From NCBI GenBank assembly GCA_964651225.1, contig CAZYYD010000004.1, positions 8,932-72,931 on the forward strand: a stretch of DNA of 64,000 nucleotides. Direction: 5' to 3'. The notes beneath the pieces were generated by a model, which was not told where the DNA came from, searched no databases, and worked only from the letters and a program-made list of their open reading frames with translations. This stretch comes from an uncultured Ignavibacteriaceae bacterium (lineage in GTDB: Bacteria; Bacteroidota; Ignavibacteria; UBA10030). The stretch's first letter is position 1. Each line of letters starts with the position of its first letter. Both the position numbers and the translations under genes were made by a program. Shown here one piece after another: positions 1 through 64,000 of this stretch.

Positions 1-256
1 GATAGTAACATCCGTACCATCCCCATGCAGAACTCCATGAGGGATAGTAATAACTAAATCCGATATAGGTATGAGGATGCCACTGATCAGACTCTTCAAC
101 ATATCCTTCTTCTTGAGAAGTCGAGGGTTGCTCTGCCTGATCGTAGGTCGACTCTTCTTCGTGTATTGTTGCAACCTGTGTATAGCACCCCTGGAGAAGA
201 AATGCCATCAATCCAAGCGGAAGAAGAAGTGCGAGTATTCTTTTTGTTGTTTTCAT
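1..256 (-). CDS. putative lipoprotein, N-terminal part only (gene runs off the left edge)
   Basis: A minus-strand ATG at 256-254 gives MKTTKRILALLLPLGLMAFLLQGC..., a signal peptide plus lipobox. The frame stays open to position 1. The listed + ORF 71..262 is its antisense shadow. Confidence 0.5.
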   Translation of the reverse strand, partial: MKTTKRILALLLPLGLMAFLLQGCYTQVATIHEEESTYDQAEQPSTSQEEGYVEESDQWHPHTYIGFSYYYPSWSSAWGWYGCYY

Positions 257-425
257 AATTGACCTCATTCATTTGACACTATAGAAGTGCTCAAGTTTCT
301 TGCCAGAAAGACAATAAAGAAAAAGCCCGAATTTGGTTCGTTTTGACCAACTCCAGGCTTTTCTTCTGGATGCAAATAATATCTTTGTCTACTGCAGTAA
401 CCGTGTCTGTCCACAAACCAGTACA

Positions 426-1226
426 CTAAAATGAACCGAGGTAATCAATCTGGAGAGTTCGGTTTCCAACGTTTACATTCTCCTGGTTTTTCGATATGTT
501 TTTCAAGTCAAACCCAACGGTTAATCCCTTCCCCCATGACCATCGGAATCCGAAGTTGAGATATCCATTCCCCTTTCCAAGAGCATGGCCATGGTTATCG
601 TTCGCTGCAAAGTCATATTCGAACATCACAGAAATATCTCTGCCGATCGATTTTTCTACGCCGAGATAGAGATCCATATCTTCATCGCCATCCTCCGACT
701 CCAATGATTTATTGATCCCTCCGTGGAAACTGAGATTGCCGAACAATGCAAAATTCTTGCTGGCTGCAACATAGACGCCAGGTGATTTAATGGTGTACCG
801 CCTCAACGTATCAGCCTTAAGATATGGTTCCTTCCCTTGTGAATCAAAACCGATTGCAAGCGCAGGCATCAAGGTTCCTTCGCCGACCAGCCGAAGCTTG
901 GCGTTCATGCCGGGAAGAGGATTCATATGAATCTTATCCGGACCGATAATAGAGGTACCGCCGTACGAGATACCGAATGTAAACGGATCAAATATCCCTA
1001 CTGACAATCCGACAAGAACCCCGCCGCTCTGAAAGAAGTTCGACGAAACGGAGTACGATCCTCGCTTTAAAAGCCCTGCGGTCGGTTTATCAACGAGAAC
1101 GATAGGTTCTATCGTTGCTCCCTCACCTGCATAACTCTGCGCCTGCACGGCACTTGAGAGAGAAATACACAGAATGATAATCAAGAGGGATGAATGTATT
1201 GTTTTCAAGTGGGTCTCCTCGTTCAA
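426..1226 (-). CDS. secreted protein, probable outer-membrane beta-barrel
   Basis: It has an N-terminal signal peptide (…LSSAVQAQS), alternating Gly/aromatic beta-strand-like composition and a C-terminal …LGSF. Confidence 0.5.
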   Translation of the reverse strand: MNEETHLKTIHSSLLIIILCISLSSAVQAQSYAGEGATIEPIVLVDKPTAGLLKRGSYSVSSNFFQSGGVLVGLSVGIFDPFTFGISYGGTSIIGPDKIHMNPLPGMNAKLRLVGEGTLMPALAIGFDSQGKEPYLKADTLRRYTIKSPGVYVAASKNFALFGNLSFHGGINKSLESEDGDEDMDLYLGVEKSIGRDISVMFEYDFAANDNHGHALGKGNGYLNFGFRWSWGKGLTVGFDLKNISKNQENVNVGNRTLQIDYLGSF

Positions 1227-1234
1227 GAATAAAT

Positions 1235-2764
1235 TTAAAGATCATCCGCACCAAATACTTTACGGACACTGTTGGGCAGCTCAAGGTCCTTCCCCTTCTT
1301 CGTTTCAGTTCTCTTCTCAGGGGGCATGGAAGGTGCTTCGCCTTTCTGTACCACTTTAAAACCCTCCTCAAAAGGTAAATCATTTTCTAAAAGCTCAGTA
1401 TCAGCATTGTGCTGCCCCGAAAGCTGGAATATCGCGGCTGAGGGATGTGCAGCTAAAGGTTTTTGACTTCCGAACGATGTAAATTTCTTCATGAGCACTT
1501 GTGCTTCTTGTGCTAAATCCTCTTCTGAATATGTCAGGAGATGTTTCTCGCGGACGTAGAATTCCCCATTGATCATCACATCACTGACATGCTGTGATGT
1601 TGCTTCCTGCAGAACGACACTCAGAACTTTTTCAGCACTCTCATCTGCAAGAATCGCATGGATGCGAAAGTCTGATAAGTCCAAAAAGGTGATATCAGCT
1701 TTCTTGCCAAACTCTATCGTTCCGATCTCATCGTCGAGTCCTAATGCTTTTGCTCCATTTTTTGTGTGAAGGGCAAGCAGTTCGTAGGTCTTTTCCCCAG
1801 GTATATTGAGTGTCTTGAGCATAGATGCATAGGTCTGAATATTTTCTAAGGGCTGCGATACTCCCCAATCGCTGCCCAATGCCAGCAAGATCTTATTTCT
1901 AAATAATTCATCGAAGGGAGGAACATCCGCTCCCTTCTGGAGCATTGCGGACGGTGAGATGACTATCGGAACACCCGTCCTTCCAAGAATTTCGACATCT
2001 CCCTCCTCAAAACATGATAAATGAAGCAGCTGTACAGGAGAATCGAACACCCGATACTCTTCGTAGAGTTTTGCAATAGATTTATTGAAATTCTTTTTTA
2101 CTATATCGAACGCGCGTCTGGTTTGACCCAGGTGTAACAGAATAGGCCATTGAAGCTCACGGGCAGAACGAAGACTGGATTGAAGATTGTATGTTGTGAG
2201 ATTCTCTTCATCTGCGATGCCGAGAGCAAAGCGGATAGATTTATCCCGCATCATCTGCGCCGCTTCCATCTGATCGCCATTATGCAAACCGATGAATCCT
2301 CTCACATTCACCTGCTGCATGGACTCAAACGCTGCTTTCAATGAATGCTCGGGATTATCCATGCCGTATTCTGCCAATGTCGTAACACCAGATTTCAAAG
2401 CGGCATAATAGGATAATCGATAGAGACTCAGGAATTCTTCGTATGTGGCATCCTTCTGCAAATAGTCAAATGCGCGCTGAATGGACTGGTTCTTATTCCA
2501 TCGGGACATCTGATGTCCGGAGGTCAGATAATGCAAGATGAACGATTCACCGGTATGGTGTGCATCGATGAACCCGGGAATAAGGACTTTACCCGCAGCA
2601 TCGATAATTTCTGCAGACGGGTACATCGTTTTGAGAACCTGAGAGGGTTTCCCAAGATCGGTGATCCTGCCATTCTGAATCAGCAGTGCGATCTGGCCGG
2701 CTCGATTCTGCTTATCGCCCGTGAAGATAAATCCATTCTTAATTATTTTTATTGATCCAGTCAT
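1235..2764 (-). CDS. amidohydrolase-family metal-dependent hydrolase
   Basis: It carries the GFIDAHHTGE metal-binding HxH-type motif near the N-terminus, and the later LGSDW and FGKKADI segments are typical of amidohydrolase/chlorohydrolase folds. Confidence 0.7.
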   Translation of the reverse strand: MTGSIKIIKNGFIFTGDKQNRAGQIALLIQNGRITDLGKPSQVLKTMYPSAEIIDAAGKVLIPGFIDAHHTGESFILHYLTSGHQMSRWNKNQSIQRAFDYLQKDATYEEFLSLYRLSYYAALKSGVTTLAEYGMDNPEHSLKAAFESMQQVNVRGFIGLHNGDQMEAAQMMRDKSIRFALGIADEENLTTYNLQSSLRSARELQWPILLHLGQTRRAFDIVKKNFNKSIAKLYEEYRVFDSPVQLLHLSCFEEGDVEILGRTGVPIVISPSAMLQKGADVPPFDELFRNKILLALGSDWGVSQPLENIQTYASMLKTLNIPGEKTYELLALHTKNGAKALGLDDEIGTIEFGKKADITFLDLSDFRIHAILADESAEKVLSVVLQEATSQHVSDVMINGEFYVREKHLLTYSEEDLAQEAQVLMKKFTSFGSQKPLAAHPSAAIFQLSGQHNADTELLENDLPFEEGFKVVQKGEAPSMPPEKRTETKKGKDLELPNSVRKVFGADDL

Positions 2765-2772
2765 CGTGTATG

Positions 2773-4227
2773 TTATGCCTTACGCCAGCTGGTGCCTTCT
2801 TTTTTATCTTCTATAACAAAACCAGCTGCTGTTAAACCATCGCGAATGACATCAGAGAGTGTCCAGAGTTTTTGTTTTCTCACTTCCGACCGGACCTGGA
2901 GAATCAACTGCATAAGTTCTGATTCTCTTCTTGTATCACCAACAGGTTGGGTAAACGTGCCTGGCAATACTCCCAGCACTTCACCTCCCATGGAATCAAA
3001 GAATAATTCAATCTCTTTGAGAGCATGAATATTCAATTTCTGTTCCGAATTGAGTGCCTGGTTTAATTCACGAACGACGTCGAAGAGAACGCCCACCGCT
3101 AAAGGTGTATTGAAATCATCTTCCATCGCATCCAGAAAACGTTTTTTATGCAGTGTAAGATCGAAATTCACTCCGGCATTCCTCTGTTCACTTTCAGCCT
3201 TCTGAAGTTCTTGCCGGAGATTCCGGAGCGTGTTTAAGAGTTTTTCATATCCTACTTTTGCCGCTTCCACGGCTTCATCACTGAAATCCAGCGTACTTCG
3301 ATAATGGCTTTGCAGGATGAAGAACCTTACAATAAGCGGATCATATTTTTTATAAGCATCCTTGAGGGTTATAAAATTCCCTAGGGATTTGGACATTTTC
3401 TTTCCACCCACGGTCACGAGATTATTGTGAATCCAGTATTTTACAAAGAGCTTTCCTGTGGCAGCTTCACTTTGTGCAATTTCACATTCATGATGCGGGA
3501 ACTGGTTATCCATGCCTCCACCGTGGATATCGAACGTCTCGCCGAGATATTTCATCGACATAGCGGAACATTCAATGTGCCATCCGGGAAATCCTTCACC
3601 CCAAGGACTCGGCCAGCGCATGATGTGTCCCCCCTCTGCCTTTTTCCAAAGAGCAAAATCTGCCGGATGACGTTTCTCAGAGCGTGATTCGACACGAATC
3701 CCTCCCACGGATTCTTCCAGCACCCGTCCGGAAAGCTTCCCATAATTCTTGAATTTCTGAACATCATAATATACAGAACCATCGACTTCATAGGCATAAC
3801 CGCTTTCCACAAGCCGCTTGATGATTTCAATTTGTTCGACGATATGCCCCGATGCCCGTGGAGAGATATCGGCTCGAATGATCCCCAGTTTATCCATATC
3901 TTCGAAATAACTCTTCGTCATCAACTCGGCAATCTCCATGGGATGCACTCGATCAAGCCGCGCCTGCTTGACAAGTTTATCTTCTCCTTCATCGGCATCA
4001 TCGGTGAGGTGCCCGACATCGGTAATATTCTGAATATACAGGACCTTATATTCGAGATACCGCAGAAACCGGAGGATGATGTCAAAAGAGACATAGCTTT
4101 TCCCGTGACCGATATGCGAATGACTGTAGACGGTAGGTCCGCAGACATACATCCCAACGAATCCCTGATGAAGCGGGATAAATTCCTCTTTTTGACGGGC
4201 AAGTGTGTTATAGATTTGAAGAGCCAT
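2773..4227 (-). CDS. cysS: cysteinyl-tRNA synthetase
   Basis: It has the class I HIGH motif (HIGHGKSY), the KMSKS motif (KMSKSLGN), [19 protein letters not shown], and a length of about 480 aa. Confidence 0.95.
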
Positions 4228-4677
4228 AGCTTATCAGGGTTTAAGTATTGGACCTTATCCGACGTTCTTGATCTTCTTCCAACTTCTTTCTTTTACGTTT
4301 GAAACAAAGCTATTATTTTTTTTTCTTCAGAAAGCAATTGAAGAAGATGGTTAATTATTTTATGAAATAAGATTTACATTTTCAGCAATCGACAACTGTG
4401 TTTCAAGTTCATAAGCTGAGCCAATCGCAGTCTCTAAGAACCTCTTGAAATCAGGTTCACTATTCCTCCACCATCCTTCAGCAATGTCTGATAGGACAGA
4501 ATCTCCTGCTCGCAGTCATGGACTCTTCAATCCATAAGTTTCATTCTTACGCAATAAAGATGTCAGCTCATAGATACGAACGATAATCTCTATTGCTTTT
4601 CCCCATATCATAAAGCCTCAATAATTTCTCATTCTCGTACCTATAACCGATAACCTATAACTTTTTTCCCCTTATCC

Positions 4678-6429
4678 TTATTTCATCCCGATTAATTCTC
4701 GAGCGCCGTTCATGCTCGCCTCAGTTATCTCTTCTCCGCTGAGAAGCCTGGCAACCTCACGAATTCGTTCCTCTTCCGTCAATTTTCGGATGGTCGAAGA
4801 AGTGCGATTCTTCGTTTCACTCTTCTCCACGGAAAAATGATAATCAGCAAAACCGGCAATCTGCGGCAGGTGTGTTATTGCAATGACCTGATGAAACTGC
4901 GAAAGGCCTTTCAAACTTTTTCCAACGACCTGAGCAACTCTTCCGCTGATACCAACATCAATTTCATCGAAAACAAGAAGAGGCAATCGGTCCGCTTTTG
5001 CGAGGATTGTTTTTAACGCCAGCATAATGCGCGATATTTCACCGCCGGAGGCAACTTTGGCCAGGGGCTTGAGATCCTCGCCAATATTCGTCGAGAGATG
5101 AAATTCTACTACATCAATCCCGCTGGGTGTTGCCTCATACGAATCGCGCCCGAGTCTAACATATGCACTTGCAGCTTCCCCGTCCACAGCTCCTACGACA
5201 TGGTTTTCAATCTTCACGTCGAACTGAGCATTCGCAATGCCCAGCTTTGCCAATTCAGTACAAACTGAAGTGCTGATTTTTCCCACGAGTTCACGCCGCT
5301 TCGTTGAAAGCCGCTGTGCAGCAGCAGAACAGAGTTTTCGTTCAGAGTTAATGTGTTCTTTCAGTTTCTTGACTTCATTCTCAAAGTTCTCCGCCATCGC
5401 AAACTCTTTACCGATGTTCTCGCGGTGCCGGATTACCGCATCGAGGGAACCGCCGTATTTCTTCTTGAGGAGTGTGATGTGGCCAAGACGCTCCCGGATC
5501 TGTTCCAGCCGTTCCGGATTGAATTCGATTTTCGAATTATAGGTCTGAATAAACTTTGTTAGCTCGCCGATGATTGCCGCGGCAGAAGCACATTCATTTT
5601 TCGAATCCTCAAACGCATTGTCAATCTCAGCAAGATCTTCCAGTTGATTCCGCGCCTTGACCAGCAGGTCGTACACCGATTCTCCGCCGCCATTCTCCGG
5701 TCCCTGTCGGCCGGGATCACCTTCATACAACGATTGATAAAGCTGTGACGTTGCGTCAAAAAGCTTTTCCGAGTTCTCCAGAATGCGCAGTTCGTTTTCC
5801 AGGTTCCCTTCTTCACCTACCCGCGGATGAACAGCATCAATTTCGTTGATCTGGAATTCGTAGAGGTCGTGTTTTTCCCTCAGCTCTTTTTCTTTTCGCG
5901 AGAGCGACCGAATCTCTGCAAACAGAGATGTAAGACGGTCATAGGAGATACGGTATTCCGCAGTTAAACCCTCCAGACTGCCAAATTCATCAAGCAGTCC
6001 AATATGCGTCTCCGCCCGAAGCAATGATTGATGCTCATGTTGACCATGAAGATCGACGAGATAATCGCCCAACTCCTTGAGTATTGCAAGTGAGACCGGT
6101 GAGTCATTGACAAAACAACGCGATTGACCTTTGAGAGAGGCTTCACGTCTTAAAATGAGATCTTCTTCCCCTTCAATCTCATGCTGTTGAAGCAGTGCTT
6201 TTACCTTGTGGTTACCGGCGATTCCGAAAACTCCTTCTACCGTCGTTTTCTCACTCCCTTTCCGAACAACATCGGCACTGGCCCGGTCGCCGAGAATGAG
6301 ACTCATTGCATCGATAATAATCGATTTACCCGCACCGGTTTCACCGGTCAGAATATTCAATCCGCTCTCGAATTCTATTTCCACAAATTCGATGAGGGCA
6401 TAATTTCGGATAAGAAGAGATTTGAGCAT
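4678..6429 (-). CDS. recN: DNA repair protein RecN
   Basis: It has the N-terminal Walker A GETGAGKSIIIDA, a long coiled-coil middle, the C-terminal SGGE signature and LLVFDEIDVGISG, and a length of about 580 aa. Confidence 0.93.
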   Translation of the reverse strand: MLKSLLIRNYALIEFVEIEFESGLNILTGETGAGKSIIIDAMSLILGDRASADVVRKGSEKTTVEGVFGIAGNHKVKALLQQHEIEGEEDLILRREASLKGQSRCFVNDSPVSLAILKELGDYLVDLHGQHEHQSLLRAETHIGLLDEFGSLEGLTAEYRISYDRLTSLFAEIRSLSRKEKELREKHDLYEFQINEIDAVHPRVGEEGNLENELRILENSEKLFDATSQLYQSLYEGDPGRQGPENGGGESVYDLLVKARNQLEDLAEIDNAFEDSKNECASAAAIIGELTKFIQTYNSKIEFNPERLEQIRERLGHITLLKKKYGGSLDAVIRHRENIGKEFAMAENFENEVKKLKEHINSERKLCSAAAQRLSTKRRELVGKISTSVCTELAKLGIANAQFDVKIENHVVGAVDGEAASAYVRLGRDSYEATPSGIDVVEFHLSTNIGEDLKPLAKVASGGEISRIMLALKTILAKADRLPLLVFDEIDVGISGRVAQVVGKSLKGLSQFHQVIAITHLPQIAGFADYHFSVEKSETKNRTSSTIRKLTEEERIREVARLLSGEEITEASMNGARELIGMK

Positions 6430-6507
6430 GCCTATTCGTTCAAATGTAAGGAAAAAAGATGGAATTTCAATGAGAATGAGAGAAGGAACTGAAAAGAGGT
6501 GCGAACA

Positions 6508-7341
6508 TTAGTTCCGGGAAGAATCTGCCGGATCAACATCGAAGAACCGAATTTCCGGAACATCACCGATCACGCCATGGAAAAATGCATATTGAATAAA
6601 CTCGGCGAGACTCTCTTCTTCTTTCTCACCGAAGTCATAGGAAAACATTGAACAGTATTCCGTCATCTCATCGAACGACCGGTTGTACTTGCGTGCTAAA
6701 GTTTGAACTATCTGGGTTTTAAACAGGATACCGTCAGCCTTTGCTGCGTATAATGCTGCTACCTCCGCTTCAGCCAGTTCTTCCTCACGTCCCACCCAAA
6801 ACCCATGGATATAGGGTAAATCGATTAAATCATTCCATTCTTCTACAAGGTCCAGCATGTAGCACTCTCGCCGGTCATAAATCGCTGACACATCATTGAC
6901 GATCAAGGCGGCATCAGCTTTGTCCAGCATGACGTCGAGGTCCGGCATCAGCGGAATAAACTGCAGATTTTCGTGGTCTGGCTGATTGCGGTATTTTTCC
7001 GACAGAATGATCTTTGTAAGAATGATTTCCGAAGTATATCGGACATCGACGGCAATTCGTTCGATATTACGTACATTCGATTTTAGGTAAAGCTGGATGG
7101 TGTTGGACCGCAGAGAGGACGCAGCACAGATACGCGGTACAATGCAGTATTCACCGCCATGTCTTGCATAGTCAATCGGAGATAAAAAAGCGCTCCGAAT
7201 TTCTTCTGAACGCCCGCTGAGTTTCAGAGCATTCTTGGCCGGAATATCGGAGGCTAACTCAAATGGGGAGTCTGCACGTTCCAATCCAAACAGGAGTGGC
7301 TTCAGGTACAGGGCCTCTGACACTGCCAGCCGAGATTTCAT
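6508..7341 (-). CDS. MqnA/MqnD-family protein (futalosine menaquinone pathway, chorismate dehydratase-like)
   Basis: The N-terminal YLKPLLFGLE… and FLSPIDYAR segments and the ~275 aa size resemble the MqnA family. This is a motif-level call only. Confidence 0.55.
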   Translation of the reverse strand: MKSRLAVSEALYLKPLLFGLERADSPFELASDIPAKNALKLSGRSEEIRSAFLSPIDYARHGGEYCIVPRICAASSLRSNTIQLYLKSNVRNIERIAVDVRYTSEIILTKIILSEKYRNQPDHENLQFIPLMPDLDVMLDKADAALIVNDVSAIYDRRECYMLDLVEEWNDLIDLPYIHGFWVGREEELAEAEVAALYAAKADGILFKTQIVQTLARKYNRSFDEMTEYCSMFSYDFGEKEEESLAEFIQYAFFHGVIGDVPEIRFFDVDPADSSRN

Positions 7342-7682
7342 CAGGCATTGGTTTTTTGTGCAACTGCCTTTGTCGCAAGATCACGGATATAATAGATCTT
7401 TGACCGACGAACTCTGCCATCCTTCACTTTTTCTATTTTTGCAATGCGAGGAGAATGCAGGGGAAAAATGCGCTCGACACCGACACCATCGGAGATCTTC
7501 CGGACAGTAAAGGTCGCGTTCACTCCAGACCCGCGCTGCCCGATGACTATGCCCTGAAATTCCTGGATGCGTTCTTTGTCGCCTTCCTTGACCTTCACAT
7601 GCACGTTGACGATATCGCCGGATCTAAATTTGGGGTTATCAGTTTTCAGTTGAGTTGCCTCAACAAGTTTTAACTTATCCAT
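7341..7682 (-). CDS. rplS: 50S ribosomal protein L19
   Basis: The sequence [29 protein letters not shown]…[10 protein letters not shown] is characteristic. The ATG at 7682 is preceded by GGAG, and the longer track ORF begins at a TTG. Confidence 0.93.
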
Positions 7683-7744
7683 TGTTTTTTTTACTCCACT
7701 CAATCGAGGTACTGTGTATTATTTTGCTTAAAAAATAAATCTCT

Positions 7745-8428
7745 TTACTCTGAAGCGAACGTACTGCCGCGCAGCTTCTTCGTTCTGCGTTCGCGCTGAG
7801 CCTGGCGCCATCGATCGATCTCTTTATGATCACCCGAAAGCAGCACTTCCGGCACTTTCATCCCGCGAAAATCCAACGGACGCGTGTACTGCGGGCTGCC
7901 GAGCAGACCATCCTGGAACGAATCTGTCAAAGCGGACTCGCCATCATTCAGTACTCCGGGAATCAACCGTACGACGGCGTCCACGACAACAATCGCGGCC
8001 AATTCACCCCCTGTGAGAACATAGTTGCCGATGGAAATTTCACGGGTGACCAGCACTTCTCGAACCCGCTGGTCGATACCTTTGTAATGGCCGCACAACA
8101 TTATCAGATTCGTTTTCAGTGAGAACTCGGTTGCGATCTTTTGAGTCAACACTTCACCATCTGCAGCTAAAAAAACGACATCATCGTAGGGACGCTGGGA
8201 TCGCAAGGTTTCCACACATTCAAAGAACGGCTCCGGCTTCATCACCATCCCTGCTCCACCGCCATATGGTGTATCATCCAGGGTATGGTGTTTATCGTGC
8301 GTATAGGTACGGAGATCATGGACAACGATCTCGACAACTTTCTTTTCTTGCGCCCGTTTCAGGATGCTTTCCTGCAGCGGACTTTCCAGCAGTTTCGGCA
8401 GCCCTGTAACAATGTCGATACGCATCAA
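7745..8428 (-). CDS. trmD: tRNA (guanine37-N1)-methyltransferase
   Basis: It has RIDIVTGLP…DDTPYGGGAGMVMKPEP…GHYKGIDQRV…SIGNYVLTGGE, and sits in the conserved rpsP-rimM-trmD-rplS context. Confidence 0.93.
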   Translation of the reverse strand: MMRIDIVTGLPKLLESPLQESILKRAQEKKVVEIVVHDLRTYTHDKHHTLDDTPYGGGAGMVMKPEPFFECVETLRSQRPYDDVVFLAADGEVLTQKIATEFSLKTNLIMLCGHYKGIDQRVREVLVTREISIGNYVLTGGELAAIVVVDAVVRLIPGVLNDGESALTDSFQDGLLGSPQYTRPLDFRGMKVPEVLLSGDHKEIDRWRQAQRERRTKKLRGSTFASE

Positions 8429-8973
8429 TGAAGCAGCCCTTCCAGAGCATGAATCGTGATGCGTTTCTGCTCTACATCGACATGTCGTATAATTGCCTTA
8501 ACCGCCGGAATCAAAATTTCCTTTGCACCATTCCGGATAACCCAGACATCCTGGGCCGGAAGCGAAAGCAGATCGATCACTTTTCCAATATGGTTCTGCT
8601 CTTCGGTCACAACTTCACATCCGATCACATCGTCAACAAAGTAGCTCCCGGTTCGAAGCTGTGCAATGTTTGCTTTTGGAACAAACACATAGTGATCTCG
8701 AAACTTATCTGCTTTCTCCACGGTGTCCACACCGCGAAGAGTCAGCACCACCTGTTTTGCATCGATTCGAACAACCTCAATATCCCGCTGTTCCGCTGCA
8801 ACTTCATTTTCTCCTACCCAAACAGACTGCAGATCGGAAAAACGCTGCTTGTCTTCTGTGAAGGGGAGAATTTTTACTTCACCCCGTGTTCCAATCGGTT
8901 TGGCTATTCTTCCGATCGCAATCAGTTCCATACACAACATCTTCTCTCTCTCGGGAGAACGCCTGTTTTTCAT
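8425..8973 (-). CDS. rimM: 16S rRNA processing protein RimM
   Basis: It has IAIGRIAKPIGTRGEVKILPFTED plus a PRC-barrel C-terminus, and lies between rpsP/KH and trmD. The exact start is uncertain. Confidence 0.85.
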   Translation of the reverse strand: MKNRRSPEREKMLCMELIAIGRIAKPIGTRGEVKILPFTEDKQRFSDLQSVWVGENEVAAEQRDIEVVRIDAKQVVLTLRGVDTVEKADKFRDHYVFVPKANIAQLRTGSYFVDDVIGCEVVTEEQNHIGKVIDLLSLPAQDVWVIRNGAKEILIPAVKAIIRHVDVEQKRITIHALEGLLH

Positions 8974-8982
8974 GCGGGAAGG

Positions 8983-9213
8983 TTACCCAATGATATCCAA
9001 GACCGCCCGTTTCCCCTCTTTTGCAGCAACGGCTTTCAAGAGAACGCGCAGGGAAGTTGCTGTTTGCCCGCGTCTGCCGATAACTTTCCCGATCTCTCCT
9101 TCTGCTACCTTGAGCTTGAAGATGTGCTTGTTTTCTTTCTCTTCCAGCTCGATGATAACGCTTTCCGGATGATCCACTAAATGTTTTACAACGAACTCCA
9201 GGAATTCCTTCAT
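8983..9213 (-). CDS. KH-domain RNA-binding protein (YlqC/UPF0109 family)
   Basis: It has the GKVIGRRGQTA GXXG KH motif, is 76 aa long, and occupies the conserved position between rpsP and rimM. Confidence 0.8.
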   Translation of the reverse strand: MKEFLEFVVKHLVDHPESVIIELEEKENKHIFKLKVAEGEIGKVIGRRGQTATSLRVLLKAVAAKEGKRAVLDIIG

Positions 9214-9433
9214 CGTTCCACCTCCCGCAAAGAATCTCGACTGTTCCGGCTTCTGCCTGGATTCTTGGACCCGTGCAATCCCAGTCTACAGCCAACTTTT
9301 CTGTGGAAAGCTTGTTAGTGCTGTACTGCCGCACTAGCCGTGGATTATTGAACTATTGTGAAAAACAACTCAATCCATCAACATCCCGATGATGGAAGAA
9401 CCATCGCATGGTCCCTCAGCAATACTGTCAGTG

Positions 9434-9856
9434 TTACGCAACGGTCGGTGTAGGTGCCGGAGCCTCTGCTGGCATAGCAGCTTTTTTCTTCCGTTCCACA
9501 CGACGTGCTTTCCGATCGGCTTCACGTTTTGGTTTCTCATCTTGAAGCATTTGCCAGCGCTCCATCACACTCTTCACGACCGCTTCATCTTTCCCCTGTC
9601 GAGTCAAGGTCCAGTGCAGCCAGAATCCATTCCGTCGAAGCAGTGAACGTACGGTGTCGGTCGGCTGTGCACCTTTCCGAAGCCAGTATTCAATACGCGG
9701 CTCCTTCAGGTGTAACGTAATGGGATTGGTGTGAGGATCGTACTGACCAAGGGCTTCAAGATATCCACCGTCGCGGGGAGCCCGGGAATCTGTCGCAACC
9801 AATTTATAGATAGGATGCTTCTTCTTGCCTTCTCTCCGCATTCGAATTTTAACCAC
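9434..9856 (-). CDS. rpsP: 30S ribosomal protein S16 (with basic C-terminal extension)
   Basis: It begins MVKIRMRREGKKKHPIYKLVATDSRAPRDGGYLEALGQYDP. Confidence 0.93.
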   Translation of the reverse strand: MVKIRMRREGKKKHPIYKLVATDSRAPRDGGYLEALGQYDPHTNPITLHLKEPRIEYWLRKGAQPTDTVRSLLRRNGFWLHWTLTRQGKDEAVVKSVMERWQMLQDEKPKREADRKARRVERKKKAAMPAEAPAPTPTVA

Positions 9857-9911
9857 TGTTCTTACTCCTGTGTTTAACGTGAATCTGTTACGATATCGTT
9901 ATTTTGAATTC

Positions 9912-11240
9912 CTAATTTTTAGGGAACTGCATTCCCCGCATCGCCCGGTGCATATTTCCCTTGCTAAATCGCTTCATCATCTTCTGCATCTCTTCAAATT
10001 GTTTCAGCAACCGGTTAACATCTTGTACCGTTGTACCGCTTCCAATCGCAATGCGGCGGCGCCTGTTTCCATTGAGAAGGGATGGACGCACTCTCTCCTC
10101 TGCCGTCATCGATTGAATGATCGCTTCAACGCGTACGAGATTTTTCTCATCTATCTCGGTGTCTGCTGGAAGCCGGTTCATCCCGGGAATCATTCCCATA
10201 ACCTGGCCGAGCGATCCCATCTTCTTGACCTCCCGGAGTTGATCGAGAAAATCTTCGAATGTGAATTGCGATTTCCTCAGTTTTTCTTCGAGCTTGACCG
10301 CTTTCGCTTCATCAAAGTGCTCCTGGGCCTTTTCAACAAGCGTGAGAATATCTCCCATGCCCAGAATACGCGAAGCGATGCGATCCGGAAAAAACGGTTC
10401 CAGCGCATCCAGCTTCTCGCCGATACCAATGAACTTTATCGGTTTTTGAACGACTGCACGAATGGACAGTGCTGCACCGCCGCGGCTGTCACCATCAAGT
10501 TTTGTCAGAACAACGCCATCAAACTTCAGACGCTCATGAAACGCCCGTGCAGTATTGACGGCATCCTGACCGGTCATCGCGTCGACCACGAACAGGATTT
10601 CATGCGGTTGTGTGATGTCACGAACCGCTTCAACTTCCTTCATCATTTCTTCATCGACATGCAAACGGCCGGCAGTATCGATGATAACCGTATCTCGAAC
10701 ATTTTTCCGCGCGAAGTGAACAGAATCTTCGGCAATTTTTTTAGCTCCCGCTCCTCGATCCGAGTACACGGGAATCTCGAGCTGCTTTCCCAGCATTTCC
10801 AACTGGTCGATGGCCGCCGGACGATGGACATCCGCTGCCACCAATAACGGGAACCTTCCCTTTTGTTTGAGAAGGTTTGCCAGTTTTGCAGAAAATGTGG
10901 TTTTTCCCGACCCCTGCAGTCCCGCCACAAGAATAACTGTCGGCGGAGTATTCGCAGAAGCGACTTCAGCCCTGGATTCACCCAGCAACTTCACCATCTC
11001 ATCATGAATAATCTTGATAATGAGTTGGCCCGGCGTTATGCTTGTGAGGACATCCTGCCCCACAGCCCGCCGTTGAACATCTTCAATGAACTGCTTAACA
11101 ACCTTATAGTTCACATCCGCGTCAAGCAGCGCGCGGCGCACTTCGCGCAAGGATTCCTCAATATTCTGAGGTGTAATCTTCCCCTGCCCGCGAAGTTTCT
11201 TAAATGCTGTTTCTAACTTCTGGGTAAGGCTTTCGAACAT
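9912..11240 (-). CDS. ffh: signal recognition particle protein Ffh
   Basis: It has GLQGSGKTTF, DTAGR and LTKLDGD GTPase motifs and a Met-rich M domain. Confidence 0.95.
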   Translation of the reverse strand: MFESLTQKLETAFKKLRGQGKITPQNIEESLREVRRALLDADVNYKVVKQFIEDVQRRAVGQDVLTSITPGQLIIKIIHDEMVKLLGESRAEVASANTPPTVILVAGLQGSGKTTFSAKLANLLKQKGRFPLLVAADVHRPAAIDQLEMLGKQLEIPVYSDRGAGAKKIAEDSVHFARKNVRDTVIIDTAGRLHVDEEMMKEVEAVRDITQPHEILFVVDAMTGQDAVNTARAFHERLKFDGVVLTKLDGDSRGGAALSIRAVVQKPIKFIGIGEKLDALEPFFPDRIASRILGMGDILTLVEKAQEHFDEAKAVKLEEKLRKSQFTFEDFLDQLREVKKMGSLGQVMGMIPGMNRLPADTEIDEKNLVRVEAIIQSMTAEERVRPSLLNGNRRRRIAIGSGTTVQDVNRLLKQFEEMQKMMKRFSKGNMHRAMRGMQFPKN

Positions 11241-11424
11241 TCTCTTTCCCTAGCCAATAGAACAACAAAACTTCCATCGTCTCTGCAATAGTAAACCCGA
11301 GAGCGCCGGAAGTTTCTACGACTTTACTAACCAAAAATAGCGAAAAAAGGGGAGGCAATCAAGAAGTTATTTCGCGGAATTTCGTGCTTGGTACAATGAT
11401 CTGTGCCGAATGTCCTGACACTCA

Positions 11425-12723
11425 TTAACCGAGAACGCGAGAGACTTCCTGCAAGGTGGTTACACCATTTAACGCTTTTCGGATCGCATCCTGCCGAATT
11501 GCCTGAAATCCATAGTTACCAGCTTCTGCTCGCATCGCGAGAATAGATTCTTTCCTAAAGATCAAATCCCTCAGTGTCGGACTGATGGTGACGATTTCGC
11601 AAATGGCAAGACGGCCTTTGTAGCCTGTTCCACCGCAATTTTGGCATCCTCGACCGCGGAAGAGCTTGAGATCTGAAGATTCCATAGAAGCACCAACGAT
11701 CACAAGTTCATCGGGTGTCAATTGATATTCTTCCCTGCAATTGGGACAGATCTTGCGAATGAGCAGTTGATAAACGATACCTGCAACAGTCGAAGCAAGC
11801 CAGTAGGCCGGTACACCTAAGTTGAAGAGACGATGAATAGCCCCAACTGCATCATCAGCGAGCATTGTGCTGAGAACAAGGTTACCCGTTAACGCGGCTT
11901 CAGCTGCTACAATGCCAGTCTCAGCATCACGAATTTCACCAATCATAATAACATTAGGATTTTGTCGTAAAATTGCCCGCAATGCATCAATAAAGTTAAA
12001 TGATTTATCAGGCGGCAAATGTACCTGACTGGCATATGATAAGCGGTATTCAACGGGATCTTCGACAGTAATGATGCATTTTTCCGGAGTCTGGATGTGA
12101 TTCATTGATGCATAGACTGTGGTCGACTTGCCACTCCCAGAGGGACCAGTAATTAACAGCAATCCGCGCGGACTGCGCAGCAAGGCCCTCAGCCGTTCAA
12201 GATTTTCTTTGCTAAAACCGAGTTCCTCTATCCGCGAAATGGTCATATTCTTATGGAGTACACGTACCAGGCCGCGTTCCCCCACAAGTACAGGGATGAT
12301 ACTCACGCGAAAATCGTACGGCTCATTGTTATACGATGCTGAGTACCGCCCCTCTTGCGGTTTTTTCTTTTCGAATTGATTGAGTGTTGCTTTTGTTTTC
12401 AAAACACTCACGATGGATTCATTCATATCAGGAGGGAGAGAGACAAGACGTTTCAAAACCCCTTCATGACCAAGCCGAATTTGCAGTTCTCCCTCAATAG
12501 GCTCGAAATGAACATCGTTCGCATTACTTTGAACGGCCCTCATCAAGATCTCTTCAACGATTTGATCGGCGGTAGGTAATTTTCCCATCCGATAGAGTTC
12601 GCGGATCTTATCTTTTGAGAGAGATCTAACATCGAGTTGTTCCAGAGGGATCCGTTGTACCGGCTGGGACGGCTGACCAGGTGCGGGACGCGGTGTTGTT
12701 GGTTGTTGTGGTGTGACTGCCAT
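11425..12723 (-). CDS. type II/IV secretion-system ATPase (GspE/PilB family)
   Basis: It has Walker A GPSGSGKSTT, the Asp/His boxes, and the C-terminal tetracysteine CPNC…CQNCGGTGYKGR. Confidence 0.85.
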   Translation of the reverse strand: MAVTPQQPTTPRPAPGQPSQPVQRIPLEQLDVRSLSKDKIRELYRMGKLPTADQIVEEILMRAVQSNANDVHFEPIEGELQIRLGHEGVLKRLVSLPPDMNESIVSVLKTKATLNQFEKKKPQEGRYSASYNNEPYDFRVSIIPVLVGERGLVRVLHKNMTISRIEELGFSKENLERLRALLRSPRGLLLITGPSGSGKSTTVYASMNHIQTPEKCIITVEDPVEYRLSYASQVHLPPDKSFNFIDALRAILRQNPNVIMIGEIRDAETGIVAAEAALTGNLVLSTMLADDAVGAIHRLFNLGVPAYWLASTVAGIVYQLLIRKICPNCREEYQLTPDELVIVGASMESSDLKLFRGRGCQNCGGTGYKGRLAICEIVTISPTLRDLIFRKESILAMRAEAGNYGFQAIRQDAIRKALNGVTTLQEVSRVLG

Positions 12724-12808
12724 GATTAGACTCCGTGGAAGTGATCGCTTAAAATTTTCTTCACAGTGAGACCTTCCAGCATCTTCTGAGAAATGGAGAA
12801 CAACACTG

Positions 12809-13708
12809 TTAACTTGCTTTCTTTAACGCTTCTGCTCCACTGACGATCTCGAGCAACTCCTTTGTAATACTTGCCTGCCGTGCTTTATTATATGACAGCG
12901 TCAGATCATGGATGAGTTCTTTTGCATTCTCTGTGGCATTACTCATCGCTGTCATGCGGGCGCCTTCTTCCGAAGTGCTGGATTCCAGCAATACTCTCCA
13001 CATTTGGAAATTCAAGTGCTTCGGCAGCAAAACATTCATAATGTCACTGCTCGAAGGTTCATAGATATAATCGACTTGCGCAAGTGTACGAAGGTCTTTG
13101 GACTTTGTCAAATGCTCAGGTGGAATCGGCAACAGTTGTTCGCGAACGATCCGCTGCTGAATGACCGATTTAAACTCATTATAGATCACTTCTACTTTAT
13201 CAAATTCACCCTTGAGATAATCGTCCACCAATTGTTGGACGATCGTTCGAGCAGATCCTATATGGAGATTTCCGAAAAGACCAGTATGTTTCGCGTAGAG
13301 AGTATATTTTTGCTTTGAAAAGAAGTCTGTTGCCTTCTTTCCTATCGTAACGATGCGAACAGCATTTGGTTTGTTCAAGAGATGGGCATAGGATGTTTGG
13401 ATATGATCGATGGCAGCTTTCATGATATTGCTGTTGAAAGCACCGCACATACCGCGATCACCGGACACCACAACGACAACAACTCGTTTGATCTCTCGTT
13501 CTTTGAGCAAAGGATGGATAGAAGGATCGATCTTCGTGACGAGATGCTGGAGCAACTCGTTCATCTTTCGCGCATAGGGACGTGTTGAGACAAGTGCCTC
13601 TTGAGCACGGCGGAGTTTTGCGGCAGCCACCATTTTCATTGCTTTAGTGATCTTCTGTGTGCTTTTCACGCCGCTGATCCGGCGTCTGATTTCGCGAAGA
13701 GTTGCCAC
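12809..13708 (-). CDS. atpG: F1 ATP synthase gamma subunit
   Basis: It has MATLREIRRRISGVKSTQKITKAMKMVAAAKLRRAQ and the C-terminal ITKELLEIVSGAEAL. Confidence 0.93.
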   Translation of the reverse strand: MATLREIRRRISGVKSTQKITKAMKMVAAAKLRRAQEALVSTRPYARKMNELLQHLVTKIDPSIHPLLKEREIKRVVVVVVSGDRGMCGAFNSNIMKAAIDHIQTSYAHLLNKPNAVRIVTIGKKATDFFSKQKYTLYAKHTGLFGNLHIGSARTIVQQLVDDYLKGEFDKVEVIYNEFKSVIQQRIVREQLLPIPPEHLTKSKDLRTLAQVDYIYEPSSSDIMNVLLPKHLNFQMWRVLLESSTSEEGARMTAMSNATENAKELIHDLTLSYNKARQASITKELLEIVSGAEALKKAS

Positions 13709-13711
13709 GAC

Positions 13712-15265
13712 TTACTTTCCCGTTCCCTTGAATTTCTGAACAAATTCTTTCGCAATGCTGTGAAGCTTTGTATCGAGATCCTTGGAAATATCTTTCGTCT
13801 CAGAAATGAGCAGGAGTACATCTGCATACTTCAGTTCCATGAGTTCAAGGAATTCCCGTTCAAAGCGCTGCACCTCGGCCAACGGCAGTTCATCCAAATA
13901 TCCATTGGTACCCGTAAACATACTGACGACTTGTTTCTCAACGGCCATCGGGACATATTGTCCTTGCTTCAGCAATTCGACAAGTCGCGAACCGCGGCGT
14001 AGGGCTTGTTGTGTGGACTTATCAAGATCAGAACCGAATTTTGCGAAGGCTTCCAATTCACGATACTGTGCAAGATCCAGGCGCAGCCGACCTGCAACTT
14101 TTTTCATAGCTTTAATTTGAGCATGCCCGCCAACGCGCGATACCGAAATCCCAACATTGATTGCAGGTCGAACACCGGCATTAAACAGACTCGGTTCGAG
14201 ATAGATCTGACCATCGGTAATAGAAATCACATTGGTCGGGATGTACGCCGACACATCGCCCGCCTGTGTTTCAATAATCGGAAGAGCAGTCAGACTCCCG
14301 CCGCCGAGGTCATCATTCAGTTTTGACGCACGCTCCAAGAGACGTGAGTGCAGATAAAAGACGTCACCAGGATAAGCCTCGCGTCCCGGTGGACGTCGTA
14401 AGAGGAGCGACATTTGTCGGTATGCTTGTGCGTGCTTGGACAGGTCATCATAGATCACCAATGCATGACGGCCGGAATCGCGGAAGAATTCTCCCAGCGT
14501 GGCTCCGGCGTAAGGAGCAATGAACTGCAACGGTGCAGAATCGCTCGCGGAAGCGTGAATCACCGTGGTGAAATCCATGGCGCCATGTTCTTCCAGCATC
14601 GCAACGACTTGCGCAACCGTTGATCCTTTCTGGCCGATAGCAACATAAATGCAATAGACCGGCTGGACACCTTCTTTTTTTGCCCTTTCAGAATGAGTAT
14701 GCTTCTGGTTGATAATCGTATCGACGGCAATCGCTGTCTTGCCGGTCTGGCGGTCACCAATGATCAATTCCCGCTGCCCGCGTCCGATAGGGATCATCCC
14801 ATCAACAGGTTTGAGCCCTGTCTGTAAGGGCTCTTTCACAGGACTCCGCGCTATAACACCGAGCGCTTTGCGTTCCAGTGGAAGGAACTGTGTGGTTTTA
14901 ATAGGTCCTTTACCATCGAGAGGCTGTCCAAGCGGTGTCATAACACGGCCCAGCATTTGCTCACCCACCGGCATGGATGCGACACGCCCTGTTCGTTTTA
15001 CCGTATCACCCTCTTTAATATGTGTCGGCTCACCAAAGATGACGCAGCCGACATTGTCTTCTTCAAGGTTGAGTGTCATACCGAAGACATTGCCAGGGAA
15101 TTCTACTAACTCGCTTGCCATCACTTTCGAGAGACCGTATACACGTGCGATACCATCGCCGATCTGGAGTACCGTCCCAACGTCATAGATATCTACTTCC
15201 TTTTCAAACCCGGAGAGTTGTTTTCGCAATATGGACGATACTTCATCTGGTCTTACTTCTGCCAT
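13712..15265 (-). CDS. atpA: F1 ATP synthase alpha subunit
   Basis: It has GDRQTGKTA Walker A and [12 protein letters not shown], is ~515 aa long, and sits in the atp operon. Confidence 0.96.
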
Positions 15266-15339
15266 AGGAATCCTTTATTATCTGATATCACTGTTTCTAC
15301 ACGATGTCCTGCAATACATTCGTTCAACGATTGCCACTT

Positions 15340-15891
15340 TCACCGTTCTGGGACTTCTTCTGCAAACCGCTGGCGCAAAAGCTCTAACTGCCTCTTCACA
15401 CTCCCGTCGAACACGGTATCTCCGATACGGGCTACAAATCCACCCACCAGATGGGCATCGATCGTTGCCGCAATGCGTACTTTTTTCTTCGAGTACGCCT
15501 CAAAATGCTGCTCAAGCTGTGTGGTCTGTTGACGAGATAAATCTACCGCAGCGGTTACATGAACATTCACAATTCCCAATGTCTCATCCTGCAACCGGAA
15601 GAACGCTTCGATAATACTTGGAAGAGTATCTTCCCTCCTTTTTTCCGCAAGGAGAGATAAGAAATCAAGAGTTAACGGTTGAACGGATTTTTGAAATGTT
15701 GCTTGAAACACTTGTTGTTTTTTTCCCGCCTTCACAACCGGGCTTTTGAGAAAGAGCTGAAACTCACGCGACTCATGAATGATTCGTCGAATACCAGTGA
15801 GGTCATCGCTGACTTTCTTGAGTATGTGCATTTCCTCCGCAGCGGTTATCAATGCTTCAGCATAACGATTTGCTATTCTCACAGTGCTCAT
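15340..15891 (-). CDS. atpH: F1 ATP synthase delta (OSCP) subunit
   Basis: It lies between atpF and atpA, starts with …IANRYAEAL, and ends with GGFVARIGDTVFDGSVKRQL. Confidence 0.85.
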   Translation of the reverse strand: MSTVRIANRYAEALITAAEEMHILKKVSDDLTGIRRIIHESREFQLFLKSPVVKAGKKQQVFQATFQKSVQPLTLDFLSLLAEKRREDTLPSIIEAFFRLQDETLGIVNVHVTAAVDLSRQQTTQLEQHFEAYSKKKVRIAATIDAHLVGGFVARIGDTVFDGSVKRQLELLRQRFAEEVPER

Positions 15892-15897
15892 AATTCG

Positions 15898-16392
15898 TCA
15901 GTTCTTGGGAAGCTTGTGAATGACAGAATCGGCGAGTTTCTTTTGCGTTTTCTCATCCAGCGTCTCTTCGAGAATTTTTCCTGCTGCTTGCACAGCAAGG
16001 TCAGCGATCTCTGACCGCAGCTGTAGTTTTGCTGCATCCACGCTCCGTTGAATTTCTTCGGATGCCTGCTTCAATTCATGCTGGGCCTGTTGTTTCGCCT
16101 TCGTAACAATCTCGTCCTTGAGTTTCTCGGCGAGTATCTTTCCTTCGCGGATCATTTTCTGATATTCCTCTTCTGCCCGCGCGAGATTCTTTTCGTTTTG
16201 TTTCATCATCTCTGCCGCTTCTGTCCGGGCACGTTCCGCCTGCTCCAGAGCTGATCGAATTTGATCTTCACGTTCTCCGAGCATTTTCAGGATGGGCTTC
16301 CAGGCATATTTCCCCAGCACCGTCAGCAGCACAAGGAAGGAGACGATTGTCCAGATGATGAGTCCGGGATTGATGTCGAACAATAATTCCAT
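15898..16392 (-). CDS. atpF: F0 ATP synthase subunit b
   Basis: It has a single N-terminal TM helix followed by a long charged helix. The ATG at 16392 (MELLFDINPG…) avoids overlap with atpE. Confidence 0.85.
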   Translation of the reverse strand: MELLFDINPGLIIWTIVSFLVLLTVLGKYAWKPILKMLGEREDQIRSALEQAERARTEAAEMMKQNEKNLARAEEEYQKMIREGKILAEKLKDEIVTKAKQQAQHELKQASEEIQRSVDAAKLQLRSEIADLAVQAAGKILEETLDEKTQKKLADSVIHKLPKN

Positions 16393-16411
16393 AAATGGAT
16401 GTTCCTTTTCT

Positions 16412-16639
16412 TTACTTGAGTGCAAGAAGAATACAGATCGCAAGCGCAAAGAATGTTACACCTTCGATCAGAGCTGCAGCGATCAGCATCGACACGCGCA
16501 CTTGTGCAGCAACTTCGGGTTGACGCCCGCTTGCATCCATTGCTGCTGCGGCAAGTTTGCCTATACCAAATGAGGCTCCGAGAATAACGAGTCCTGATCC
16601 AAATCCTGCCGCAAGATAAGCCATTGCATTTGCTTCCAT
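16412..16639 (-). CDS. atpE: F0 ATP synthase subunit c
   Basis: It is a 75-aa two-helix hairpin with a GRQPE loop and the conserved carboxylate in …AALIEGV…. Confidence 0.9.
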   Translation of the reverse strand: MEANAMAYLAAGFGSGLVILGASFGIGKLAAAAMDASGRQPEVAAQVRVSMLIAAALIEGVTFFALAICILLALK

Positions 16640-16693
16640 TGAGTATTCCTCCTGAGAATGGTTTAACGTATGAGTGAAATAGTTTTTTCTACA

Positions 16694-17605
16694 TTAATGA
16701 TGATTTTCTTTGTGACCTTCACTCTGCATACCCAACCCCATGAACAGGGTTGCCAGCATTGTAAAAACATATGCTTGAAGGAATGCAACAAAGAGTTCCA
16801 GCAAATAGATTCCCACCACAAAGAGTACCGGCACCGGTGCTACGATAAATGAACGGAACATAAATATGAGCCCAAAAAACGATAGAATGACGATATGGCC
16901 GCCGGTCATGTTCGCGAACAACCGCATACACAACGCAAATGGTTTTGTAAAGAGGCCAAGAATTTCGATCGGGACCATGATCAGCCAGAGGAACCATGGT
17001 GCCCCTCCCGTTAAATGCGCAAGGTAATATTTGAGACCCCGGGAGTTGATGGCTGCAATCTGAATCATAAAAAAAGCGATGATCGCCAGACCTGCAGTTA
17101 CCATGATATTACCGGTTGCCGTAGAACCGTAGGGAAGTATACCGGCTAAATTCATGATAAGAATATAAAAGAATGTCGTAAGCACATACGGCATATATGC
17201 AAGGCCAGCTACACCCATATTGGGTATAACCACTTCATCCCGGAAAAAAATAATGACCATTTCTATCAGGTTCACGAAACCACGCGGTACGAGACTCTTT
17301 TTATATGACCGCGCAGTATACAAGGCGGTCAACAGAAGCAGCACACCTCCGAGCAACAGGAAAAAGACATGCTTGGTGATGGAAAGATCCATGGTGAAGC
17401 CGCCAAGATGCACAGGCGGAAATTGAGGGAGAGCAACATGACCAAAGGGAAATTCTACGCTCTGTGAATTCTTCAGATGCTCAAGCAAGTGCATGAAATT
17501 GAATCCACCCTCATGCGCGCCCGAGATGTGTGCAACAGCTGCCGTATCGCGAAGGGCAAGGGCCGTCGAGTGAAGAGTATCTACTGCCGATGAAGATTCA
17601 AACAT
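16694..17605 (-). CDS. atpB: F0 ATP synthase subunit a
   Basis: It is polytopic and has the conserved LCMRLFANMTGGH arginine region. The ATG at 17605 avoids overlap with the upstream gene. Confidence 0.88.
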   Translation of the reverse strand: MFESSSAVDTLHSTALALRDTAAVAHISGAHEGGFNFMHLLEHLKNSQSVEFPFGHVALPQFPPVHLGGFTMDLSITKHVFFLLLGGVLLLLTALYTARSYKKSLVPRGFVNLIEMVIIFFRDEVVIPNMGVAGLAYMPYVLTTFFYILIMNLAGILPYGSTATGNIMVTAGLAIIAFFMIQIAAINSRGLKYYLAHLTGGAPWFLWLIMVPIEILGLFTKPFALCMRLFANMTGGHIVILSFFGLIFMFRSFIVAPVPVLFVVGIYLLELFVAFLQAYVFTMLATLFMGLGMQSEGHKENHH

Positions 17606-17619
17606 CAGCGATAAGGTCC

Positions 17620-18003
17620 CTATTGTTTTGTCGAAATACGCTTTTGTAGATAGAAAATTTCCAGCATTAAATTCATCACATAAAAAAACAACAGCGACAA
17701 CATGAGTGATGCCGAATGAAATCCATAAATACGGATGAGAACCAGGAGAATTCCCCACATGCATACCAACCGACCGACCATTCCCCCCAGGACGTATTTG
17801 AGGAATGTCGTATGTGATCGCTCAAAGGAGAATTCGATCGCGAGATATCCCAAGAACAAATTGAGAAAACTGATGAGGCCACCGGCAACGATACTGCGGA
17901 TCACTGTCGCCGTTGCAAACTCCGAAATCGGATAATACGTCAGCGCAGCAGCACCTGCAAAACACAATGTCACTAACCGTAAAAAACGCCAATCAATCTT
18001 CAC
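17620..18003 (-). CDS. AtpI-like small membrane protein
   Basis: It has four predicted TM helices and lies directly upstream of atpB. Confidence 0.55.
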   Translation of the reverse strand: MKIDWRFLRLVTLCFAGAAALTYYPISEFATATVIRSIVAGGLISFLNLFLGYLAIEFSFERSHTTFLKYVLGGMVGRLVCMWGILLVLIRIYGFHSASLMLSLLFFYVMNLMLEIFYLQKRISTKQ

Positions 18004-18313
18004 GCTTGTCGCTCACTTTTGATTGTTTCTCATCAGATGTCAACGATGCTACTGTCTTGAAAAACTTCACAAAGCCGCCGATACTCCCCAGCACCGCACC
18101 AACCAACTTTCCGAAGGGCGCAATCCCAAATCGATTATCAACCCAATGACCGATCAGAAGAAAAACGACCACAGCCGCAGCAAGTTGAAATCCCAAAGTT
18201 AAAAATGGTGCGAGATCTCGATACACGCCGGAGATCTTTTTATATTCTTTTTGAGGCCGACGATCCGGAGTTCCAGAACCCATGCGGTGTTCTTCCTCTC
18301 CCGAACGATCCAT
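17993..18313 (-). CDS. AtpZ/AtpR-like putative F0F1-ATPase accessory membrane protein
   Basis: It is a small two-TM protein (…LTLGFQLAAAVVVFLLIGHWVD…) at the head of the atp operon. Confidence 0.5.
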   Translation of the reverse strand: MDRSGEEEHRMGSGTPDRRPQKEYKKISGVYRDLAPFLTLGFQLAAAVVVFLLIGHWVDNRFGIAPFGKLVGAVLGSIGGFVKFFKTVASLTSDEKQSKVSDKRED

Positions 18314-18679
18314 TTAGTGCTTCACTTCGTACAGCGGAGCTTTTTCCGTCATAGAGACTTTCCCATCAAAGATTGTTCCTTCGTCAATGATGAGACGTGT
18401 GGCACGAATATCGCCGCGAATGACAGATTTTCCTTCAAAGACAATTTTCTCTGAGGCATTGATCGTCCCGCGCACCTTCCCGCCGATGGTTACATTCTTT
18501 GCAGTAATATTCCCTTCGACCTCGCCGGTCACGCCAATCGCCAGCGACTCGCTTGCTGTGACTTCGCCTATCAACTTTCCATCAATACGCACACTCCCCT
18601 GGCTCCTTATCTTCCCTTCCAGCACTGTTCCGGCACCGATAAGGTTCATTTCTTTTACAGGATCAAGTTTTGCTGCCAC
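18314..18679 (-). CDS. bactofilin-family polymer-forming protein
   Basis: It has the repetitive beta-helix pattern G.(V/I).G.(I/V) (KIRSQGSVRIDGKLIGEVTA…VRGTINA…IRGDIRA). Confidence 0.8.
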   Translation of the reverse strand: MAAKLDPVKEMNLIGAGTVLEGKIRSQGSVRIDGKLIGEVTASESLAIGVTGEVEGNITAKNVTIGGKVRGTINASEKIVFEGKSVIRGDIRATRLIIDEGTIFDGKVSMTEKAPLYEVKH

Positions 18680-18688
18680 ATGTCACCT

Positions 18689-19579
18689 TTAGAGATAAAA
18701 ATTTATCATATATGCAGATGGATCAACCGGTACTCCATCCTTCCACACTTCAAAATGCAGATGAGGACCTAAACTCGTTATCCCCGAGTTGCCCAGCGTA
18801 GCGATGGGATCACCGCGTCTAACAAATGCACCCAAAGACTTTAACAACGTTTGATTATGTTTATAAAATGTCATAAATCCGCTCGTATGCGAGAGGATCA
18901 CGATATACCCGTCATCGTACGTCCAGCCGGAAAAAACGATATTCCCGTCAGCGGCTGCAACAATCAAAGTCCCTGTTTTTCCCGCAATATCCAACCCATA
19001 ATGATTATGCTCCGGTTCAAACCCCCGGGTTACATAACCCTCAGTGGGCATAATTGCCGGAAACGAAATTCCAATCGGAACCTGGGCTTCACTCGTTACG
19101 GAACGCGCAGCGAGCATCCGTTGTTCTGAACCCATCCGCGGCAGTATTTTTGAACCTGTCGACTCGTCGAGCCTTGTACGATAACTTCCCGCTTCGGTCT
19201 GTGGCAATACCGTCTTAATGCCTCCAGAATCAGTAACAACCACATTTTCTCCAAGAGCTCGGCGTAGTTTGATATTATACGTTCGCAAATCCATCAGTTG
19301 TTCCATAAGACCGGTCATACGTTGGTTGAGTGAAACGAGCTCCCTGCTGTATCTGTTTTCCAGTTCAGGATTCGTTAAAGGGAACACGAGACCCACTGGA
19401 GTATAGATGATGGTCAGAAGAACGATCGCCACTGCGAATGCTGCAAAAAGCATCAATCCTGCAACCAATTGCCATGGAGCAACCTGAAAATTCTTTGCTT
19501 TGGTGGCATCTTCATCCGGAACCAGGATCATGGTGTACCGGTTTTTCTTAGATTTATGATGCCGTCGATCTGCTGCCAA
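18689..19579 (-). CDS. M23-family metallopeptidase, membrane anchored
   Basis: It has an N-terminal TM helix, a coiled-coil, and HYGLDIAG…GNSG…GPHLHFEVW LytM motifs. Confidence 0.85.
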   Translation of the reverse strand: MAADRRHHKSKKNRYTMILVPDEDATKAKNFQVAPWQLVAGLMLFAAFAVAIVLLTIIYTPVGLVFPLTNPELENRYSRELVSLNQRMTGLMEQLMDLRTYNIKLRRALGENVVVTDSGGIKTVLPQTEAGSYRTRLDESTGSKILPRMGSEQRMLAARSVTSEAQVPIGISFPAIMPTEGYVTRGFEPEHNHYGLDIAGKTGTLIVAAADGNIVFSGWTYDDGYIVILSHTSGFMTFYKHNQTLLKSLGAFVRRGDPIATLGNSGITSLGPHLHFEVWKDGVPVDPSAYMINFYL

Positions 19580-19777
19580 AGATTCCGCCTTTAAACCGAT
19601 TATGATTTATTTAAGTGTAAAGTATAGTAAAAAAAGGGCGAAAGTCAAAATCTTTGTCTTGCTTGACTTCCCCGTCGATTTTGCGTACTTTATATATGTT
19701 TGTTGGCCTGCTCTTGGATAAAATGTGCTGAATCAGCCAACCTCAAGATGTCCCCAAGGAGTTAACAGGAAATCCAT

Positions 19778-20206
19778 ATGACAAAATCAAAATATATTAT
19801 GCACCAATGTGCATACTGCCGTCGGGAATCAAAGATGGAATTTGTCGGCACTCAACCGACAGAAAACACGAATGCAACTGAACCGGCCAAAATCTGGTAT
19901 CGTTGCTGCCGGTGTAAACATAGCGCTCTGCTCACTATCGCACCGGTTGCCCCGACAAAAAAGAACCAAGTTGTTGCCATTGACCGCGAACAATGTATAC
20001 CCTATTCTAAAGAAAAAACATTCTCTGTTGGCGAACTTATTTACCATACAGAATTGGATGATGCTGGGAGGGTGGTTCGAAAAGAGAAGATGTCGAATGG
20101 AATTCATTCCATCGTAGTAAATTTCGAAAAACTCGGTGAACGAAAGCTGTTAGAAGGTATTCCGTTAGAAACTGAAGAACTGGTGGAAACCGAAACTGTC
20201 TCATAA
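19778..20206 (+). CDS. hypothetical zinc-ribbon protein
   Basis: It has CxxC…CxxC (CAYC…CCRC) at the N-terminus and a strong divergent position upstream of rpsU. Confidence 0.5.
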   Translation: MTKSKYIMHQCAYCRRESKMEFVGTQPTENTNATEPAKIWYRCCRCKHSALLTIAPVAPTKKNQVVAIDREQCIPYSKEKTFSVGELIYHTELDDAGRVVRKEKMSNGIHSIVVNFEKLGERKLLEGIPLETEELVETETVS

Positions 20207-20235
20207 TTATTATCTTGTGCGAAGGAGGTGATTCC

Positions 20236-20430
20236 TTGGTCGGCATCATCATTGGTGAGAATGAGCCTATCGATCGTGCTATACGGCGTTTTAAGAAAAA
20301 GTACGAACGGTCTGGCATTCTGAAAGAGGTAAAGAAACGTGCTTTCTTTACAAAACCCTCGGTCAAGAAACGTATGAAAATGGCGAAAGCGATTCGCCGG
20401 TCTCAGCGCGCGGCATCAGAAGAACTATAG
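20236..20430 (+). CDS. rpsU: 30S ribosomal protein S21
   Basis: It has GENEPIDRAIRRFKKKYERSGILKEVKKRAFFTKPS. The TTG at 20236 lies 7 nt after GAAGGAGG, and the track ORF start at 20215 is also a TTG. Confidence 0.88.
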   Translation: MVGIIIGENEPIDRAIRRFKKKYERSGILKEVKKRAFFTKPSVKKRMKMAKAIRRSQRAASEEL

Positions 20431-20456
20431 CCCTCTCTTCCTGATTTCATTGAAAA

Positions 20457-20488
20457 GCCCCTGGCAACGTCTGCCGAGGGGCTTTTTT
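20457..20488 (+). terminator. rho-independent terminator after rpsU
   Basis: A GC-rich stem (GCCCCTGGCA / TGCCGAGGGGC) is followed by TTTTTT. Confidence 0.6.
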
Positions 20489-20543
20489 CGTTTCTGACCA
20501 ACTTTCGGATCTTCGGCCTATTTCAAACCTTTTAAGCGGTCCT

Positions 20544-21056
20544 CTAGCGCTGCCGTGCAATATCCAGGAGATGCTGGATCGTGGGAAAATCTGCAGAACG
20601 ATGTGAATGGACTACCATCCAATGATCACCCCGCCGTTCCAGAATAAATGTGGTAGGAAGATATTCGTCCATCGATATTCCATTCAGTGTGTATGTTTGA
20701 CGGAGGATGAAAAACGCGTAAGCCCCGTCACCGTAGACTTTAATATTCACGCTTTCCAATCGATTTTCATAATCCTTTATCATGGGAAGCGCTGAATGTA
20801 ATCGTTTCTTTGTGGAATCGATAGGTTCCGTCAAGCCCCAATAGGTGACATAGTAGACATTGCTGTCGAAGAATCGGTCCATGAGACTGTCCGTATTGAC
20901 CGCGGCCCCATTAAATGCACGTTTCAGTGATTGATGGAACTCCGCTATTTCACGCTCAATCATAGCGGCATCTTCCGTTGTATCCTTTATGACCTTCTGT
21001 TCTTTTGAGTTGCAGGACATGAGTACCACGAGAAATATGACCGGAAAGATTCTCAT
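20544..21056 (-). CDS. SnoaL/DUF4440-like (NTF2-fold) lipoprotein
   Basis: It has a signal peptide with lipobox (…VLMSC). The size and the …HWMVVHSHRS C-terminus are typical of NTF2-like folds. Confidence 0.5.
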   Translation of the reverse strand: MRIFPVIFLVVLMSCNSKEQKVIKDTTEDAAMIEREIAEFHQSLKRAFNGAAVNTDSLMDRFFDSNVYYVTYWGLTEPIDSTKKRLHSALPMIKDYENRLESVNIKVYGDGAYAFFILRQTYTLNGISMDEYLPTTFILERRGDHWMVVHSHRSADFPTIQHLLDIARQR

Positions 21057-21188
21057 CGTTCACCTCATCTGTTATGGTGGATACTGCGGGCATTGTTCTC
21101 AGATTCTAAGAAGCACGTACGCTCCGGATGTCTCGCGAGAATATATCGAGCTCTCTTACAAAAAGCAAGTTTTTGGCATATTCTGCGC

Positions 21189-22157
21189 TTAGAGATAAAA
21201 ATTGCGATTCCACGTATGATGACGCAATTCGGAAACAAGTTCTTCACTCAGCTTCTTCTCATGAGAGTAGCTGCAATTCATTTCGACATTCGTGATGCTG
21301 CGCATCCCTGGAATGACAGTCGAGACTGCAGGATGATGCAGACAAAAGCGCAGCGCCAGCTCAGGGATAGACGAGGCTTCGTTCCCGAGAAGAGTCTTGA
21401 GCTTTTCAACATGATCGACCACCTGCTGTTTCCGGTCATCCCGGAAATAGCGGATGCGGAAATCTCCAGGAGGGAACGTAGTGTCCCGGGTCATCTTCCC
21501 TGTCAGCCCTCCTTCATCCAGGGGAACACGTGCAATTATACCAACATTCAATTTCTGACAGAGCGGGAAGAGATCCTCCTCCGGAGTCTGATCAAAGATA
21601 TTATATATGACCTGGAACGAATCGACTAAACCCGTGGCCGCAGCCTTCAAAGCATTCTCCGGCTGATGATCGTTGATGGAAATACCGAAGAACCGGATCT
21701 TTTGCTGTTCTTTCAACTTGGCAATGGCATCCTGCCATTCATGGTCTGCCGTCCAATCATCATTCCACACATGGAATTGATGAACATCGATGATATCAAC
21801 CTTGAGGTTCTTCAAGCTCGTTTCTGTGGATTTTATTATATGATCGTGCGGAAAAGCCTCACGGAGCAATGTGCCAGGTCTTGCAGGCCACTTTCCATTT
21901 TTCGGAGGTATCTTCGAGGCAACGAAAAGCTTCTCCTTTCTCTCCCGGAGGACTCTTCCGACAAGATTCTCGGAGTGGCCATCTCCGTACACTAATGCCG
22001 AATCGATAAAATTGAGTCCCAGGTCGACCGCTCGATGAAGTGCCCGGATCGATTCATTATCCTTCGCCCCTTGCCAAAGAGCTCCGCCGATTCCCCACGC
22101 ACCATATCCGATTTCTGAGATCTTGAGTCCCGTTTTCCCAAGCATTCGATATTCCAT
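21189..22157 (-). CDS. aldo/keto reductase
   Basis: It has GYGAWGIGG…, DSALVYGDGHSE, and a length of ~320 aa. Confidence 0.9.
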   Translation of the reverse strand: MEYRMLGKTGLKISEIGYGAWGIGGALWQGAKDNESIRALHRAVDLGLNFIDSALVYGDGHSENLVGRVLRERKEKLFVASKIPPKNGKWPARPGTLLREAFPHDHIIKSTETSLKNLKVDIIDVHQFHVWNDDWTADHEWQDAIAKLKEQQKIRFFGISINDHQPENALKAAATGLVDSFQVIYNIFDQTPEEDLFPLCQKLNVGIIARVPLDEGGLTGKMTRDTTFPPGDFRIRYFRDDRKQQVVDHVEKLKTLLGNEASSIPELALRFCLHHPAVSTVIPGMRSITNVEMNCSYSHEKKLSEELVSELRHHTWNRNFYL

Positions 22158-22169
22158 ATTGTTCCTTGT

Positions 22170-22400
22170 TTATTTATCCCCTGTAAGTCTTTTCCATTTT
22201 TCCTCGAGAGATTCTTTGGAGTGCATCGGATAGGACTTCGCATACAGTTCTTGAAGCTTTGCCATCGTCAGAACATCGAGATCCTCATCGTCACGGTCCC
22301 GCTTTGCCATCATCTCGAAAGCCCGCCGATCATCCGGCTTCATTTTCATAACAACCTGCTTCAAGCGCTGAACCATTTTGTGCTGCGCAACCGATGTCAT
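22170..22400 (-). CDS. small hypothetical protein
   Basis: The call rests on the ORF and its tight spacing to the AKR gene only. Confidence 0.35.
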   Translation of the reverse strand: MTSVAQHKMVQRLKQVVMKMKPDDRRAFEMMAKRDRDDEDLDVLTMAKLQELYAKSYPMHSKESLEEKWKRLTGDK

Positions 22401-22547
22401 GAAACTTGTTCTCCTGCAATGGTGTGTTTATGTCGACTCGTAATAAAAGTCCTCCGCCGCCCAGCAGGATGATCATGAAGGATTTTACAATGCTTTTCAT
22501 AACCTGCTTCAAAGTCTCTTTTTCTTGATGGGGTCATTCCGTGCGAA

Positions 22548-23063
22548 TCATTTTCCCGCCCACCTTCTCAGGTAAGCGAAAACCTTTTTCTTGTCATGGC
22601 CTTTGACCGGATAACCCTCGGGATATTCGAGTTCCCCTGTGTCTTGTGAATGCAACAGTTTCCCATTTCCCTCCAATATAAAAAGATGCGGATATCCCGC
22701 CACTTTCGGATATTATAAGAGAAATTCTTTATTCTCGTTCTCCTTGCTGACGTTGATCTTCACGACAACATAATACTTGTTAAGGTATTCTTCAAGGTCT
22801 TTATTTTGGATAAAGAGGCTGTCAAGCCAGTGACACCAGATGCACCATTCTCCGCCGACATCAAGGAGTATTCGCTTGTGAGATTCTTGGGCAAGGTGTA
22901 TTGCAATTTGAATATCCTTTGATGCATCACGGGTGGGATCAAACTTTACAGTGCGGTCTATTGTGTGAGATGTATCCTTGAGGAGAGAACATGTATTAGA
23001 ACCAGAGACCATCGTTGAACTTCCCCCTAAAAAAAGTAATCCTACCACGATAAGATATTTCAT
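22548..23063 (-). pseudogene. thioredoxin-fold protein interrupted by an in-frame TAA
   Basis: It has a signal peptide, a CxxC motif (GGEWCIWCHWLD), and KEFLL-TAA(22715-22713)-YPKVAGYPHLFILEGNGKLL… continuing in the same frame to the TGA at 22550-22548. Confidence 0.6.
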
Positions 23064-23541
23064 ACCGAACACTCCAATAGTTTCATACCACAATTAGTAC
23101 TTTTACTAAATCAACGTACAAAAAGTCGACTTTCATATCAACGTATTAGAGATGAATATTCCAAAATTATTATTTGTCGTTCCATCATTCGAACTCCCGG
23201 GAAGTAACATAAGAGTGAAGGATTTGAGCTTGAATATTACAGAGAGAAGAGATATGAGGTTTTTATGCTCCGGTCATTCACAATAGATCCTATAATATTT
23301 AACTGGAATTCTATATAATATTACCTTGATATATTTGAATCTTTAGAATCTCCCAATTCCCCGCCTCGATTGCTCTTATTCCTCTCTTTTCTTGTTATTC
23401 ATAAAATATCCTACTATTATTGCTGCATAAGTACAATATGAATTCTAGACAGGAGGGGACTCATTCATGTGAATGAATTTCTTTTTATATGAAGAGCTAT
23501 GGAAGTAATCTATTCATATCAATAATTATTTCAAAGAATCA

Positions 23542-25437
23542 ATGAATCGATTTATCTTTCTTTTCTTGTTTGGTTTTCCGGGCATGCTTTTTGCACAGAC
23601 ATTTGAATCATTCCAAGCAGTCGTAAAGACTACTAATCCTCAACGCGTGCAACGAGAGAAAAAAGCAAGAGTTCTTGTTGAGCATGACATGAATAATGAA
23701 ATAAACCTAAATCATAGCTCCTTTCCACAATCAAGAAATTCAAATATTGCACATACAACTGTTTCTCCTTCTGAAGGATTCATACTTGGAACTACGGATT
23801 ATGACTACGGATGGAACAGCGGATCACGCCGTACTATCGTAGTCAACGATGCAGGAACAAATGTTCACATGGTATGGATGGAACGAAATCTATCATTGAT
23901 TCCTCCTAGGAATAAATGCACAATGAAATATGGTTACTACGATTGGTCCCTTGGAACGGTTATTACGGGATATCCAGAACAGAATTTTATCTCAGCTTCC
24001 GGTGTGGGCAATGTTGATGTATTTTGGGGTGGTGATGCAGATAATGTTGCAGCATTGTGCGGAGGTCCACCAATCTGGTTTGCCATCGATAGTAGCTCGG
24101 GTGCTGCACATTTCATTAAAACTAACGTTGGAGCAGCAGATGAGTCAACAGGTCCAGCAATTACGATTGATAATTCAAACGCTGGAACAATTTATTTGAC
24201 CTATGATGACGCAAACAGGTTAAATATTTGCATCAAGAAGAGCACAGATTACGGCTCATCATGGACTGATCCCAGCGAATCGATGATTATTACTCCGCCA
24301 TTTGTTATGGGTAATATTGATAATGAAATTCAGGTTGCTCCGAATGGAAATCTCATTATTGTAACGTGCCTCACCGGTTTTGGCGCCGTCGTGCCAGTGG
24401 GTTCGGTTCATCCCGATAGCGCAGATTGTATTGGCTACTACACCTCAACAGATGGGGGTGCTCACTGGACATGGACAACCTTAGGACATGATGGTGATAA
24501 AATTGTCATCGATAGCGATACCCTCTATATTTTCTTTGAGAATTTCGGTTCACTCGACGCACTTGTCGATCACAACAACTGTCTCCACATCGCAGTTGGA
24601 ATGTATGCTGTAAAACTGATCAACGAATCCACAACGGCAAATTACTTCGGGACTCTGTACTGGAAGACCGGTCAAACTGGCTGGAGGCTTATTTCCCGTC
24701 CGGAAGATATGCATATTGCAGATTTCGATAGCTCATACTATCGCTATTCCGGTAATGCTTGTGGACACCAATATCCAACGCTTGCAGCAGATCCCAATAG
24801 TAATTGTGTGTTTGTCATATGGTCACAAACACGTATTACTCATGGAAAGCTTGATGTGGCATATAATGGAATTTCACACTATGATCTCTGGTATAATTTT
24901 TCCATTAATGGCGGTACGAGTTGGTCGACTGCGCAAAAATTGGCGAACAGTGATGGCGGGTTATTTGTCTCTGCTGCTCCAAAATTGACTGTCATCGATG
25001 GAAGCACCTATAGGGCGCATTGCATTTATATTGCTGATACCACGGCTGGCTGCGCCGTAGATGGTGAAAGTGCCGCAACGCAAGTACCGGTCGTCTATCG
25101 AACAATTGATTTCTTCCATGAAGGACCTATAGTTGATTCATCCCCCAGGGATGAGGAACATTCAGGATTACCAAAATATTATAACCTTTTGCAGAATTAT
25201 CCCAATCCATTCAACCCGACAACAGTGATCAATTATGACCTACCAGTAACAAGTTTGGTAAGACTTGTTGTCTACGACCTGCTCGGACGCGAGGTAACAA
25301 CATTGGTGAATGAAAAGAAGCATGCGGGGATGTATTCGGTGCAGTGGGATGCCTCACGAATGGCGAGCGGTATTTATTTCTATCGCCTCAATACTGGTTC
25401 GTTCTCAGCTACCAAGAAACTGATCTTGATGCATTGA
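23542..25437 (+). CDS. secreted BNR/Asp-box repeat protein with T9SS C-terminal sorting domain
   Basis: It has a signal peptide and several SxDxGxTW-like boxes (STDYGSSWT, STDGGAHWT, INGGTSWS). The C-terminus NYPNPFNPTTVINYDLP…GIYFYRL is typical of Por/T9SS tails. Confidence 0.75.
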   Translation: MNRFIFLFLFGFPGMLFAQTFESFQAVVKTTNPQRVQREKKARVLVEHDMNNEINLNHSSFPQSRNSNIAHTTVSPSEGFILGTTDYDYGWNSGSRRTIVVNDAGTNVHMVWMERNLSLIPPRNKCTMKYGYYDWSLGTVITGYPEQNFISASGVGNVDVFWGGDADNVAALCGGPPIWFAIDSSSGAAHFIKTNVGAADESTGPAITIDNSNAGTIYLTYDDANRLNICIKKSTDYGSSWTDPSESMIITPPFVMGNIDNEIQVAPNGNLIIVTCLTGFGAVVPVGSVHPDSADCIGYYTSTDGGAHWTWTTLGHDGDKIVIDSDTLYIFFENFGSLDALVDHNNCLHIAVGMYAVKLINESTTANYFGTLYWKTGQTGWRLISRPEDMHIADFDSSYYRYSGNACGHQYPTLAADPNSNCVFVIWSQTRITHGKLDVAYNGISHYDLWYNFSINGGTSWSTAQKLANSDGGLFVSAAPKLTVIDGSTYRAHCIYIADTTAGCAVDGESAATQVPVVYRTIDFFHEGPIVDSSPRDEEHSGLPKYYNLLQNYPNPFNPTTVINYDLPVTSLVRLVVYDLLGREVTTLVNEKKHAGMYSVQWDASRMASGIYFYRLNTGSFSATKKLILMH

Positions 25438-25557
25438 TACGCGGGAGGAAAAGCGAAACAACGAAATGGGAATTTTTCTTTGTCGGGTTAGGTTCATCCT
25501 CATTGATTTTGTTGATTCAAAGAATACAGGTAAGTGCCCTGAATGATCAAGGTCTTT

Positions 25558-25580
25558 TGGTGCCGAGGGCGGGACTCAAA
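25558..25580 (-). other. isolated tRNA 3'-end-like fragment (possible att site)
   Basis: The minus strand reads TTTGAGT-CCCGC-CCTCGGC-A-CCA, which is T-loop, T-stem 3' arm, acceptor 3' arm, discriminator and CCA. No matching 5' half follows. Confidence 0.35.
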
Positions 25581-25770
25581 GGGTGAAATTTCTTCTAAAG
25601 CATTTTCGTTAGATATAAAGGAAATCAGAGAGTTTAATGGTTTTTTTGTATCCTCGACTTCCCTCAATATCCCCCTATATCCCGCGTCTGATAAACATTT
25701 TGGACACTATTTGGACACTTCTAACCACTTGTTATGGTCTTCAACAAAATAATCTTTTGTCTGTTAACTG

Positions 25771-26487
25771 TCAACTTCTACGCCTCAATCGTGCAGGCCT
25801 CTTTCCAATGCTCCTCTCTTCACGCGCTTGCAGAAGTTGCTTCTTACTGTAAACGACCTTTCGTCCTACCTTTTGAAATGGAATTTTTTGTTCACTTGTC
25901 CAATTCCGAATTGTTTTTTCAGAGACACCTAATAGATCTGCGGCTTCGGCTGCATTGAGATTATCTCTCTTAGAATTGGAGACCTCTGAGATTGACACAA
26001 AATCTGGTCGAATCATTGCTCGACGCACAAAATATTGTCTCCATTGCAAATCTTCCGGGGCTTCTTTCAGTTTTTTTAAAATTCCTTCATCGTCTGGCAT
26101 CATCTTCATAGAAGCGGTAATTGCCTCCAGCCGAGTGGGATTGTAGAATGTGTAGATGAGACTTTCTTCGTCAAAATATATGTCAACAATTACATCATTA
26201 GGATCGACAATAATTTTAGCAAGTCGATGCAACGGTCTCAGTCGAATTATTAATGCTCCTTTATGGCCAACATCTGCCATTATTTTGACATCGCCTAGCT
26301 TATTGAACATTGGTTCTTCAATAATCCGGGATGTTTTAATCTCAGATTGATCCGGGACTAGCGTTTTTGCTTCTCCAGCCATATACGGAGTATCGAACGC
26401 TTCATCAGCATCATAAACGACAATTCCATAATGACCACCTTCATCGTAATAGACAATTACTTTTTTCAGTTTAATTTGTGTCGGCAT
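25771..26487 (-). CDS. DNA-binding protein with C-terminal excisionase/MerR-type HTH and an uncharacterised N-terminal domain
   Basis: The C-terminus is LNAAEAADLLGVSEKTIRNWTSEQKIPFQKVGRKVVYSKKQL. The ATG at 26487 (MPTQIKL…) is preferred, and the gene lies 145 nt downstream of the large fusion gene on that start (55 nt from the longest ORF start at 26577). Confidence 0.6.
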   Translation of the reverse strand: MPTQIKLKKVIVYYDEGGHYGIVVYDADEAFDTPYMAGEAKTLVPDQSEIKTSRIIEEPMFNKLGDVKIMADVGHKGALIIRLRPLHRLAKIIVDPNDVIVDIYFDEESLIYTFYNPTRLEAITASMKMMPDDEGILKKLKEAPEDLQWRQYFVRRAMIRPDFVSISEVSNSKRDNLNAAEAADLLGVSEKTIRNWTSEQKIPFQKVGRKVVYSKKQLLQAREERSIGKRPARLRRRS

Positions 26488-26632
26488 ATTTCCGCCCCTG
26501 TCCTTGCGTTTGCGAATCTTCAAATAATATCGCACACAATTCAAGTGTAAGACGTAAGGCACAACAACACCCTGCAAATATAGGGGATAATGCGACCCTT
26601 ACACCTTACACACGAATTCAGCATCTCATTCT

Positions 26633-29600
26633 TTACGCTTTTTTACTTCCCTTACTTCTCATAAAGCTTGGCCTGATTTTCGCTTTTTTTCGTGGTTCCA
26701 CTTGCTTTTTCCCGTCAGATTGCTGGGGAGCACTTATCAAACCGAATAGCTTCAATTGATCGTTGTTCAGAAGATAGCAGCGAACTGTTTCCCGTTCTTT
26801 TGCTATGTATTTCCCCTTTACACCTATCTTATATTTTTCCTTCAAAAGTTTTGAGAGTTTCGTTTTTTCAGCATCTCTGTTTTTCGAAACGGTAATTCCC
26901 TTTCCCGATACATACCGGTCAAATACGTCTTCCGTGTTGTACCAGCGCGCTTCCAAGGAAATAATAGCAGGAGTGAGTTGTTGAAATATGCTTTTAACCA
27001 ATTCAAGTGATTTGTCATCAGCGGTGGTCTCAGATTCTGATCTCGCTGCCAAGGTAATTAAAAACCCCACTTTCTTCTCAATGAATCTGAACGCATAATC
27101 CACCATTTCTTTTGTCACTTCATCGGTTGCGTACGCTGTTGTTATCGCCCTCAGATATTTATCGATAGACCGTGACAGCCTTGTATGCATATCGCTAAGG
27201 TCAATCGTTGATCCATACTTATCGATAATATCATCCATTAGTCTATCGTATCTCTCAACACGATATTTATCAATCCCCGGTGCATATTCCATATCCCTGT
27301 AATTGGATCGCAGGAAGGCAATGATCGTCTTCAATTCATTCTTCCATTGTTTTCCCTTTAGAGCAGAGTGCTCACCTCGCGCGATTGTTTTTGCTAATTC
27401 TTTTTGTCGTTGTTCATCTTTTGGGATGTCTAGAATAAAATCGAATCGGGAAATAATATGTATAGGGATGTTGATATCAGAGAATTGCGAGTATTTCCCT
27501 TTTTTATCAATTTGACTATACCGATTTTGGTCCAGATGGATAGAGGTTTGTGCAATATGTGTCCTCCTAGCAGAAGTGCTGTCGACCACCTCTCCATCTT
27601 CCATTACTTTTGAAAATATTCCGAATATTTCTTCTCTGGATCTCCCTCGTATTTCGTGGAAGTCCTGGATGCATACGCATCCCATAGAATTCCTTGGGAG
27701 CAATCCATTTTCAGAACTGCTCTTTCCCCCCATGGATACAACTGAGCCAATCAATCCGGCAGCTGTAATTTTCTTATTGCTCGCAGAAATCTCTTCAGAC
27801 AGAGGATTCAATATTAGTGCCGCTTTTGTTAAATATGATTTTCCTACACCTGGAGGTCCTACAACGAGAGAATGAAGTTTATGAGAATAAGTTTCTTTGC
27901 CTTGTGAAAGAGATTGCAGAATCATAAATTCCAGCGCAAGGTCAAGGTGGGGCAACTTAGTCAGGTCCTTTATGCCAAGACCTGTAACAAGCTGTTGTTT
28001 TACATATTCGATGATTCTATTTGTTCCCCTGTAATCATGAAACTTTATAGCTGGATGGTCTGTGTAATCTTTTATCGGTTCTTTCGTAATAACATCTTCT
28101 GGGTCGACCTCAGTTGAGATATATCGAAGATACATTCTGTAGGCAGATTTATTTTTTAAAGAAACAGAGACTATTGCGCCATAGAGTGTGAGCAGTTGTT
28201 GTGTTTGAACAAATGTCCCTATATCAACGAATGAATCTTCAAGTGGGAAAGGAATGCACGGTACCGGTTCGCCATCGAGATCCTTCAGCTTTAGCTTCAC
28301 CGCAGTCCATTCCTTCGGGTCATCATTTCCTTGAGCATCAAGCCTGATAGGATAATAATGACCTACCTGCTGAAGCGTGCCAACAATTTTAACTGGAGCC
28401 CACACCTTTCGTGTTTTCAATATCTCTTGAATACGAGTGCCGGCTTCTTCTTTCCAATGATTATATTCATGCACTTTAATCTTTTTGCCGTCGCTTGTTT
28501 CATACTCATCTTCTATCATCGCCTCAATAGATTTTTCCGTAATCTCAAACTTTTGCTCGTCGATTCCTTCGTCATTATCTGAGAAAGATTGCCGGGCGAT
28601 TCTGAATGCTAATGAGAATGATTCTCCTGATGCCATTTTCTTTTCACTTTCTTTGTTCTCTGCTGTTTCAATCGTTGTTGGAGCAGCAGGGTGAGGATTT
28701 CCGGTATATTGATAAACTGCATCGCCAATCTTACCAACAGGATCCATACCAAGTTTCTCCCAGACCTCAGGATTTTCTGACCCTAGAGTAAAAGGAGCGG
28801 CGGTATATATTTTGAATGTGTCGCGTATCTTTGAATAAATATGGACACGGAAATCAACTGGATATCTCAAACGCTTATCTTCGGGGACGGGATCTTGAAG
28901 ATTTTGTGATGCATCAAACAAAGATGTTTTAGGAAAATGCATTTGAATCGCACTTCTCAACTGTGGCGTATATCGAGCAGAACCGACTATGATGGTGTGA
29001 ATTTTTGTTGGATCAAGCTGTTTCATTGCATACTCTATCATCTTTACATAGTCCTCTTCAAACCCTTCATAAGTGATGATGGGTTCGATTACGAGACTAA
29101 GAGCTATTCCCTTTGCCTGTTGAATTCTTCGGGCCGCATCTATCCGCTCTTGCAAGCTTGAAGTGCCTTGCTCATACGCTTTTATGATGTGCTCGGTATT
29201 TAAACCCATATTTATTCGAATGCGTCCAAAGCCGTCGTATTTTATCATCTCATCTACATAGGCGGACTTTGTTCTTGCTGTCATGCGTAACTTAGGATAT
29301 TTCTCCAGCATCTTCATCATAAAACTTATGTTGCCTGTCAGATGATCAATAGCAAAGATATCGGCATATTCTGAACTGGTTAACACCAAAGGATATTCTT
29401 TATTTTTATCATAATACTGTTTTATAATCTCCCTGGATAAGTTAAAGGCATCTTTAGGAACATTAACCGCTTTCAAGTCTTCATATATCTTGGCCTGCTT
29501 TCCATAAATATAGTCTATGGACGCTCTGTCAGAAACTATTCGATGCTTTACAAAGTATTCTCGAATCCCATCTGCAACTTCCACAAAATTATCTGGGAGT

Positions 29601-30055
29601 TTCATCAACGGAGATTTTATCCCAAATGAATACATCGTCCAGACTGTGAGAATAGCCCAATGTGAGTAGCTGGAAGAGGCAAGTTCTTTCTCCAAAACAT
29701 TCCGGTCCGTATAAATATAATGCTCGGAACATTTTACAAATTGAAGATAACAATATTCACAATTGGCACAGCACGCATTTGTTAAATTACACACTATTGT
29801 AAGTCTCTCAACGATGTTTCCCGGAGAGGAGAACGTCCTAATAAAAGGCACCGTTCTTTCTGATATGATGACTGATTCCTTCATCAAATAGAACTTGTCC
29901 CTTGGAGCCATTCCTTCGGGATAGTCAAATCCACTCTCAGGAAGATTTATTAATTCGGCTTTTGGTGCGTGTGTATGGATTCGAGCGAGGATTTCTTTCG
30001 CCCTTTTGCTGTGCTTTGATTTGGGATGGATGTAGGCACGTTTGGGAATGAACAT
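26633..30055 (-). CDS. fusion protein: spore-photoproduct-lyase-like radical SAM domain + MCM-type AAA+ ATPase
   Basis: N-terminal half: CxxxCxxC in NACCANCEYCYLQF, where the SPL family has C…C.YCYLQ. C-terminal half, in MCM order: VVGPPGVGKSYL (Walker A), ITAAGLIGSVV, GCVCIQDFHEI (Walker B-like), VMEDGEVV and ISRFDFILDIP. Confidence 0.8.
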   Translation of the reverse strand: MFIPKRAYIHPKSKHSKRAKEILARIHTHAPKAELINLPESGFDYPEGMAPRDKFYLMKESVIISERTVPFIRTFSSPGNIVERLTIVCNLTNACCANCEYCYLQFVKCSEHYIYTDRNVLEKELASSSYSHWAILTVWTMYSFGIKSPLMKLPDNFVEVADGIREYFVKHRIVSDRASIDYIYGKQAKIYEDLKAVNVPKDAFNLSREIIKQYYDKNKEYPLVLTSSEYADIFAIDHLTGNISFMMKMLEKYPKLRMTARTKSAYVDEMIKYDGFGRIRINMGLNTEHIIKAYEQGTSSLQERIDAARRIQQAKGIALSLVIEPIITYEGFEEDYVKMIEYAMKQLDPTKIHTIIVGSARYTPQLRSAIQMHFPKTSLFDASQNLQDPVPEDKRLRYPVDFRVHIYSKIRDTFKIYTAAPFTLGSENPEVWEKLGMDPVGKIGDAVYQYTGNPHPAAPTTIETAENKESEKKMASGESFSLAFRIARQSFSDNDEGIDEQKFEITEKSIEAMIEDEYETSDGKKIKVHEYNHWKEEAGTRIQEILKTRKVWAPVKIVGTLQQVGHYYPIRLDAQGNDDPKEWTAVKLKLKDLDGEPVPCIPFPLEDSFVDIGTFVQTQQLLTLYGAIVSVSLKNKSAYRMYLRYISTEVDPEDVITKEPIKDYTDHPAIKFHDYRGTNRIIEYVKQQLVTGLGIKDLTKLPHLDLALEFMILQSLSQGKETYSHKLHSLVVGPPGVGKSYLTKAALILNPLSEEISASNKKITAAGLIGSVVSMGGKSSSENGLLPRNSMGCVCIQDFHEIRGRSREEIFGIFSKVMEDGEVVDSTSARRTHIAQTSIHLDQNRYSQIDKKGKYSQFSDINIPIHIISRFDFILDIPKDEQRQKELAKTIARGEHSALKGKQWKNELKTIIAFLRSNYRDMEYAPGIDKYRVERYDRLMDDIIDKYGSTIDLSDMHTRLSRSIDKYLRAITTAYATDEVTKEMVDYAFRFIEKKVGFLITLAARSESETTADDKSLELVKSIFQQLTPAIISLEARWYNTEDVFDRYVSGKGITVSKNRDAEKTKLSKLLKEKYKIGVKGKYIAKERETVRCYLLNNDQLKLFGLISAPQQSDGKKQVEPRKKAKIRPSFMRSKGSKKA

Positions 30056-30712
30056 AGCTATCGATGATTTTGTTTAGCGTGCATTTATTGCTCTGTTGCG
30101 ATATTATCTTACTTCAGACCGTTACTCTACCCACCACACCGGTCCAACAGATCATCCTGGCATTCGATTTCGCATCAGAGTGCGATCTGAAACAAAACGC
30201 CTCTCTGACATCCTTCGACCAAGCCGGTAGAGCCGGCAGGAAGAACAGGAACCTGCTCAGGTATTCGCCTGTGTCGGTGCTGTAGATGATGGTATATGAG
30301 GTAGGGAGGCGCATCGGCTCAATACTTCCTCGCTTCTTTCTCCTGAAACTCTTTCAACAACGACCAAATTGAATGATACAGGTCCAGCTTCTTCGGCTGC
30401 TCTGGGTCCTTTTTTACCTTGCTTTTGAAATCGGAATAGTCGATTCCATCTATCAAAGAGGTCAGCAAATAGTCAATCTGTTTCCGATTTAGATGCACTC
30501 TGAACCGATAGTCTGCCGTTTTGTTCTCACTCTTACGATACAGACACCTTTTTTATCCCGATGTGCGCCGACTGAATAGAATCCTATTGTAGTTGCGAGC
30601 CACATAGTTTTGATCCTTTAGCACATCCCCGTAAAAATGATGACGTGGGTAGCATTATCTTTTTCATTTGATTGTGATTAACTTTCCCAATGTTTCTGAA
30701 GAAGATATACAT

Positions 30713-31753
30713 TTATTGATTTTCAAAATGTTTCCGCAAATCCCTCACATTCATAGCTACATCTACACCCAAGCCCATAGCTTCCATAAGGAGTCCAAGG
30801 ACCCAAACCGAAATAATAAACAGAATAAGAGCTGATAATAACCCAAACAAAAAATTTCCCCAATGATAACTCGCGCTCGGTCGTAGGTATTCCAATTGCG
30901 CTTTTGAATTTTGAAGCTCAGCGGTCAAACTATTCGATTGAATTTTCAGGCTACTATAAGCAGGAAAAATGGTGTTTTTATAGTCTTCTTCAGAATATCT
31001 CTGGTTTTCCAATTCTATCATCTTAATGATATACCAATCGTCGATATATCGAGAGAATTTATTCTTTTGTTGATTATTCACAGAAGCGCTGGAGAGGAAA
31101 TTTTGCGCGTCACTTTTTACCCGCTCAATATTATCTTTCGTAAAATAATACATACGTTGTGTAAGCAGCCTGTTCACTCTTTCAAGAAAATTATCACCAA
31201 TGTATTGAATCTCTATCGTTTTCTTCTCATTCTCTGCTTTGATAACATCTTTTCCTCTACGCGCTTTATACATTTTGATATATTCATCTTTCTTAACCGT
31301 CCAGAGATTTTCTATCCGATCAACTCGTGGAGAAACGAGTGCCAACGCTTCATCGCAGGTATCAATTCTTGTTTCTAATTCTTTGATTTGATCCCGGAGT
31401 GCTTTAGGAGGCACAAAAACATCCCAAGAGATAATAAGACCACTTGCAAGAATCGCCAATGAGACAACAACAACGATAGCCTCGGTGAAAATCATAAATC
31501 GATTGAGAAGATATTGCTTCCCATCTGTCTCCGCAATTTCCTTCTTTTGTGCAAAATCTGCCAAACTTAAAAGTCGTTGTTGAATGTATAGGAATGGACA
31601 ATATATCAACGATCCTATCGATTTTATTATACCGAAGAGAGCCCACCCAATTTTCTTGCGAGCGAATAATGTCCCTAGAATGATCAAAAGGACAAAGAAG
31701 ACAATGGTGAGTGTAAGAAGATGCCCTGTAATAACTCCTAGAATTTGTTCCAT
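30713..31753 (-). CDS. membrane protein with central coiled-coil
   Basis: It has N-terminal TM helices, a long charged helical region and a C-terminal TM helix. No recognisable motif was found. Confidence 0.5.
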   Translation of the reverse strand: MEQILGVITGHLLTLTIVFFVLLIILGTLFARKKIGWALFGIIKSIGSLIYCPFLYIQQRLLSLADFAQKKEIAETDGKQYLLNRFMIFTEAIVVVVSLAILASGLIISWDVFVPPKALRDQIKELETRIDTCDEALALVSPRVDRIENLWTVKKDEYIKMYKARRGKDVIKAENEKKTIEIQYIGDNFLERVNRLLTQRMYYFTKDNIERVKSDAQNFLSSASVNNQQKNKFSRYIDDWYIIKMIELENQRYSEEDYKNTIFPAYSSLKIQSNSLTAELQNSKAQLEYLRPSASYHWGNFLFGLLSALILFIISVWVLGLLMEAMGLGVDVAMNVRDLRKHFENQ

Positions 31754-32058
31754 CGTGAAGACTCCTTTCCTCTTCGTGATGTTTTCTCATTCTGAGTCTA
31801 AATGACTCTTCTCTGCTTTTTACTTTTCACTTATATGATACTGTTGCCTTTTATTCTGTCATCTTTATATTAACTAAAGGATTGTATGGTGTATTCGTCA
31901 AGTCTTTAACCGTCTCCCTATCTTTTCCGCAAACTTCTTTTGCCCACAATCCTACGCACCTTCAACTCATTATCCACCAAGAGCAAACTCGCCCGTGTCA
32001 CTGCGGAAGATGATGGTGTGGATTGTGGGGATAGGCATTTGTATTATGCAAAGAAAAA

Positions 32059-32679
32059 TTATTTACGGACTATAGCATCAAGCATTGATTTGATTTCCGA
32101 TAATTCTTTTTTAAACTGTTCAGCAATTTCATACCATTTATTTCCCGCTCCCAATTTTCCTTCTAATGACTTCCATTCAAGAACTTGATCCTCTACATAT
32201 AATTTATTATTCAAAGGATTCTTATAACTAACTTTTACCTTATAAGAAGAAAGGGTTAGACTTTGGAGATTGACGAAATTGGAAAAGAATTCCTTTAACT
32301 CAAGATTTGGTGGAAGAAGTGGAATACCGGTTGTAAACTTTGGTGTCTTACTAATTGGATCTCTTTTGTTCCAATCACCTTGGTCTAATTCACTATCAAA
32401 TTCAAATCTGGTATCTTTTGCTTGAAGTTTTCCAATATTCTTGATAACCAATTCGACATTACTTCCGTCTAAGCCAGTTTGGAAGTAGATAATCACGTAG
32501 GGTCGATTCTCCTCCTCCCTCGCCACTTTCATTTCGTTCAACGCTTTCTCAGATGCTTCGACAGACTTCCGTGTTGCATCAGCCATTGCCCAAGTCTTCC
32601 AAACGTAAATGATAATTGCTATCAATGTTAGACATTGAACGATTAAAAGACTGATTTGAACTGTAGTAGAATCCATCAT
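32059..32679 (-). CDS. single-pass membrane-anchored hypothetical protein
   Basis: It has an N-terminal TM helix (LLIVQCLTLIAIIIYVW) followed by a beta-rich domain. Confidence 0.45.
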   Translation of the reverse strand: MMDSTTVQISLLIVQCLTLIAIIIYVWKTWAMADATRKSVEASEKALNEMKVAREEENRPYVIIYFQTGLDGSNVELVIKNIGKLQAKDTRFEFDSELDQGDWNKRDPISKTPKFTTGIPLLPPNLELKEFFSNFVNLQSLTLSSYKVKVSYKNPLNNKLYVEDQVLEWKSLEGKLGAGNKWYEIAEQFKKELSEIKSMLDAIVRK

Positions 32680-32762
32680 TCATATTCCTGGCACATTCTT
32701 TATTTCTTCATCTTTAGTCATGCCAAATACAAATTCTTTTAACAAATTTATATTCTCTGTTC

Positions 32763-35292
<2,530 letters not shown>

Positions 35293-35300
<8 letters not shown>

Positions 35301-36912
35301 CCTCTTCCCCACCAGTATCGCCTACCTCGTCACTGGGCCGTTCGGCAATAAGGGACTCAATAAATGCAATCTGTTTCGATGTGATTCCGTAACGTTCAAA
35401 TAAGTCTTTATCGGTCCACATGCGATTCATAGGCAGTAGAGGCACGAAACGGTAAGAGTCACGCGTAATGTTTTGAGTGATCTTTCGAAGTGAAACAAGG
35501 AATCTTACAAATCTTGTTCGCATATACGCAGCGAGGTTTCTAGCTTCAGTCTCGGATTTGCATACACCAATTACAAGATAGGTTTCTGTGCAAGCAGAGC
35601 CTGGAGCTGCGATAACAGGCTCGCCCAAAATCGTGACGTCATCTCGTCCACTTGTGCCGTGAGCCTTGACCAAAAGCACTTTCCACTGATCAATCCATTC
35701 AACATTGCTGGTGATTGCGGAGCGTTCCATGAACGACGTCTGCTGATTTCCATAAACCAAAACGGGCTTTTTAAACCCTTGTTTCGTCGGCTTGCCACGT
35801 TGGTTCGTTAATCCAAAAGGTTTCCTAGCTGACACTTGATCACCGAGACTCGGCTCAATCTGCTTCTTATTTCGGAATCCAGTAACCTTATCGAGTATCC
35901 GCACCGCTTCGTTCCGCCGAACCAGAACATCGTAAGCGTCGAGCTTCCGCACTACGGGTTCACCGATGATCTCGTTTCCGATCATGGTGACTACCTCGCA
36001 GCCACCTTTGTGTTCACGCCCCCATAGCCAATATGAAACGCCACCACGAATCTTGACCCCTGGGAATACGTCATACAATTGAGGGAAATCAACAAGCTTC
36101 ACGAAATGGTGGTCGCGCAACATTCGGTCGCGGAAATCGTCAAGGCCTTTGCCACCTGAGAACCAACGCGAAGGTGTAATCATCGCTGCATAGCGCGGTT
36201 CAAGAGAGAGCACTGACTCAACAAATAGGTTGTAGATCGGCGTCGCAGAAGCGCCACCACCACCGCCGCCATCTCCAAGCTGATACGGGGGGTTCCCGAT
36301 GATTACGTCGAATTGCATGTTACCTCCAAATATTTCAACCAGCCGGTTTTTTATGTCGTCTGTATGAATGAACGTGTACGCATGAGTTTCAAGATCCTCA
36401 GATCGTTCGAGAACGGATCGTGCGGCCCCGCAATACTTACAATTGTTGCCATCCCAAGTGTGCTTGACGCGCTTGAACCAAATGTTGCCATCGTCGGTGG
36501 CAAAACCCTTAACAATGGAGTGTTCACCCATGGCGTGTTTTGAGCAATACACACTTCGCCGCGCAAGCAGGCTGGTGATCTGTGTGATGCCAATGCCAAA
36601 CACTTGCTTGGTTAGGATATGGTTTATGCGCTTTTTTAAATCTGGTATCTCTTTTTCCAATCCCTTCGTGAGGCGGCTGGTGATCTCGCGCAAGAACACG
36701 CCGGATTTTGTGCAGGGGTCCAGGAACTTCACCGTCTTGTCAGCCCAGAGGTTTCCGCCGTCGTGGTTAGCAGCCCATGCCTCGGTCAGCGTGTCCAGCA
36801 TCCAGTTGGCGAACTCTGGAGGTGTGAAGACTTCGTCGTTGGAAAGGTTGGCGATACACGTTAATACATCCGGGTTGCGGCCGCGCAGCGTAAATCTGGC
36901 CTGTGTATTCAT
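35293..36912 (-). CDS. N6-adenine DNA methyltransferase (Eco57I/gamma-class-like)
   Basis: It has SAM motif I FLDPCTKSGVFL and catalytic motif IV IIGNPPYQ, followed by a Gly run. Confidence 0.85.
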
Positions 36913-37553
36913 AGGGTTTCCTCCTTTGCAACGGCGGCCAGTTCACTTACCGTCATTGGCGGGTAAGTCCGGGTTGGTGTGAAGATGTCATGCCTGCCGA
37001 CGTCTGCGAAGAGAGAGTCCTCCGCGCTGAACGCTGCCGATTGCGTCAGGTCACCGAACCGAAAGTCGCGCCTCTGGAATTTGCCCTTGCCTAAGTACCC
37101 CCACTCAGCAAAGGTGATCGGTTGACCATCGTGGGTGCGCATCTTCAGGGCATCGCCGTGGACAAGGTTTTGTGAAAGGACGTGGAATGCGGCCCGATAG
37201 AGATCGTCCGATGGGTCGAGGTTCAGATACTCTGCAAATATTTCCAGCAGGTTCGCACGACACTCGGCGATATTGTCTGTCAATAGTTCGATGCCATACG
37301 CGCACATCAACGCCAATAACGCATACTGCCTCTTCTCAAAATCGGACTTACCGTACTTGAGTTCAACGGCGGCAAGTTTCCGCTTTAGTATTCTGACGAG
37401 ATAATTGCCACTTCCGCACGCCGGTTCCAAGAACCGGGAATCTATTCTCTCCGTCTCATCTTTCACAAGGTCAAGCATCGCCTCAACCATCCAAGCGGGA
37501 GTGAATACCTCACCGTGGTCGGCAATACGTTGTTTTGATTTAATTAAATTCAT
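36909..37553 (-). CDS. short methyltransferase-like protein (motif I only, no NPPY)
   Basis: It has GEVFTPAWMVEAMLD and FLEPACGSGNYL, and ends before any catalytic NPPY/DPPY. There is an ATGA overlap with the downstream methylase gene. Confidence 0.6.
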   Translation of the reverse strand: MNLIKSKQRIADHGEVFTPAWMVEAMLDLVKDETERIDSRFLEPACGSGNYLVRILKRKLAAVELKYGKSDFEKRQYALLALMCAYGIELLTDNIAECRANLLEIFAEYLNLDPSDDLYRAAFHVLSQNLVHGDALKMRTHDGQPITFAEWGYLGKGKFQRRDFRFGDLTQSAAFSAEDSLFADVGRHDIFTPTRTYPPMTVSELAAVAKEETL

Positions 37554-37624
37554 GTTTTGAAGATATTCTCAGTGCACAGTCTTTTAGTGCGGGTTTATTT
37601 GTTGGTATTGGTTTGTTCATATAT

Positions 37625-38512
37625 TCATTTATTGTCAGTGTATTTTATTTTAGCGTTCCCATTTGCTGTGTCGTATTGAAATCCGAATTTTGTATATCTG
37701 GGTTTACCGAATTCATCCTCATAAGTAACAGTACCCAAAAAATAAAATCCTTTTTGTCCGGTTTGAATAAGCCTCAACTCTTCGGCATTAAGCGCCCTAT
37801 TGTAATACGCCTCTTGTGGTGGAAGACTATAATGCGAAGGAAGAACGGCAAATTCAGGAATCGTATCTTTTTCAATTCTAATATAATCAGATTTATAAAT
37901 TCCACTGCCAAGTTTCACTCCACAAAGGATATTTACCTTGTGCGCACCTGTTTCTCCAGAATTTTGCATCGTCCATGTAACTTTTGGGATTTTATTAACT
38001 TCGAGTTTATCAAATTTAGCATAATCAACAAAAACAGTTGCTCTTGTTTTCAAATATATCGCTAATTGCTGAATGGAATCCAGTTCTGTTATTTTGCTGT
38101 ATTTTGTTTTTTTAGGGATAACAAGCGAGCGGGGTTGTTTAATTTGAGATGAATCATTTTTAACAGTCAGAGTATCTCTTGGTTGAACTATTGGTTCTTG
38201 TTCTCCGATTTGTAGAATACTTGAAGCATAAAACAAGATTAACAATATGGATAAGGCAATTGGATATAAAAATATCGGCTTGATAGTACCATGAGCAAAA
38301 AGAGAAAGTCCTATTACAATAAATAATGAACCACTAAAAGCGACCCAAACACTCGTGTTATATTTAAAAAAAGTTATATATGCATACGGAATGGCACCCA
38401 AGCTAATAGAAGCGATTGCCAATATATTTCTAAGTGTAGAATTATCGGAATTTTGATTGGTATCTTTATTCTGGGATGTTATTCTGGAATGTTTATGATG
38501 TGGCTTAGACAT
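37625..38512 (-). CDS. multi-pass membrane protein with C-terminal soluble domain
   Basis: It has three or four TM helices after a polar N-terminus. No recognisable motif was found. Confidence 0.45.
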   Translation of the reverse strand: MSKPHHKHSRITSQNKDTNQNSDNSTLRNILAIASISLGAIPYAYITFFKYNTSVWVAFSGSLFIVIGLSLFAHGTIKPIFLYPIALSILLILFYASSILQIGEQEPIVQPRDTLTVKNDSSQIKQPRSLVIPKKTKYSKITELDSIQQLAIYLKTRATVFVDYAKFDKLEVNKIPKVTWTMQNSGETGAHKVNILCGVKLGSGIYKSDYIRIEKDTIPEFAVLPSHYSLPPQEAYYNRALNAEELRLIQTGQKGFYFLGTVTYEDEFGKPRYTKFGFQYDTANGNAKIKYTDNK

Positions 38513-38749
38513 TAAAAGATACCTTGATTGGAATTATTTGCTCATAAGGTTGTTATTTGTCAATCTTCCATCGCAAGTGTTTAAAAATATTGTTTTTTTC
38601 CTTTACCTGTGCTGCAAAACGCTTTAGAAATGTTTGTGCTTATCTGTACGTGTTCGCCGCCCGTGTGTCCCAACGGTTTCTGTAAAGCGGTAATTAACGG
38701 CGGGGCATTCCTACAATGAGATCGGCGCTCCCGCGAATGGAAAACATCA

Positions 38750-39649
38750 TTATTCTTCACTAAAATAATCTGAATCGATTCGCTTGATTTCGTAATTGGC
38801 AACTGGTGTAACACCAAGGTTGTGATCAATCATATACTGCGCAAACTGTTGACCATCGATCAAAACGATTTTACTCTCAATCTTGGCGACATAATCGTGC
38901 GCCTCTTTTGAAAAGTCAGAGGTAGAGATGAAAATACCTTTCTTCGCACGTTGGCCTTGTAATGCGCCAGCAAACTTTTGAATTTCAGGCCGGCTGACGG
39001 TAGCCTCCCAGCGTTTGGCTTGGATGTAAATGATGTCGAGCCCGAGGCGATCTTCTTTGATGATACCATCAATTCCTTCATCTCCAGACTTGCCGACTGC
39101 CTTACCCGCATCTTTAAGAGTGCCACCATAGCCCATAGCGACAAGCAATTGAACTACCATCCTCTCAAATTGATGTGGCGAGCTTGCTTTAATTTGTTGG
39201 AGAATATCGCTGGCAAGATTTTGGCGCAAACTCAGATATGCACTTTCGAGAACTTCTTCGGGAGTATCGTTGGATGTCGGTAATACTTCTTCTGATTTTT
39301 CGTGCCGGAGAGATTTGAATTCTTTAAACTCGGCAAATTGCTCAAGAAATTCTGCATCAATTCGTTTGGGATTAGAGGCCAAAACTTCTTTGCCTCGTTT
39401 GGAGATAATGAAGAAAGATCGGCGGGGAGCGTCAAGAAGCATTGCCTTCTTCATATAAGTTCTTGCCCAACCGACTCGATTATGAAAAACGGTTTGCTGA
39501 CCACCTGGAAGAAGCACTTCACGTTCTTCTTCACTTAGCCCAAAAACCTCAGCAAGCTTTTCCACAGTCTCTCGAAGTGTATGTTCTTTTCCATCTCCTG
39601 CAAATTGCAAGAGAGGAAGCATTATTGTTTGATAATCTGGAATGGCCAT
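38750..39649 (-). CDS. mrr: Mrr-family restriction endonuclease
   Basis: It has an N-terminal winged-helix (MAIPDYQTIMLPLLQF…) and a catalytic region GDEGIDGII…LGLDIIYIQAKRW. Confidence 0.85.
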   Translation of the reverse strand: MAIPDYQTIMLPLLQFAGDGKEHTLRETVEKLAEVFGLSEEEREVLLPGGQQTVFHNRVGWARTYMKKAMLLDAPRRSFFIISKRGKEVLASNPKRIDAEFLEQFAEFKEFKSLRHEKSEEVLPTSNDTPEEVLESAYLSLRQNLASDILQQIKASSPHQFERMVVQLLVAMGYGGTLKDAGKAVGKSGDEGIDGIIKEDRLGLDIIYIQAKRWEATVSRPEIQKFAGALQGQRAKKGIFISTSDFSKEAHDYVAKIESKIVLIDGQQFAQYMIDHNLGVTPVANYEIKRIDSDYFSEE

Positions 39650-39849
39650 AATCTATTCCTAAGGATTGTTCTTGCACCTAGCTGAACACTCTTAATCCAA
39701 GCACACTTCATTCAATATTTACCTCTCTACATATAGGATTTGTTCGAAATGCGATTTATTTGGAGTTAGTTTGTGCACCAATGTACCCGAATGCGGTGCT
39801 AAAATCAATTTTAGAGCCAGAAATGAGATTCACCCCCCCACCGCTCGCC

Positions 39850-39957
39850 TCAGTATTTCATACCACAAGCCATGCATCGCAATGTCATTCCAACGGCTTT
39901 GTCGAGCCTGGGTGGTTCGCCGTAGAAATAATGATGGAGGTCTATGGTGTTGGGCAT
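39850..39957 (-). pseudogene. 35-codon remnant paralogous to the N-terminus of the 40596..40865 gene
   Basis: It encodes MPNTIDLHHYFYGEPPRLD…, compared with MPNPIDLHQYFYGEPPKLD… in the full gene. The two share a ~61-nt near-identical DNA block. Confidence 0.45.
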
Positions 39958-39962
39958 TTGAA
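39902..39962. repeat. direct repeat copy 1 (partner at 40810..40870)
   Basis: The 61-nt blocks differ at about four positions. The similarity continues more weakly for ~60 nt to the right of each copy. Confidence 0.85.
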
Positions 39963-40043
39963 CTGTTTTCTCTTATTGAGACTGCGAAATCCTGCTCTGT
40001 TGGACTTCTTCCTTTTGTAAATTGGTTAGGAAACACGTGATAA

Positions 40044-40520
40044 TTATTCGTCAAGACTCTCTGTGTCAACAAATGGAATGTTTTCAAGAACGTCTAATAT
40101 TTTCACTTGTGGAAAGTCGACCGAACTATTAAGTTGTCGCACGATAGCTTCTTTGGTCTGACGAGATAGGACTATAAAATATTTTATTATTGTTGGGTTT
40201 TGATTGGACAACCGCTCCAGATCATTTTTGATCGCCTGTTTCTGTGGTCCACGAAGACTTCCTGTAGAGGATGTCAAAGTAGTCTTTACTTCGGCAACGA
40301 GTCTTAATGATCTATTGTTATCGTAACCCTGAATATCAATGCCCGCAGCACCAGCATTGTCGTATTCTAGAGACACATTTGGATGCAACAGTTTCAGCTT
40401 TTCTATGGCGATCAAAGCGAGTTTATCGTGAATACGATTATTCAACTTCCCAATTGATTCCTTAAGTCGGAGTAAGAATTGTATTTCATCCAAGTATATT
40501 TTGAGTAATTCTTCGGGCAT
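40044..40520 (-). CDS. hypothetical protein, possible PD-(D/E)xK nuclease fold
   Basis: GIDIQGYD…LVAEVKT fits a D…ExK pattern. The ATG at 40520 is preferred. This is a weak motif-only call. Confidence 0.4.
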   Translation of the reverse strand: MPEELLKIYLDEIQFLLRLKESIGKLNNRIHDKLALIAIEKLKLLHPNVSLEYDNAGAAGIDIQGYDNNRSLRLVAEVKTTLTSSTGSLRGPQKQAIKNDLERLSNQNPTIIKYFIVLSRQTKEAIVRQLNSSVDFPQVKILDVLENIPFVDTESLDE

Positions 40521-40595
40521 AATAATTGGCTCTTTCTGTTGACTAACGATGGCACTATCCTGCAGGTGCACCATTTACTTGTGGCTTTGTGGTCC

Positions 40596-40865
40596 TCACT
40601 TTATTTTGTTATTGGATTCTTTTGACGCGATATACTCTTTCATTTCCTTGAGTTCTTCAGGCGTTAAGACCTTGAGCAATTCCTCATCAGTCTCGCCCAT
40701 CATGTCCAGTATGTCGAAGTCTCTGTGTCTATCAGTCAAATCAGCCATGTTCATTTCTTCCCTGAAAGTTTCTTTTAAACCACGTCGTGACCACCTGCAG
40801 TAGTATTTATCGAGTTTGGGTGGTTCGCCGTAGAAATATTGATGGAGGTCTATGGGGTTGGGCAT
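40596..40865 (-). CDS. small acidic hypothetical protein
   Basis: It is an 89-aa ORF ending 21 nt upstream of the longest ORF start (40574) of the next gene. Its N-terminus is duplicated at 39850..39957. Confidence 0.45.
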   Translation of the reverse strand: MPNPIDLHQYFYGEPPKLDKYYCRWSRRGLKETFREEMNMADLTDRHRDFDILDMMGETDEELLKVLTPEELKEMKEYIASKESNNKIK

Positions 40866-40870
40866 TTGAA
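40810..40870. repeat. direct repeat copy 2 (partner at 39902..39962)
   Basis: The evidence is the same as for copy 1. This copy covers the start codon and first ~18 codons of the 89-aa gene. Confidence 0.85.
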
Positions 40871-41018
40871 TGATTTTCTTCTGACTTCTCCCTTTTTGAA
40901 ATGGTTAGAACACACGCGGTAGAATGTTCTATGGAGCGAACAGTTGAGCCAGAACAATAACGAAGAGCCATTGCCAGCAACGAGCGACGTTGCTACCGCT
41001 ATTAGCCGAAGTGCTCAA

Positions 41019-41558
41019 TTATTTGTTTACCTTGATGTCTCCATATGATAAACAAGAATATGGCGGACGAATGACAATAAAGTACAGACGATAAATCTTT
41101 GGTTCGAGTCCAGAAAGATCTATGGAAACAGAATACCAACCAGCCAATTGCTTTTGGGCCACTAGTGTCATGATAACATGCTCTGGCTTATCATTTAGTG
41201 TTACCACAACTGAGTCTTTCGTTGCAAGTGAATAGTAAAAAGTACATGTCCTGGTTGCGGGGTTCGGATATGCAGGAGAAGGGCAAGTGTATGCTGGCAG
41301 CATGTAAGAACTCGTATCTGGTTCACCTGGTTTAGGACAATCAGAAATGCACTTCCAATCATCCGGATCTACATTACCTATCGGCTCTGGACTAATGTCC
41401 CCAGTCTCTGTTATTCCGCTGAAAGGCTCGGGGCCTGTTGTCGTATCTTTGCACGAGATTAGAATGACCGCGATGGTTATGAATAGGACGAAAAGCAGAA
41501 TAGCAGTATCGTATTTGTTCATTGTTGACCTCTTATTTCTTGGCATGACGGCTAACAT
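41019..41558 (-). CDS. small secreted lipoprotein with T9SS-tail-like C-terminus
   Basis: It has a TM/signal segment plus a Cys (…LISCKD), and AYPNPATRTCTFYYSL…YRLYF resembles Por-type sorting domains. Confidence 0.5.
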   Translation of the reverse strand: MLAVMPRNKRSTMNKYDTAILLFVLFITIAVILISCKDTTTGPEPFSGITETGDISPEPIGNVDPDDWKCISDCPKPGEPDTSSYMLPAYTCPSPAYPNPATRTCTFYYSLATKDSVVVTLNDKPEHVIMTLVAQKQLAGWYSVSIDLSGLEPKIYRLYFIVIRPPYSCLSYGDIKVNK

Positions 41559-41751
41559 GTGTAATTACGCCACAAGCAATTCGTGCGTTCTAACCATTTC
41601 TATATTGCGATAAATACGGCGGGGTGTTCCCGCATTGAACTCCATCAGCAACTCAATCAACTCAACGTAAGGCCAATAATCTCGGCTTTCTCTTGGCCCC
41701 ATTAACAGCGCCTTCTACTTCCTGAGTTTGTTACTTAGGGAGGCTTAGAAT

Positions 41752-42396
41752 TTAGTTATAATCATTATTTTCCCTTGATGTTGAAAAAGTAATATTCTCG
41801 CTTGAATTAATAAATGTTACTTTTATCGGATTTCTTCCATCGGTACCAATTATTTTCCCTTTACAAATTATTCTTATATATTCAGGAGAGTCAATAATAA
41901 CTTCGTATGTTCCATTTTCAGTTATTCTAAGATTCTCTGGAATTGTAAATCCTTTAAACGAATTACCTCCACCACCAATTGCCAATGGTTTTCTATAATA
42001 CTGTTGCGCGATTATACTAATATGTTCCCCTTCTGAAAGTATAGCATCTCTGTTAGATTGGATAGAAGATGAAGTAAATAAATTAATACCCACAACAATT
42101 GCGATTCCAAAACTTATTGTAGAAAAAAATAAAGTAGAAATTATGCCTAATATCATACCGGCTTTCGTTGTATTTTTTTCAGAATCAGAGATAAGACCTT
42201 TATTTATTTTTTTTAGATCCTTATTACCCATTACCCAAGCAGGTATACCGAAAATTGGACCTAATATGAATAAGAAAATGCTCAAAATTCCCAAAACAAT
42301 AATTAAAGCACCTCTTCCAGGTTCTTGACATTTCGTTGTATTTTCAGTTAAAATTTTGTTTGAATCTTGTTGATCTGTCATTGTAGTCACTCCCAA
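41752..42396 (-). CDS. membrane protein (DUF4190-like N-terminal TM pair)
   Basis: It has GILSIFLFILGPIFGIPAWVMGNKDLKKI and a second TM helix. Confidence 0.45.
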   Translation of the reverse strand: MGVTTMTDQQDSNKILTENTTKCQEPGRGALIIVLGILSIFLFILGPIFGIPAWVMGNKDLKKINKGLISDSEKNTTKAGMILGIISTLFFSTISFGIAIVVGINLFTSSSIQSNRDAILSEGEHISIIAQQYYRKPLAIGGGGNSFKGFTIPENLRITENGTYEVIIDSPEYIRIICKGKIIGTDGRNPIKVTFINSSENITFSTSRENNDYN

Positions 42397-42710
42397 TTAT
42401 TTAAAAAGCCTAACGTTAAGGATTTTATCCACCCACATCTCATACGTAGCCTGTGCGGATAACATTCGGTTGAGCTAAGCCGCTTCAAGATCCCGCTCAG
42501 TAGTAAATATGCCGATAATGTAAGCCAATGTGGGGCGAAAATCAATTTTGTATGTCCGGTCTAACAAGCTGTTGCCATAGATAGTGCTGCTCTGAGTTGT
42601 TAATACTATATCGGTTCGGCATCTTTAGTTCGAGGACGTTCTTTCAAGGGAGGCGGAATGCCTGGTGCCCTGAGAGCTCCATCATCATCCGTGACGCTTG
42701 GATATCCGAC

Positions 42711-42758
42711 TGTACATATATCAGATCTTTATGTCCAAGAAGGTCTGATATATGTACA
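42711..42758. repeat. perfect 15-bp inverted repeat with 18-nt spacer
   Basis: TGTACATATATCAGA at 42711-42725 pairs with TCTGATATATGTACA at 42744-42758. Confidence 0.9.
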
Positions 42759-43231
42759 TTGGTAGAAGTGTCCTGACTGTCCAGTTACGATATCAATGAG
42801 TGGGCACACTGTTCACTCTCAAAGTTTCTGTATTCAGACTCATACCGAAACCCTCCCCGAATACACGGCAAGAAAATCAGCGAATTCTGAAACAGCTGTC
42901 AACGAACATTATCTAGCACCACCTAGCGCAATATCTAGTACTGGCGTGCGCAAAATCTGGTACACCCTGCGCAGCTGTTGATAAACCCTAATAACGGCGA
43001 TACTGAAATGCTCGTTTTGGACCCTTAATATTCTATAATACATTTTTGATACTACTTCTCCACGATTCTGCGAGGTGTCGAAGACTGGATCCCCCACGGA
43101 ATGCGCACATTTCTGATAAAAGCGAAACCGCACCGTTTTTTCTGGAATTTGGCAATCCACAGGAATATCAGCTTATGGCGTTAGAAACAAGAAACCCCGC
43201 CGGATGACGGGGCTCATCTTCAATTCCTCAT

Positions 43232-44161
43232 CTAGTCTTTGATGCCAACCCACATATAGACATAAAAAGAAAATCTGTTATTAGCAGACGAGCCCCCCGA
43301 CACAAATTCGTAGTAGTTACTAAAAGAGATCGTAGGAGAGAAAGAGCGACCTTTATATTCAAAGGTATCAAAGAATAGGCGTTTTGCAATTCTATCGCGA
43401 TAATCCGAATATTCGCTTTCTGGAAGAGCGAAGTTTTCTGAAATCTCTTTATTCCAATCAGCAAGGCGTACGGAAGAAGAACTCCAACTACTACTATTGG
43501 TATCGAGGTCAAGTAAGTAGAAGTGCACCTTGAGATCTCGAATATATGCACCAGACCATTTACTGAAAATTGGCGTCGTGGTGGCGGTAAATGAGATCCT
43601 AGCTTGGAATGAAACCCTCTTCTCTACCCCATCTTTTGTGTATTTCAATATCACTTCTCTAGTAAGATTCACTTCTTTGTTTTCGTAGCGGAGTCTGGTG
43701 ACCATGTAGTGATCCCAACTGGGCATGATTCCCTTGGATTTATCGAATCTCTCGTCTGCCAAGAGCTCTTCATCTCCGACTTGCGCGAGCCATTTGTCCT
43801 GGCCTGGCGGTATCGTAGGCAGTGGTTCCCATGCAAATCCACTCGTCTTTGCTGCGGAAGTACTTGGTCTTGCCTCTCTGGTATCACTTTCTGAATGGGA
43901 TTTTACATCGTCGTTCATCTTCACAACCGTATTGTCGGCATATAGAATGAGATCAACCTCGGACCGTGGTATCAAAAGAAAGGGTTTGGGTCCCTTTGGA
44001 CGAATCTCAATATTCTCTTCTGTGACACGTAGTATTTTGCATTCTATTACAGTCTTGTCTTTTTTAACAATCTTGTCATAAGGTCCTTTATCTTGAGACA
44101 AAGCAGAGGCGAATGTGAATAGGACAAGAATCAAGGAGAGAATAGTGCGAGGTAGGGCCAT
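43232..44161 (-). CDS. secreted hypothetical protein
   Basis: The internal ATG at 44161 gives MALPRTILSLILVLFTFASALSQ, a signal peptide. Confidence 0.5.
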   Translation of the reverse strand: MALPRTILSLILVLFTFASALSQDKGPYDKIVKKDKTVIECKILRVTEENIEIRPKGPKPFLLIPRSEVDLILYADNTVVKMNDDVKSHSESDTREARPSTSAAKTSGFAWEPLPTIPPGQDKWLAQVGDEELLADERFDKSKGIMPSWDHYMVTRLRYENKEVNLTREVILKYTKDGVEKRVSFQARISFTATTTPIFSKWSGAYIRDLKVHFYLLDLDTNSSSWSSSSVRLADWNKEISENFALPESEYSDYRDRIAKRLFFDTFEYKGRSFSPTISFSNYYEFVSGGSSANNRFSFYVYMWVGIKD

Positions 44162-45075
44162 GGTCGATCTCCCAACAAAGCGATTTGGAGCATTCAACTC
44201 TTTAATGGAGGTATCATAAGAGTTCAATAACCACATTGAATGAATCTGCCCAGATCTAACTTGATCTAGTTTGATTGTCGTGTAAAGATGCAAAAACCTT
44301 CATCATGTATCAGTGAGTCTGCAGGTCATCAAGAATCCTCGTCCGGCTTCTTCTACCGGTGGATAATACGCAGACTACGCAAAGAGGTCAAGCTGTTAAT
44401 GATTTGCAGCATGAGTATCCATCTCAGCCACTCCAGCAACGCCCTTCTCAACATCACACACCTCCAAACACAGGCACCGTTTTCTTATCTGCTAGGTGAT
44501 CGCTTCCAACTTTGATATCGCTGGTATAGCTCGCCTCCATCTTCATCGTCACCCAATAGAACATAAGGATCTGGTTGTTCCATTGACCATTCCTTATGTG
44601 TTTTTGCGAAGGATTTGTTTTCAAGGTAATCAAACCAAAAAACAGTGTCAAGCTCGGTCGAGTTAATTCGATTTACTGTGTAACAACTCGATAAAAATGT
44701 CAGTATCACAGCATAAAATCAATAAAACACTTACATTGAAATTGGACCCTCGATGGGGGCAATTACCCCATAGGAAAAAACTAAACAACGCACTGGCACA
44801 TAAACTGGGGGCAGATCAATCTGCTAGCCTATGGATCGCCTATGAGTGGAAGCTCTGACTTCCGATTTTAGGATGCAGCTTGTTTGTGCTGACTAATAAA
44901 AGAGACCCAGATCATGAATCTTCGAGGCTCGGCGTCGTGATCGACAAACTCACCGCAAAAGTACCACCTTTCTGAAGCGACCAACCCGCAATATTTTTTG
45001 GCCGGCTAGAGAATCAGTTACTCATTCTACAAGAGTCGGCCAATTCGCGCGACTCATCATTCTGAAATCTAATTC

Positions 45076-46302
45076 TCATTCATATTGTACACTTGGCTTG
45101 GGGAGTTCTGCGTTCTTTCTGAGAATCTCCTGATTCGTCTTGTCAATGTCAGCATTCGCCCTCGAAATATCGCGGGTCCATTTATCCACTGCAATTTGAT
45201 ACTGTTGCTTGACGCTGTTTCTAGTTTTAGCATTCTTCTGAATATTTTCCTCAGAAGCCATTTGCACATCTTCGGTCTTAAACACCATTAACCCCCCCCC
45301 TCCAAGAATTGCTATACCCCCTCCATATTTTAGTGCGTCTGATTCAGCATGTGGTGCCGCCACAACCGCGGTACCCAACGCAAGAAAGGTTATCCCCCAA
45401 AACAGAGTCTCAGTGCTGTGTTTCGAAACCATTACTTGCTCGGGCAACATTCGTGCATTCCGTCTTTCGAAAGTTTCGAAATCTATGTAATCAGGATGGC
45501 TAGCGATGGTTTTTGTCGGAATTGTGGCTGACAAATAGGGAACAAAGACTTTGGCCAAGAGTTTCGGTCTAATGGTAACAGAGTATGCTTGAATTCCCAT
45601 TCCATCTCGCCAAGATAGACTATAATCACCGATGGGCAATTTTATCCTTGAGCCATTGGTTAGGCCTTGGATCAGACCACCTTCCAGGGGGAGTACATTA
45701 ATGTAAAAGTTATTAGTTGCGTTTATCTCTAATTCTCCCACCTTGTAAGATTCATAGAAATCTATCTTCAAAGTTGTGGTCTTGTTTTTGAGAATTTCTG
45801 TGATCTTGTCGACATCCACTGACTTGTTCCATGGTTCCGGCAACCACACCGAAGCACGCAGTCTGTGTAAGCCAACCCCAAGTTCTTCTACCGTAAAGGG
45901 AGTTTTTTCCTGGACTGTTTGCCCGTCGATGGTCACAGATGCTTCGCTTGGAGAAGTTATGACTGTCAACTTTCCCAGTCCCTGTTCAATTGATTTGGTC
46001 TCACCCCTCTTTAATTTGAATCCCTCCTTTTTATGTAATACTACTGTACGCTTCTCTATTTCGTCTGCTATTATTCTAACCTGAAATGATTCATTCTCAT
46101 AGCTTTCAAAACTCAATTCAACACTATGCATCCCAGGAGTTAGTTCTATCACTGTTAGTGGGGTGACACCGAGTGTCTTTCCATCAATTACAACATTCGC
46201 CCCTTCTGGATTAGAATATAACTTTAGGTATCCAGTCTTTTGCTGAGCTGGCAGGAAAGAAGTTAAAATGCAGAGTGTTAAAAGAATTGGTGTTATTTTC
46301 AT
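45076..46302 (-). CDS. PEGA-domain protein with C-terminal TM and coiled-coil
   Basis: It has a signal peptide and two PEGA-like modules (NPEGANVVIDGKTLGVTP; SPSEASVTIDGQTVQEKTP). Confidence 0.6.
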   Translation of the reverse strand: MKITPILLTLCILTSFLPAQQKTGYLKLYSNPEGANVVIDGKTLGVTPLTVIELTPGMHSVELSFESYENESFQVRIIADEIEKRTVVLHKKEGFKLKRGETKSIEQGLGKLTVITSPSEASVTIDGQTVQEKTPFTVEELGVGLHRLRASVWLPEPWNKSVDVDKITEILKNKTTTLKIDFYESYKVGELEINATNNFYINVLPLEGGLIQGLTNGSRIKLPIGDYSLSWRDGMGIQAYSVTIRPKLLAKVFVPYLSATIPTKTIASHPDYIDFETFERRNARMLPEQVMVSKHSTETLFWGITFLALGTAVVAAPHAESDALKYGGGIAILGGGGLMVFKTEDVQMASEENIQKNAKTRNSVKQQYQIAVDKWTRDISRANADIDKTNQEILRKNAELPKPSVQYE

Positions 46303-46502
46303 TGCAGCGCCTCAGATATTTTACGTGTTTTGAAGCCATAGATGCGAAGAAATGACATTTAGACCGTCAGATCACTGGAGTTTCTTCAGAAATGGTTGAA
46401 TGTACACACCTCCATCCCTCTGGGCACCAAAACGATTTGTCTGCCAGGTGCCGTAACGTCATGCTCACTCAACTCGCTGAATGATATTGGAAAGAAGTAA
46501 AT

Positions 46503-47078
46503 TCATTCAAAGCCTTCTTTGATTGAACCATCCTCTAAATCAACGATATAAATGCATTTGTTTATGCCTTCTTTATATACTTGCTCTCGCTTTGCGTAGT
46601 CGTTCTGACCCATTCCCGTTAGGCTATAAGAAATCAGAATCTGGTGTTGTAGGAATTTGCTCATCGCAAACATCTTCCATCTGCTATCCGTACCTCTGAA
46701 AACATAGAATATGAAGCCTATAGATTCCCTGTACGTATCTATAAATGGCACATCTGGAGTCGCTTGGCTAAAAACTCTAGCAATTCGTTCGGAAATTTCT
46801 GGTATAGCCATTCGATACTTACCTTCGCACCATTTATCGTTGAACAATTTTAGAACGGATTCTATGTGGGCACTTTTGACTTTGCTGTATCCTCCGACGT
46901 CTGGAATGGGAGTGATTTTGAAACCATGATCGGACATCATTCCATCTTTCTGGCTAAATCCTCCATAGCTTGATACGTAAATCTTCGTATCATCATCTTC
47001 ATACGCTAAATGTTGAGTGACACATCCAACAAACCCAAATGCAACACTCACTAGAATCGTGAATACTTGAAACTTCAT
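46503..47078 (-). CDS. lipoprotein, hypothetical
   Basis: The ATG at 47078 gives MKFQVFTILVSVAFGFVGC. The longer track ORF overlaps the upstream gene. Confidence 0.5.
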   Translation of the reverse strand: MKFQVFTILVSVAFGFVGCVTQHLAYEDDDTKIYVSSYGGFSQKDGMMSDHGFKITPIPDVGGYSKVKSAHIESVLKLFNDKWCEGKYRMAIPEISERIARVFSQATPDVPFIDTYRESIGFIFYVFRGTDSRWKMFAMSKFLQHQILISYSLTGMGQNDYAKREQVYKEGINKCIYIVDLEDGSIKEGFE

Positions 47079-47097
47079 GATGTCTCCTTTCTGCTGG

Positions 47098-48594
47098 TCA
47101 CCGGATTTGATTGTAGAGTATTTTGATTTCGCTTTCAGAGAGTGGTCGATTGTAAAAGCGGATATCATCGATTTTACCCTGAAATGCCGTATTGGTTGCA
47201 CCGCCCCGAGAACCAAATGTCCAATCGGCTGGCGTAGCAATTAAAGCACCGGAACTCGGCCAGGATCCCACGACGCTGCCGTTCCTGTAAATTTTGATGA
47301 CTTCTGGTCCCATCGTGACAGCAATGAACGTCCATTGATTTCTGCTGACAACGCTGCCCGAACGGAATGGTGTATCTTTGATGTGACATCCGAGAGTGCT
47401 ACCGATAGATGTCTCGATGAAAAAGTCGATTTGCGTTGATTTGTTAATAGCGTGTGCATTATAAGCACCATTTTGATAATACACCCAAGCAGCTAGTGTG
47501 AAGTAAGCGGGATTGAGCATTGGTGAATTCAATACTCTTATGAAATCTGTGCTTCCATTAAAACCATATGCTCGGTTTGCCGCGTTGAAGCGGTCTGTTG
47601 TTAATTTTGGACCAAAAACTTGGCCATTGTTTCCGTTGCCGCTGGCATCTGAAGCGTCACCATCAAAGGGATAATATGCAATAAGACCATCAGATATAGT
47701 TCTTGCATTGGATGTAGGTTGTTTATTAGGTGTTTTCGATTGTTCATTGGCATTGATTGATACGCTTGTCGGAGTGACATCCGTTGACTCGCTTATCATT
47801 GCTTCATTCAGGATTTCCATTTGTTGAAGAAACTTCTGATATGGAGCATATGCCATGAGACCCACTTTCTTATCTTTAAGGATGTCTATAACATCTTTAA
47901 TAAAGAAAGCACTTTTAGTTATAGGGAGTTTGTTTTCTATACCTAAAGACTGTTGATATTCTCTATCAAATTTATCAACTAATTCCCGAATGACTTTCTT
48001 TGCAACGACTTTAGAAATGGAATATTTTGTATCGATGGTTTCATTATAAAGTGTTCGTGCTATCATTAGTTTTCTCACACCCCATCTACGCTTCATAAAT
48101 TCTTTTGCATCTTCTTCTGAAAGCGATTTCTTTGATCGAGCTTTTTTCACTATCTCATATGCTATCTGATAGTCATCCCACCCATTGTAGACAAGCTGAT
48201 TGCTAATATTTTGGCAGGTCTTACTTGGCGTCTCAACCGCGGTTTCTATAAGATCAAGAAAGAAGTCTTTTCCGACATCGGTAAGGGTTTTAAAAAATCC
48301 ACCGTTCACAAGGTCGATTGTCAGTTTTGGCGATTCAAGCAGGACATATGCGCCTCCATAAAGGGCTGCCTTCCCCCCAACTTTGTAAACGCCAAAAACA
48401 CTATAATAGAATACAGGATCCCACAACAAAGTGGTTTGGCGAATTTCTTCTTTTGCCTGAGCTACAACATCAATTTGTATCTCAGAGGGGGCATTGGTAT
48501 GGGGTGACGATTTTGGTGGGGTAGAGCCAGCAAATGCATGGCTATACATTGCAAACAAAACAAAAGTGATTGAAATAGGGCCAGCTAGTTTCAT
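47098..48594 (-). CDS. secreted protein with C-terminal LamG/concanavalin-like lectin domain
   Basis: It has a signal peptide. The C-terminal GLIAYYPFDGDASDASGNGNNG…WTFIAVT…GKIDDIRFYNRPLSESEI is typical of Laminin_G_3-type domains. Confidence 0.62.
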   Translation of the reverse strand: MKLAGPISITFVLFAMYSHAFAGSTPPKSSPHTNAPSEIQIDVVAQAKEEIRQTTLLWDPVFYYSVFGVYKVGGKAALYGGAYVLLESPKLTIDLVNGGFFKTLTDVGKDFFLDLIETAVETPSKTCQNISNQLVYNGWDDYQIAYEIVKKARSKKSLSEEDAKEFMKRRWGVRKLMIARTLYNETIDTKYSISKVVAKKVIRELVDKFDREYQQSLGIENKLPITKSAFFIKDVIDILKDKKVGLMAYAPYQKFLQQMEILNEAMISESTDVTPTSVSINANEQSKTPNKQPTSNARTISDGLIAYYPFDGDASDASGNGNNGQVFGPKLTTDRFNAANRAYGFNGSTDFIRVLNSPMLNPAYFTLAAWVYYQNGAYNAHAINKSTQIDFFIETSIGSTLGCHIKDTPFRSGSVVSRNQWTFIAVTMGPEVIKIYRNGSVVGSWPSSGALIATPADWTFGSRGGATNTAFQGKIDDIRFYNRPLSESEIKILYNQIR

Positions 48595-49733
48595 CTTGAG
48601 CCTCCACGCATGTCATGTGAATTATCAACGAAACTTCTCATCAATTGAGAGCAAATTTGTTTCTTCAGTCTTCCATATGTTGATTTGTTACCCGGGATTA
48701 TTAAATGCCGTTACTGACATGATAATTTGGAGTTTGACGGTACCGAGCGAGACCGGTTTACTGTCCTGTCCAACATCTGGACAACTAATCGATATTGAAG
48801 ACTGCCATGCGCGTCAGAAGTACAACTGAGACTGGCAGAGAATCTGCAAATAATTCATAGCAGGTTTGCAGTGTTTTGGACGGACCGGACCGGAAGACAA
48901 ACAATAATTATTACTCATTGATTTGTTATATGAATATAAGCTACCATGGCTATATGTGCCGTTGGCGCAAAACTGTGAGTGATAACATTGCAAAAAGAGT
49001 TCGTCGTCCGTATCACTTCTTCCGCTCCTTCTCCCAAAACAACAAAGCCTCTGCCAGCTTTCGTCAACAGAGGCTTCTAAGTTTTCGTTGTAGCTGGGGT
49101 CAATTTTTTTCTATGAATATGGAGCTATTTTCACGAAATGTCAAACGCGGGGGCACGGTTCAGCTAATAGCCTCGACCAACAGGTCGTTCGATTCTGGGA
49201 TTGTTTGAAGTTGTTGAATAAAATTAGTGCATTTGTCGACGCTCTGTGTCTTGTGGGTTCTTACTGCTTTCAGTAATAACGGATAATCCTCAAAGTTTAT
49301 TATATTACTCGACACATAGCTTAAGAATTCTTCCGCATATTTAGGGTTCGATGGGACCTAAGAAAGATTTGATGGCGGGTCAATAATTTTGATAGAGTGC
49401 AAATGAGGAAGGAACATTTTGAACAAGTTCTTGATCTTTAATACCTGTTATACCAGAAAAAGTAATCTGGTTTATTGAAGAGATAGGATAACCTCTAATT
49501 GTTCCATCCTTCTTCTCGACAAGCATAGAATCAGACAGTACAAGACAGAAAGACGAACAAGATAGAAGAAGTAGGTAAATGCAAAATAATCGATTCCAAT
49601 AAAAAATCCCCGGCGACGCCCTTTCGCCGAGGATCTAAAAGGGAGTATTCCCTCTGGACAGAGGTCAGTGGAAACATACAAATCCTCTAAGTAATTGTCA
49701 ACTTCCTACGCGATACAAAGCGACAACAGACCG

Positions 49734-50225
49734 TTACGGTTCAACAATAATGTCGTTTTGATAATTACGAGTAAAATTATCTGATCGTGCGATGAGAAGC
49801 ACTTTTTCCAGAGTGGTTCCCTTTCTATTCTCCTCATACCAATCGACAATTCTATCTACGGTAAAGCGCACTCTTAGATTATCGAGTTCAACATTGTTCT
49901 CTGCAACTCTGACGCCTGTAAAAGCAACACTTCGAAGATTTTTCTGAGAGATTAAGGAAAGAAGTCGATCAATTGTTGTTTTGCATTCATCATCTGACAT
50001 ACGCTCTCCCTTGATGCAGCAGAGATACTTGTTGCCATATGGAATTAATTGAAAATGTTGTTCTTCAAACGGATTAGATATTGCTTCCGATGCTGGATAC
50101 TGTCCCATAAATTCAGTGTAATCACGGCGGAAATCCATTCCATAATGACCAATGATGGCGATTACATCGCAAAGCTGAATTCCTTCATGGAAAATATCTC
50201 CTTTTCTAAATTGAATTGTAAGCAT
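49734..50225 (-). CDS. hypothetical protein (faint macro-domain-like features)
   Basis: The ATG at 50225 follows GGAGG. RKGDIF…DVIAIIG and SVAFTGV are weakly reminiscent of macro domains. Confidence 0.4.
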   Translation of the reverse strand: MLTIQFRKGDIFHEGIQLCDVIAIIGHYGMDFRRDYTEFMGQYPASEAISNPFEEQHFQLIPYGNKYLCCIKGERMSDDECKTTIDRLLSLISQKNLRSVAFTGVRVAENNVELDNLRVRFTVDRIVDWYEENRKGTTLEKVLLIARSDNFTRNYQNDIIVEP

Positions 50226-50391
50226 AACCTGACCTCCAGATAGATTGATCGAGATATATAGTAATAATCGGTGAAAAGACTGGCACCATATTATTTGTCT
50301 CAACGCTAATTATTTATCTTTTCACAAACGGCGACCATTTAAACCTTGTGTTTTCTAAAATCGGTTAACATCCCACCTATACAACACACAA

Positions 50392-51063
50392 CTACGGATG
50401 CTGTTCATTCCACGCAAATATATTATCAAAGAGGTCAAAGTCGTCTCCCCATGCACTTGGGTGATTCGCTCTGATAACCCTATCGACAGACAGAATTTCT
50501 CCCAATTCTCCGTCAAGGAAAAGCGGTCCGGGTCCTCCTTGGTTTGCATTTCCTATAGCAATAACCAAGTGAGTTGGACTTAACAGTTGAATTTGCTCAA
50601 ATAGTTTTGACTTATTTAGTGTATAGCCTGATCTAAGAACATCGTCAGGTGTCTTTTTATTATTATAATCTATTTTTAAGATGTTAATCCAAGCGATGCT
50701 TTTCCTAAAATCTTTGCAATTACTTGGGGGATCAATCTTTTCAACAGAATGTTGTTCTAAATAATAAGATGCTTGACATATTTTTCCAACTAATTTACGA
50801 TCAGCACTCATATTTACGTTTCTATCGCTACCAATAATTGGATAATCTATGTATACATGATTAACCCAGTTTGGAATAGTCTCCCATCTTGGATATCCTT
50901 CTTGGCCAAATAATCTATAGGCCTCCTTAAGAATAAATAATATCCTTTTCGGCTGTCGCCAATAATCGCATGTTATTGGTCCATCCTTAATAAAATATGG
51001 ATGCCGACTTGCCCATTCATTAATAAAGGTTGTATACCTGACACATTCTTGCGATTCACACAT
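50392..51063 (-). CDS. hypothetical protein, UDG-superfamily-like motif order
   Basis: It has RILFILKEA, WINILKI and ANHPSAWG in the order of UDG family 4 motifs. It is paralogous to 52896..53453. Confidence 0.4.
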   Translation of the reverse strand: MCESQECVRYTTFINEWASRHPYFIKDGPITCDYWRQPKRILFILKEAYRLFGQEGYPRWETIPNWVNHVYIDYPIIGSDRNVNMSADRKLVGKICQASYYLEQHSVEKIDPPSNCKDFRKSIAWINILKIDYNNKKTPDDVLRSGYTLNKSKLFEQIQLLSPTHLVIAIGNANQGGPGPLFLDGELGEILSVDRVIRANHPSAWGDDFDLFDNIFAWNEQHP

Positions 51064-51212
51064 AGATCCCTCTGAACATATTATTCGATTAATAACAAAT
51101 CATCCTTTCACCAACATCCCGATAACTGAGGTCGGTCTGACTTAAGGTAGACAACAGAGGCATCATTCGCAATTGATGGTCTGTGTCAGTCCAAATCTTC
51201 TAATTGATCGTA

Positions 51213-51401
51213 TTATTTATCCCCATAGAATATTTCTTTGACCGCACTTAGAAGCGCATTATACTGGTCTTCCATATTGTGCAGATCCTGTGGAAGTGAG
51301 AATGCTAGTGCATATTTCTTCGGGAGATATTCCCTGAAAGGAATTCCATTTTTAGTCTTTGGCCAAGGATTAGGATCCTTTAAAAGGGCTTTTTTAAACA
51401 C
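51213..51401 (-). CDS. small hypothetical ORF (GTG start)
   Basis: The call rests on the ORF alone. Confidence 0.25.
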   Translation of the reverse strand: MFKKALLKDPNPWPKTKNGIPFREYLPKKYALAFSLPQDLHNMEDQYNALLSAVKEIFYGDK

Positions 51402-51530
51402 CTTAGTAACGACCTCACTACAGCATATAACCAGATTGTTACGTTTCAGAGCCTACCGGACAGATGAGGGTGTAAAACTAAGAGATGGTTTTGAGTATAT
51501 TAGAACATCTTTTAGCACAGGAGAACCACC

Positions 51531-51896
51531 ATGGTCCAGCCATCAAGCAGTGAAAGTGTAGTCCGGGAAATCAGACGAAAGACCCGGCAGAAATATAGCA
51601 GCGAGGAGAAGATCCGAATCGTCCTGGAGGGATTACGCGGAGAAGTAGGAATTGCAGAACTTTGTCGCCGAGAGGGTATTCACGCCAACCTGTATTATAA
51701 GTGGAGTAAAGAGTTCTTAGAAGCAGGCAAGAAACGATTGCAGGGAGATACGGTACGGGAAGCCAGCAGCGTTGAAGTCGTAGAATTGAAAAAGGAGAAT
51801 GATCAACTCAAACAGTTGGTGGCAGAACTGTCCCTGAAGCATCGTGTGCTTAAAAAAAGCTTGAATGGTTTGGAGTCCGGCTTCGAGGAAGCATGA
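51531..51896 (+). CDS. IS3-family transposase OrfA (HTH)
   Basis: It has RKTRQKYSSEEKIRIVLEGLRGEVGIAELCRREGIHANLYYKWSKEF plus a leucine-zipper-like tail. AGGAG precedes the ATG. Confidence 0.88.
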   Translation: MVQPSSSESVVREIRRKTRQKYSSEEKIRIVLEGLRGEVGIAELCRREGIHANLYYKWSKEFLEAGKKRLQGDTVREASSVEVVELKKENDQLKQLVAELSLKHRVLKKSLNGLESGFEEA

Positions 51897-52888
51897 GGTA
51901 CCGTCAGGCAGAGAAGATGGAGATCATTCGGATCGTGGAATCCTCGGAAATAGGTGTGACTCGCACATTGGAAGAATTGCAGGTGAATCGCAGCACTTTC
52001 TATGAGTGGTATCAACGCTATCGTCGCGAGGGATATGATGGGCTTGCACTCAAACAACCGCATCCCAAACGATTCTGGAACAAGATCCCTGATCATGAGA
52101 AGGAACAAATTGTTTCTATCGCCTTAGAACGCCTCGAAGACACACCACGGCAGCTGGCGTGGCATATTACCGATACACAGGGCTATTTTATCTCAGAATC
52201 GAGTGTTTATCGGATACTCAAGCAATACGACTTGGTCCCCAGTCCGAACTACATTGTTCTGGCAGCGGCCGATCAATTTCAGCACCCGACCAATCGTGTC
52301 AACGAGATGTGGCAGACAGATTTCACCTACTTCAAGATCATCAGTTGGGGCTGGTATTATTTGGGCAGCATCTTGGACGACCACTCCCGATACATCATTG
52401 CCTGGAAACTGTTCACGTCTATGGCAACAACGGATGTCAAAGAACTCCTTGATCTTGCCGTTGAAAAGACGGGTGTTGAGCACGTTGCGGTCAGACATCG
52501 TCCACGACTGCTTTCCGATAATGGTGCTTGTTACGTCTCTGATGAATTAAGGAAATATCTCACGTCCAAAGGCATGACACAGACGCACGGAGCACCATAT
52601 CATCCGATGACCCAAGGAAAGATCGAGCGGTATCATCGCTCGATGAAAAATGAGATCAATTTGCAGAAGTATTATATGCCGTGGGAACTGGAACAGGAGA
52701 TCGAACGCTTTATTGATTATTACAACAATAGGCGCTATCACGAAGCCCTGGATAATGTCACCCCAGCAGATGTATATTATGGCAGACAACGGGAGATCAT
52801 TACACGGAGGGAACGACTCAAACAGAAGACTCTCAAGGCACGAAAAAGATACAATTTATCACAATCAACAGCTCAAATCATCTCTTAG
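51893..52888 (+). CDS. IS3-family transposase OrfB (DDE/rve integrase core)
   Basis: It has WQTDFTYF, LLSDNGACYVS and PMTQGKIERYHRSMKNE. There is an ATGA overlap with orfA. Confidence 0.9.
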   Translation: MRYRQAEKMEIIRIVESSEIGVTRTLEELQVNRSTFYEWYQRYRREGYDGLALKQPHPKRFWNKIPDHEKEQIVSIALERLEDTPRQLAWHITDTQGYFISESSVYRILKQYDLVPSPNYIVLAAADQFQHPTNRVNEMWQTDFTYFKIISWGWYYLGSILDDHSRYIIAWKLFTSMATTDVKELLDLAVEKTGVEHVAVRHRPRLLSDNGACYVSDELRKYLTSKGMTQTHGAPYHPMTQGKIERYHRSMKNEINLQKYYMPWELEQEIERFIDYYNNRRYHEALDNVTPADVYYGRQREIITRRERLKQKTLKARKRYNLSQSTAQIIS

Positions 52889-52895
52889 GAAATAT

Positions 52896-53453
52896 TCAAT
52901 TTTGTCCAATTGACTTTGACGACATACAGTTGTAGAAATGGAATTGCATCTTTATAAGGTGAGAATGCTCAATGGCATAATGTTCCAGATTTTCTTCATT
53001 TGTAGTTCCATCCCCCGGCGTCTTTTTTAGGTTGAAAAGGACAACATCATTCAAAGCACATATACGCGTATAGGCACTGATTTCTTTTATTACTTTCCAT
53101 GGAATGTCAGCCGGAAGATTTCGGATCCCCACTGTCCATCTCGCCAAAGTATCGAGCATCGGAACCGGTTCGTAGCTGCGAATTTTATCAATGAGACTCC
53201 ACCCTCCTTGACCTGGGCTCTTGGGCTCTTTAAGAAGAAATAGAATTTTTATTTTGCTAGCGAGATAAGATCCTTCCTCAACAACACCATCTAGAACAAT
53301 TTCCTTGAGATCGAGCGGATACTTTGAAAAGTATTTTCTTTCTTTTTGCCTAATTGTAGATCGAAAAACACCACAGAACCCGATATTCACTTTTCTCATG
53401 TTCGAACCAATCATCAATAATGGTTTTTTATTCATTTTGAATATCTGGATCAA
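52896..53453 (-). CDS. UDG-fold-like protein, 3' end fused into the IS right end (probably truncated)
   Basis: It has KILFLLKEPK and VVLFNLKKTPG, which parallel 50392..51063. The last four codons (IGQN-stop) lie inside the IS terminal repeat. The start is uncertain (TTG 53453, ATG 53435, 53414 or 53399). Confidence 0.5.
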   Translation of the reverse strand: MIQIFKMNKKPLLMIGSNMRKVNIGFCGVFRSTIRQKERKYFSKYPLDLKEIVLDGVVEEGSYLASKIKILFLLKEPKSPGQGGWSLIDKIRSYEPVPMLDTLARWTVGIRNLPADIPWKVIKEISAYTRICALNDVVLFNLKKTPGDGTTNEENLEHYAIEHSHLIKMQFHFYNCMSSKSIGQN

Positions 53454-53456
53454 GAA

Positions 53457-54302
53457 TCATAAGCTTGAGAAACCAAGATTATAGTCAATAAAGCTGACAT
53501 TGACCTGTCCCCCATAGCCCTTGTGCTTCTCGCATGGACAATTAGAAGAAGAAAGTGTAGCGCCAATAACAAAGCGAGTGCCCACTTTTTCTCCATTATA
53601 TAGATATGCCGATGAAGTAGTTGGTTCCAATCGGAGGAATACATCGGATATTGTTTCAAAATCGCGTCGAAGGGAAACAGATTTGCCTGTCTTTAATGGC
53701 GCTTTAACAAAAACAGGTATATTGAAATTATCAGCCAGTTCTTTAAGCTGCCGTGGCATGTGCTTTTCCTCAAAGAATTGTTCAATATAGCCAATATCAT
53801 CAACAATGATACTTTTAGGTGGAGTTTTAATCATGGCTCGCACGAAATCCTTCCAACCTAAATTTGCCGAATCGCCAAGATCAATAGATGTCGTGTGTAG
53901 GAGTTCTACATTTTCTTGTTTTGACAGAAATTGCTGAGCAAGACTTGGGGATGAAACGCCAAGAAACCTTGCTATATTCTGATCCATATCCCCTAAACTC
54001 CCTCCCACCTCTACATAATCAACTTTGAACTTTTTCGCCAACCCCTGATAGAGAAATGTATGGACGAGGAATGCATTGAGTATTCTATCATCAGGGCCAA
54101 AGATTGAAATCAGCTGACCGCCAAAGAACCCATTGGAAAGTGAATCAATATTCTTTATCCCAACTCCAAGGCCTGCTATATCATTGGTCGATTCGAAGTT
54201 ATCCTTGGGTTCGAAAACTTTATTGGATTTGCACGCATTCAAATCAAGCGGCTTGATAAAAGGGAAGCTTGTTAACGCCTTAAGTGCAGATCTTCTTTCC
54301 AT
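53457..54302 (-). CDS. degenerate RecA/KaiC/DnaB-C-like protein (P-loop lost)
   Basis: GIKNIDSLSNGFFGGQLISIFGPDDRILNAF has the GxxGxGKT position replaced, and SIIVDDIGYI is Walker B-like. The ATG at 54302 lies 8 nt after GAGGAG. Confidence 0.5.
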   Translation of the reverse strand: MERRSALKALTSFPFIKPLDLNACKSNKVFEPKDNFESTNDIAGLGVGIKNIDSLSNGFFGGQLISIFGPDDRILNAFLVHTFLYQGLAKKFKVDYVEVGGSLGDMDQNIARFLGVSSPSLAQQFLSKQENVELLHTTSIDLGDSANLGWKDFVRAMIKTPPKSIIVDDIGYIEQFFEEKHMPRQLKELADNFNIPVFVKAPLKTGKSVSLRRDFETISDVFLRLEPTTSSAYLYNGEKVGTRFVIGATLSSSNCPCEKHKGYGGQVNVSFIDYNLGFSSL

Positions 54303-54326
54303 TAATATTCTCCTCACCAACAAGTA

Positions 54327-55577
54327 TTAAGCCATATGGAATCCGAACTTTCCGTTGGTCGGTTCTGGTTCTTCATAGAATCCCTGATGGCTTTCCCGGA
54401 TCATCGTTGCAAGATATTCTTTAGAAAGCTTCTGTGGTTCGAACGAAGCAATGAGTTCTAAATGCTTCACTATATTGGCAATAAATGCTCCAGTTGCCTT
54501 CTTTACCTCAAGCAATGAGAGGACATTATCATCAAACAACTCAATGATCGTCGATAATTTTGTTTTACTCTTCACCAACTCGATATATTGCTTGGGTTCG
54601 ATCAAATTTACATCAATGACAAAATCAAATCGTCCGGGACGACTCGCTGCCAGATCGACAAGCCGTTTATCGTTGGTTGTTGCCAACAGAAAGAAATCCT
54701 GCCGCACGAATCCATCGAGTTTTTGGAGGAATGTTGCTAGTCTTGGCGTATAGAGGCCTTCGCTTCGGGAGCCGGTCATCAGGTCAATATCGTCAATACA
54801 AAGAACGACTGGAGAGAACATCTCGGCAAATTCGAAGAGTGAATTGATCCTGCTTTCATTGCCATTGGAGAATATAAACGTCGCTCTATTATTGCAGGAA
54901 TTTGCTATAGCACGGATGATTTTGGTTTTTGCGGTTCCCGGTTTCCCTGCGAGTAAGTAACGGAGTGATCTCTTTTGTTCATTGAAATGCAATACACTTT
55001 TAATAAAGAGTTGAATGTGGTCATTTATTTGTGATGGCAGATAGATTTCATCCAAGACATCGTTGCCTACATCAGACGCTTCTACATAAATATCGCCGAC
55101 CACATCTGCATAGCCGGATTTATCTACAGCCACCTGCAACATCCGATTCCGATACGGTGAATTTTGCACTGCCTCACGTTTGAGGAAATACACCAATTCC
55201 TCGCTTTGTTTCGAGGCAGGATCAAGACCCAAGATGGCAATTGTATGCTCAATCCTTCCCAAGCTTCTATCGGTAACATACATTGAAAGATCATACAATT
55301 GTTTTCTAAACATTACTGTTGCCGAGATATCATAATCGCTGATTCTGATAAAACCAGTGCTTTTCTCTATTGCCAGAGAAAGGAGTTTTGGCTTACTTTG
55401 ATTTTTACCAGAAACACCAGTTATTCTTATTACATCACATTCCGGATAGGGTAGATTCTTAGATCGAATTCGGTAGAGAAGACTTTTAACAAACTCGTAA
55501 TGATAATGGATCAGGACCTCTTCATAAGAGCTTGGAGTGAATTGCTGATCCTCAACTGCATTATTCTCTGTGTCCAT
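54327..55577 (-). CDS. classic-clade AAA+ ATPase with an uncharacterised N-terminal domain
   Basis: It has Walker A LLAGKPGTAKT, Walker B VVLCIDDIDLM, and a second region of homology ATTNDKRLVDLAASRPGRFD. Confidence 0.8.
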   Translation of the reverse strand: MDTENNAVEDQQFTPSSYEEVLIHYHYEFVKSLLYRIRSKNLPYPECDVIRITGVSGKNQSKPKLLSLAIEKSTGFIRISDYDISATVMFRKQLYDLSMYVTDRSLGRIEHTIAILGLDPASKQSEELVYFLKREAVQNSPYRNRMLQVAVDKSGYADVVGDIYVEASDVGNDVLDEIYLPSQINDHIQLFIKSVLHFNEQKRSLRYLLAGKPGTAKTKIIRAIANSCNNRATFIFSNGNESRINSLFEFAEMFSPVVLCIDDIDLMTGSRSEGLYTPRLATFLQKLDGFVRQDFFLLATTNDKRLVDLAASRPGRFDFVIDVNLIEPKQYIELVKSKTKLSTIIELFDDNVLSLLEVKKATGAFIANIVKHLELIASFEPQKLSKEYLATMIRESHQGFYEEPEPTNGKFGFHMA

Positions 55578-55643
55578 AGTCGGCTCCTTATTTTATATAA
55601 AGATAGCCAACAGGCACGAGAACTTCGTATCATTGAATGATAG

Positions 55644-56513
55644 TTATTTCGAATTCCAGAAATCAGTAACTTTTTGAGAGATGATTATTTTTGATTCCTT
55701 TAAATATTCTTTCCCTTTTCTTGTTGGATGCCATGACGCAATATATAATCGACCCCCTTTATTATTTATCCAATAGTCTTTTTTTTGTGTTCGAGACGCT
55801 GTTTCCTTTCTGTCTGAAATGGGAAAATAGTATTTCTGAAGTTGCTGCTCAAATTGGCAAGATGTCAAAAATATAATAATATCAGGTTTGAGTATTTTAA
55901 TTTCATTCTTTAAAATATTAGTGCAATTCTCTGCAAAATAATCCTCAACAAATTTAGTATTGATATTGGATCCCTGTTTATGAGCACCGCACTTGACAAT
56001 ATTCGTAACAGCAACATAATCGAGCCATTGAAACTCTTTCTTTTCTTCTAAATCAATTATTTTGGAATTTAGCTGATAATGAATAAGTTTGGTCACCTCA
56101 TTAATATATTTCCAATATTGAGAACCTTTTTTATAACCAGGGACAGGTTTAATAAATTCATAAAAATATCGAGGATTGAAAGAAGCTATCGAATCTATTT
56201 TCCTTCCAATTAGATCATCCCGATCATCATCCCATTTATTCTTCGGTATCTCAATAGCCTTCCCCACAAAAAGTATTTTGGGATTTATTGATTTATATTT
56301 TGAACCAATTGTATGAGGCAAAAAAGGGCCTACGACTAGTTTGTTTTTCTCTATTGCTATTTTGTGACATTTCTGACATTTGCTGTTTGAAGCTAAATTC
56401 CATATATGCTTCTTCTTGAAATATTGATCAAGCTTTCTGTATTCAGCTTGTTGAGCAATTCGTTCTGCTAGTCTATCTTTTTGCTCCCTAAGAGACTTAT
56501 CATCACGATTCAT
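55644..56513 (-). CDS. UDG-superfamily-like protein with N-terminal coiled-coil and CxxC
   Basis: It has KILFVGKA, VAVTNIVKCGAHK, LKPDIIIFL and ASWHPTRKG, collinear with family-4 UDG motifs. The catalytic GEAPG is not conserved. Confidence 0.5.
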   Translation of the reverse strand: MNRDDKSLREQKDRLAERIAQQAEYRKLDQYFKKKHIWNLASNSKCQKCHKIAIEKNKLVVGPFLPHTIGSKYKSINPKILFVGKAIEIPKNKWDDDRDDLIGRKIDSIASFNPRYFYEFIKPVPGYKKGSQYWKYINEVTKLIHYQLNSKIIDLEEKKEFQWLDYVAVTNIVKCGAHKQGSNINTKFVEDYFAENCTNILKNEIKILKPDIIIFLTSCQFEQQLQKYYFPISDRKETASRTQKKDYWINNKGGRLYIASWHPTRKGKEYLKESKIIISQKVTDFWNSK

Positions 56514-56528
56514 CTGGCATCCTCCTTT

Positions 56529-57377
56529 CTAAATACATTGAGTGATACTTCTTGCCTTATTTATAACCATATCTTGGAGCTCTTTTGGGCTCTGAATGCA
56601 AACATCTCCACCCCACCCCATCAGCCAATTGCCGACCTGTTCCAGTGAATTAACTTTCATCTTCAGAATAATAGAACCATCTTTCTGTTGGATTATCTCC
56701 TGATCTTCCGTCCAGACCTCGGCTTTAATAATCGGTGCCACCTTCTTGCTAAAGCGGCAAACGACCTCGTATTCAGTCGAACCACGCCAGTAATTGAACG
56801 TATTTCTAAAAAAATCCGTGCTGTTGTAGTCCTTAGCTCGTTGGAACTTCTTTTCCAACATTTCGATATTCACAATGTTTTCTACTAAGAATTGCTTAAA
56901 AAGACCATCTGATTTGGCAATTAGGCGCCAATCTCGCGAAGTCGGGATAAGATCGTATGGTTCAACCTCTCTGAAAACGGTTTCATCCTCAAACATCTTG
57001 TAATACGTTAGGCGAACTAAGCGCTTATTTTCAATTGCTTTCACAAGCAAGACAAATAAATCTATCGCCTTATCATGAAGTTTACGAACTATCAATGAAA
57101 TGTTTTTGGGATAGCTGATAACACTGCCAATGGATGCCAAGTAGAGAGCAAGAAGGTCTTGATTGATCTTAGGATCAAGTTTCTTGAGAAGCTGGACCCC
57201 ATTCCTAACGCTATGAATGGGAATTCCACGCTCGCGCAAATCCCTCAGATCCCTTTGAATAGTGGCGACCTCTACATCGAATTCCTTACAGAGGTCTGTA
57301 ATTGAAGGATGTTTTTCAACTGTCTGTATCTTTGAGAGAATTTCAACCTGCCGTCGTTCTTTTGAGATGTTTTTCAT
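56529..57377 (-). CDS. WYL-domain transcriptional regulator (HTH-WYL-WCX architecture)
   Basis: It has a DeoR-type HTH ITDLCKEFDVEVATIQRDLRDLRERGIPI. The middle region (VRLTYYK…REVEPYDLI…DWRLIA) is WYL-like. The ATG at 57377 is preferred over the long track ORF. Confidence 0.75.
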   Translation of the reverse strand: MKNISKERRQVEILSKIQTVEKHPSITDLCKEFDVEVATIQRDLRDLRERGIPIHSVRNGVQLLKKLDPKINQDLLALYLASIGSVISYPKNISLIVRKLHDKAIDLFVLLVKAIENKRLVRLTYYKMFEDETVFREVEPYDLIPTSRDWRLIAKSDGLFKQFLVENIVNIEMLEKKFQRAKDYNSTDFFRNTFNYWRGSTEYEVVCRFSKKVAPIIKAEVWTEDQEIIQQKDGSIILKMKVNSLEQVGNWLMGWGGDVCIQSPKELQDMVINKARSITQCI

Positions 57378-57504
57378 CGCTCGGACTAGTTCCCCTGGTT
57401 GTGGAATGGCAGGTTTATGTATATCAAAGCTACATAAATTGGAACTACTACGCAATTTGATCTTAGGACACCTTTTCATATTTCGAAAAAGAATACCGGA
57501 AATC

Positions 57505-57565
57505 CCTATATAGACCTGATTTAACGCCAAATAAAAATTCTAGGAATTCGATTTGCCTATATAGA
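57505..57565. promoter_or_regulatory. two copies of CCTATATAGA (palindromic core CTATATAG) 51 bp apart, upstream of the WYL regulator gene
   Basis: Exact 10-mers lie at 57505-57514 and 57556-57565, in the integrase/WYL intergenic region. Confidence 0.4.
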
Positions 57566-57717
57566 ACAGAAAATATTTCCAGAAAAAATCTGGCAAAACC
57601 ACTTTGCCCCTCCTCTCGACATTGATTCCTCTGGTATATCGGTGTAGAAGCAACCCCTGGAACTCCTGTAAGGCTTAAAAGCGGGTCCCATCTGAGCTCT
57701 TGGATCCCAGTGCGATA

Positions 57718-58752
57718 CTAAGACGCATCATTTTCGAAGATTCGTATCTTATTAACTGCGTTATGTAATTGACACGGTTGCAGATGGGAATAGATCTCTG
57801 TTACTGTTATGGTGCTATGGCCAAGAAGCCGTTGAACCTCATACAAAGGAACCCCATCCTGCACCAACCAACTTGCGAATGTATGCCGCAATGAATGAAA
57901 ATGCAGACATTGTTTCTTGATTCCGCTCACCGATAATATCTTCTCAAATTTATGAGTGACCAAGTTTTCCGCTATCTTCCTTTCATTAAAGGTAAACACC
58001 AATTGTTCTGGATCATCTCTGAATCTTCCTTGAAGCATGGGAAGTAGAGTAGTGTGAATAGGGACGATCCTTTTCTTCCCCGCCTTAGTCCTGAAGGACG
58101 GACCGGATTCTACTTGGATTGTCTTCTTCTCCAGATCGATATTTTTCCACCGCAGATTAGTAATTTCACTGCGGCGCATACCGGTTAGCACCGCAAATTG
58201 AATCACATCTTTGAACCAGTCTTCTTTTATCGCGCTATAAAAAGCGGAAAACTCCTCTTTCGTAAAATATTCAGGATATTGTTCTGGCACACGGCAAAGA
58301 GGTAACAGTGCGAAGGGATGTTGGTTTATCATCTTCCAGCGGTATGCTTTACTTATTGCACCGCGTAGTGCACGAAGCTCGATGTTAACAGTGACCGGTG
58401 ATACTTCCTGTAATCGACTCGATTGATATCTATCCCAATGATATGGGGTTAACCGCTCAAGCGTGATATCACCAATAAGTCTAAGAAAAATGTCTCTCGT
58501 TCTTTCATATATTCCGATAGTTCCTTCCCTAAGATTTGATTTAGAATATTCAAGGAATTGAACCATATACTTTGAGAATAGTTTTGGGGCTTTCCTTTTT
58601 TCACTTTCAATTTTAAAAGTTTGCAGAAATTTTAGTGCATCTGATTTTCTGCGTGCCCTCGTAGACACCTTCTGTCGTCTATTATTGTCATCTCTATAAA
58701 AAAGGTAATAAATGCCATTGCGATGTTTTGAAAGGAACATATCGACCTCCAT
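57718..58752 (-). CDS. int: tyrosine-type site-specific integrase
   Basis: It has the catalytic pattern GMRRSE…, HSLRHTFAS…, and LLGHSTITVTEIYSH (R…HxxR…Y). Confidence 0.9.
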   Translation of the reverse strand: MEVDMFLSKHRNGIYYLFYRDDNNRRQKVSTRARRKSDALKFLQTFKIESEKRKAPKLFSKYMVQFLEYSKSNLREGTIGIYERTRDIFLRLIGDITLERLTPYHWDRYQSSRLQEVSPVTVNIELRALRGAISKAYRWKMINQHPFALLPLCRVPEQYPEYFTKEEFSAFYSAIKEDWFKDVIQFAVLTGMRRSEITNLRWKNIDLEKKTIQVESGPSFRTKAGKKRIVPIHTTLLPMLQGRFRDDPEQLVFTFNERKIAENLVTHKFEKILSVSGIKKQCLHFHSLRHTFASWLVQDGVPLYEVQRLLGHSTITVTEIYSHLQPCQLHNAVNKIRIFENDAS

Positions 58753-58909
58753 TATTTATTTTTAGTATCGATTATTAAGGGGTATAAGAAGATAACGATC
58801 ACGCGATCATCACGAAAGTGACAGTCTTTTCAGGCGGCTTTGGGGACTTAAAAAGGGAAGCTTCCAACAGGTAAAGAAAAGCGCATCATATCGCGCTCTT
58901 CTTTTACCG

Positions 58910-59410
58910 TCATAGATAATTTTGGGCCTTGTATTGAAGACTTTGTCGGAGGATTGTGAAGCAGGCTTTGTCGAGGTGTTGTCTTTGCATAATTTCTTTC
59001 ATCGTGTATCCAGATGAGATGTCGTTTAGGATGTCCGTTTCGCTCTCGCTTAATGCACTCATAAAGTTGTTCGTGATACAATAATCGAGAGGCGTCGTCT
59101 TCGTATTCAAGACAGCATCACCGAGCGTATGAACATCATTTCTCCGTGTCGGTTTATCCAGATATGATCGCTCCGGTTTATTCCACGCATCCTTCTGACT
59201 CTTCCCCATTTCATCTACTGGGAAGGTTGAACGAAAGCTCAACTCCTTTGAACGGAAATGCATAATTGATTTTTGCAGGCCAAGCGAACACCTCTTGCCC
59301 AATTTCTTTTCCTGCAGAAAAGCAAAGGTAATTAGTTCGCTGCGCTGAAGTTTGTCACGGCTAAATTGCTCTGAATAATGCCATAATGTTTGATAATCCT
59401 GCTCTGACAT
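58910..59410 (-). CDS. putative regulator with C-terminal LuxR/sigma-70 region-4-like HTH
   Basis: LSESETDILNDISSGYTMKEIMQRQHL resembles an HTH of the LuxR/sigma region 4 type. It is divergent from the Ubl operon. Confidence 0.4.
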   Translation of the reverse strand: MSEQDYQTLWHYSEQFSRDKLQRSELITFAFLQEKKLGKRCSLGLQKSIMHFRSKELSFRSTFPVDEMGKSQKDAWNKPERSYLDKPTRRNDVHTLGDAVLNTKTTPLDYCITNNFMSALSESETDILNDISSGYTMKEIMQRQHLDKACFTILRQSLQYKAQNYL

Positions 59411-59620
59411 AATTCCTCCGATGATATAAGAATAGATTCTTCGTTCTTTTCTTATACCGCACGATTCACCCTACTCTCTTATAAATGGTATAAGAACATG
59501 TTCGCACGAACATATGGTCGTAAATCAGGCCACCTCTTTTCGTGGAAGGCGTTTGGGGAGGATAAATGGAAACTGCCTCCAATCACTTATTCACTCATCA
59601 TCATTCAAGGAGATCCATCG

Positions 59621-59830
59621 ATGAAGATCAAAGTTCTGAAACTCGGCGAAGCGGCAACAGAAGTGGATGCTGCTTCAGGCGCAACTGTGGCAGATGTCAT
59701 CAAACAAACAGGATATGGCGAGCACGGCTATACTCGAACACTCAACGGCCAGATCGTGTTTGACAGCACCGTGGTCAAAGACGGGGATGTGGTCACACTG
59801 GCTCCCAAGGTCGAGGGCGGGATTGCCTAA
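59621..59830 (+). CDS. ubiquitin-like beta-grasp protein (ThiS/MoaD-like), C-terminus …VEGG-IA
   Basis: The ATG at 59621 lies 8 nt after AAGGAG. It is 69 aa long, and DGDVVTLAPKVEGGIA is a ThiS/MoaD-type tail with two residues after GG. Confidence 0.7.
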   Translation: MKIKVLKLGEAATEVDAASGATVADVIKQTGYGEHGYTRTLNGQIVFDSTVVKDGDVVTLAPKVEGGIA

Positions 59831-59890
59831 GCAAATGCGAGAAGGCGGACTCGGATTGGGTTCGCCTTCTTCTTTTCTAGGAGCATACCT

Positions 59891-61051
59891 ATGGAACAAC
59901 AAATCTGGAACATTTTGAACAAATGCTGGCCAAATGATGATTTCGGTGTTATGCCTGCAGAAGATGGACAATTGAGAACCTTACCCGATGATGCAGTCAG
60001 CATTGTCTATCCGGTTCTTTCAAAGGATTTTCATTTCGAAACGATTGCCGGTGTTCGCGCAAAGCACAGTCCTGACATCTTCACGAGTGATAAAGCCTAT
60101 AACCACGAACACGAAGGATTGATACTGGCAAGGCTTATTGGATCGAGTATCTATTTCCTCTTCTCGGCAAACGATGAGCTTGAGCCTGTTGTCGATTCAG
60201 TACTGCAAGTATTGATTCCCAAAGCAAAGGAAGCCGCCGAGAAGTCGCAATTAAAGCAGTTTAAAAACGCGGTCTCATCAGCGATTGAAACACGAGTCAA
60301 GGAATACAGGAAACGGATCGAAGAGAACGAAGAAGAATCGCAGAACCTGGAGCGACAGCTTCAGAATCTTCACCGACAGATCAATACAGATACTCAGGCA
60401 TTCAGTGCTCTGGACGGCACCAAAGGACAGTGGAAAAAGAAGGCTGAGCGTGAGTTCGATTACTTGCAGCGTCTTACCGAGAACCTGTATGAATCGATCA
60501 GGATCGACGGCGACAAGCTTATAGCCAAAACATCTGAAGTTTCCATCAATTATGATGGTTCTTCTTATGAAATTGGTGAGTTCGAAGTGAGGATCGACCT
60601 TCCCTCCGGCGATCTGGACATTCAAAATCTCACACACGAAGTCGACGGCTATCAACATCCGCATATCTCAGACGGGAAACCATGCCTTGGCAATATAGGC
60701 AGCGGTGTTATTCGTATGCTGGCAGAGTTTGAGCTCTTCGGGGCGTTACAGATTATTCACAAATTCCTGCATAGCTATAATCCTCATTCCCCCTTTCACA
60801 AGATCGAGTATTGGAATCCCGACCATGAGGATGAGAATCGCAAGAATTACGAGGACTGCCGGGATGATAATTCAGGTTATGCATGTGTCGAGTGCGGCGG
60901 AGAGGATGGTAACTGTCCTTTCTATGACGAGGCATTCGAAGTATGCATGGAGAACTCGTCACTGGAAGAATGCACGCGTTGCGATTACCAGTGCCATATG
61001 GGAAGGCAGAGAATTCAACGACAACGACAAACGGAGGTGCAAGCAGCATGA
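59891..61051 (+). CDS. E2-like (UBC-fold) protein with N-terminal coiled-coil and Cys-rich C-terminus
   Basis: HPHISDGKPCLGNIG resembles the HPN…C E2 active-site loop. The tail CVECGG…CPFYD…CTRCDYQCH is zinc-binding-like. AGGAG precedes the ATG. Confidence 0.6.
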   Translation: MEQQIWNILNKCWPNDDFGVMPAEDGQLRTLPDDAVSIVYPVLSKDFHFETIAGVRAKHSPDIFTSDKAYNHEHEGLILARLIGSSIYFLFSANDELEPVVDSVLQVLIPKAKEAAEKSQLKQFKNAVSSAIETRVKEYRKRIEENEEESQNLERQLQNLHRQINTDTQAFSALDGTKGQWKKKAEREFDYLQRLTENLYESIRIDGDKLIAKTSEVSINYDGSSYEIGEFEVRIDLPSGDLDIQNLTHEVDGYQHPHISDGKPCLGNIGSGVIRMLAEFELFGALQIIHKFLHSYNPHSPFHKIEYWNPDHEDENRKNYEDCRDDNSGYACVECGGEDGNCPFYDEAFEVCMENSSLEECTRCDYQCHMGRQRIQRQRQTEVQAA

Positions 61052-61734
61052 ATAAGACAAAGGTATACCTCTCCATTCAGGCGTATCAAAAGATGCGTCT
61101 CTGGGTGGAGATGGCAAAAGGTGAGATCAGTTGGCTCGGATCTGTTTCTGAGCTGAAGGATCAGGATGGAATATTCGAAGCTTTCCTGATCGAAGATATT
61201 CACCTTCTGAAACAGACCTGCAGCAGTGCCAACACGGTGCTGGACGACCAGTCGGTAGGCCAGTTCTTAACCGAAATGGTTATGAAGAATCAGGATACAT
61301 CCAAGATCAAAGCCTGGATTCATTCCCACGCTTCAATGAAATGCTTCTGGTCCAATATTGATGAGGAATGCATTCGTAATCTTGCCAATTCAAGCTATGT
61401 CATATCGATCGTCACCAATAAAGACGGCGATATCCTGGCACGTGTAGATGTATTCAAGCCATTTCACATCACCGTCAGTGAAGCTGTAGTCGACATCTAT
61501 TATCCGGCAGATGAACAGTTGAAGAAGCTTTGCAGGAAGGAGTTCAAAGAAAAGGTCACAGAATCGATGTTCATTCCGGCAGGTCCGGTGACACAGCCAT
61601 TCCCCGGAATGACGGAGTTGGACCGAAAAGTCGAAGATCTGGAAGAACAGGTAGGATCTGGCAGAATCTCTCTGGAAGAATACCAGCGGGAGATCTCCAG
61701 GCTCGAAGTTGAATATGAACCGATGTGGGATTAG
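61048..61734 (+). CDS. JAB/MPN (JAMM) metalloprotease
   Basis: It has the JAMM motif HSHASMKCFWSNID (HxH-x7-S-xx-D) and an upstream Glu (EISWLG). There is an ATGA overlap with the E2-like gene. Confidence 0.75.
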   Translation: MNKTKVYLSIQAYQKMRLWVEMAKGEISWLGSVSELKDQDGIFEAFLIEDIHLLKQTCSSANTVLDDQSVGQFLTEMVMKNQDTSKIKAWIHSHASMKCFWSNIDEECIRNLANSSYVISIVTNKDGDILARVDVFKPFHITVSEAVVDIYYPADEQLKKLCRKEFKEKVTESMFIPAGPVTQPFPGMTELDRKVEDLEEQVGSGRISLEEYQREISRLEVEYEPMWD

Positions 61735-61738
61735 GCAA

Positions 61739-62026
61739 ATGGCACATTTACGATTCATAGAAGATTACTCTTCGGTAGAAGAGCTCTTTGACGACCTACA
61801 ATGCCTCAATCACCAGACCATAGTGCTCTGTTCAAAAAAACAATTGGCAAGGCTGGGCATCGATCTCACAGATGCCCACCGAGCCGCTTCCAGTTACATC
61901 TGCGGTGGTGAAGCTGATGTATGGCTGGACATCGTCACAGATAAGAATCATTTCTTCATTCAATCAATTAAGGAGCAACAAACTAATGGACGAAACAAAA
62001 TATCACCGGCAGTTAGACATACTTGA
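61739..62026 (+). CDS. small hypothetical protein between the JAB and E1 genes
   Basis: The ATG at 61739 gives MAHLRFIEDYSS…, and the ORF overlaps the E1 start by ~40 nt. The call rests on the ORF alone. Confidence 0.35.
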   Translation: MAHLRFIEDYSSVEELFDDLQCLNHQTIVLCSKKQLARLGIDLTDAHRAASSYICGGEADVWLDIVTDKNHFFIQSIKEQQTNGRNKISPAVRHT

Positions 62027-62636
62027 TCCCAAACTGATGGATGTTCCTGTCGTTGTCATAGGAGCCGGCGCGACAGGAAGTTTTACTGCCCTCTCCCTTG
62101 CCAAGATGGGGGTCAGGAATATCACCGTCTACGACTTCGATACGGTCGAAGAACATAACCTGCCAAATCAGTTCTACAGGCAATGCGATATTGGAAAACC
62201 GAAGGTGATCGCATTGCAGGAGATCATCGATCAGTTTGAAGGGATTCAGATCAATGCAAAGAACGAGAAGTATCGAGGTCAAAGGCTTTCCGGGGTAGTT
62301 ATTACCTGTGTCGATTCTATGGATGCGCGGTTGAATATCTGGAAGTTCGTGAAGAACAATCCTGATGTGCAGCTTTATATTGATAGCCGTATGGGGGCTG
62401 AGGTAATGCGTGTCTATTCAGTGAATCCAATGGACAAGTTCCAATGCAATTCATATGAAGAGAACCTCTACCCTTCTTCCGAAGCACTGCAGGAACGATG
62501 CACGGCAAAGACGATTATGTATACGGTGCTTTCGTTGGCTTCACTGCTGGCCAATCAAGTGAAAAAGTTCCTGGTCGGCGATGAACTGAAACGCGAACTG
62601 CTCTTTGACCTGAAGACCATCACACTCCTGACGTAA
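61986..62636 (+). CDS. ThiF/MoeB-family E1-like adenylyltransferase (short form)
   Basis: It has YHRQLDIL…VVVIGAGATGSFTALSLAKMG (Rossmann GxGxxG) and DFDTVEEHNLPNQF. The ATG at 61986 follows AAGGAG. Confidence 0.8.
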   Translation: MDETKYHRQLDILDPKLMDVPVVVIGAGATGSFTALSLAKMGVRNITVYDFDTVEEHNLPNQFYRQCDIGKPKVIALQEIIDQFEGIQINAKNEKYRGQRLSGVVITCVDSMDARLNIWKFVKNNPDVQLYIDSRMGAEVMRVYSVNPMDKFQCNSYEENLYPSSEALQERCTAKTIMYTVLSLASLLANQVKKFLVGDELKRELLFDLKTITLLT

Positions 62637-62682
62637 TGAACTAACCATTCTGAAATCATTTATTTAAAAGCGGAGGAGAAAT

Positions 62683-62772
62683 ATGAAGAAAACGACTATC
62701 AAGGTCATTATAGCAATTTTGCAGGGAGCTTTAACGGCTCTCACATCTATATTCGGGGGAAGAAACAAATGA
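62683..62772 (+). CDS. 29-aa hydrophobic micropeptide
   Basis: GGAGGAG lies 4 nt upstream of the ATG at 62683, giving MKKTTIKVIIAILQGALTALTSIFGGRNK. Its stop overlaps the next ATG as ATGA. Confidence 0.4.
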   Translation: MKKTTIKVIIAILQGALTALTSIFGGRNK

Positions 62773-63305
62773 CGACATTTATGAATGAGTTGTTGGCCGA
62801 GGTCGAGGAAAAAGAACAGCAGGTAAAATTAAACCTCGACCGATTGAAGGCAGATCAGCTGTTGATGGCAGTTGAAAAGCTTGACGCACAAATAGCTGAT
62901 GTCGCCAAACTTGCAGACGATGAAATCAAACTCATCGAGCAATACAGGCAATCTGAGGTAGAACGAATCGAGAAGAAACGCTCTTGGCTACTGTTTAATC
63001 TGGAAGGATTTGCTCGTCAACAGATGGAACAGACTGGTGACAAAACCATTCGGTTGCCTCACGCAACATTATCACTACGTAAAGGGCGAGATAAAGTCGA
63101 GATACAGGATATGGATGTATTCCTTCGGGTTGCTCCTCGCCTTGGATTCCTTCGAACAACACCGGAGAAGCACGAGCCTGATATGACAGCTTTGGCTGCT
63201 TATGTCAAAAGGACCGGTGAAATCCCCATCGGCACGAAGCTGATTCCAGGAACAGTCAACTTTTCATACACTTTAACAAACGGAGGAAATAATGGGAACC
63301 AATAA
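62769..63305 (+). CDS. gam: phage Mu Gam-like host-nuclease inhibitor
   Basis: It has an N-terminal coiled-coil and …IRLPHATLSLRKGRDKVEI…, matching the pattern and size of the Gam family. This is a motif-level call. Confidence 0.55.
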   Translation: MTTFMNELLAEVEEKEQQVKLNLDRLKADQLLMAVEKLDAQIADVAKLADDEIKLIEQYRQSEVERIEKKRSWLLFNLEGFARQQMEQTGDKTIRLPHATLSLRKGRDKVEIQDMDVFLRVAPRLGFLRTTPEKHEPDMTALAAYVKRTGEIPIGTKLIPGTVNFSYTLTNGGNNGNQ

Positions 63306-63774
63306 CGGTAACGGGACACAACGGCCCAAACTTGAACCTGCACTCAATCAGGAAGTGCGTGTTCGACTCCTGAAGGACAAGCCATTCACCGGTGAGAACT
63401 CGGTTGGCAAATACTATCTGTATTCTGTTCAGAATGTGAATAACGCAGAAGAGCTGGCATTCTTCGCACCTGCTGAAGTCCATCAAATCATCGAGGATAA
63501 GAAGCTGACTAAGGGCTCAGAGTTCATCATCAAGAAGGTGCCGTATCAGAACGGAAAAAAGATCGGATCGAAGCTTGAGCTGTCGTTGGTGAGTGTGGCT
63601 GCTGCTCCTCCCCCGGTTTCAAGCCAGGAACGCGGAGACAATCTGAAACAGCTACTATTGACGTGTATTTTGGATGCAGCGGCCATTGTCAAAGAGGCTG
63701 GCGTTCAGTTCTCGAATGATGAGTTGCAGAAGCTGGCAACGACACTGTTCATTCAACGGACCAGATCCCTTTAG
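63292..63774 (+). CDS. phage-like hypothetical protein
   Basis: It is an ORF overlapping the end of gam in an operon-like arrangement. Confidence 0.45.
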   Translation: MGTNNGNGTQRPKLEPALNQEVRVRLLKDKPFTGENSVGKYYLYSVQNVNNAEELAFFAPAEVHQIIEDKKLTKGSEFIIKKVPYQNGKKIGSKLELSLVSVAAAPPPVSSQERGDNLKQLLLTCILDAAAIVKEAGVQFSNDELQKLATTLFIQRTRSL

Positions 63775-64000
63775 TTGAAGTTCTCTCTGTTTCTGCCTAC
63801 ATTTGTCCAGCCAGACGAACGCGGTTGATTCAGGTCAGCCGATTCATCACATACGAAAACACACCATCATCTTGACGTGGGTAACGCGACAACGCGCCCT
63901 GCTGCAAATGATGGTGTGATGTGTTCGTCTGGCTGATGAATATGTTACCCGCAAGAGTGGCAGGGCTTTTTGTTGGGAAGAAATGAACAGCCTCTGTTGT

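Follow-up and report, generated by a model that had tools for sequence, protein, structure and literature searches.

The window, a 64,000-nucleotide stretch of DNA from an uncultured Ignavibacteriaceae bacterium, contains a gene whose product joins a spore-photoproduct-lyase-like (SPL-like) radical-SAM domain to an MCM-type AAA+ module. What such a protein does, and whether it belongs to defence, DNA modification, repair, or the replication of a mobile element, is the question raised by this locus.

Architecture of the fusion protein

The 1140-aa reading frame is intact and begins with ATG (Table 1), and the motifs quoted in a preliminary description of the locus lie at the expected places: FIPKRAYIHP at aa 2-11, NACCANCEYCYLQF at aa 93-106, VVGPPGVGKSYL at aa 731-742, ITAAGLIGSVV at aa 763-773, GCVCIQDFHEI at aa 792-802, VMEDGEVV at aa 817-824, and ISRFDFILDIP at aa 868-878. 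The protein starts with an SPL-like radical-SAM domain, which an acidic linker joins to an OB-like domain; the MCM AAA+ core comes next, and a winged-helix tail ends the chain. Pfam SPL (PF20903) matches aa 226-379 (E = 1.9e-27, 96.5 bits vs. a cut-off of 27) and Pfam MCM (PF00493) matches aa 718-891 (E = 9.2e-12, 45 bits vs. a cut-off of 23.3). A sequence search of the PDB returned SPL at 2.5e-17 and MCMs at 8e-8, and MCM7 matches at 2e-15 in a profile alignment. The AF2 model retrieved SPL 4fhf (E = 1.2e-16, TM 0.80 on the target) and MCM2-7 subunits (~1e-12) in Foldseek, in agreement with the SPL-like radical-SAM fold first proposed for the N-terminal half.

Table 1. Positions of the features in the window, with the evidence for each
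Feature	Coordinates	Strand	Evidence
tRNA-Leu 3'-end fragment GAGTCCCGCCCTCGGCACCA, att remnant, left end of island	25558..25577	-	sister tRNA-Leu match
Conserved partner, 238 aa	25771..26487	-	HTH_17, homologues of full length, AF2
Imperfect inverted repeat in fusion-partner spacer	26538..26618	.	repeat search
SPL-like radical SAM / MCM-like fusion gene, 1140 aa	26633..30055	-	intact ORF, ATG start, Pfam, Foldseek, homologues
AAA+ lid, helical region, winged-helix-like basic C-terminal tail	26636..27355	-	MCM7 alignment, relatives' Pfam
MCM-type AAA+ core, aa ~701-900	27356..27955	-	Pfam MCM, MCM7 profile register, invariance in alignments
OB-like N-terminal domain of MCM-like module, aa ~531-700	27956..28465	-	model, stand-alone relatives
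Acidic, partly disordered linker, aa ~451-530	28466..28705	-	pLDDT, composition, alignment
SPL-family radical-SAM head, aa 1-450	28706..30055	-	conserved residues, SPL 4fhc/4fhg alignment, TM 0.80
Small conserved ORF directly upstream of fusion, 66 aa	30114..30314	-	L010 homologue
R-M module: ResIII; Eco57I-type MTase	32763-35312; 35293-36912		
Tyrosine integrase of island	57718..58752	-	Phage_integrase 3.4e-33
166-aa gene	58910..59410	-	homologue two positions upstream of L010 fusion

The same gene order and an identical 1140-aa ORF were found on six independently assembled contigs from different samples. Diverged fusions (nine protein clusters, ~14 non-redundant loci, 35-72% identity) form an essentially monophyletic clade with the catalytic residues kept, and C95/C99/C102, K739, N844, R870, and R959 are invariant across the nine clusters (35-70% identity); the fusion is therefore no artefact and is under selection. 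Its homologues carry the JGI label 'DNA repair photolyase'.

The 4Fe-4S/SAM site of the head is intact as judged by its residues: across 29 diverse members of the family, C95/C99/C102, Y103, L104, E229, D232, and R304 vary hardly or not at all. A helical insertion of ~90 aa (aa ~118-218) follows the cluster loop in the AF2 model. The position of the SPL H-donor Cys140 is occupied by Glu (E229) in all 29 members, among which no conserved Cys substitutes for it, and the head falls far short of the equivalog cut-offs of both TIGR04070 (98 vs. 400 bits) and TIGR03886. Of the likeness to SPL claimed at first, the fold and the cluster stand; however, the invariant Glu means that the head, despite its SPL cluster and relay Tyr, is not a canonical SPL, and suggests a substrate and a final chemical step unlike those of spore-photoproduct repair. 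The coupling of the SPL-like domain to motors is a general trait, with further fusions to a DUF5906/VapE SF3 helicase (P0024) and, in both orders, to DUF3631-type P-loop proteins (P0046, P0084, P0042). DUF5131-SPL (P0052) and tandem SPL-SPL (P0022) fusions also occur. As the preliminary description had supposed for an MCM motor, we found no earlier account in the literature of radical DNA chemistry joined to a helicase.

The linker is acidic, as described (22 D+E vs. 12 K+R at aa 455-545), has pLDDT values below 50 at aa 453-478 in the AF2 model, and differs in length among the aligned homologues. The OB-like segment is modelled as a β-barrel at aa ~514-647, comprising β1-3, a helix (612-618), and β4-5 (pLDDT ~70-87), and stand-alone MCM-like relatives align with aa 533-1003 of the fusion, the OB-like domain included. 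No invariant Cys or His for a Zn finger was seen in this domain in two family alignments. The AAA+ core contains Walker A (GPPGVGKS, K739), a Walker B-like IQDFH (796-800), the sensor-1 N844, and the Arg finger R870 (SRFD); the sensor-2 Arg is the invariant R959, with TRL of the fusion paired with TPR of MCM7. The MCM-like motifs were thus recovered, but the first acidic residue of Walker B is replaced by Gln (Q[DE]FH instead of DE), and the pre-sensor-1 hairpin Lys of MCM is missing in the MCM7 profile alignment, so that helicase activity is only putative. The AAA+ core was modelled poorly (pLDDT ~40-55) and the C-terminal tail with low confidence. The winged-helix-like nature of this tail is supported by wHTH Pfam matches in relatives: P0036 has the Arg_repressor DNA-binding domain, and P0090 is listed with HTH_DeoR. 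The C-terminal two-thirds of the fusion is a divergent MCM-clade AAA+ ATPase with OB-like, AAA+ core, and wHTH parts.

The partner gene, the island, and the element family

The partner starts at the previously preferred ATG, since homologues align from M31 of the longer ORF, and the public annotation likewise gives 238 aa; the spacer to the fusion is 145 nt from this start and 55 nt from the longest ORF start. The inverted repeat in the spacer (22-nt arms, 82% complementary, CTTACAC repeats) is a candidate operator, attenuator, or binding site. In the partner (AF2 model, pLDDT 77), an all-β N-terminal domain is followed by two helices and an excisionase-type winged HTH, which resembles the solved excisionases Pukovnik Xis and RdfS. 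It had been called recognisable only by its HTH, and HTH_17 (4.7e-12, confined to the C-terminus) is indeed the sole family match; yet the ~170-aa N-terminal domain, without a match to any known family or fold, is kept across homologues. The protein is homologous end to end with the partners found beside MCM-like genes that have an SPL, rSAM, or J-domain head or no head (7e-29 to 3e-51). On the other side of the fusion, the 66-aa ORF, for which a Pfam search gave no match, shares 65% identity over 55 aa (2e-26) with the 95-aa ORF that directly precedes the L010 fusion.

The suggested tRNA boundary of the island was corroborated by the single-copy fragment (chance expectation none), which is, bar two T-stem bases, the 3' end of the tRNA-Leu(tag) flanking the integrases of L037 and L041. 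These are sister SPL-MCM elements, both targeting tRNA-Leu. ARAGORN and Rfam found no full-length tRNA in the window. The island integrase clusters with those adjoining SPL-MCM genes (L001, L003, L010, L015). The 166-aa gene, for which Pfam gave no match, is homologous to a neighbour of the L010 fusion (52% identity, 3e-63) and thereby links the integrase end of the island with the fusion end. The tRNA fragment and the R-M module said to enclose the fusion are both present, but two membrane-protein genes separate the latter from it.

The family resides in uncultured hosts of the FCB group (Bacteroidota, Ignavibacteriota/Melioribacteraceae, Calditrichota, Marinimicrobia). Its conserved core is the MCM-like gene followed by a partner of 220-270 aa (the novel β domain plus the excisionase-type wHTH), usually with a recombinase (tyrosine or serine type) and a tRNA gene downstream, an order that is rep-xis-int-like. 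Of the non-redundant MCM-like loci, 36 have 900 nt or more of downstream sequence, and 28 of these encode, no more than three genes away, the partner (15), a ~225-aa helical protein (6), or a recombinase (11). L037, L041, L019, L020, L057, L030, L062, and L040 each have a tRNA gene adjoining the integrase or the partner. The MCM-like gene is a backbone gene in dozens of elements, beside recombinases and tRNA att sites, and the cargo differs. The complete ~9.8-kb element L037, with the host AcrB on one side and tRNA-Leu on the other, carries DUF5131, Ymh, a 170-aa ORF, rSAM, SPL-MCM, partner, and Int; SPL-MCM is its sole helicase or replication candidate, this minimal element has no primase, and up to three radical-SAM-type genes (DUF5131, short rSAM, SPL-like) occur together. 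The N-terminal head of the MCM-like module is swapped among SPL-like, short PF04055 rSAM, J-domain (in proteins of ~665 aa), NADAR, and none; NADAR serves as the head or a same-operon gene of sister MCM-like proteins (P0036, P0061, P0083, L054, L056), and the SPL-like and MCM-like halves also occur as separate genes, L056 included. Where 3 kb or more of upstream sequence was available (22 loci), 4-5 loci also carry a divergently encoded primase-SF3 helicase (DnaG- or PrimPol-DUF5906), so that the MCM-like protein is not always the sole helicase. No relatives were found in plasmid, phage, or viral-contig collections; neither a circular or episomal contig nor a replication origin was found.

Possible functions of the fusion

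A replication protein of an integrative element, one of two possibilities raised in the preliminary description, is the best-supported reading, in keeping with the rep-xis-int-like layout. We tentatively regard the fusion as the Rep-like helicase backbone of tRNA-targeting FCB integrative elements with an accessory radical-SAM head, which is quite possible if short of probable. After excision, the partner and the MCM-like ring would act on the circular element, the former as a recombination directionality factor and/or an origin- or operator-binding protein, and the latter by loading, unwinding, or translocating on element DNA. By analogy with SPL, the tethered head may direct 5'-deoxyadenosyl-radical chemistry at bases that the motor exposes, with H-abstraction at the saturated pyrimidine C6 leading to β-scission of a C5-linked bond, and a replication-blocking pyrimidine adduct or crosslink would be removed. 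Such radical chemistry, coupled to a helicase and reversing (or writing) a pyrimidine adduct, would parallel the NADAR heads or neighbours of sister proteins, from a family that strips ADP-ribose from DNA in counter-defence. The co-occurring primase-SF3 helicases, the Walker B Gln, the missing hairpin Lys, the poor AAA+ model, the lack of an origin, circle, or primase, and the absence of relatives from the plasmid, phage, and viral-contig collections count against a simple replicative role, and up to three radical-SAM-type genes together resemble a multistep modification pathway at least as much as repair.

A DNA-modification writer, in which the MCM-like motor threads element DNA past one to three radical-SAM-type enzymes and pyrimidine modification in cis shields the element from restriction or marks self, is rather unlikely. 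The SPL-fold radical-SAM gp53 of phage M6 is a proven thymidine hypermodification step (PMC8989533), the SPL-like domain has several rSAM-type genes as neighbours or fusion partners (P0052, P0022, L037), Glu229 stands where SPL has the Cys required to complete repair, and a tethered motor acting in cis would account for the fusion; however, the elements are without the usual hypermodification precursor enzymes (hydroxymethylases, kinases, transferases), and the J-domain and head-less elements have the MCM-like and partner core without any rSAM. In addition, the NADAR siblings erase and do not write, and a modification-dependent nuclease is not consistently linked.

The two-gene defence module proposed at first is not supported. 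No PADLOC model matches the fusion, which keeps its place beside the recombinase, the Xis-like gene, and the tRNA whatever the cargo, and the core occurs with other heads or none; the J-domain and NADAR heads are unlike effectors, no nuclease, toxin, or other evident effector is associated, and the SPL-type active site is of the repair or isomerase type. It is thus improbable that the fusion is anti-phage or anti-plasmid cargo, with the MCM-like ATPase sensing or translocating on foreign DNA, the head damaging DNA or making an inhibitory product, and the HTH protein regulating, despite the wealth of defence genes in the island (type IIG-like R-M, Mrr, IetA-like ATPase, WYL regulator), the AIPR genes interleaved in L022, and the similarity of the partner HTH to MADS MAD1 (1.6e-8), which is generic to HTH_17. 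Radical-SAM enzymes are also known in defence, such as Ophion and the viperins.

Ordinary repair of UV (spore-photoproduct-type) damage for the host, with an inactive or regulatory AAA+ domain, is highly improbable. The SPL fold and motifs, relay Tyr included, and the JGI label speak for it, but the family-wide Glu for Cys140 with no other conserved Cys and the widely missed equivalog cut-offs speak against it, as do the invariable location in mobile DNA and the retained AAA+ catalytic residues. The host lineages are not known to include spore formers, so spore photoproduct is not expected there. Finally, an assembly or frameshift artefact uniting two genes, as the separate existence of both halves (L056) might suggest, has a negligible chance, and was rejected on the six contigs and on the ~14 diverged loci, which come from independent assemblies and form one clade.

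Comparison with known systems

MCM-like helicases exist in bacterial integrative plasmids and phages, mostly fused to primases (PMC5862659), as in BcMCM (PMC2715239). Like this primase-MCM of a Bacillus cereus prophage and the other MCM-like helicases of such elements (PMC2715239, PMC3273815, PMC5862659), the fusion is a divergent MCM-clade module on an integrated mobile element, with an enzymatic domain at the MCM N-terminus and a C-terminal wHTH. In contrast to the AEP primase of these proteins, the fusion has an SPL-type radical-SAM domain (J-domain, NADAR, or rSAM in siblings) and no primase, retains the OB-like N-domain, and carries Q[DE]FH as Walker B.

The head resembles SplB (PDB 4FHC and related entries; PF20903/TIGR04070) over the whole fold (TM 0.80), in the CxxxCxxC within C..(Y/F)CYLQ, in the relay Tyr equivalent to Y98, and in the TK, N, E.GT, and R motifs, and, like SplB, it probably acts on DNA. 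It differs in the Glu for Cys140, the ~90-aa helical insertion, the low equivalog score, and its place fused to or beside DNA motors in mobile elements, the host lineages of which are not known to sporulate. Thymine derivatives in DNA are substrates of SPL-fold rSAM enzymes (PMC8989533). Phage M6 gp53, likened to the head by description and not by sequence, is likewise a radical-SAM enzyme with the SPL fold, belongs to a mobile genetic entity, and acts on C5-substituted thymine in DNA, not on UV damage (PMC8989533); it is a stand-alone protein in a hypermodification cluster (kinase, aGPT-Pplase, PLP enzyme), none of which was seen beside the fusion.

AICEs carry a rep-xis-int operon, and the pSAM2-type actinomycete elements share with the fusion locus a replication protein, an excisionase-type HTH, a recombinase, and a tRNA att site (PMC2440964). 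In SCCmec, the Cch helicase, described as MCM-like, adjoins the ccr recombinases (cited in PMC5862659 and PMC10061031). The Rep proteins of the actinomycete and SCCmec systems are rolling-circle initiators, prim-pols, or DUF927 helicases, whereas the fusion is SPL-MCM with a replication role only predicted, and its Xis-like partner has an additional ~170-aa β domain.

NADAR reverses DNA ADP-ribosylation and is a phage anti-DarTG1 factor (PMC11543638, PMC11257639). Found in the same head position or operon in sisters, NADAR (phage AdfN included) is a precedent for erasing a replication-blocking DNA adduct as counter-defence; its fold and chemistry are unrelated to those of the fusion head, for which it is relevant by analogy only. 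The polyomavirus large T antigen, a replicative helicase, combines a J-domain, an origin-binding domain, and an AAA+ helicase. It is SF3, not MCM, and eukaryotic viral, and the fusion has a radical-SAM head and no J-domain; however, large T antigen and the ~665-aa siblings both bear an N-terminal J-domain on a helicase module, which supports an initiator-helicase role of the MCM-like module.

The fusion protein and its two halves

The 1140-residue ORF of the preliminary description is intact and starts with an ATG, and all the motifs quoted there are found at the expected positions of the protein. The proposed join of a radical-SAM domain like that of spore photoproduct lyase (SPL) to an MCM-type motor is matched by the profiles of both halves, each over its curated threshold. 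Pfam SPL (PF20903) matches residues 226-379 with 96.5 bits vs a threshold of 27 (E = 1.9e-27), spanning profile positions 134-288 of 338, with the cluster region aligned separately; the Pfam MCM P-loop family (PF00493) matches residues 718-891 with 45 bits vs 23.3 (E = 9.2e-12). A PDB sequence search with the fusion returned spore photoproduct lyase (2.5e-17) and, after it, MCM proteins only. The AlphaFold2 model, obtained from ten homologues with a moderate mean pLDDT of 64.6, gives the same order in Foldseek, which ranks SPL first (E = 1.2e-16, TM 0.80 normalised to SPL) and then MCM2-7 subunits (~1e-12). The radical-SAM domain and the OB-like barrel are modelled well, and the AAA+ core is too poor for structural claims on hairpins or pore loops.

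A fusion found only here would have pointed to an artefact joining two genes. The same gene order around the fusion is present on six independently assembled contigs, and the same architecture recurs in nine diverged protein clusters with 35-70% identity; more fusion loci came from species-representative genomes and metagenomes. These contigs and clusters, together with the clade that the fusions form in the tree of MCM cores, led us to reject an assembly artefact.

The cluster region of the head aligns residue for residue with that of SPL (CMGHCHYCYLQ in SPL, CCANCEYCYLQ in the fusion), which places the cluster ligands at C95, C99, and C102 and equates Y101 and Y103 with Y96 and Y98 of SPL. 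We aligned 29 diverse SPL-like members, some of them fused to MCM, some standing alone, and others joined to different partners. The radical SAM motif C95-x3-C99-x2-C102 is invariant in all 29, as are Y103, L104, E229, D232, E324, Y336, R361, R397, Y398, and W432; R304 is present in 28 of the 29, and position 101 is Tyr or Phe in 28. By its cluster motif and its modelled SPL-like fold, the head belongs to the radical SAM superfamily, with predicted Fe-S binding and SAM cleavage. The radical relay of SPL consists of one Cys and two Tyr residues (PMC5368176), the Cys being the H-atom donor Cys140 in the numbering of the G. thermodenitrificans enzyme. The PDB entries of the C140S (4FHG) and C140A (4FHE) mutants differ at chain position 167 (Ser and Ala, respectively), which is aligned to Glu229 of the fusion; hence, Glu229 replaces the hydrogen-donor cysteine of SPL. 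Besides the cluster triad, no further conserved cysteine that might act as the donor occurs in the 29-member alignment, so the Cys step must differ in the head. In addition, the cluster loop of the head is followed by ~90 helical residues that are inserted relative to SPL, and the head misses the equivalog models of true SplB (TIGR04070, 97.8 bits vs 400; TIGR03886, 46.2 bits vs 437.55). We regard it as a catalytically intact-looking member of the SPL fold, yet apparently no SPL.

A motor profile built from 26 family members and searched against the PDB retrieved MCMs in all 42 matches, with MCM7 at 2e-15. Walker A GPPGVGKS (K739), sensor-1 N844, the SRFD arginine finger R870, and sensor-2 R959 are invariant and in register with MCM7. 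The canonical Walker B hhhhDE (IDEFDK) is absent; the family signature is I-Q-[DE]-F-H, with Gln at the first acidic position, where MCMs have I-D-E-F-D. The pre-sensor-1 hairpin Lys is likewise absent, as VMEdGevIDSTSA aligns to VMEQQTISISKAG with Ser/Thr at the Lys position, in a region of low model confidence. The OB-like barrel is modelled at residues ~514-647, and the alignments that Foldseek gives to MCMs are long; the family alignments show no conserved Cys or His in this domain that could serve as Zn ligands. The C-terminal tail is wHTH-like by Pfam matches in relatives. From these sequence features the motor is classed as a divergent MCM-clade ATPase, and the analogy to BcMCM (PMC2715239) makes helicase activity plausible.

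In an exhaustive HMMER scan over 1.84 billion representative proteins, we obtained 1300 matches, 151 of them below 1e-30. Head and motor also occur as separate proteins of ~450 aa and ~570-680 aa, and the OB+MCM+wHTH module carries alternative heads: a J-domain (in many ~665-aa proteins), NADAR, a PF04055 radical-SAM domain, the SPL-like domain, or none. Furthermore, the SPL-like domain is fused elsewhere to a DUF5906/VapE SF3 helicase (protein cluster P0024), to DUF3631-type P-loop domains in either order (P0046, P0084, and P0042), to DUF5131 (P0052), and to a second SPL-like copy (P0022). Local HMMs identify P0022 as a tandem SPL-like pair and P0042 as an SPL-like domain with a DUF3631-like P-loop, and a PDB sequence search with the non-SPL parts of P0046, P0022, and P0042 gave no match. 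In a neighbour-joining tree of the MCM cores, the SPL-like fusions form essentially one clade and the J-domain, NADAR, and short radical-SAM heads are scattered, which indicates that the SPL-MCM fusion is old and maintained and that head exchange is frequent. Co-occurrence or mutual fusion of the SPL-like domain, DUF5131 (Gp37/Gp68 family), and a short PF04055 radical-SAM protein is seen in element L037 (4845-7991), in locus L056, and in P0052 and P0022, and NADAR is a separate gene of the L056 operon (SPL-like, MCM-like, NADAR). This pattern suggests that enzymes acting on DNA form a toolkit around the motor.

The partner gene and the element backbone

The downstream gene is real, and its ATG start at 26487 is backed by homologues and by the public gene call. 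As had been noted, its sole part of a known family is the HTH, a C-terminal stretch of ~50 residues matching HTH_17 (excisionase/MerR-like) at 4.7e-12. The AlphaFold2 model (pLDDT 77) consists of an all-beta N-domain, with no significant Foldseek match in the PDB or BFVD, and a C-terminal wHTH that superposes on the solved excisionases Pukovnik Xis and RdfS (TM 0.70-0.74). Full-length homologues (E 7e-29 to 3e-51) follow four kinds of MCM-like gene, namely SPL-MCM (L001), head-less MCM-like with a separate radical-SAM gene (L015), J-domain-MCM (L019), and radical-SAM-MCM (L022); thus, the MCM-like gene and the partner form a conserved core. An inverted repeat and a tandem repeat on either side of the partner gene (see the table) are candidate binding sites for the partner or the integrase. 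A scan for sigma-70 promoters and terminators gave no excess over shuffles, with a model unsuited to Bacteroidota-type promoters, and the motif TAnnTTTG was not found upstream of the fusion operon.

We collected 72 loci and annotated them with HMMs from recurring neighbours, which yielded 55 non-redundant MCM-like loci, 36 of them with at least 900 nt downstream. Within three genes of the MCM-like gene, 28 of these 36 loci contain the partner (15), a ~225-aa helical protein (6), or a tyrosine/serine recombinase (11). The ~225-aa protein is all-helical with a Lys-rich tail and is unrelated to the HTH_17 partner (L006-L009, L011, L040, and L053), in whose place it stands in the 6 counted loci. 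In six loci, the immediate neighbour of the MCM-like gene is a second radical-SAM gene, which is short and weakly DUF5131/SPL-like, and in many loci tRNA genes adjoin the integrase or the partner.

L037, on a 2.9-Mb contig, is a complete ~9.8-kb element between the host AcrB gene on one side and tRNA-Leu with a host histidine kinase gene on the other. Its genes are, in order, DUF5131, Ymh, a 170-aa ORF, the short radical-SAM gene, SPL-MCM, the partner, and the integrase; no primase, other helicase, transfer, or capsid genes are present in the element. A second att copy was not found in L037 or in its sister L041. Such loci have a backbone layout of the rep-xis-int type, in which the MCM-like gene neighbours a gene for an excisionase-type HTH protein and a site-specific recombinase at a tRNA att site. 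In L007, L015, L016, L017, L022, and L025, a divergent pair of a DUF5659-like small protein and a primase-DUF5906 SF3 helicase faces the MCM-like operon, so that such elements carry two helicase-type genes; the primase is of the DnaG type in L015 and a PrimPol in L007.

The island in the window

The tRNA fragment that had been described as an island boundary is present ~190 nt past the stop codon of the partner. It is single-copy in the window, where none is expected by chance, and its sequence is that of the 3' end of the tRNA-Leu(tag) genes beside L037 and L041, two T-stem bases excepted. Judged by this identity, it is the left att remnant of the island. To its left lie host-like genes for a Por-tail secreted protein, a thioredoxin-like protein, and ATP synthase subunits. 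Rightward from the fusion, two membrane-protein genes are followed by a high-GC type IIG-like restriction-modification (R-M) pair with a truncated methylase and Mrr, the IS elements, an IetA-like AAA ATPase, a UDG-like gene, a WYL regulator, and finally a tyrosine integrase.

Features of the fusion locus and the surrounding island, in window coordinates
Feature	Position	Strand	Description
tRNA-Leu fragment	25558-25577	-	GAGTCCCGCCCTCGGCACCA
Tandem repeat	25699-25719		perfect TTTGGACACT x2, between partner stop and tRNA fragment
Partner gene	25771-26487	-	238 aa
Inverted repeat	26538-26618		imperfect, 22 nt, CTTACAC-rich, in fusion-partner spacer
SPL-MCM fusion	26633-30055	-	1140 aa
Two membrane/coiled-coil proteins	30713-31753, 32059-32679	-	346 aa, 206 aa; between fusion operon and R-M
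Type IIG-like split R-M	32763-37553	-	ResIII helicase-like, 849 aa; Eco57I-family N6-MTase, 539 aa; truncated second MTase, 214 aa
IS1-like transposase and IS3-family element (orfA/orfB)	43232-44293, 51531-52888		inside island
Host-type surface proteins	45076-48594		PEGA, Laminin_G_3; between IS elements
IetA-like ATPase and following ORFs	54327-57530	-	AAA ATPase matching PADLOC IetA (1.9e-15), then unassigned 288-aa and 185-aa ORFs
Tyrosine integrase	57718-58752
Ubiquitin-like gene group	59498-63305	+	ThiS/SAMP-like ubiquitin-like protein ending GG, coiled-coil protein, ThiF/E1-like protein, Mu Gam-like protein

The R-M module placed next to the fusion in the preliminary description is indeed nearby, but the two membrane-protein genes intervene. 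These two genes have no family match and the lowest GC in the island (0.35-0.37). The genes of the ResIII-like subunit and the Eco57I-family MTase overlap by 20 nt, and the GC of the module (0.50-0.53 vs ~0.40 in the rest of the island) suggests recent acquisition. MTase fragments similar to those of this module lie near the J-domain-MCM gene in L019 and L020. Upstream of the IetA-like ATPase, the UDG-superfamily-like gene and the WYL/WCX HTH regulator adjoin the integrase, and the ATPase with its following ORFs may form a defence cassette, either Iet-like or novel, that is controlled by the WYL regulator.

Two ORFs, to judge from their similarity, link both ends of the island with L010, a compact fusion module: the 66-aa ORF just upstream of the fusion shares 65% identity with its L010 counterpart, and the 166-aa gene beside the integrase shares 52%. 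The island is probably composite or rearranged, as the host-type surface proteins between its IS elements suggest. Neither RNA genes, intact tRNAs included (ARAGORN, Rfam), nor a second copy of the tRNA-Leu fragment (≤3 mismatches; 12-mer with ≤1) were found in the window, and no exact direct or inverted repeats of at least 12 nt occur between 22300-26000 and 58600-60200. Mobile-looking DNA with ThiS-like, E1-like, and Mu Gam-like genes runs on to the window end; hence, the right boundary appears to be outside the window, and the right end of the island and the intact tRNA are either there or lost. In this DNA right of the integrase, the ThiF/E1-like protein matches PADLOC E1-E2 (4e-14), and the group may be a ubiquitin-like conjugation cassette of the Bil/CBASS-accessory type. 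A Gam gene is also found near the SPL-MCM fusion of L002.

Function and relation to known systems

The MCM-like gene is constant beside the recombinase, the Xis-like gene, and the tRNA while the cargo varies, and its J-domain and head-less versions occur with the same partner, which argues that it belongs to the element backbone and not to the cargo. The best-fitting role for an MCM-clade ring with a wHTH in this position is that of an initiator/helicase, which would act in replicating the element after its excision; this backbone position favours the second option of the preliminary description, an unusual replication protein of an integrative element. Several observations count against a replication role. 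Of the 22 loci that extend far enough upstream, 4-5 encode a separate primase-SF3 helicase; moreover, the Walker B is non-canonical, and no origin was identified. In addition, a circular-contig test on all 72 loci gave no circular or episomal contig, and no plasmid or phage relatives, except ordinary splB, appeared in the collections searched (IMG/VR viral contigs, INPHARED phages, and PLSDB plasmids).

In a replication protein of this kind, the SPL-like head would be an accessory activity tethered to the motor. It has been fused repeatedly to motors of three unrelated families, which speaks for DNA exposed by unwinding as its substrate. Among the sibling heads, DNA chemistry is established for NADAR alone, which takes ADP-ribose off DNA bases and serves phages against DarTG1 (PMC11543638, PMC11257639). 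By analogy with NADAR, we propose that the SPL-like head might erase a replication-blocking pyrimidine adduct through SPL-type radical beta-scission. The main rival is that the head writes a DNA modification in cis, for which the SPL-fold isomerase gp53 of phage M6 provides a precedent (PMC8989533); a writer gains some support from the Cys-to-Glu change and from the presence of up to three clustered radical-SAM-type genes. A dedicated defence system, proposed earlier as a two-gene module, is the least supported of the serious rivals, as the fusion matches none of the PADLOC-DB v2 families, the partner shows a generic HTH similarity to MAD1 in the same database, no effector was found, and the gene holds a backbone position. 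Ophion, a radical-SAM defence system, was rejected as a relative, its composition being unrelated.

SPL is listed as the only DNA-acting radical-SAM enzyme known before phage M6 gp53 (PMC8989533), and two SPL-fold enzymes that act on DNA are known. For very few radical-SAM enzymes is action on DNA known at all, and here an SPL-type site with a family-specific Glu is stably fused to three motor families, which points to an undescribed lesion or modification. We offer, as a tentative proposal that is less likely than not but has a substantial chance, a new DNA-processing machine in which an NTP-driven ring (MCM, SF3, or DUF3631) feeds DNA to a radical-SAM site that erases or writes an undescribed pyrimidine C5/C6 adduct, used by mobile elements at their own fork for counter-defence or self-marking. 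If true, it would add to SPL and gp53 another class of radical-SAM reactions on DNA. That the head is exchangeable (J-domain, NADAR, radical-SAM, or SPL-like) suggests that the helicases of mobile elements serve as platforms on which accessory enzymes are tethered to the fork, likely counter-defence erasers among them.

In a full-text literature search, neither a fusion of MCM or another helicase with a radical-SAM or SPL-like domain nor the backbone of MCM-like gene and partner was found described, although absence there is no proof. We rate the fusion as a mobile-element helicase with an unprecedented enzymatic head. Its setting is a previously undescribed backbone of integrative elements in FCB-group bacteria, formed by the MCM-like gene, the partner with its beta domain and Xis-type wHTH, and a recombinase at a tRNA gene, and such elements carry defence cargo. 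MCM-like helicases are known from bacterial mobile elements, where they are typically fused to a primase (PMC5862659). In SCCmec, as far as the work is cited in the same paper, the helicase beside the recombinases is described as MCM-like, and the present arrangement recalls it. The rep-xis-int operons of actinomycete integrative elements (PMC2440964) have a gene order that is mirrored here by helicase, Xis-like gene, integrase, and tRNA.

What the first reader, a model, noticed from the sequence alone, without database searches (positions are those of the whole stretch)
59621..62636. Ubiquitin-like / E2-like / JAB / E1-like conjugation cassette inside a phage-like module
**Cassette.** A compact plus-strand operon encodes four components.
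1. A 69-aa beta-grasp protein ending in GG-IA.
2. A 386-aa protein with an HPH…C loop (HPHISDGKPCLG) like the E2 active site, plus a Cys-rich tail.
3. A JAMM protease with an intact HxH-x7-S-xx-D motif.
4. A short ThiF-type E1.

The genes are translationally coupled. The E2/JAB junction has an ATGA overlap, and the E1 gene has a strong SD.

**Prior knowledge.** Operons of this type were predicted computationally (prokaryotic Ubl/E2/E1/JAB cassettes) and have recently been shown to act in anti-phage defence as Bil-type systems.

**What is unusual here.** The E2-like protein is much longer than usual, with a ~230-aa coiled-coil N-terminus. The cassette sits between an integrase/regulator pair and a Mu Gam-like gene. 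It may therefore be carried by a temperate phage or satellite rather than by the host.
Basis: partly seen in the sequence, partly recalled or inferred. Interest (0 to 1): 0.7.

Follow-up and report, generated by a model that had tools for sequence, protein, structure and literature searches.

The report
Mobile-element ubiquitin-like conjugation cassette
This is an intact four-enzyme operon for ubiquitin-style protein tagging, carried on a small integrative element in an Ignavibacteriota-like bacterium; it belongs to a large unannotated family also found in phages and differs from the known bacterial Bil, Bub, CBASS and PRTRC systems.

Summary
The cassette holds:
- a 69-aa SAMP2/ThiS-like Ubl ending GG-IA;
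- a 386-aa E2-like protein;
- a JAMM peptidase;
- an extra 95-aa ORF;
- a 216-aa ThiF-type E1.

The genes are co-oriented and tightly packed.

**E2 call.** A profile of residues 199-312 hits only eukaryotic E2s in the PDB, and hhalign gives 92% probability. HPH aligns to HPN and the invariant Cys265 aligns to the catalytic Cys. Foldseek was not significant, and no Pfam, NCBIfam or PADLOC model covers the E2-like or JAB protein.

**Family size.** The E2-like family is large: 2,741 representatives at 50% identity. Where neighbours could be read, the same JAB and minimal E1 lie beside it, usually with a Ubl whose terminal Gly is followed by 1-5 extra residues.

**Not Bil.** It works like Bil but is not a member. 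The E1 lacks the IAD and CYS domains, and the E2 has a classical HPx...C motif rather than CEHH.

**Not a prophage here.** Host type-IX-secretion cargo genes follow, and no virion genes are present. Close relatives sit in a conserved array: RadC/DUF932, cassette, WGR-ligase, Gam, 160-aa. Distant relatives occur on phage contigs.

**Role.** Defence or counter-defence remains open.

**Verdict.** A new variant of a known kind.

The parts
57611..57694 (.). Conserved non-coding segment (core CTCCTGTAAGGCTTAAAAGCGGGTCCCATCT). It is the probable left boundary or a regulatory region of the module.
   Evidence: The same segment lies upstream of RadC or the Ubl cassette in L005, L009 and L012. It occurs once in the window. 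No tRNA or Rfam match.
57718..58752 (-). Tyrosine integrase (344 aa)
   Evidence: Pfam Phage_integrase 3.4e-33; PHROG 1 at 3.3e-73.
58910..59410 (-). 166-aa protein, divergent from the cassette. Its C-terminus reads like a sigma-70 region 4 / LuxR-type HTH (my reading only), so it is a candidate regulator.
   Evidence: Homologues sit in the same divergent position in L005 and L010. No Pfam, PHROG or NCBIfam hit.
59621..59830 (+). Ubl: 69-aa SAMP2/ThiS-like beta-grasp precursor ending VEGG-IA
   Evidence: Pfam ThiS 1.5e-7. PDB SAMP2 5lda_B 1.2e-6. In all 10 loci read, VEGG is followed by 1-5 variable residues.
59839..59871 (+). GC-rich intercistronic hairpin followed by a T-rich tract; a candidate attenuator or partial terminator between the Ubl gene and the enzyme genes
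   Evidence: 15-bp stem. A strong hairpin sits at the same place in 9 of 9 loci, with different stem sequences and MFE of -18.5 to -27.3 kcal/mol.
59891..61051 (+). E2-like conjugating enzyme (386 aa). Domains: N-terminal orphan alpha/beta domain, aa 1-93 (59891-60169); helical hairpin, aa 95-198 (60173-60484); UBC-like core, aa 199-312 (60485-60826), with HPH 256-258 and Cys265 (60683-60685); 8-Cys tail, aa 313-372 (60827-61006).
   Evidence: Motif invariance. Core profile hits E2s only in the PDB, UbcH7 at E=0.0046. hhalign to canonical E2s: 92% probability, E=6e-7. AF2 models.
61048..61734 (+). JAMM/MPN+ metallopeptidase (228 aa). Predicted to process the Ubl precursor and to deconjugate.
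   Evidence: Invariant E26, H92xH94, S102, D105. Profile hits Rpn11-type proteins at E=0.005 over the catalytic motif. ATGA overlap with the E2-like gene.
61739..62026 (+). Facultative 95-aa gene of unknown function. It overlaps the E1 start by 41 nt.
   Evidence: Called in L003 and L004. Protein-level homologues lie between JAB and E1 in L008, L012, L020 and L027. It is absent in L009, L005 and L006. No family hit.
61986..62636 (+). Minimal E1: a 216-aa ThiF-type adenylation domain with a single invariant Cys172 (62499-62501)
   Evidence: Pfam ThiF 84 bits. Nearest solved structures are Uba1-type E1s and E. coli ThiF. Cys172 aligns to ThiF Cys184 and is the only Cys invariant in 9 loci.
62683..62772 (+). 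29-aa hydrophobic ORF overlapping the Gam start (ATGA)
   Evidence: Called in L004; translation. Not followed up.
62769..63305 (+). Mu Gam-like DNA-end-binding protein (178 aa)
   Evidence: Pfam Phage_Mu_Gam 2.7e-9; PHROG 2205 at 6.4e-15. Found downstream of the cassette in 8 loci.
63292..63774 (+). 160-aa protein of unknown function; the most frequent neighbour of the cassette
   Evidence: Homologues follow the cassette or Gam in 9 loci. At least 181 clusters in Bacteroidota-type metagenomes, none with a Pfam hit.
63806..63974 (+). Structured ~170-nt non-coding element (long hairpin plus terminator-like tail) at the right end of the module
   Evidence: 94.7% identical to L012 while the flanking genes are 72-82% identical. 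MFE -78.8 kcal/mol, z = -5.9. Analogous long hairpins lie downstream in L006 and L026. No Rfam match.

Best explanation
The locus encodes a complete, probably active, ubiquitin-like protein-conjugation cascade carried by a small integrative mobile element.

**Inferred steps**
1. The Ubl is made as a precursor (VEGG-IA), probably in excess over the enzymes because a conserved hairpin follows its gene.
2. The JAMM peptidase trims the tail to expose Gly-Gly.
3. The minimal ThiF-type E1, probably a homodimer, adenylates the Ubl C-terminus. It may hold the Ubl as a thioester on its single invariant Cys172.
4. The Ubl passes to Cys265 of the E2-like protein. Its UBC-like core carries a classical HPx-x6-C active-site loop.
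5. The E2-like protein ligates the Ubl to lysines of target proteins without a separate E3. It is probably dimerised or scaffolded by its helical hairpin, and may pick targets with its variable N-terminal domain and/or its 8-Cys metal-binding tail.
6. The JAMM enzyme can also reverse the mark.

**Shown versus inferred.** Gene content, motifs, homology and synteny are shown here. Every catalytic step and the targets are inferred.

**Biological role.** The system is a mobile-element or phage accessory function. It is embedded in a co-oriented array with DNA-end and DNA-entry genes: RadC or DUF932, WGR plus ATP-dependent ligase, Gam. I lean slightly towards a role that benefits the element, such as establishment, counter-defence or inter-element competition, over classical host anti-phage defence. 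That direction is unresolved.
For: **Components intact and conserved**
-.

**E2 homology**
- The HPH[VI]x3-7C motif is present in 145 of 147 family representatives.
- The core profile retrieves E2 enzymes almost exclusively from the PDB, with HPH over HPN and Cys over the catalytic Cys.
- hhalign to canonical E2s gives 92% probability, E=6e-7, over 113 columns. The negative control gives 0.2%.
- One family member hits Pfam UQ_con at 2.9e-5.

**Precursor Ubl**
- Invariant VEGG is followed by 1-5 variable residues in 10 loci.
- On phage contigs the terminal Gly is followed by one or two residues: GG-VQ, GG-N, or a single G followed by N or A.
- One locus carries a tandem di-Ubl.

**JAMM**
- The motif is invariant and the profile matches Rpn11-type proteins.

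**Module conserved far beyond the close family**
- L013 and L016 carry the same JAB and minimal E1; in short L015 only the JAB start and a di-Ubl could be read. Twelve or more IMG/VR loci carry the same JAB and E1.

**Mobile-element context**
- Integrase in the window.
- Serine recombinase, TrwB-like coupling protein and orphan methyltransferase in L001 and L007.
- Conserved array RadC/DUF932 - cassette - (WGR-ligase, sometimes inserted between JAB and E1) - Gam - 160-aa.
- On phage contigs the neighbours are primase/helicase, methyltransferase, an SbcD-like nuclease and a small terminase subunit.
Against: - No biochemical data exist.
- Foldseek of a confident model of the E2 core (pLDDT 93) found no significant PDB match. 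The best was an unidentified ribosome-associated chain (7zw0_sj) at E=0.12. The UBC fold therefore rests on sequence profiles and secondary-structure order.
- The JAB and E2-like proteins fall below every curated Pfam and NCBIfam threshold.
- The E1 lacks the UFD and CYS domains that canonical E1s use to load E2s, so how E1 hands over to E2 is unclear.
- No target is known.
- The window also lies next to defence-type genes: an IetA-like AAA ATPase, a WYL regulator and Mrr. A defence role is therefore equally compatible with the context.
Confidence: 0.7

Rival explanations
1. It is a Bil-type anti-phage defence system that benefits the host. On infection it conjugates the Ubl to a phage structural protein, such as a tail protein, and blocks virion assembly.
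For: - Same gene order as BilABCD: Ubl, E2, JAB, E1.
- The Ubl needs C-terminal trimming, as BilA does.
- Defence-type genes are nearby: an IetA-like AAA ATPase (PADLOC 1.9e-15), a WYL regulator and Mrr. In relatives, AbiEii and nuclease/helicase genes lie nearby.
- Mobile elements often carry defence systems.
Against: - Family membership fails on E1 architecture and on the E2 motif.
- No PADLOC model hits the Ubl, E2-like or JAB protein.
- The most constant neighbours are DNA-entry and DNA-end genes of mobile elements (RadC, DUF932, Gam, ligase), not defence genes.
- Distant members lie inside phage genomes themselves, next to replication genes.
Confidence: 0.3
2. It is a sulfur-carrier pathway. 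The JAMM enzyme trims the Ubl, the E1 adenylates it, and the Ubl becomes a thiocarboxylate sulfur donor, as with CysO/Mec+ or QbsE/QbsD/QbsC. No protein conjugation occurs.
For: - The Ubl and E1 match ThiS and ThiF models best in Pfam and NCBIfam.
- JAMM-trimmed sulfur carriers with C-terminal extensions are known (my own knowledge, not checked here).
- E1 Cys172 aligns with ThiF Cys184.
Against: - Every ThiS, ThiF and MoeB equivalog score is far below its cut-off.
- No rhodanese, cysteine desulfurase, thiamine, molybdopterin or siderophore genes were seen in the four loci whose genes carry Pfam annotation and where the cassette genes are contiguous. In the others, only synteny with the annotated genes was checked.
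- An E2-like protein with an invariant HPH...C site is always present and translationally coupled.
- The context is a mobile element.
Confidence: 0.05
3. The cassette in this window is cargo of an integrated temperate phage or a phage satellite.
For: - An integrase and a Mu Gam-like gene flank it.
- The E1 matches PHROG 15670, a phage family of unknown function, at 5.2e-21.
- Distant relatives lie on phage contigs.
- Structural matches to proteins of uncultured viruses.
Against: - No capsid, terminase, portal, tail, lysis or replication genes lie in the ~6.4-kb unit or within 7 kb to the right, where type-IX-secretion cargo genes follow.
- To the left is a low-GC island with IS3, Mrr and unannotated genes.
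- The close family is absent from IMG/VR, GenBank phages and PLSDB.
- Relatives sit beside a T4SS coupling protein and a serine recombinase.
Confidence: 0.1

Closest known systems
Bil (bacterial ISG15-like) BilABCD operons, Types I and II
   Same: - Four separate genes in the same order: Ubl, E2, JAB/JAMM, E1.
- The Ubl carries residues after its reactive Gly that a JAB enzyme must remove.
- No separate E3.
- E2 self-association is proposed for target choice (PMC10557695; 10.1101/2024.11.21.623966).
   Different: - BilD is a ~500-aa E1 with IAD, AAD, a mobile CYS domain and a Zn site. Here the E1 is a 216-aa single domain with no CxxC.
- BilB is a CEHH-motif E2, with a His after the Cys. Here the motif is a classical HPH-x6-C, and the protein also has an N-terminal domain, a helical hairpin and an 8-Cys tail.
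- The Ubl is a single SAMP2/ThiS-like beta-grasp domain.
- None of the solved bacterial systems appears among the PDB sequence hits of the JAB or E1, nor among the 60 listed of 100 hits for the E2 core.
Eukaryote-like E1/E2/RING-E3/Rpn11 operon of Caldiarchaeum and some bacteria (PMC3082918, PMC5654768)
   Same: - A classical UBC-type E2 active-site loop, HPx then Cys.
- An Rpn11-like JAMM.
- Operonic organisation.
- A possible Zn-binding module acting with the E2.
   Different: - There the modifier is ubiquitin-like, the E1 is larger, and the RING E3 is a separate small protein.
- Here the modifier is SAMP2/ThiS-like and the E1 is minimal.
- Here the Cys-rich module is fused to the E2 and shows no detectable RING similarity.
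- The papers were found in searches but not read in detail here.
Archaeal SAMPylation (SAMP2 / UbaA / JAMM1)
   Same: - The Ubl is most similar to Pyrococcus SAMP2, solved in complex with JAMM1 (5lda).
- ThiF-type E1.
- JAMM deconjugase.
   Different: - SAMPylation uses no E2, and SAMPs end in a free GG.
- Here an E2-like protein is always present and the Ubl is a precursor.
- The UbaA equivalog score is 35 bits against a cut-off of 450.
PRTRC system / Iyer et al. 2006 operon class 6d (Ubl, JAB, E1, E2-like on plasmids and ICEs)
   Same: - Ubl, JAB, E1 and E2-like as separate genes carried by conjugative or integrative elements.
- DUF932-type neighbours (my own knowledge for PRTRC).
- Function still unknown.
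   Different: - The 6d E2-like proteins lack the classical His and instead have a His after the Cys (PMC1779556). Here the classical HPx motif is invariant.
- PRTRC_ThiF scores 56.8 bits against a cut-off of 144.75.
- No ParB-related gene or other PRTRC proteins were detected.
Type II CBASS Cap2/Cap3 and Bub (6E/DUF6527) operons
   Same: E1/E2/JAB chemistry in conflict systems. The E1 shares its Rossmann region with PADLOC Cap2 'E1-E2' models at 4e-14.
   Different: - Cap2 is an E2-E1 fusion that conjugates a CD-NTase and has no free Ubl.
- Bub uses Ubl-E2 or E2-E1 fusions plus a DUF6527 protease.
- None of these partners is present here.

Membership tests
Bil (BilABCD) | Operon of separate Ubl, E2, JAB/JAMM and E1 genes | tested here: met
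   The gene order is the same as BilA-D.
Bil (BilABCD) | E1 (BilD) with an inactive adenylation domain, an active adenylation domain, an inserted mobile CYS domain and a four-Cys Zn site (PMC10557695) | tested here: not met
   The E1 is 216 aa with one ThiF domain covering nearly its whole length. It has no CxxC pair and only one invariant Cys.
Bil (BilABCD) | E2 (BilB) of the CEHH type: catalytic Cys followed by a conserved His (PMC10557695) | tested here: not met
   The invariant residues are H256-P257-H258 upstream of C265. No invariant His follows the Cys.
Bil (BilABCD) | Ubl made with C-terminal residues beyond the reactive Gly, which the JAB enzyme removes | tested here: inconclusive
   The sequence feature is present: VEGG plus 1-5 residues in 10 loci. 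Cleavage itself cannot be tested with these tools.
Bil (BilABCD) | Protects against phage by conjugating the Ubl to a phage protein | not testable with these tools
   Needs phage-challenge assays and mass spectrometry.
UBC/E2 superfamily | HPN-type motif 7-8 residues upstream of a catalytic Cys | tested here: met
   HPH-x6-C is invariant in 24 close relatives. HPH[VI]x3-7C is present in 145 of 147 representatives. It aligns to HPN...C of UbcH7 and UbcH5.
UBC/E2 superfamily | Statistically supported sequence-profile homology to known E2s | tested here: met
   - HMM against the PDB: UbcH7 at E=0.0046, with E2 paralogues dominating the list.
- hhalign: 92.1% probability, E=6.1e-7.
- Control: 0.2%.
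UBC/E2 superfamily | UBC fold in a structure or model | tested here: inconclusive
   The AF2 core model (pLDDT 93) has the order helix, beta-meander, HPH loop, Cys, two helices. Foldseek against the PDB gave no hit at E<=0.001. The best hit was an unidentified ribosome-associated chain, 7zw0_sj; a Knl1 chain ranked 41st.
UBC/E2 superfamily | Passes the gathering score of Pfam UQ_con or of a Prok-E2 family | tested here: not met
   No hit for the window protein. Among 36 core sequences there were no Prok-E2 hits and one UQ_con hit at 0.016. P0148 scores 24.1 bits against a cut-off of 27.
JAMM/MPN+ metallopeptidases | E ... HxH-x7-S-xx-D metal-binding and catalytic motif | tested here: met
   E26, H92, H94, S102 and D105 are invariant in 15 relatives and present in distant loci.
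JAMM/MPN+ metallopeptidases | Passes the Pfam JAB or Prok-JAB gathering score | tested here: not met
   No Pfam, NCBIfam, PHROG or PADLOC hit. The only sequence support is a profile hit to Rpn11-type proteins at E=0.005.
ThiF/MoeB/E1 adenylating enzymes | ThiF-type nucleotide-binding domain above the Pfam gathering score | tested here: met
   PF00899 at 84.1 bits against a cut-off of 28.1. The GAGATGS loop is read directly from the sequence.
PRTRC / class 6d | PRTRC_ThiF equivalog score, ParB-related partner, E2-like protein lacking the classical His | tested here: not met
   PRTRC_ThiF scores 56.8 bits against 144.75. No ParB or other PRTRC hits. The classical His is present (against PMC1779556).
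ThiS/MoaD sulfur-carrier pathways | Carrier ends in a free Gly-Gly, with thiamine, molybdopterin or sulfurtransferase genes adjacent | tested here: not met
   The Ubl has C-terminal extensions. Equivalog scores are far below their cut-offs. No such neighbours in the loci whose genes carry Pfam annotation; the remaining loci were checked only for synteny with those genes.
Prophage / phage satellite (this locus) | Virion, packaging or lysis genes, or a satellite-type replication/hijack module, inside the integrated unit | tested here: not met
   PHROG and Pfam scans of the unit show only integrase, the cassette and Gam. Type-IX-secretion cargo genes follow on the extended contig.

The most novel reading that the evidence does not exclude
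A large, so far unannotated superfamily of ubiquitination systems is encoded by phages and integrative or conjugative elements rather than by hosts. Its E2 is closer in sequence to eukaryotic UBC enzymes (HPN-type loop) than to any Pfam Prok-E2 model, and no solved bacterial E2 appears among its listed PDB hits. This E2 carries its own targeting modules in cis: a variable N-terminal domain, a helical hairpin and a Cys-rich metal-binding tail. Invading DNA would use the system to tag host proteins, for example nucleases or defence proteins that attack incoming DNA ends, in concert with Gam, ligase and RadC. That would make it a counter-defence or host-takeover system, not a defence system. It could also be a lineage relevant to the origin of eukaryotic E2s.
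Probability: 0.3. Interest if true: 0.85.

Novelty: new variant of a known kind. Interest (0 to 1): 0.62.

Why it matters
Bacterial ubiquitination-like operons (CBASS Cap2/3, Bil, Bub) have so far been characterised as host immune systems.

Here the same chemistry appears in a distinct, widespread family: 2,741 clusters of the E2-like protein at 50% identity. No Pfam, NCBIfam or PADLOC model recognises the E2-like or JAB component. The family travels with mobile DNA, in integrative elements of Ignavibacteriota and Bacteroidota and, for distant members, in phage genomes. It lies inside arrays of DNA-end and DNA-entry genes.

If the system acts for the element, it would be an example of ubiquitin-like tagging used as an offensive or establishment tool in prokaryotic conflicts.

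Its E2 combines an HPN-type active site with fused candidate targeting modules and works with a minimal 216-aa E1. That makes it a compact model for asking how E1-to-E2 transfer and E3-independent target choice can work, and it bears on how eukaryotic-type E2s arose.

Tried and rejected
**Structure searches**
- Whole-protein HMM against the PDB gave nothing significant.
- Foldseek of the full model and of the core model against the PDB gave no hit at E<=0.001. The UBC fold is therefore not confirmed structurally.

**Other domains of the E2-like protein**
- The 8-Cys tail has no PDB relative and no RING similarity.
- The N-terminal domain has no PDB relative and is not a second E2/UEV-like copy.

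**Boundaries of the element**
- I looked for att-type direct or inverted repeats between the integrase-side boundary and the right end. Only a 10-nt chance-level match was found, so the ends are defined by synteny breaks only.

**Searches of sequence collections**
- The close family was not found in IMG/VR, GenBank phages or PLSDB plasmids.
- Two distant members were also not found in GenBank phages.
- The A3 alignment was too divergent for the search for related loci. It was replaced by a degenerate DNA pattern.

**RNA**
- No tRNA or Rfam family in the window or in the two conserved non-coding elements.
- A covariation test of the right-end hairpin on 4 sequences was uninformative because the alignment was poor.

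**Literature**
- Eight searches found no description of this family.
- The leading-region paper PMC11541004 does not mention ThiF, ubiquitin, RadC, DUF932 or Gam in its main text. The 'leading-region-like' reading of the neighbours is therefore my inference.

**Promoters**
- The sigma-70 promoter scan was not above chance. It is probably inapplicable to this phylum.

Full report
**1. What is in the sequence**

Between 59621 and 62636 the plus strand carries a tight gene string.

- **Ubl (59621-59830, 69 aa).** It ends ...APKVEGGIA.
- **386-aa protein (59891-61051).**
- **228-aa protein (61048-61734).** Its ATG overlaps the preceding stop (ATGA).
- **95-aa ORF (61739-62026).**
- **216-aa ThiF-type protein.** It starts at the ATG at 61986, 10 nt after an AAGGAG. 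The longer 254-aa ORF from 61872 is not the gene; gene callers on the same contig also chose 216 aa.

A 15-bp GC-rich hairpin followed by a T-rich tract lies between the Ubl gene and the next gene (59839-59871).

**2. Identity of the four components**

*Ubl.* It passes the Pfam ThiS threshold at 1.5e-7. Its closest solved relative is Pyrococcus furiosus SAMP2 (5lda_B, 1.2e-6). The alignment runs to SAMP2's terminal Gly-Gly, so the window protein has two extra residues. In ten loci the protein is almost invariant up to VEGG and is then followed by 1-5 unrelated residues: IA, ASTAR, LR, LS, ANTRR, C, NN, V, Q. This is the signature of a modifier made as a precursor, not of a sulfur carrier.

*E1.* The match is to Pfam ThiF at 84 bits against a cut-off of 28. 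It fails every NCBIfam equivalog cut-off: ThiF, MoeB, UbaA and PRTRC_ThiF. Its nearest solved relatives are Uba1-type E1s and E. coli ThiF. It is a bare adenylation domain with no second (inactive) domain, no inserted Cys domain, no UFD and no CxxC zinc site. One Cys, C172, is invariant across nine loci, including very distant ones, and aligns with ThiF Cys184.

*JAB.* No curated model hits it. However, E26, H92, H94, S102 and D105 are invariant in 15 relatives. A family profile finds Rpn11-type proteins across the catalytic motif at E=0.005. JGI annotators named several members 'proteasome lid subunit RPN8/RPN11'.

*386-aa protein.* It has no Pfam, NCBIfam, PHROG or PADLOC domain hit apart from coiled-coil noise. 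Its 31 close relatives are full length (about 380-397 aa) and unnamed.

The AlphaFold2 model (pLDDT 79) shows four parts:
- an N-terminal alpha/beta domain, residues 1-93;
- an ~80-residue helix that turns back into a second helix, residues 95-198;
- a beta-meander-plus-helices domain, residues 199-312;
- a poorly modelled tail holding eight invariant Cys.

Evidence that residues 199-312 are an E2 core:
- H256-P257-H258 and C265-L-G-N are invariant.
- An exhaustive HMM search found 2,741 representative proteins, and 145 of the best 147 carry HPH[VI]-x3-7-C.
- A profile of the core from 36 diverse members retrieves almost only eukaryotic E2 enzymes from the PDB (UbcH7 at E=0.0046, then UBE2L6, UBE2A, UBE2N, UBE2D). 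HPH lies over HPN and the Cys over the catalytic Cys.
The N-terminal domain used as a control gives 0.2%.
- One family member hits Pfam UQ_con at 2.9e-5, just below threshold.

Evidence against:
- Foldseek of a confident core-only model (pLDDT 93) found no significant PDB match. The best was an unidentified ribosome-associated chain (7zw0_sj) at E=0.12, and a Knl1 chain ranked 41st.
- None of 36 core sequences hits any Pfam Prok-E2 family.

I conclude that the protein is a divergent but genuine UBC-superfamily member with an intact classical active-site loop. The fold itself is supported by sequence profiles and secondary-structure order, not by structural search.

The N-terminal domain and the Cys-rich tail have no detectable relatives. 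Among 147 representatives, 82 carry Cys-rich tails built from CxxC-x4-6-CP units and 53 end right after the core. The N-terminal region varies from 0 to more than 600 residues. The constant part is therefore helical hairpin plus E2 core, with variable modules at both ends.

**3. The module elsewhere**

The close family occurs in Ignavibacteriota MAGs (80-81% identity), a Chitinophagaceae MAG and an uncultured Bacteroidetes chromosome, and in metagenome contigs.

Distant members keep the same partners:
- L016: E2-like (738 aa), then JAB, then a 215-aa E1, then a 75-aa Ubl ending VEGG-Q.
- L013: E2-like (620 aa), then JAB, then E1.
- L015: a tandem di-Ubl, then E2-like, then JAB.

A hairpin separates the Ubl and E2 genes in 9 of 9 loci, with unrelated stem sequences. 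This suggests selected attenuation or processing that would give more modifier than enzymes.

**4. Context**

*In the window.* The cassette is preceded by a divergent 166-aa gene and a tyrosine integrase, and followed by a 29-aa ORF, a Mu Gam-like gene and a 160-aa gene. The same contig continues with type-IX-secretion cargo proteins; no phage structural genes follow (L003). To the left lie:
- a WYL-WCX regulator;
- a UDG-like protein;
- an IetA-like AAA ATPase;
- an IS3;
- further left, Mrr, all in a ~40% GC island.

*Limits of the unit.* Comparison with L012, L009 and L005 puts the shared unit between a conserved ~85-nt segment (57611-57694) and a structured ~170-nt element (63806-63974). 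No att repeat was found.

*Across at least 12 loci.* The co-oriented order is [RadC or DUF932] - Ubl - E2-like - JAB - (95-aa) - (WGR + ATP-dependent DNA ligase) - E1 - ... - Gam - 160-aa.
- In L008, L026 and probably L024 and L027 (both contigs end before an E1), the WGR-ligase pair sits between JAB and E1, that is, inside the cassette.
- In L001 and L007 the array abuts a TrwB-like coupling protein, a serine recombinase (L001), an orphan N6/N4 methyltransferase (L001), SymE, DUF3276 and DUF932.

*Phage and plasmid collections.* The close family is absent from IMG/VR, GenBank phages and PLSDB. A degenerate DNA pattern for HPH...CLGN found 19 IMG/VR loci. Of these, 16 encode the E2 core, 13 the same JAB family and 12 the same E1 family. 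Seven have an upstream Ubl-like ORF whose terminal Gly is followed by one or two residues: GG-VQ, GG-N, or a single G followed by N or A. Their neighbours include:
- primase and helicase;
- a DNA methyltransferase;
- an SbcD-like nuclease;
- a RuvC-like resolvase;
- an endolysin;
- in L037, a small terminase subunit.

The full-length model also matches proteins of uncultured viruses in BFVD at E=6e-5 to 3e-4.

The superfamily is therefore mobile-element borne. The window's branch sits in integrative, ICE-like elements of the Ignavibacteriota/Bacteroidota group, and distant branches sit in phages.

**5. Mechanism**

*Shown here:* gene content, motifs, homology and synteny.

*Inferred:*
1. JAMM trims the Ubl tail.
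2. The E1 adenylates Gly68, and may form a thioester on C172.
3. The Ubl transfers to C265 of the E2-like protein.
4. The E2-like protein ligates the Ubl to targets without an E3. Targets would be chosen by its variable N-terminal domain and/or its metal-binding tail, with the helical hairpin acting as a dimerisation or E1-docking scaffold. The hairpin tip, DGTKGQW, is nearly invariant.
5. JAMM reverses the mark.

*Biological direction.* This is open. The constant companions protect or repair DNA ends or are typical of incoming mobile DNA (Gam, ligase with a WGR domain, RadC, DUF932). The phage copies lie in replication and DNA-modification regions. Both observations favour a function that serves the element. 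Neighbouring defence genes and the Bil precedent favour defence. I put about 0.4 on an element-serving role and about 0.3 on defence.

**6. Comparison with known systems**

- **Bil.** The system works like Bil: same four activities and gene order, precursor Ubl, no E3. It fails two defining features tested here, the BilD E1 architecture and the BilB CEHH motif.
- **Iyer et al. class 6d / PRTRC.** It differs because it keeps the classical His and scores far below the PRTRC_ThiF cut-off.
- **CBASS Cap2/3 and Bub.** It differs because it lacks their fusions and partner proteins.
- **Nearest relatives by sequence.** For the Ubl, E2 core and JAB the nearest solved relatives are archaeal or eukaryotic: SAMP2, UbcH7 and Rpn11-type proteins. 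For the E1 they are Uba1-type E1s and E. coli ThiF. None is a characterised bacterial immune system.
- **Literature.** Eight full-text searches found no description of this family. A mention in subscription-only surveys cannot be excluded.

**7. Verdict**

- The 'conjugation cassette' reading is supported.
- 'Bil-type' holds as an analogy, not as membership.
- 'Prophage or satellite' is not supported for this locus.
- This is a new variant of a known kind: an unannotated, widespread family of ubiquitination-like systems carried by mobile elements and phages.
- Interest: 0.62.

Noticed in passing
window 63806-63974 (+); L012 16092-16260; L006 ~15388-15560; L026 ~15466-15683: A ~170-nt intergenic element after the 160-aa gene folds into a long hairpin (MFE -78.8 kcal/mol, z = -5.9) and ends in a GGGG/CTTTTTGTTGG terminator-like tail. 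It is 94.7% identical to L012 while neighbouring genes are 72-82% identical. L006 and L026 have analogous long hairpins with different stem sequences. There is no Rfam match. It could be a non-coding RNA, a single-strand DNA element or the end of the mobile unit.
   Followed up: partly
window 57611-57694: A ~85-nt conserved non-coding segment lies just outside the 3' end of the integrase gene. The same segment lies upstream of RadC or the Ubl cassette in L005, L009 and L012, which have no integrase there. It is not a tRNA or a known RNA. It may be an att site or a regulatory region.
   Followed up: partly
window 52896-57530 (-): A co-oriented set lies left of the integrase: a WYL-WCX HTH regulator (56529-57530), a UDG-superfamily-like protein (55644-56513), an AAA ATPase matching PADLOC IetA at 1.9e-15 (54327-55577), and 288-aa and 185-aa unknowns. 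It looks like a defence-type operon, but no IetS-like protease was identified.
   Followed up: no
window 38000-58000: A low-GC (~40%) variable island contrasts with 45-49% GC elsewhere. It contains an Mrr restriction endonuclease (38750-39649), an IS3-type transposase pair (51531-52888), PEGA and lectin-domain proteins, and many unannotated ORFs.
   Followed up: no
L008 12403-13592; L024 12205-13133; L026 12211-13398; L027 2948-4131: In four relatives a WGR-domain protein and an ATP-dependent DNA ligase lie directly after the JAB gene. In L008 and L026 the E1 gene then follows, so the pair sits between JAB and E1, inside the Ubl operon. The L024 and L027 contigs end before an E1. In others (L006, L012) the same pair lies just after the E1. 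This suggests a functional link between the Ubl system and DNA-end repair.
   Followed up: partly
L015 1-399: A distant relative encodes a head-to-tail di-Ubl (…SKIEGG-ARVKILKLGE…SKIEGG-M) directly upstream of its E2-like gene. This resembles a polyubiquitin-type precursor.
   Followed up: no
window 63292-63774; family P0210-P0329: The 160-aa protein that follows Gam belongs to a family of at least 181 clusters in Bacteroidota-type metagenomes. None has a Pfam domain or a name. The family is more widespread than the close family of the cassette.
   Followed up: partly
L012 9926-12754: In the Ignavibacteriota MAG contig CAWHXW010000003.1 the E2-like, JAB and E1 genes are each split into 2-3 ORFs. 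This could reflect frameshifts from long-read assembly or pseudogenisation.
   Followed up: no
window 61986-62636: The minimal E1 matches PHROG 15670 (unknown function) at 5.2e-21 over nearly its full length, so phage genomes already in PHROGs carry similar minimal E1 genes that remain unannotated.
   Followed up: no
L037 5588-9539; L048 3832-7783: On two IMG/VR contigs the gene order is E2-like (705 aa), E1, JAB (376 aa), with E1 before JAB. A primase and a helicase follow, and in L037 a small terminase subunit lies ~4.5 kb upstream.
   Followed up: partly
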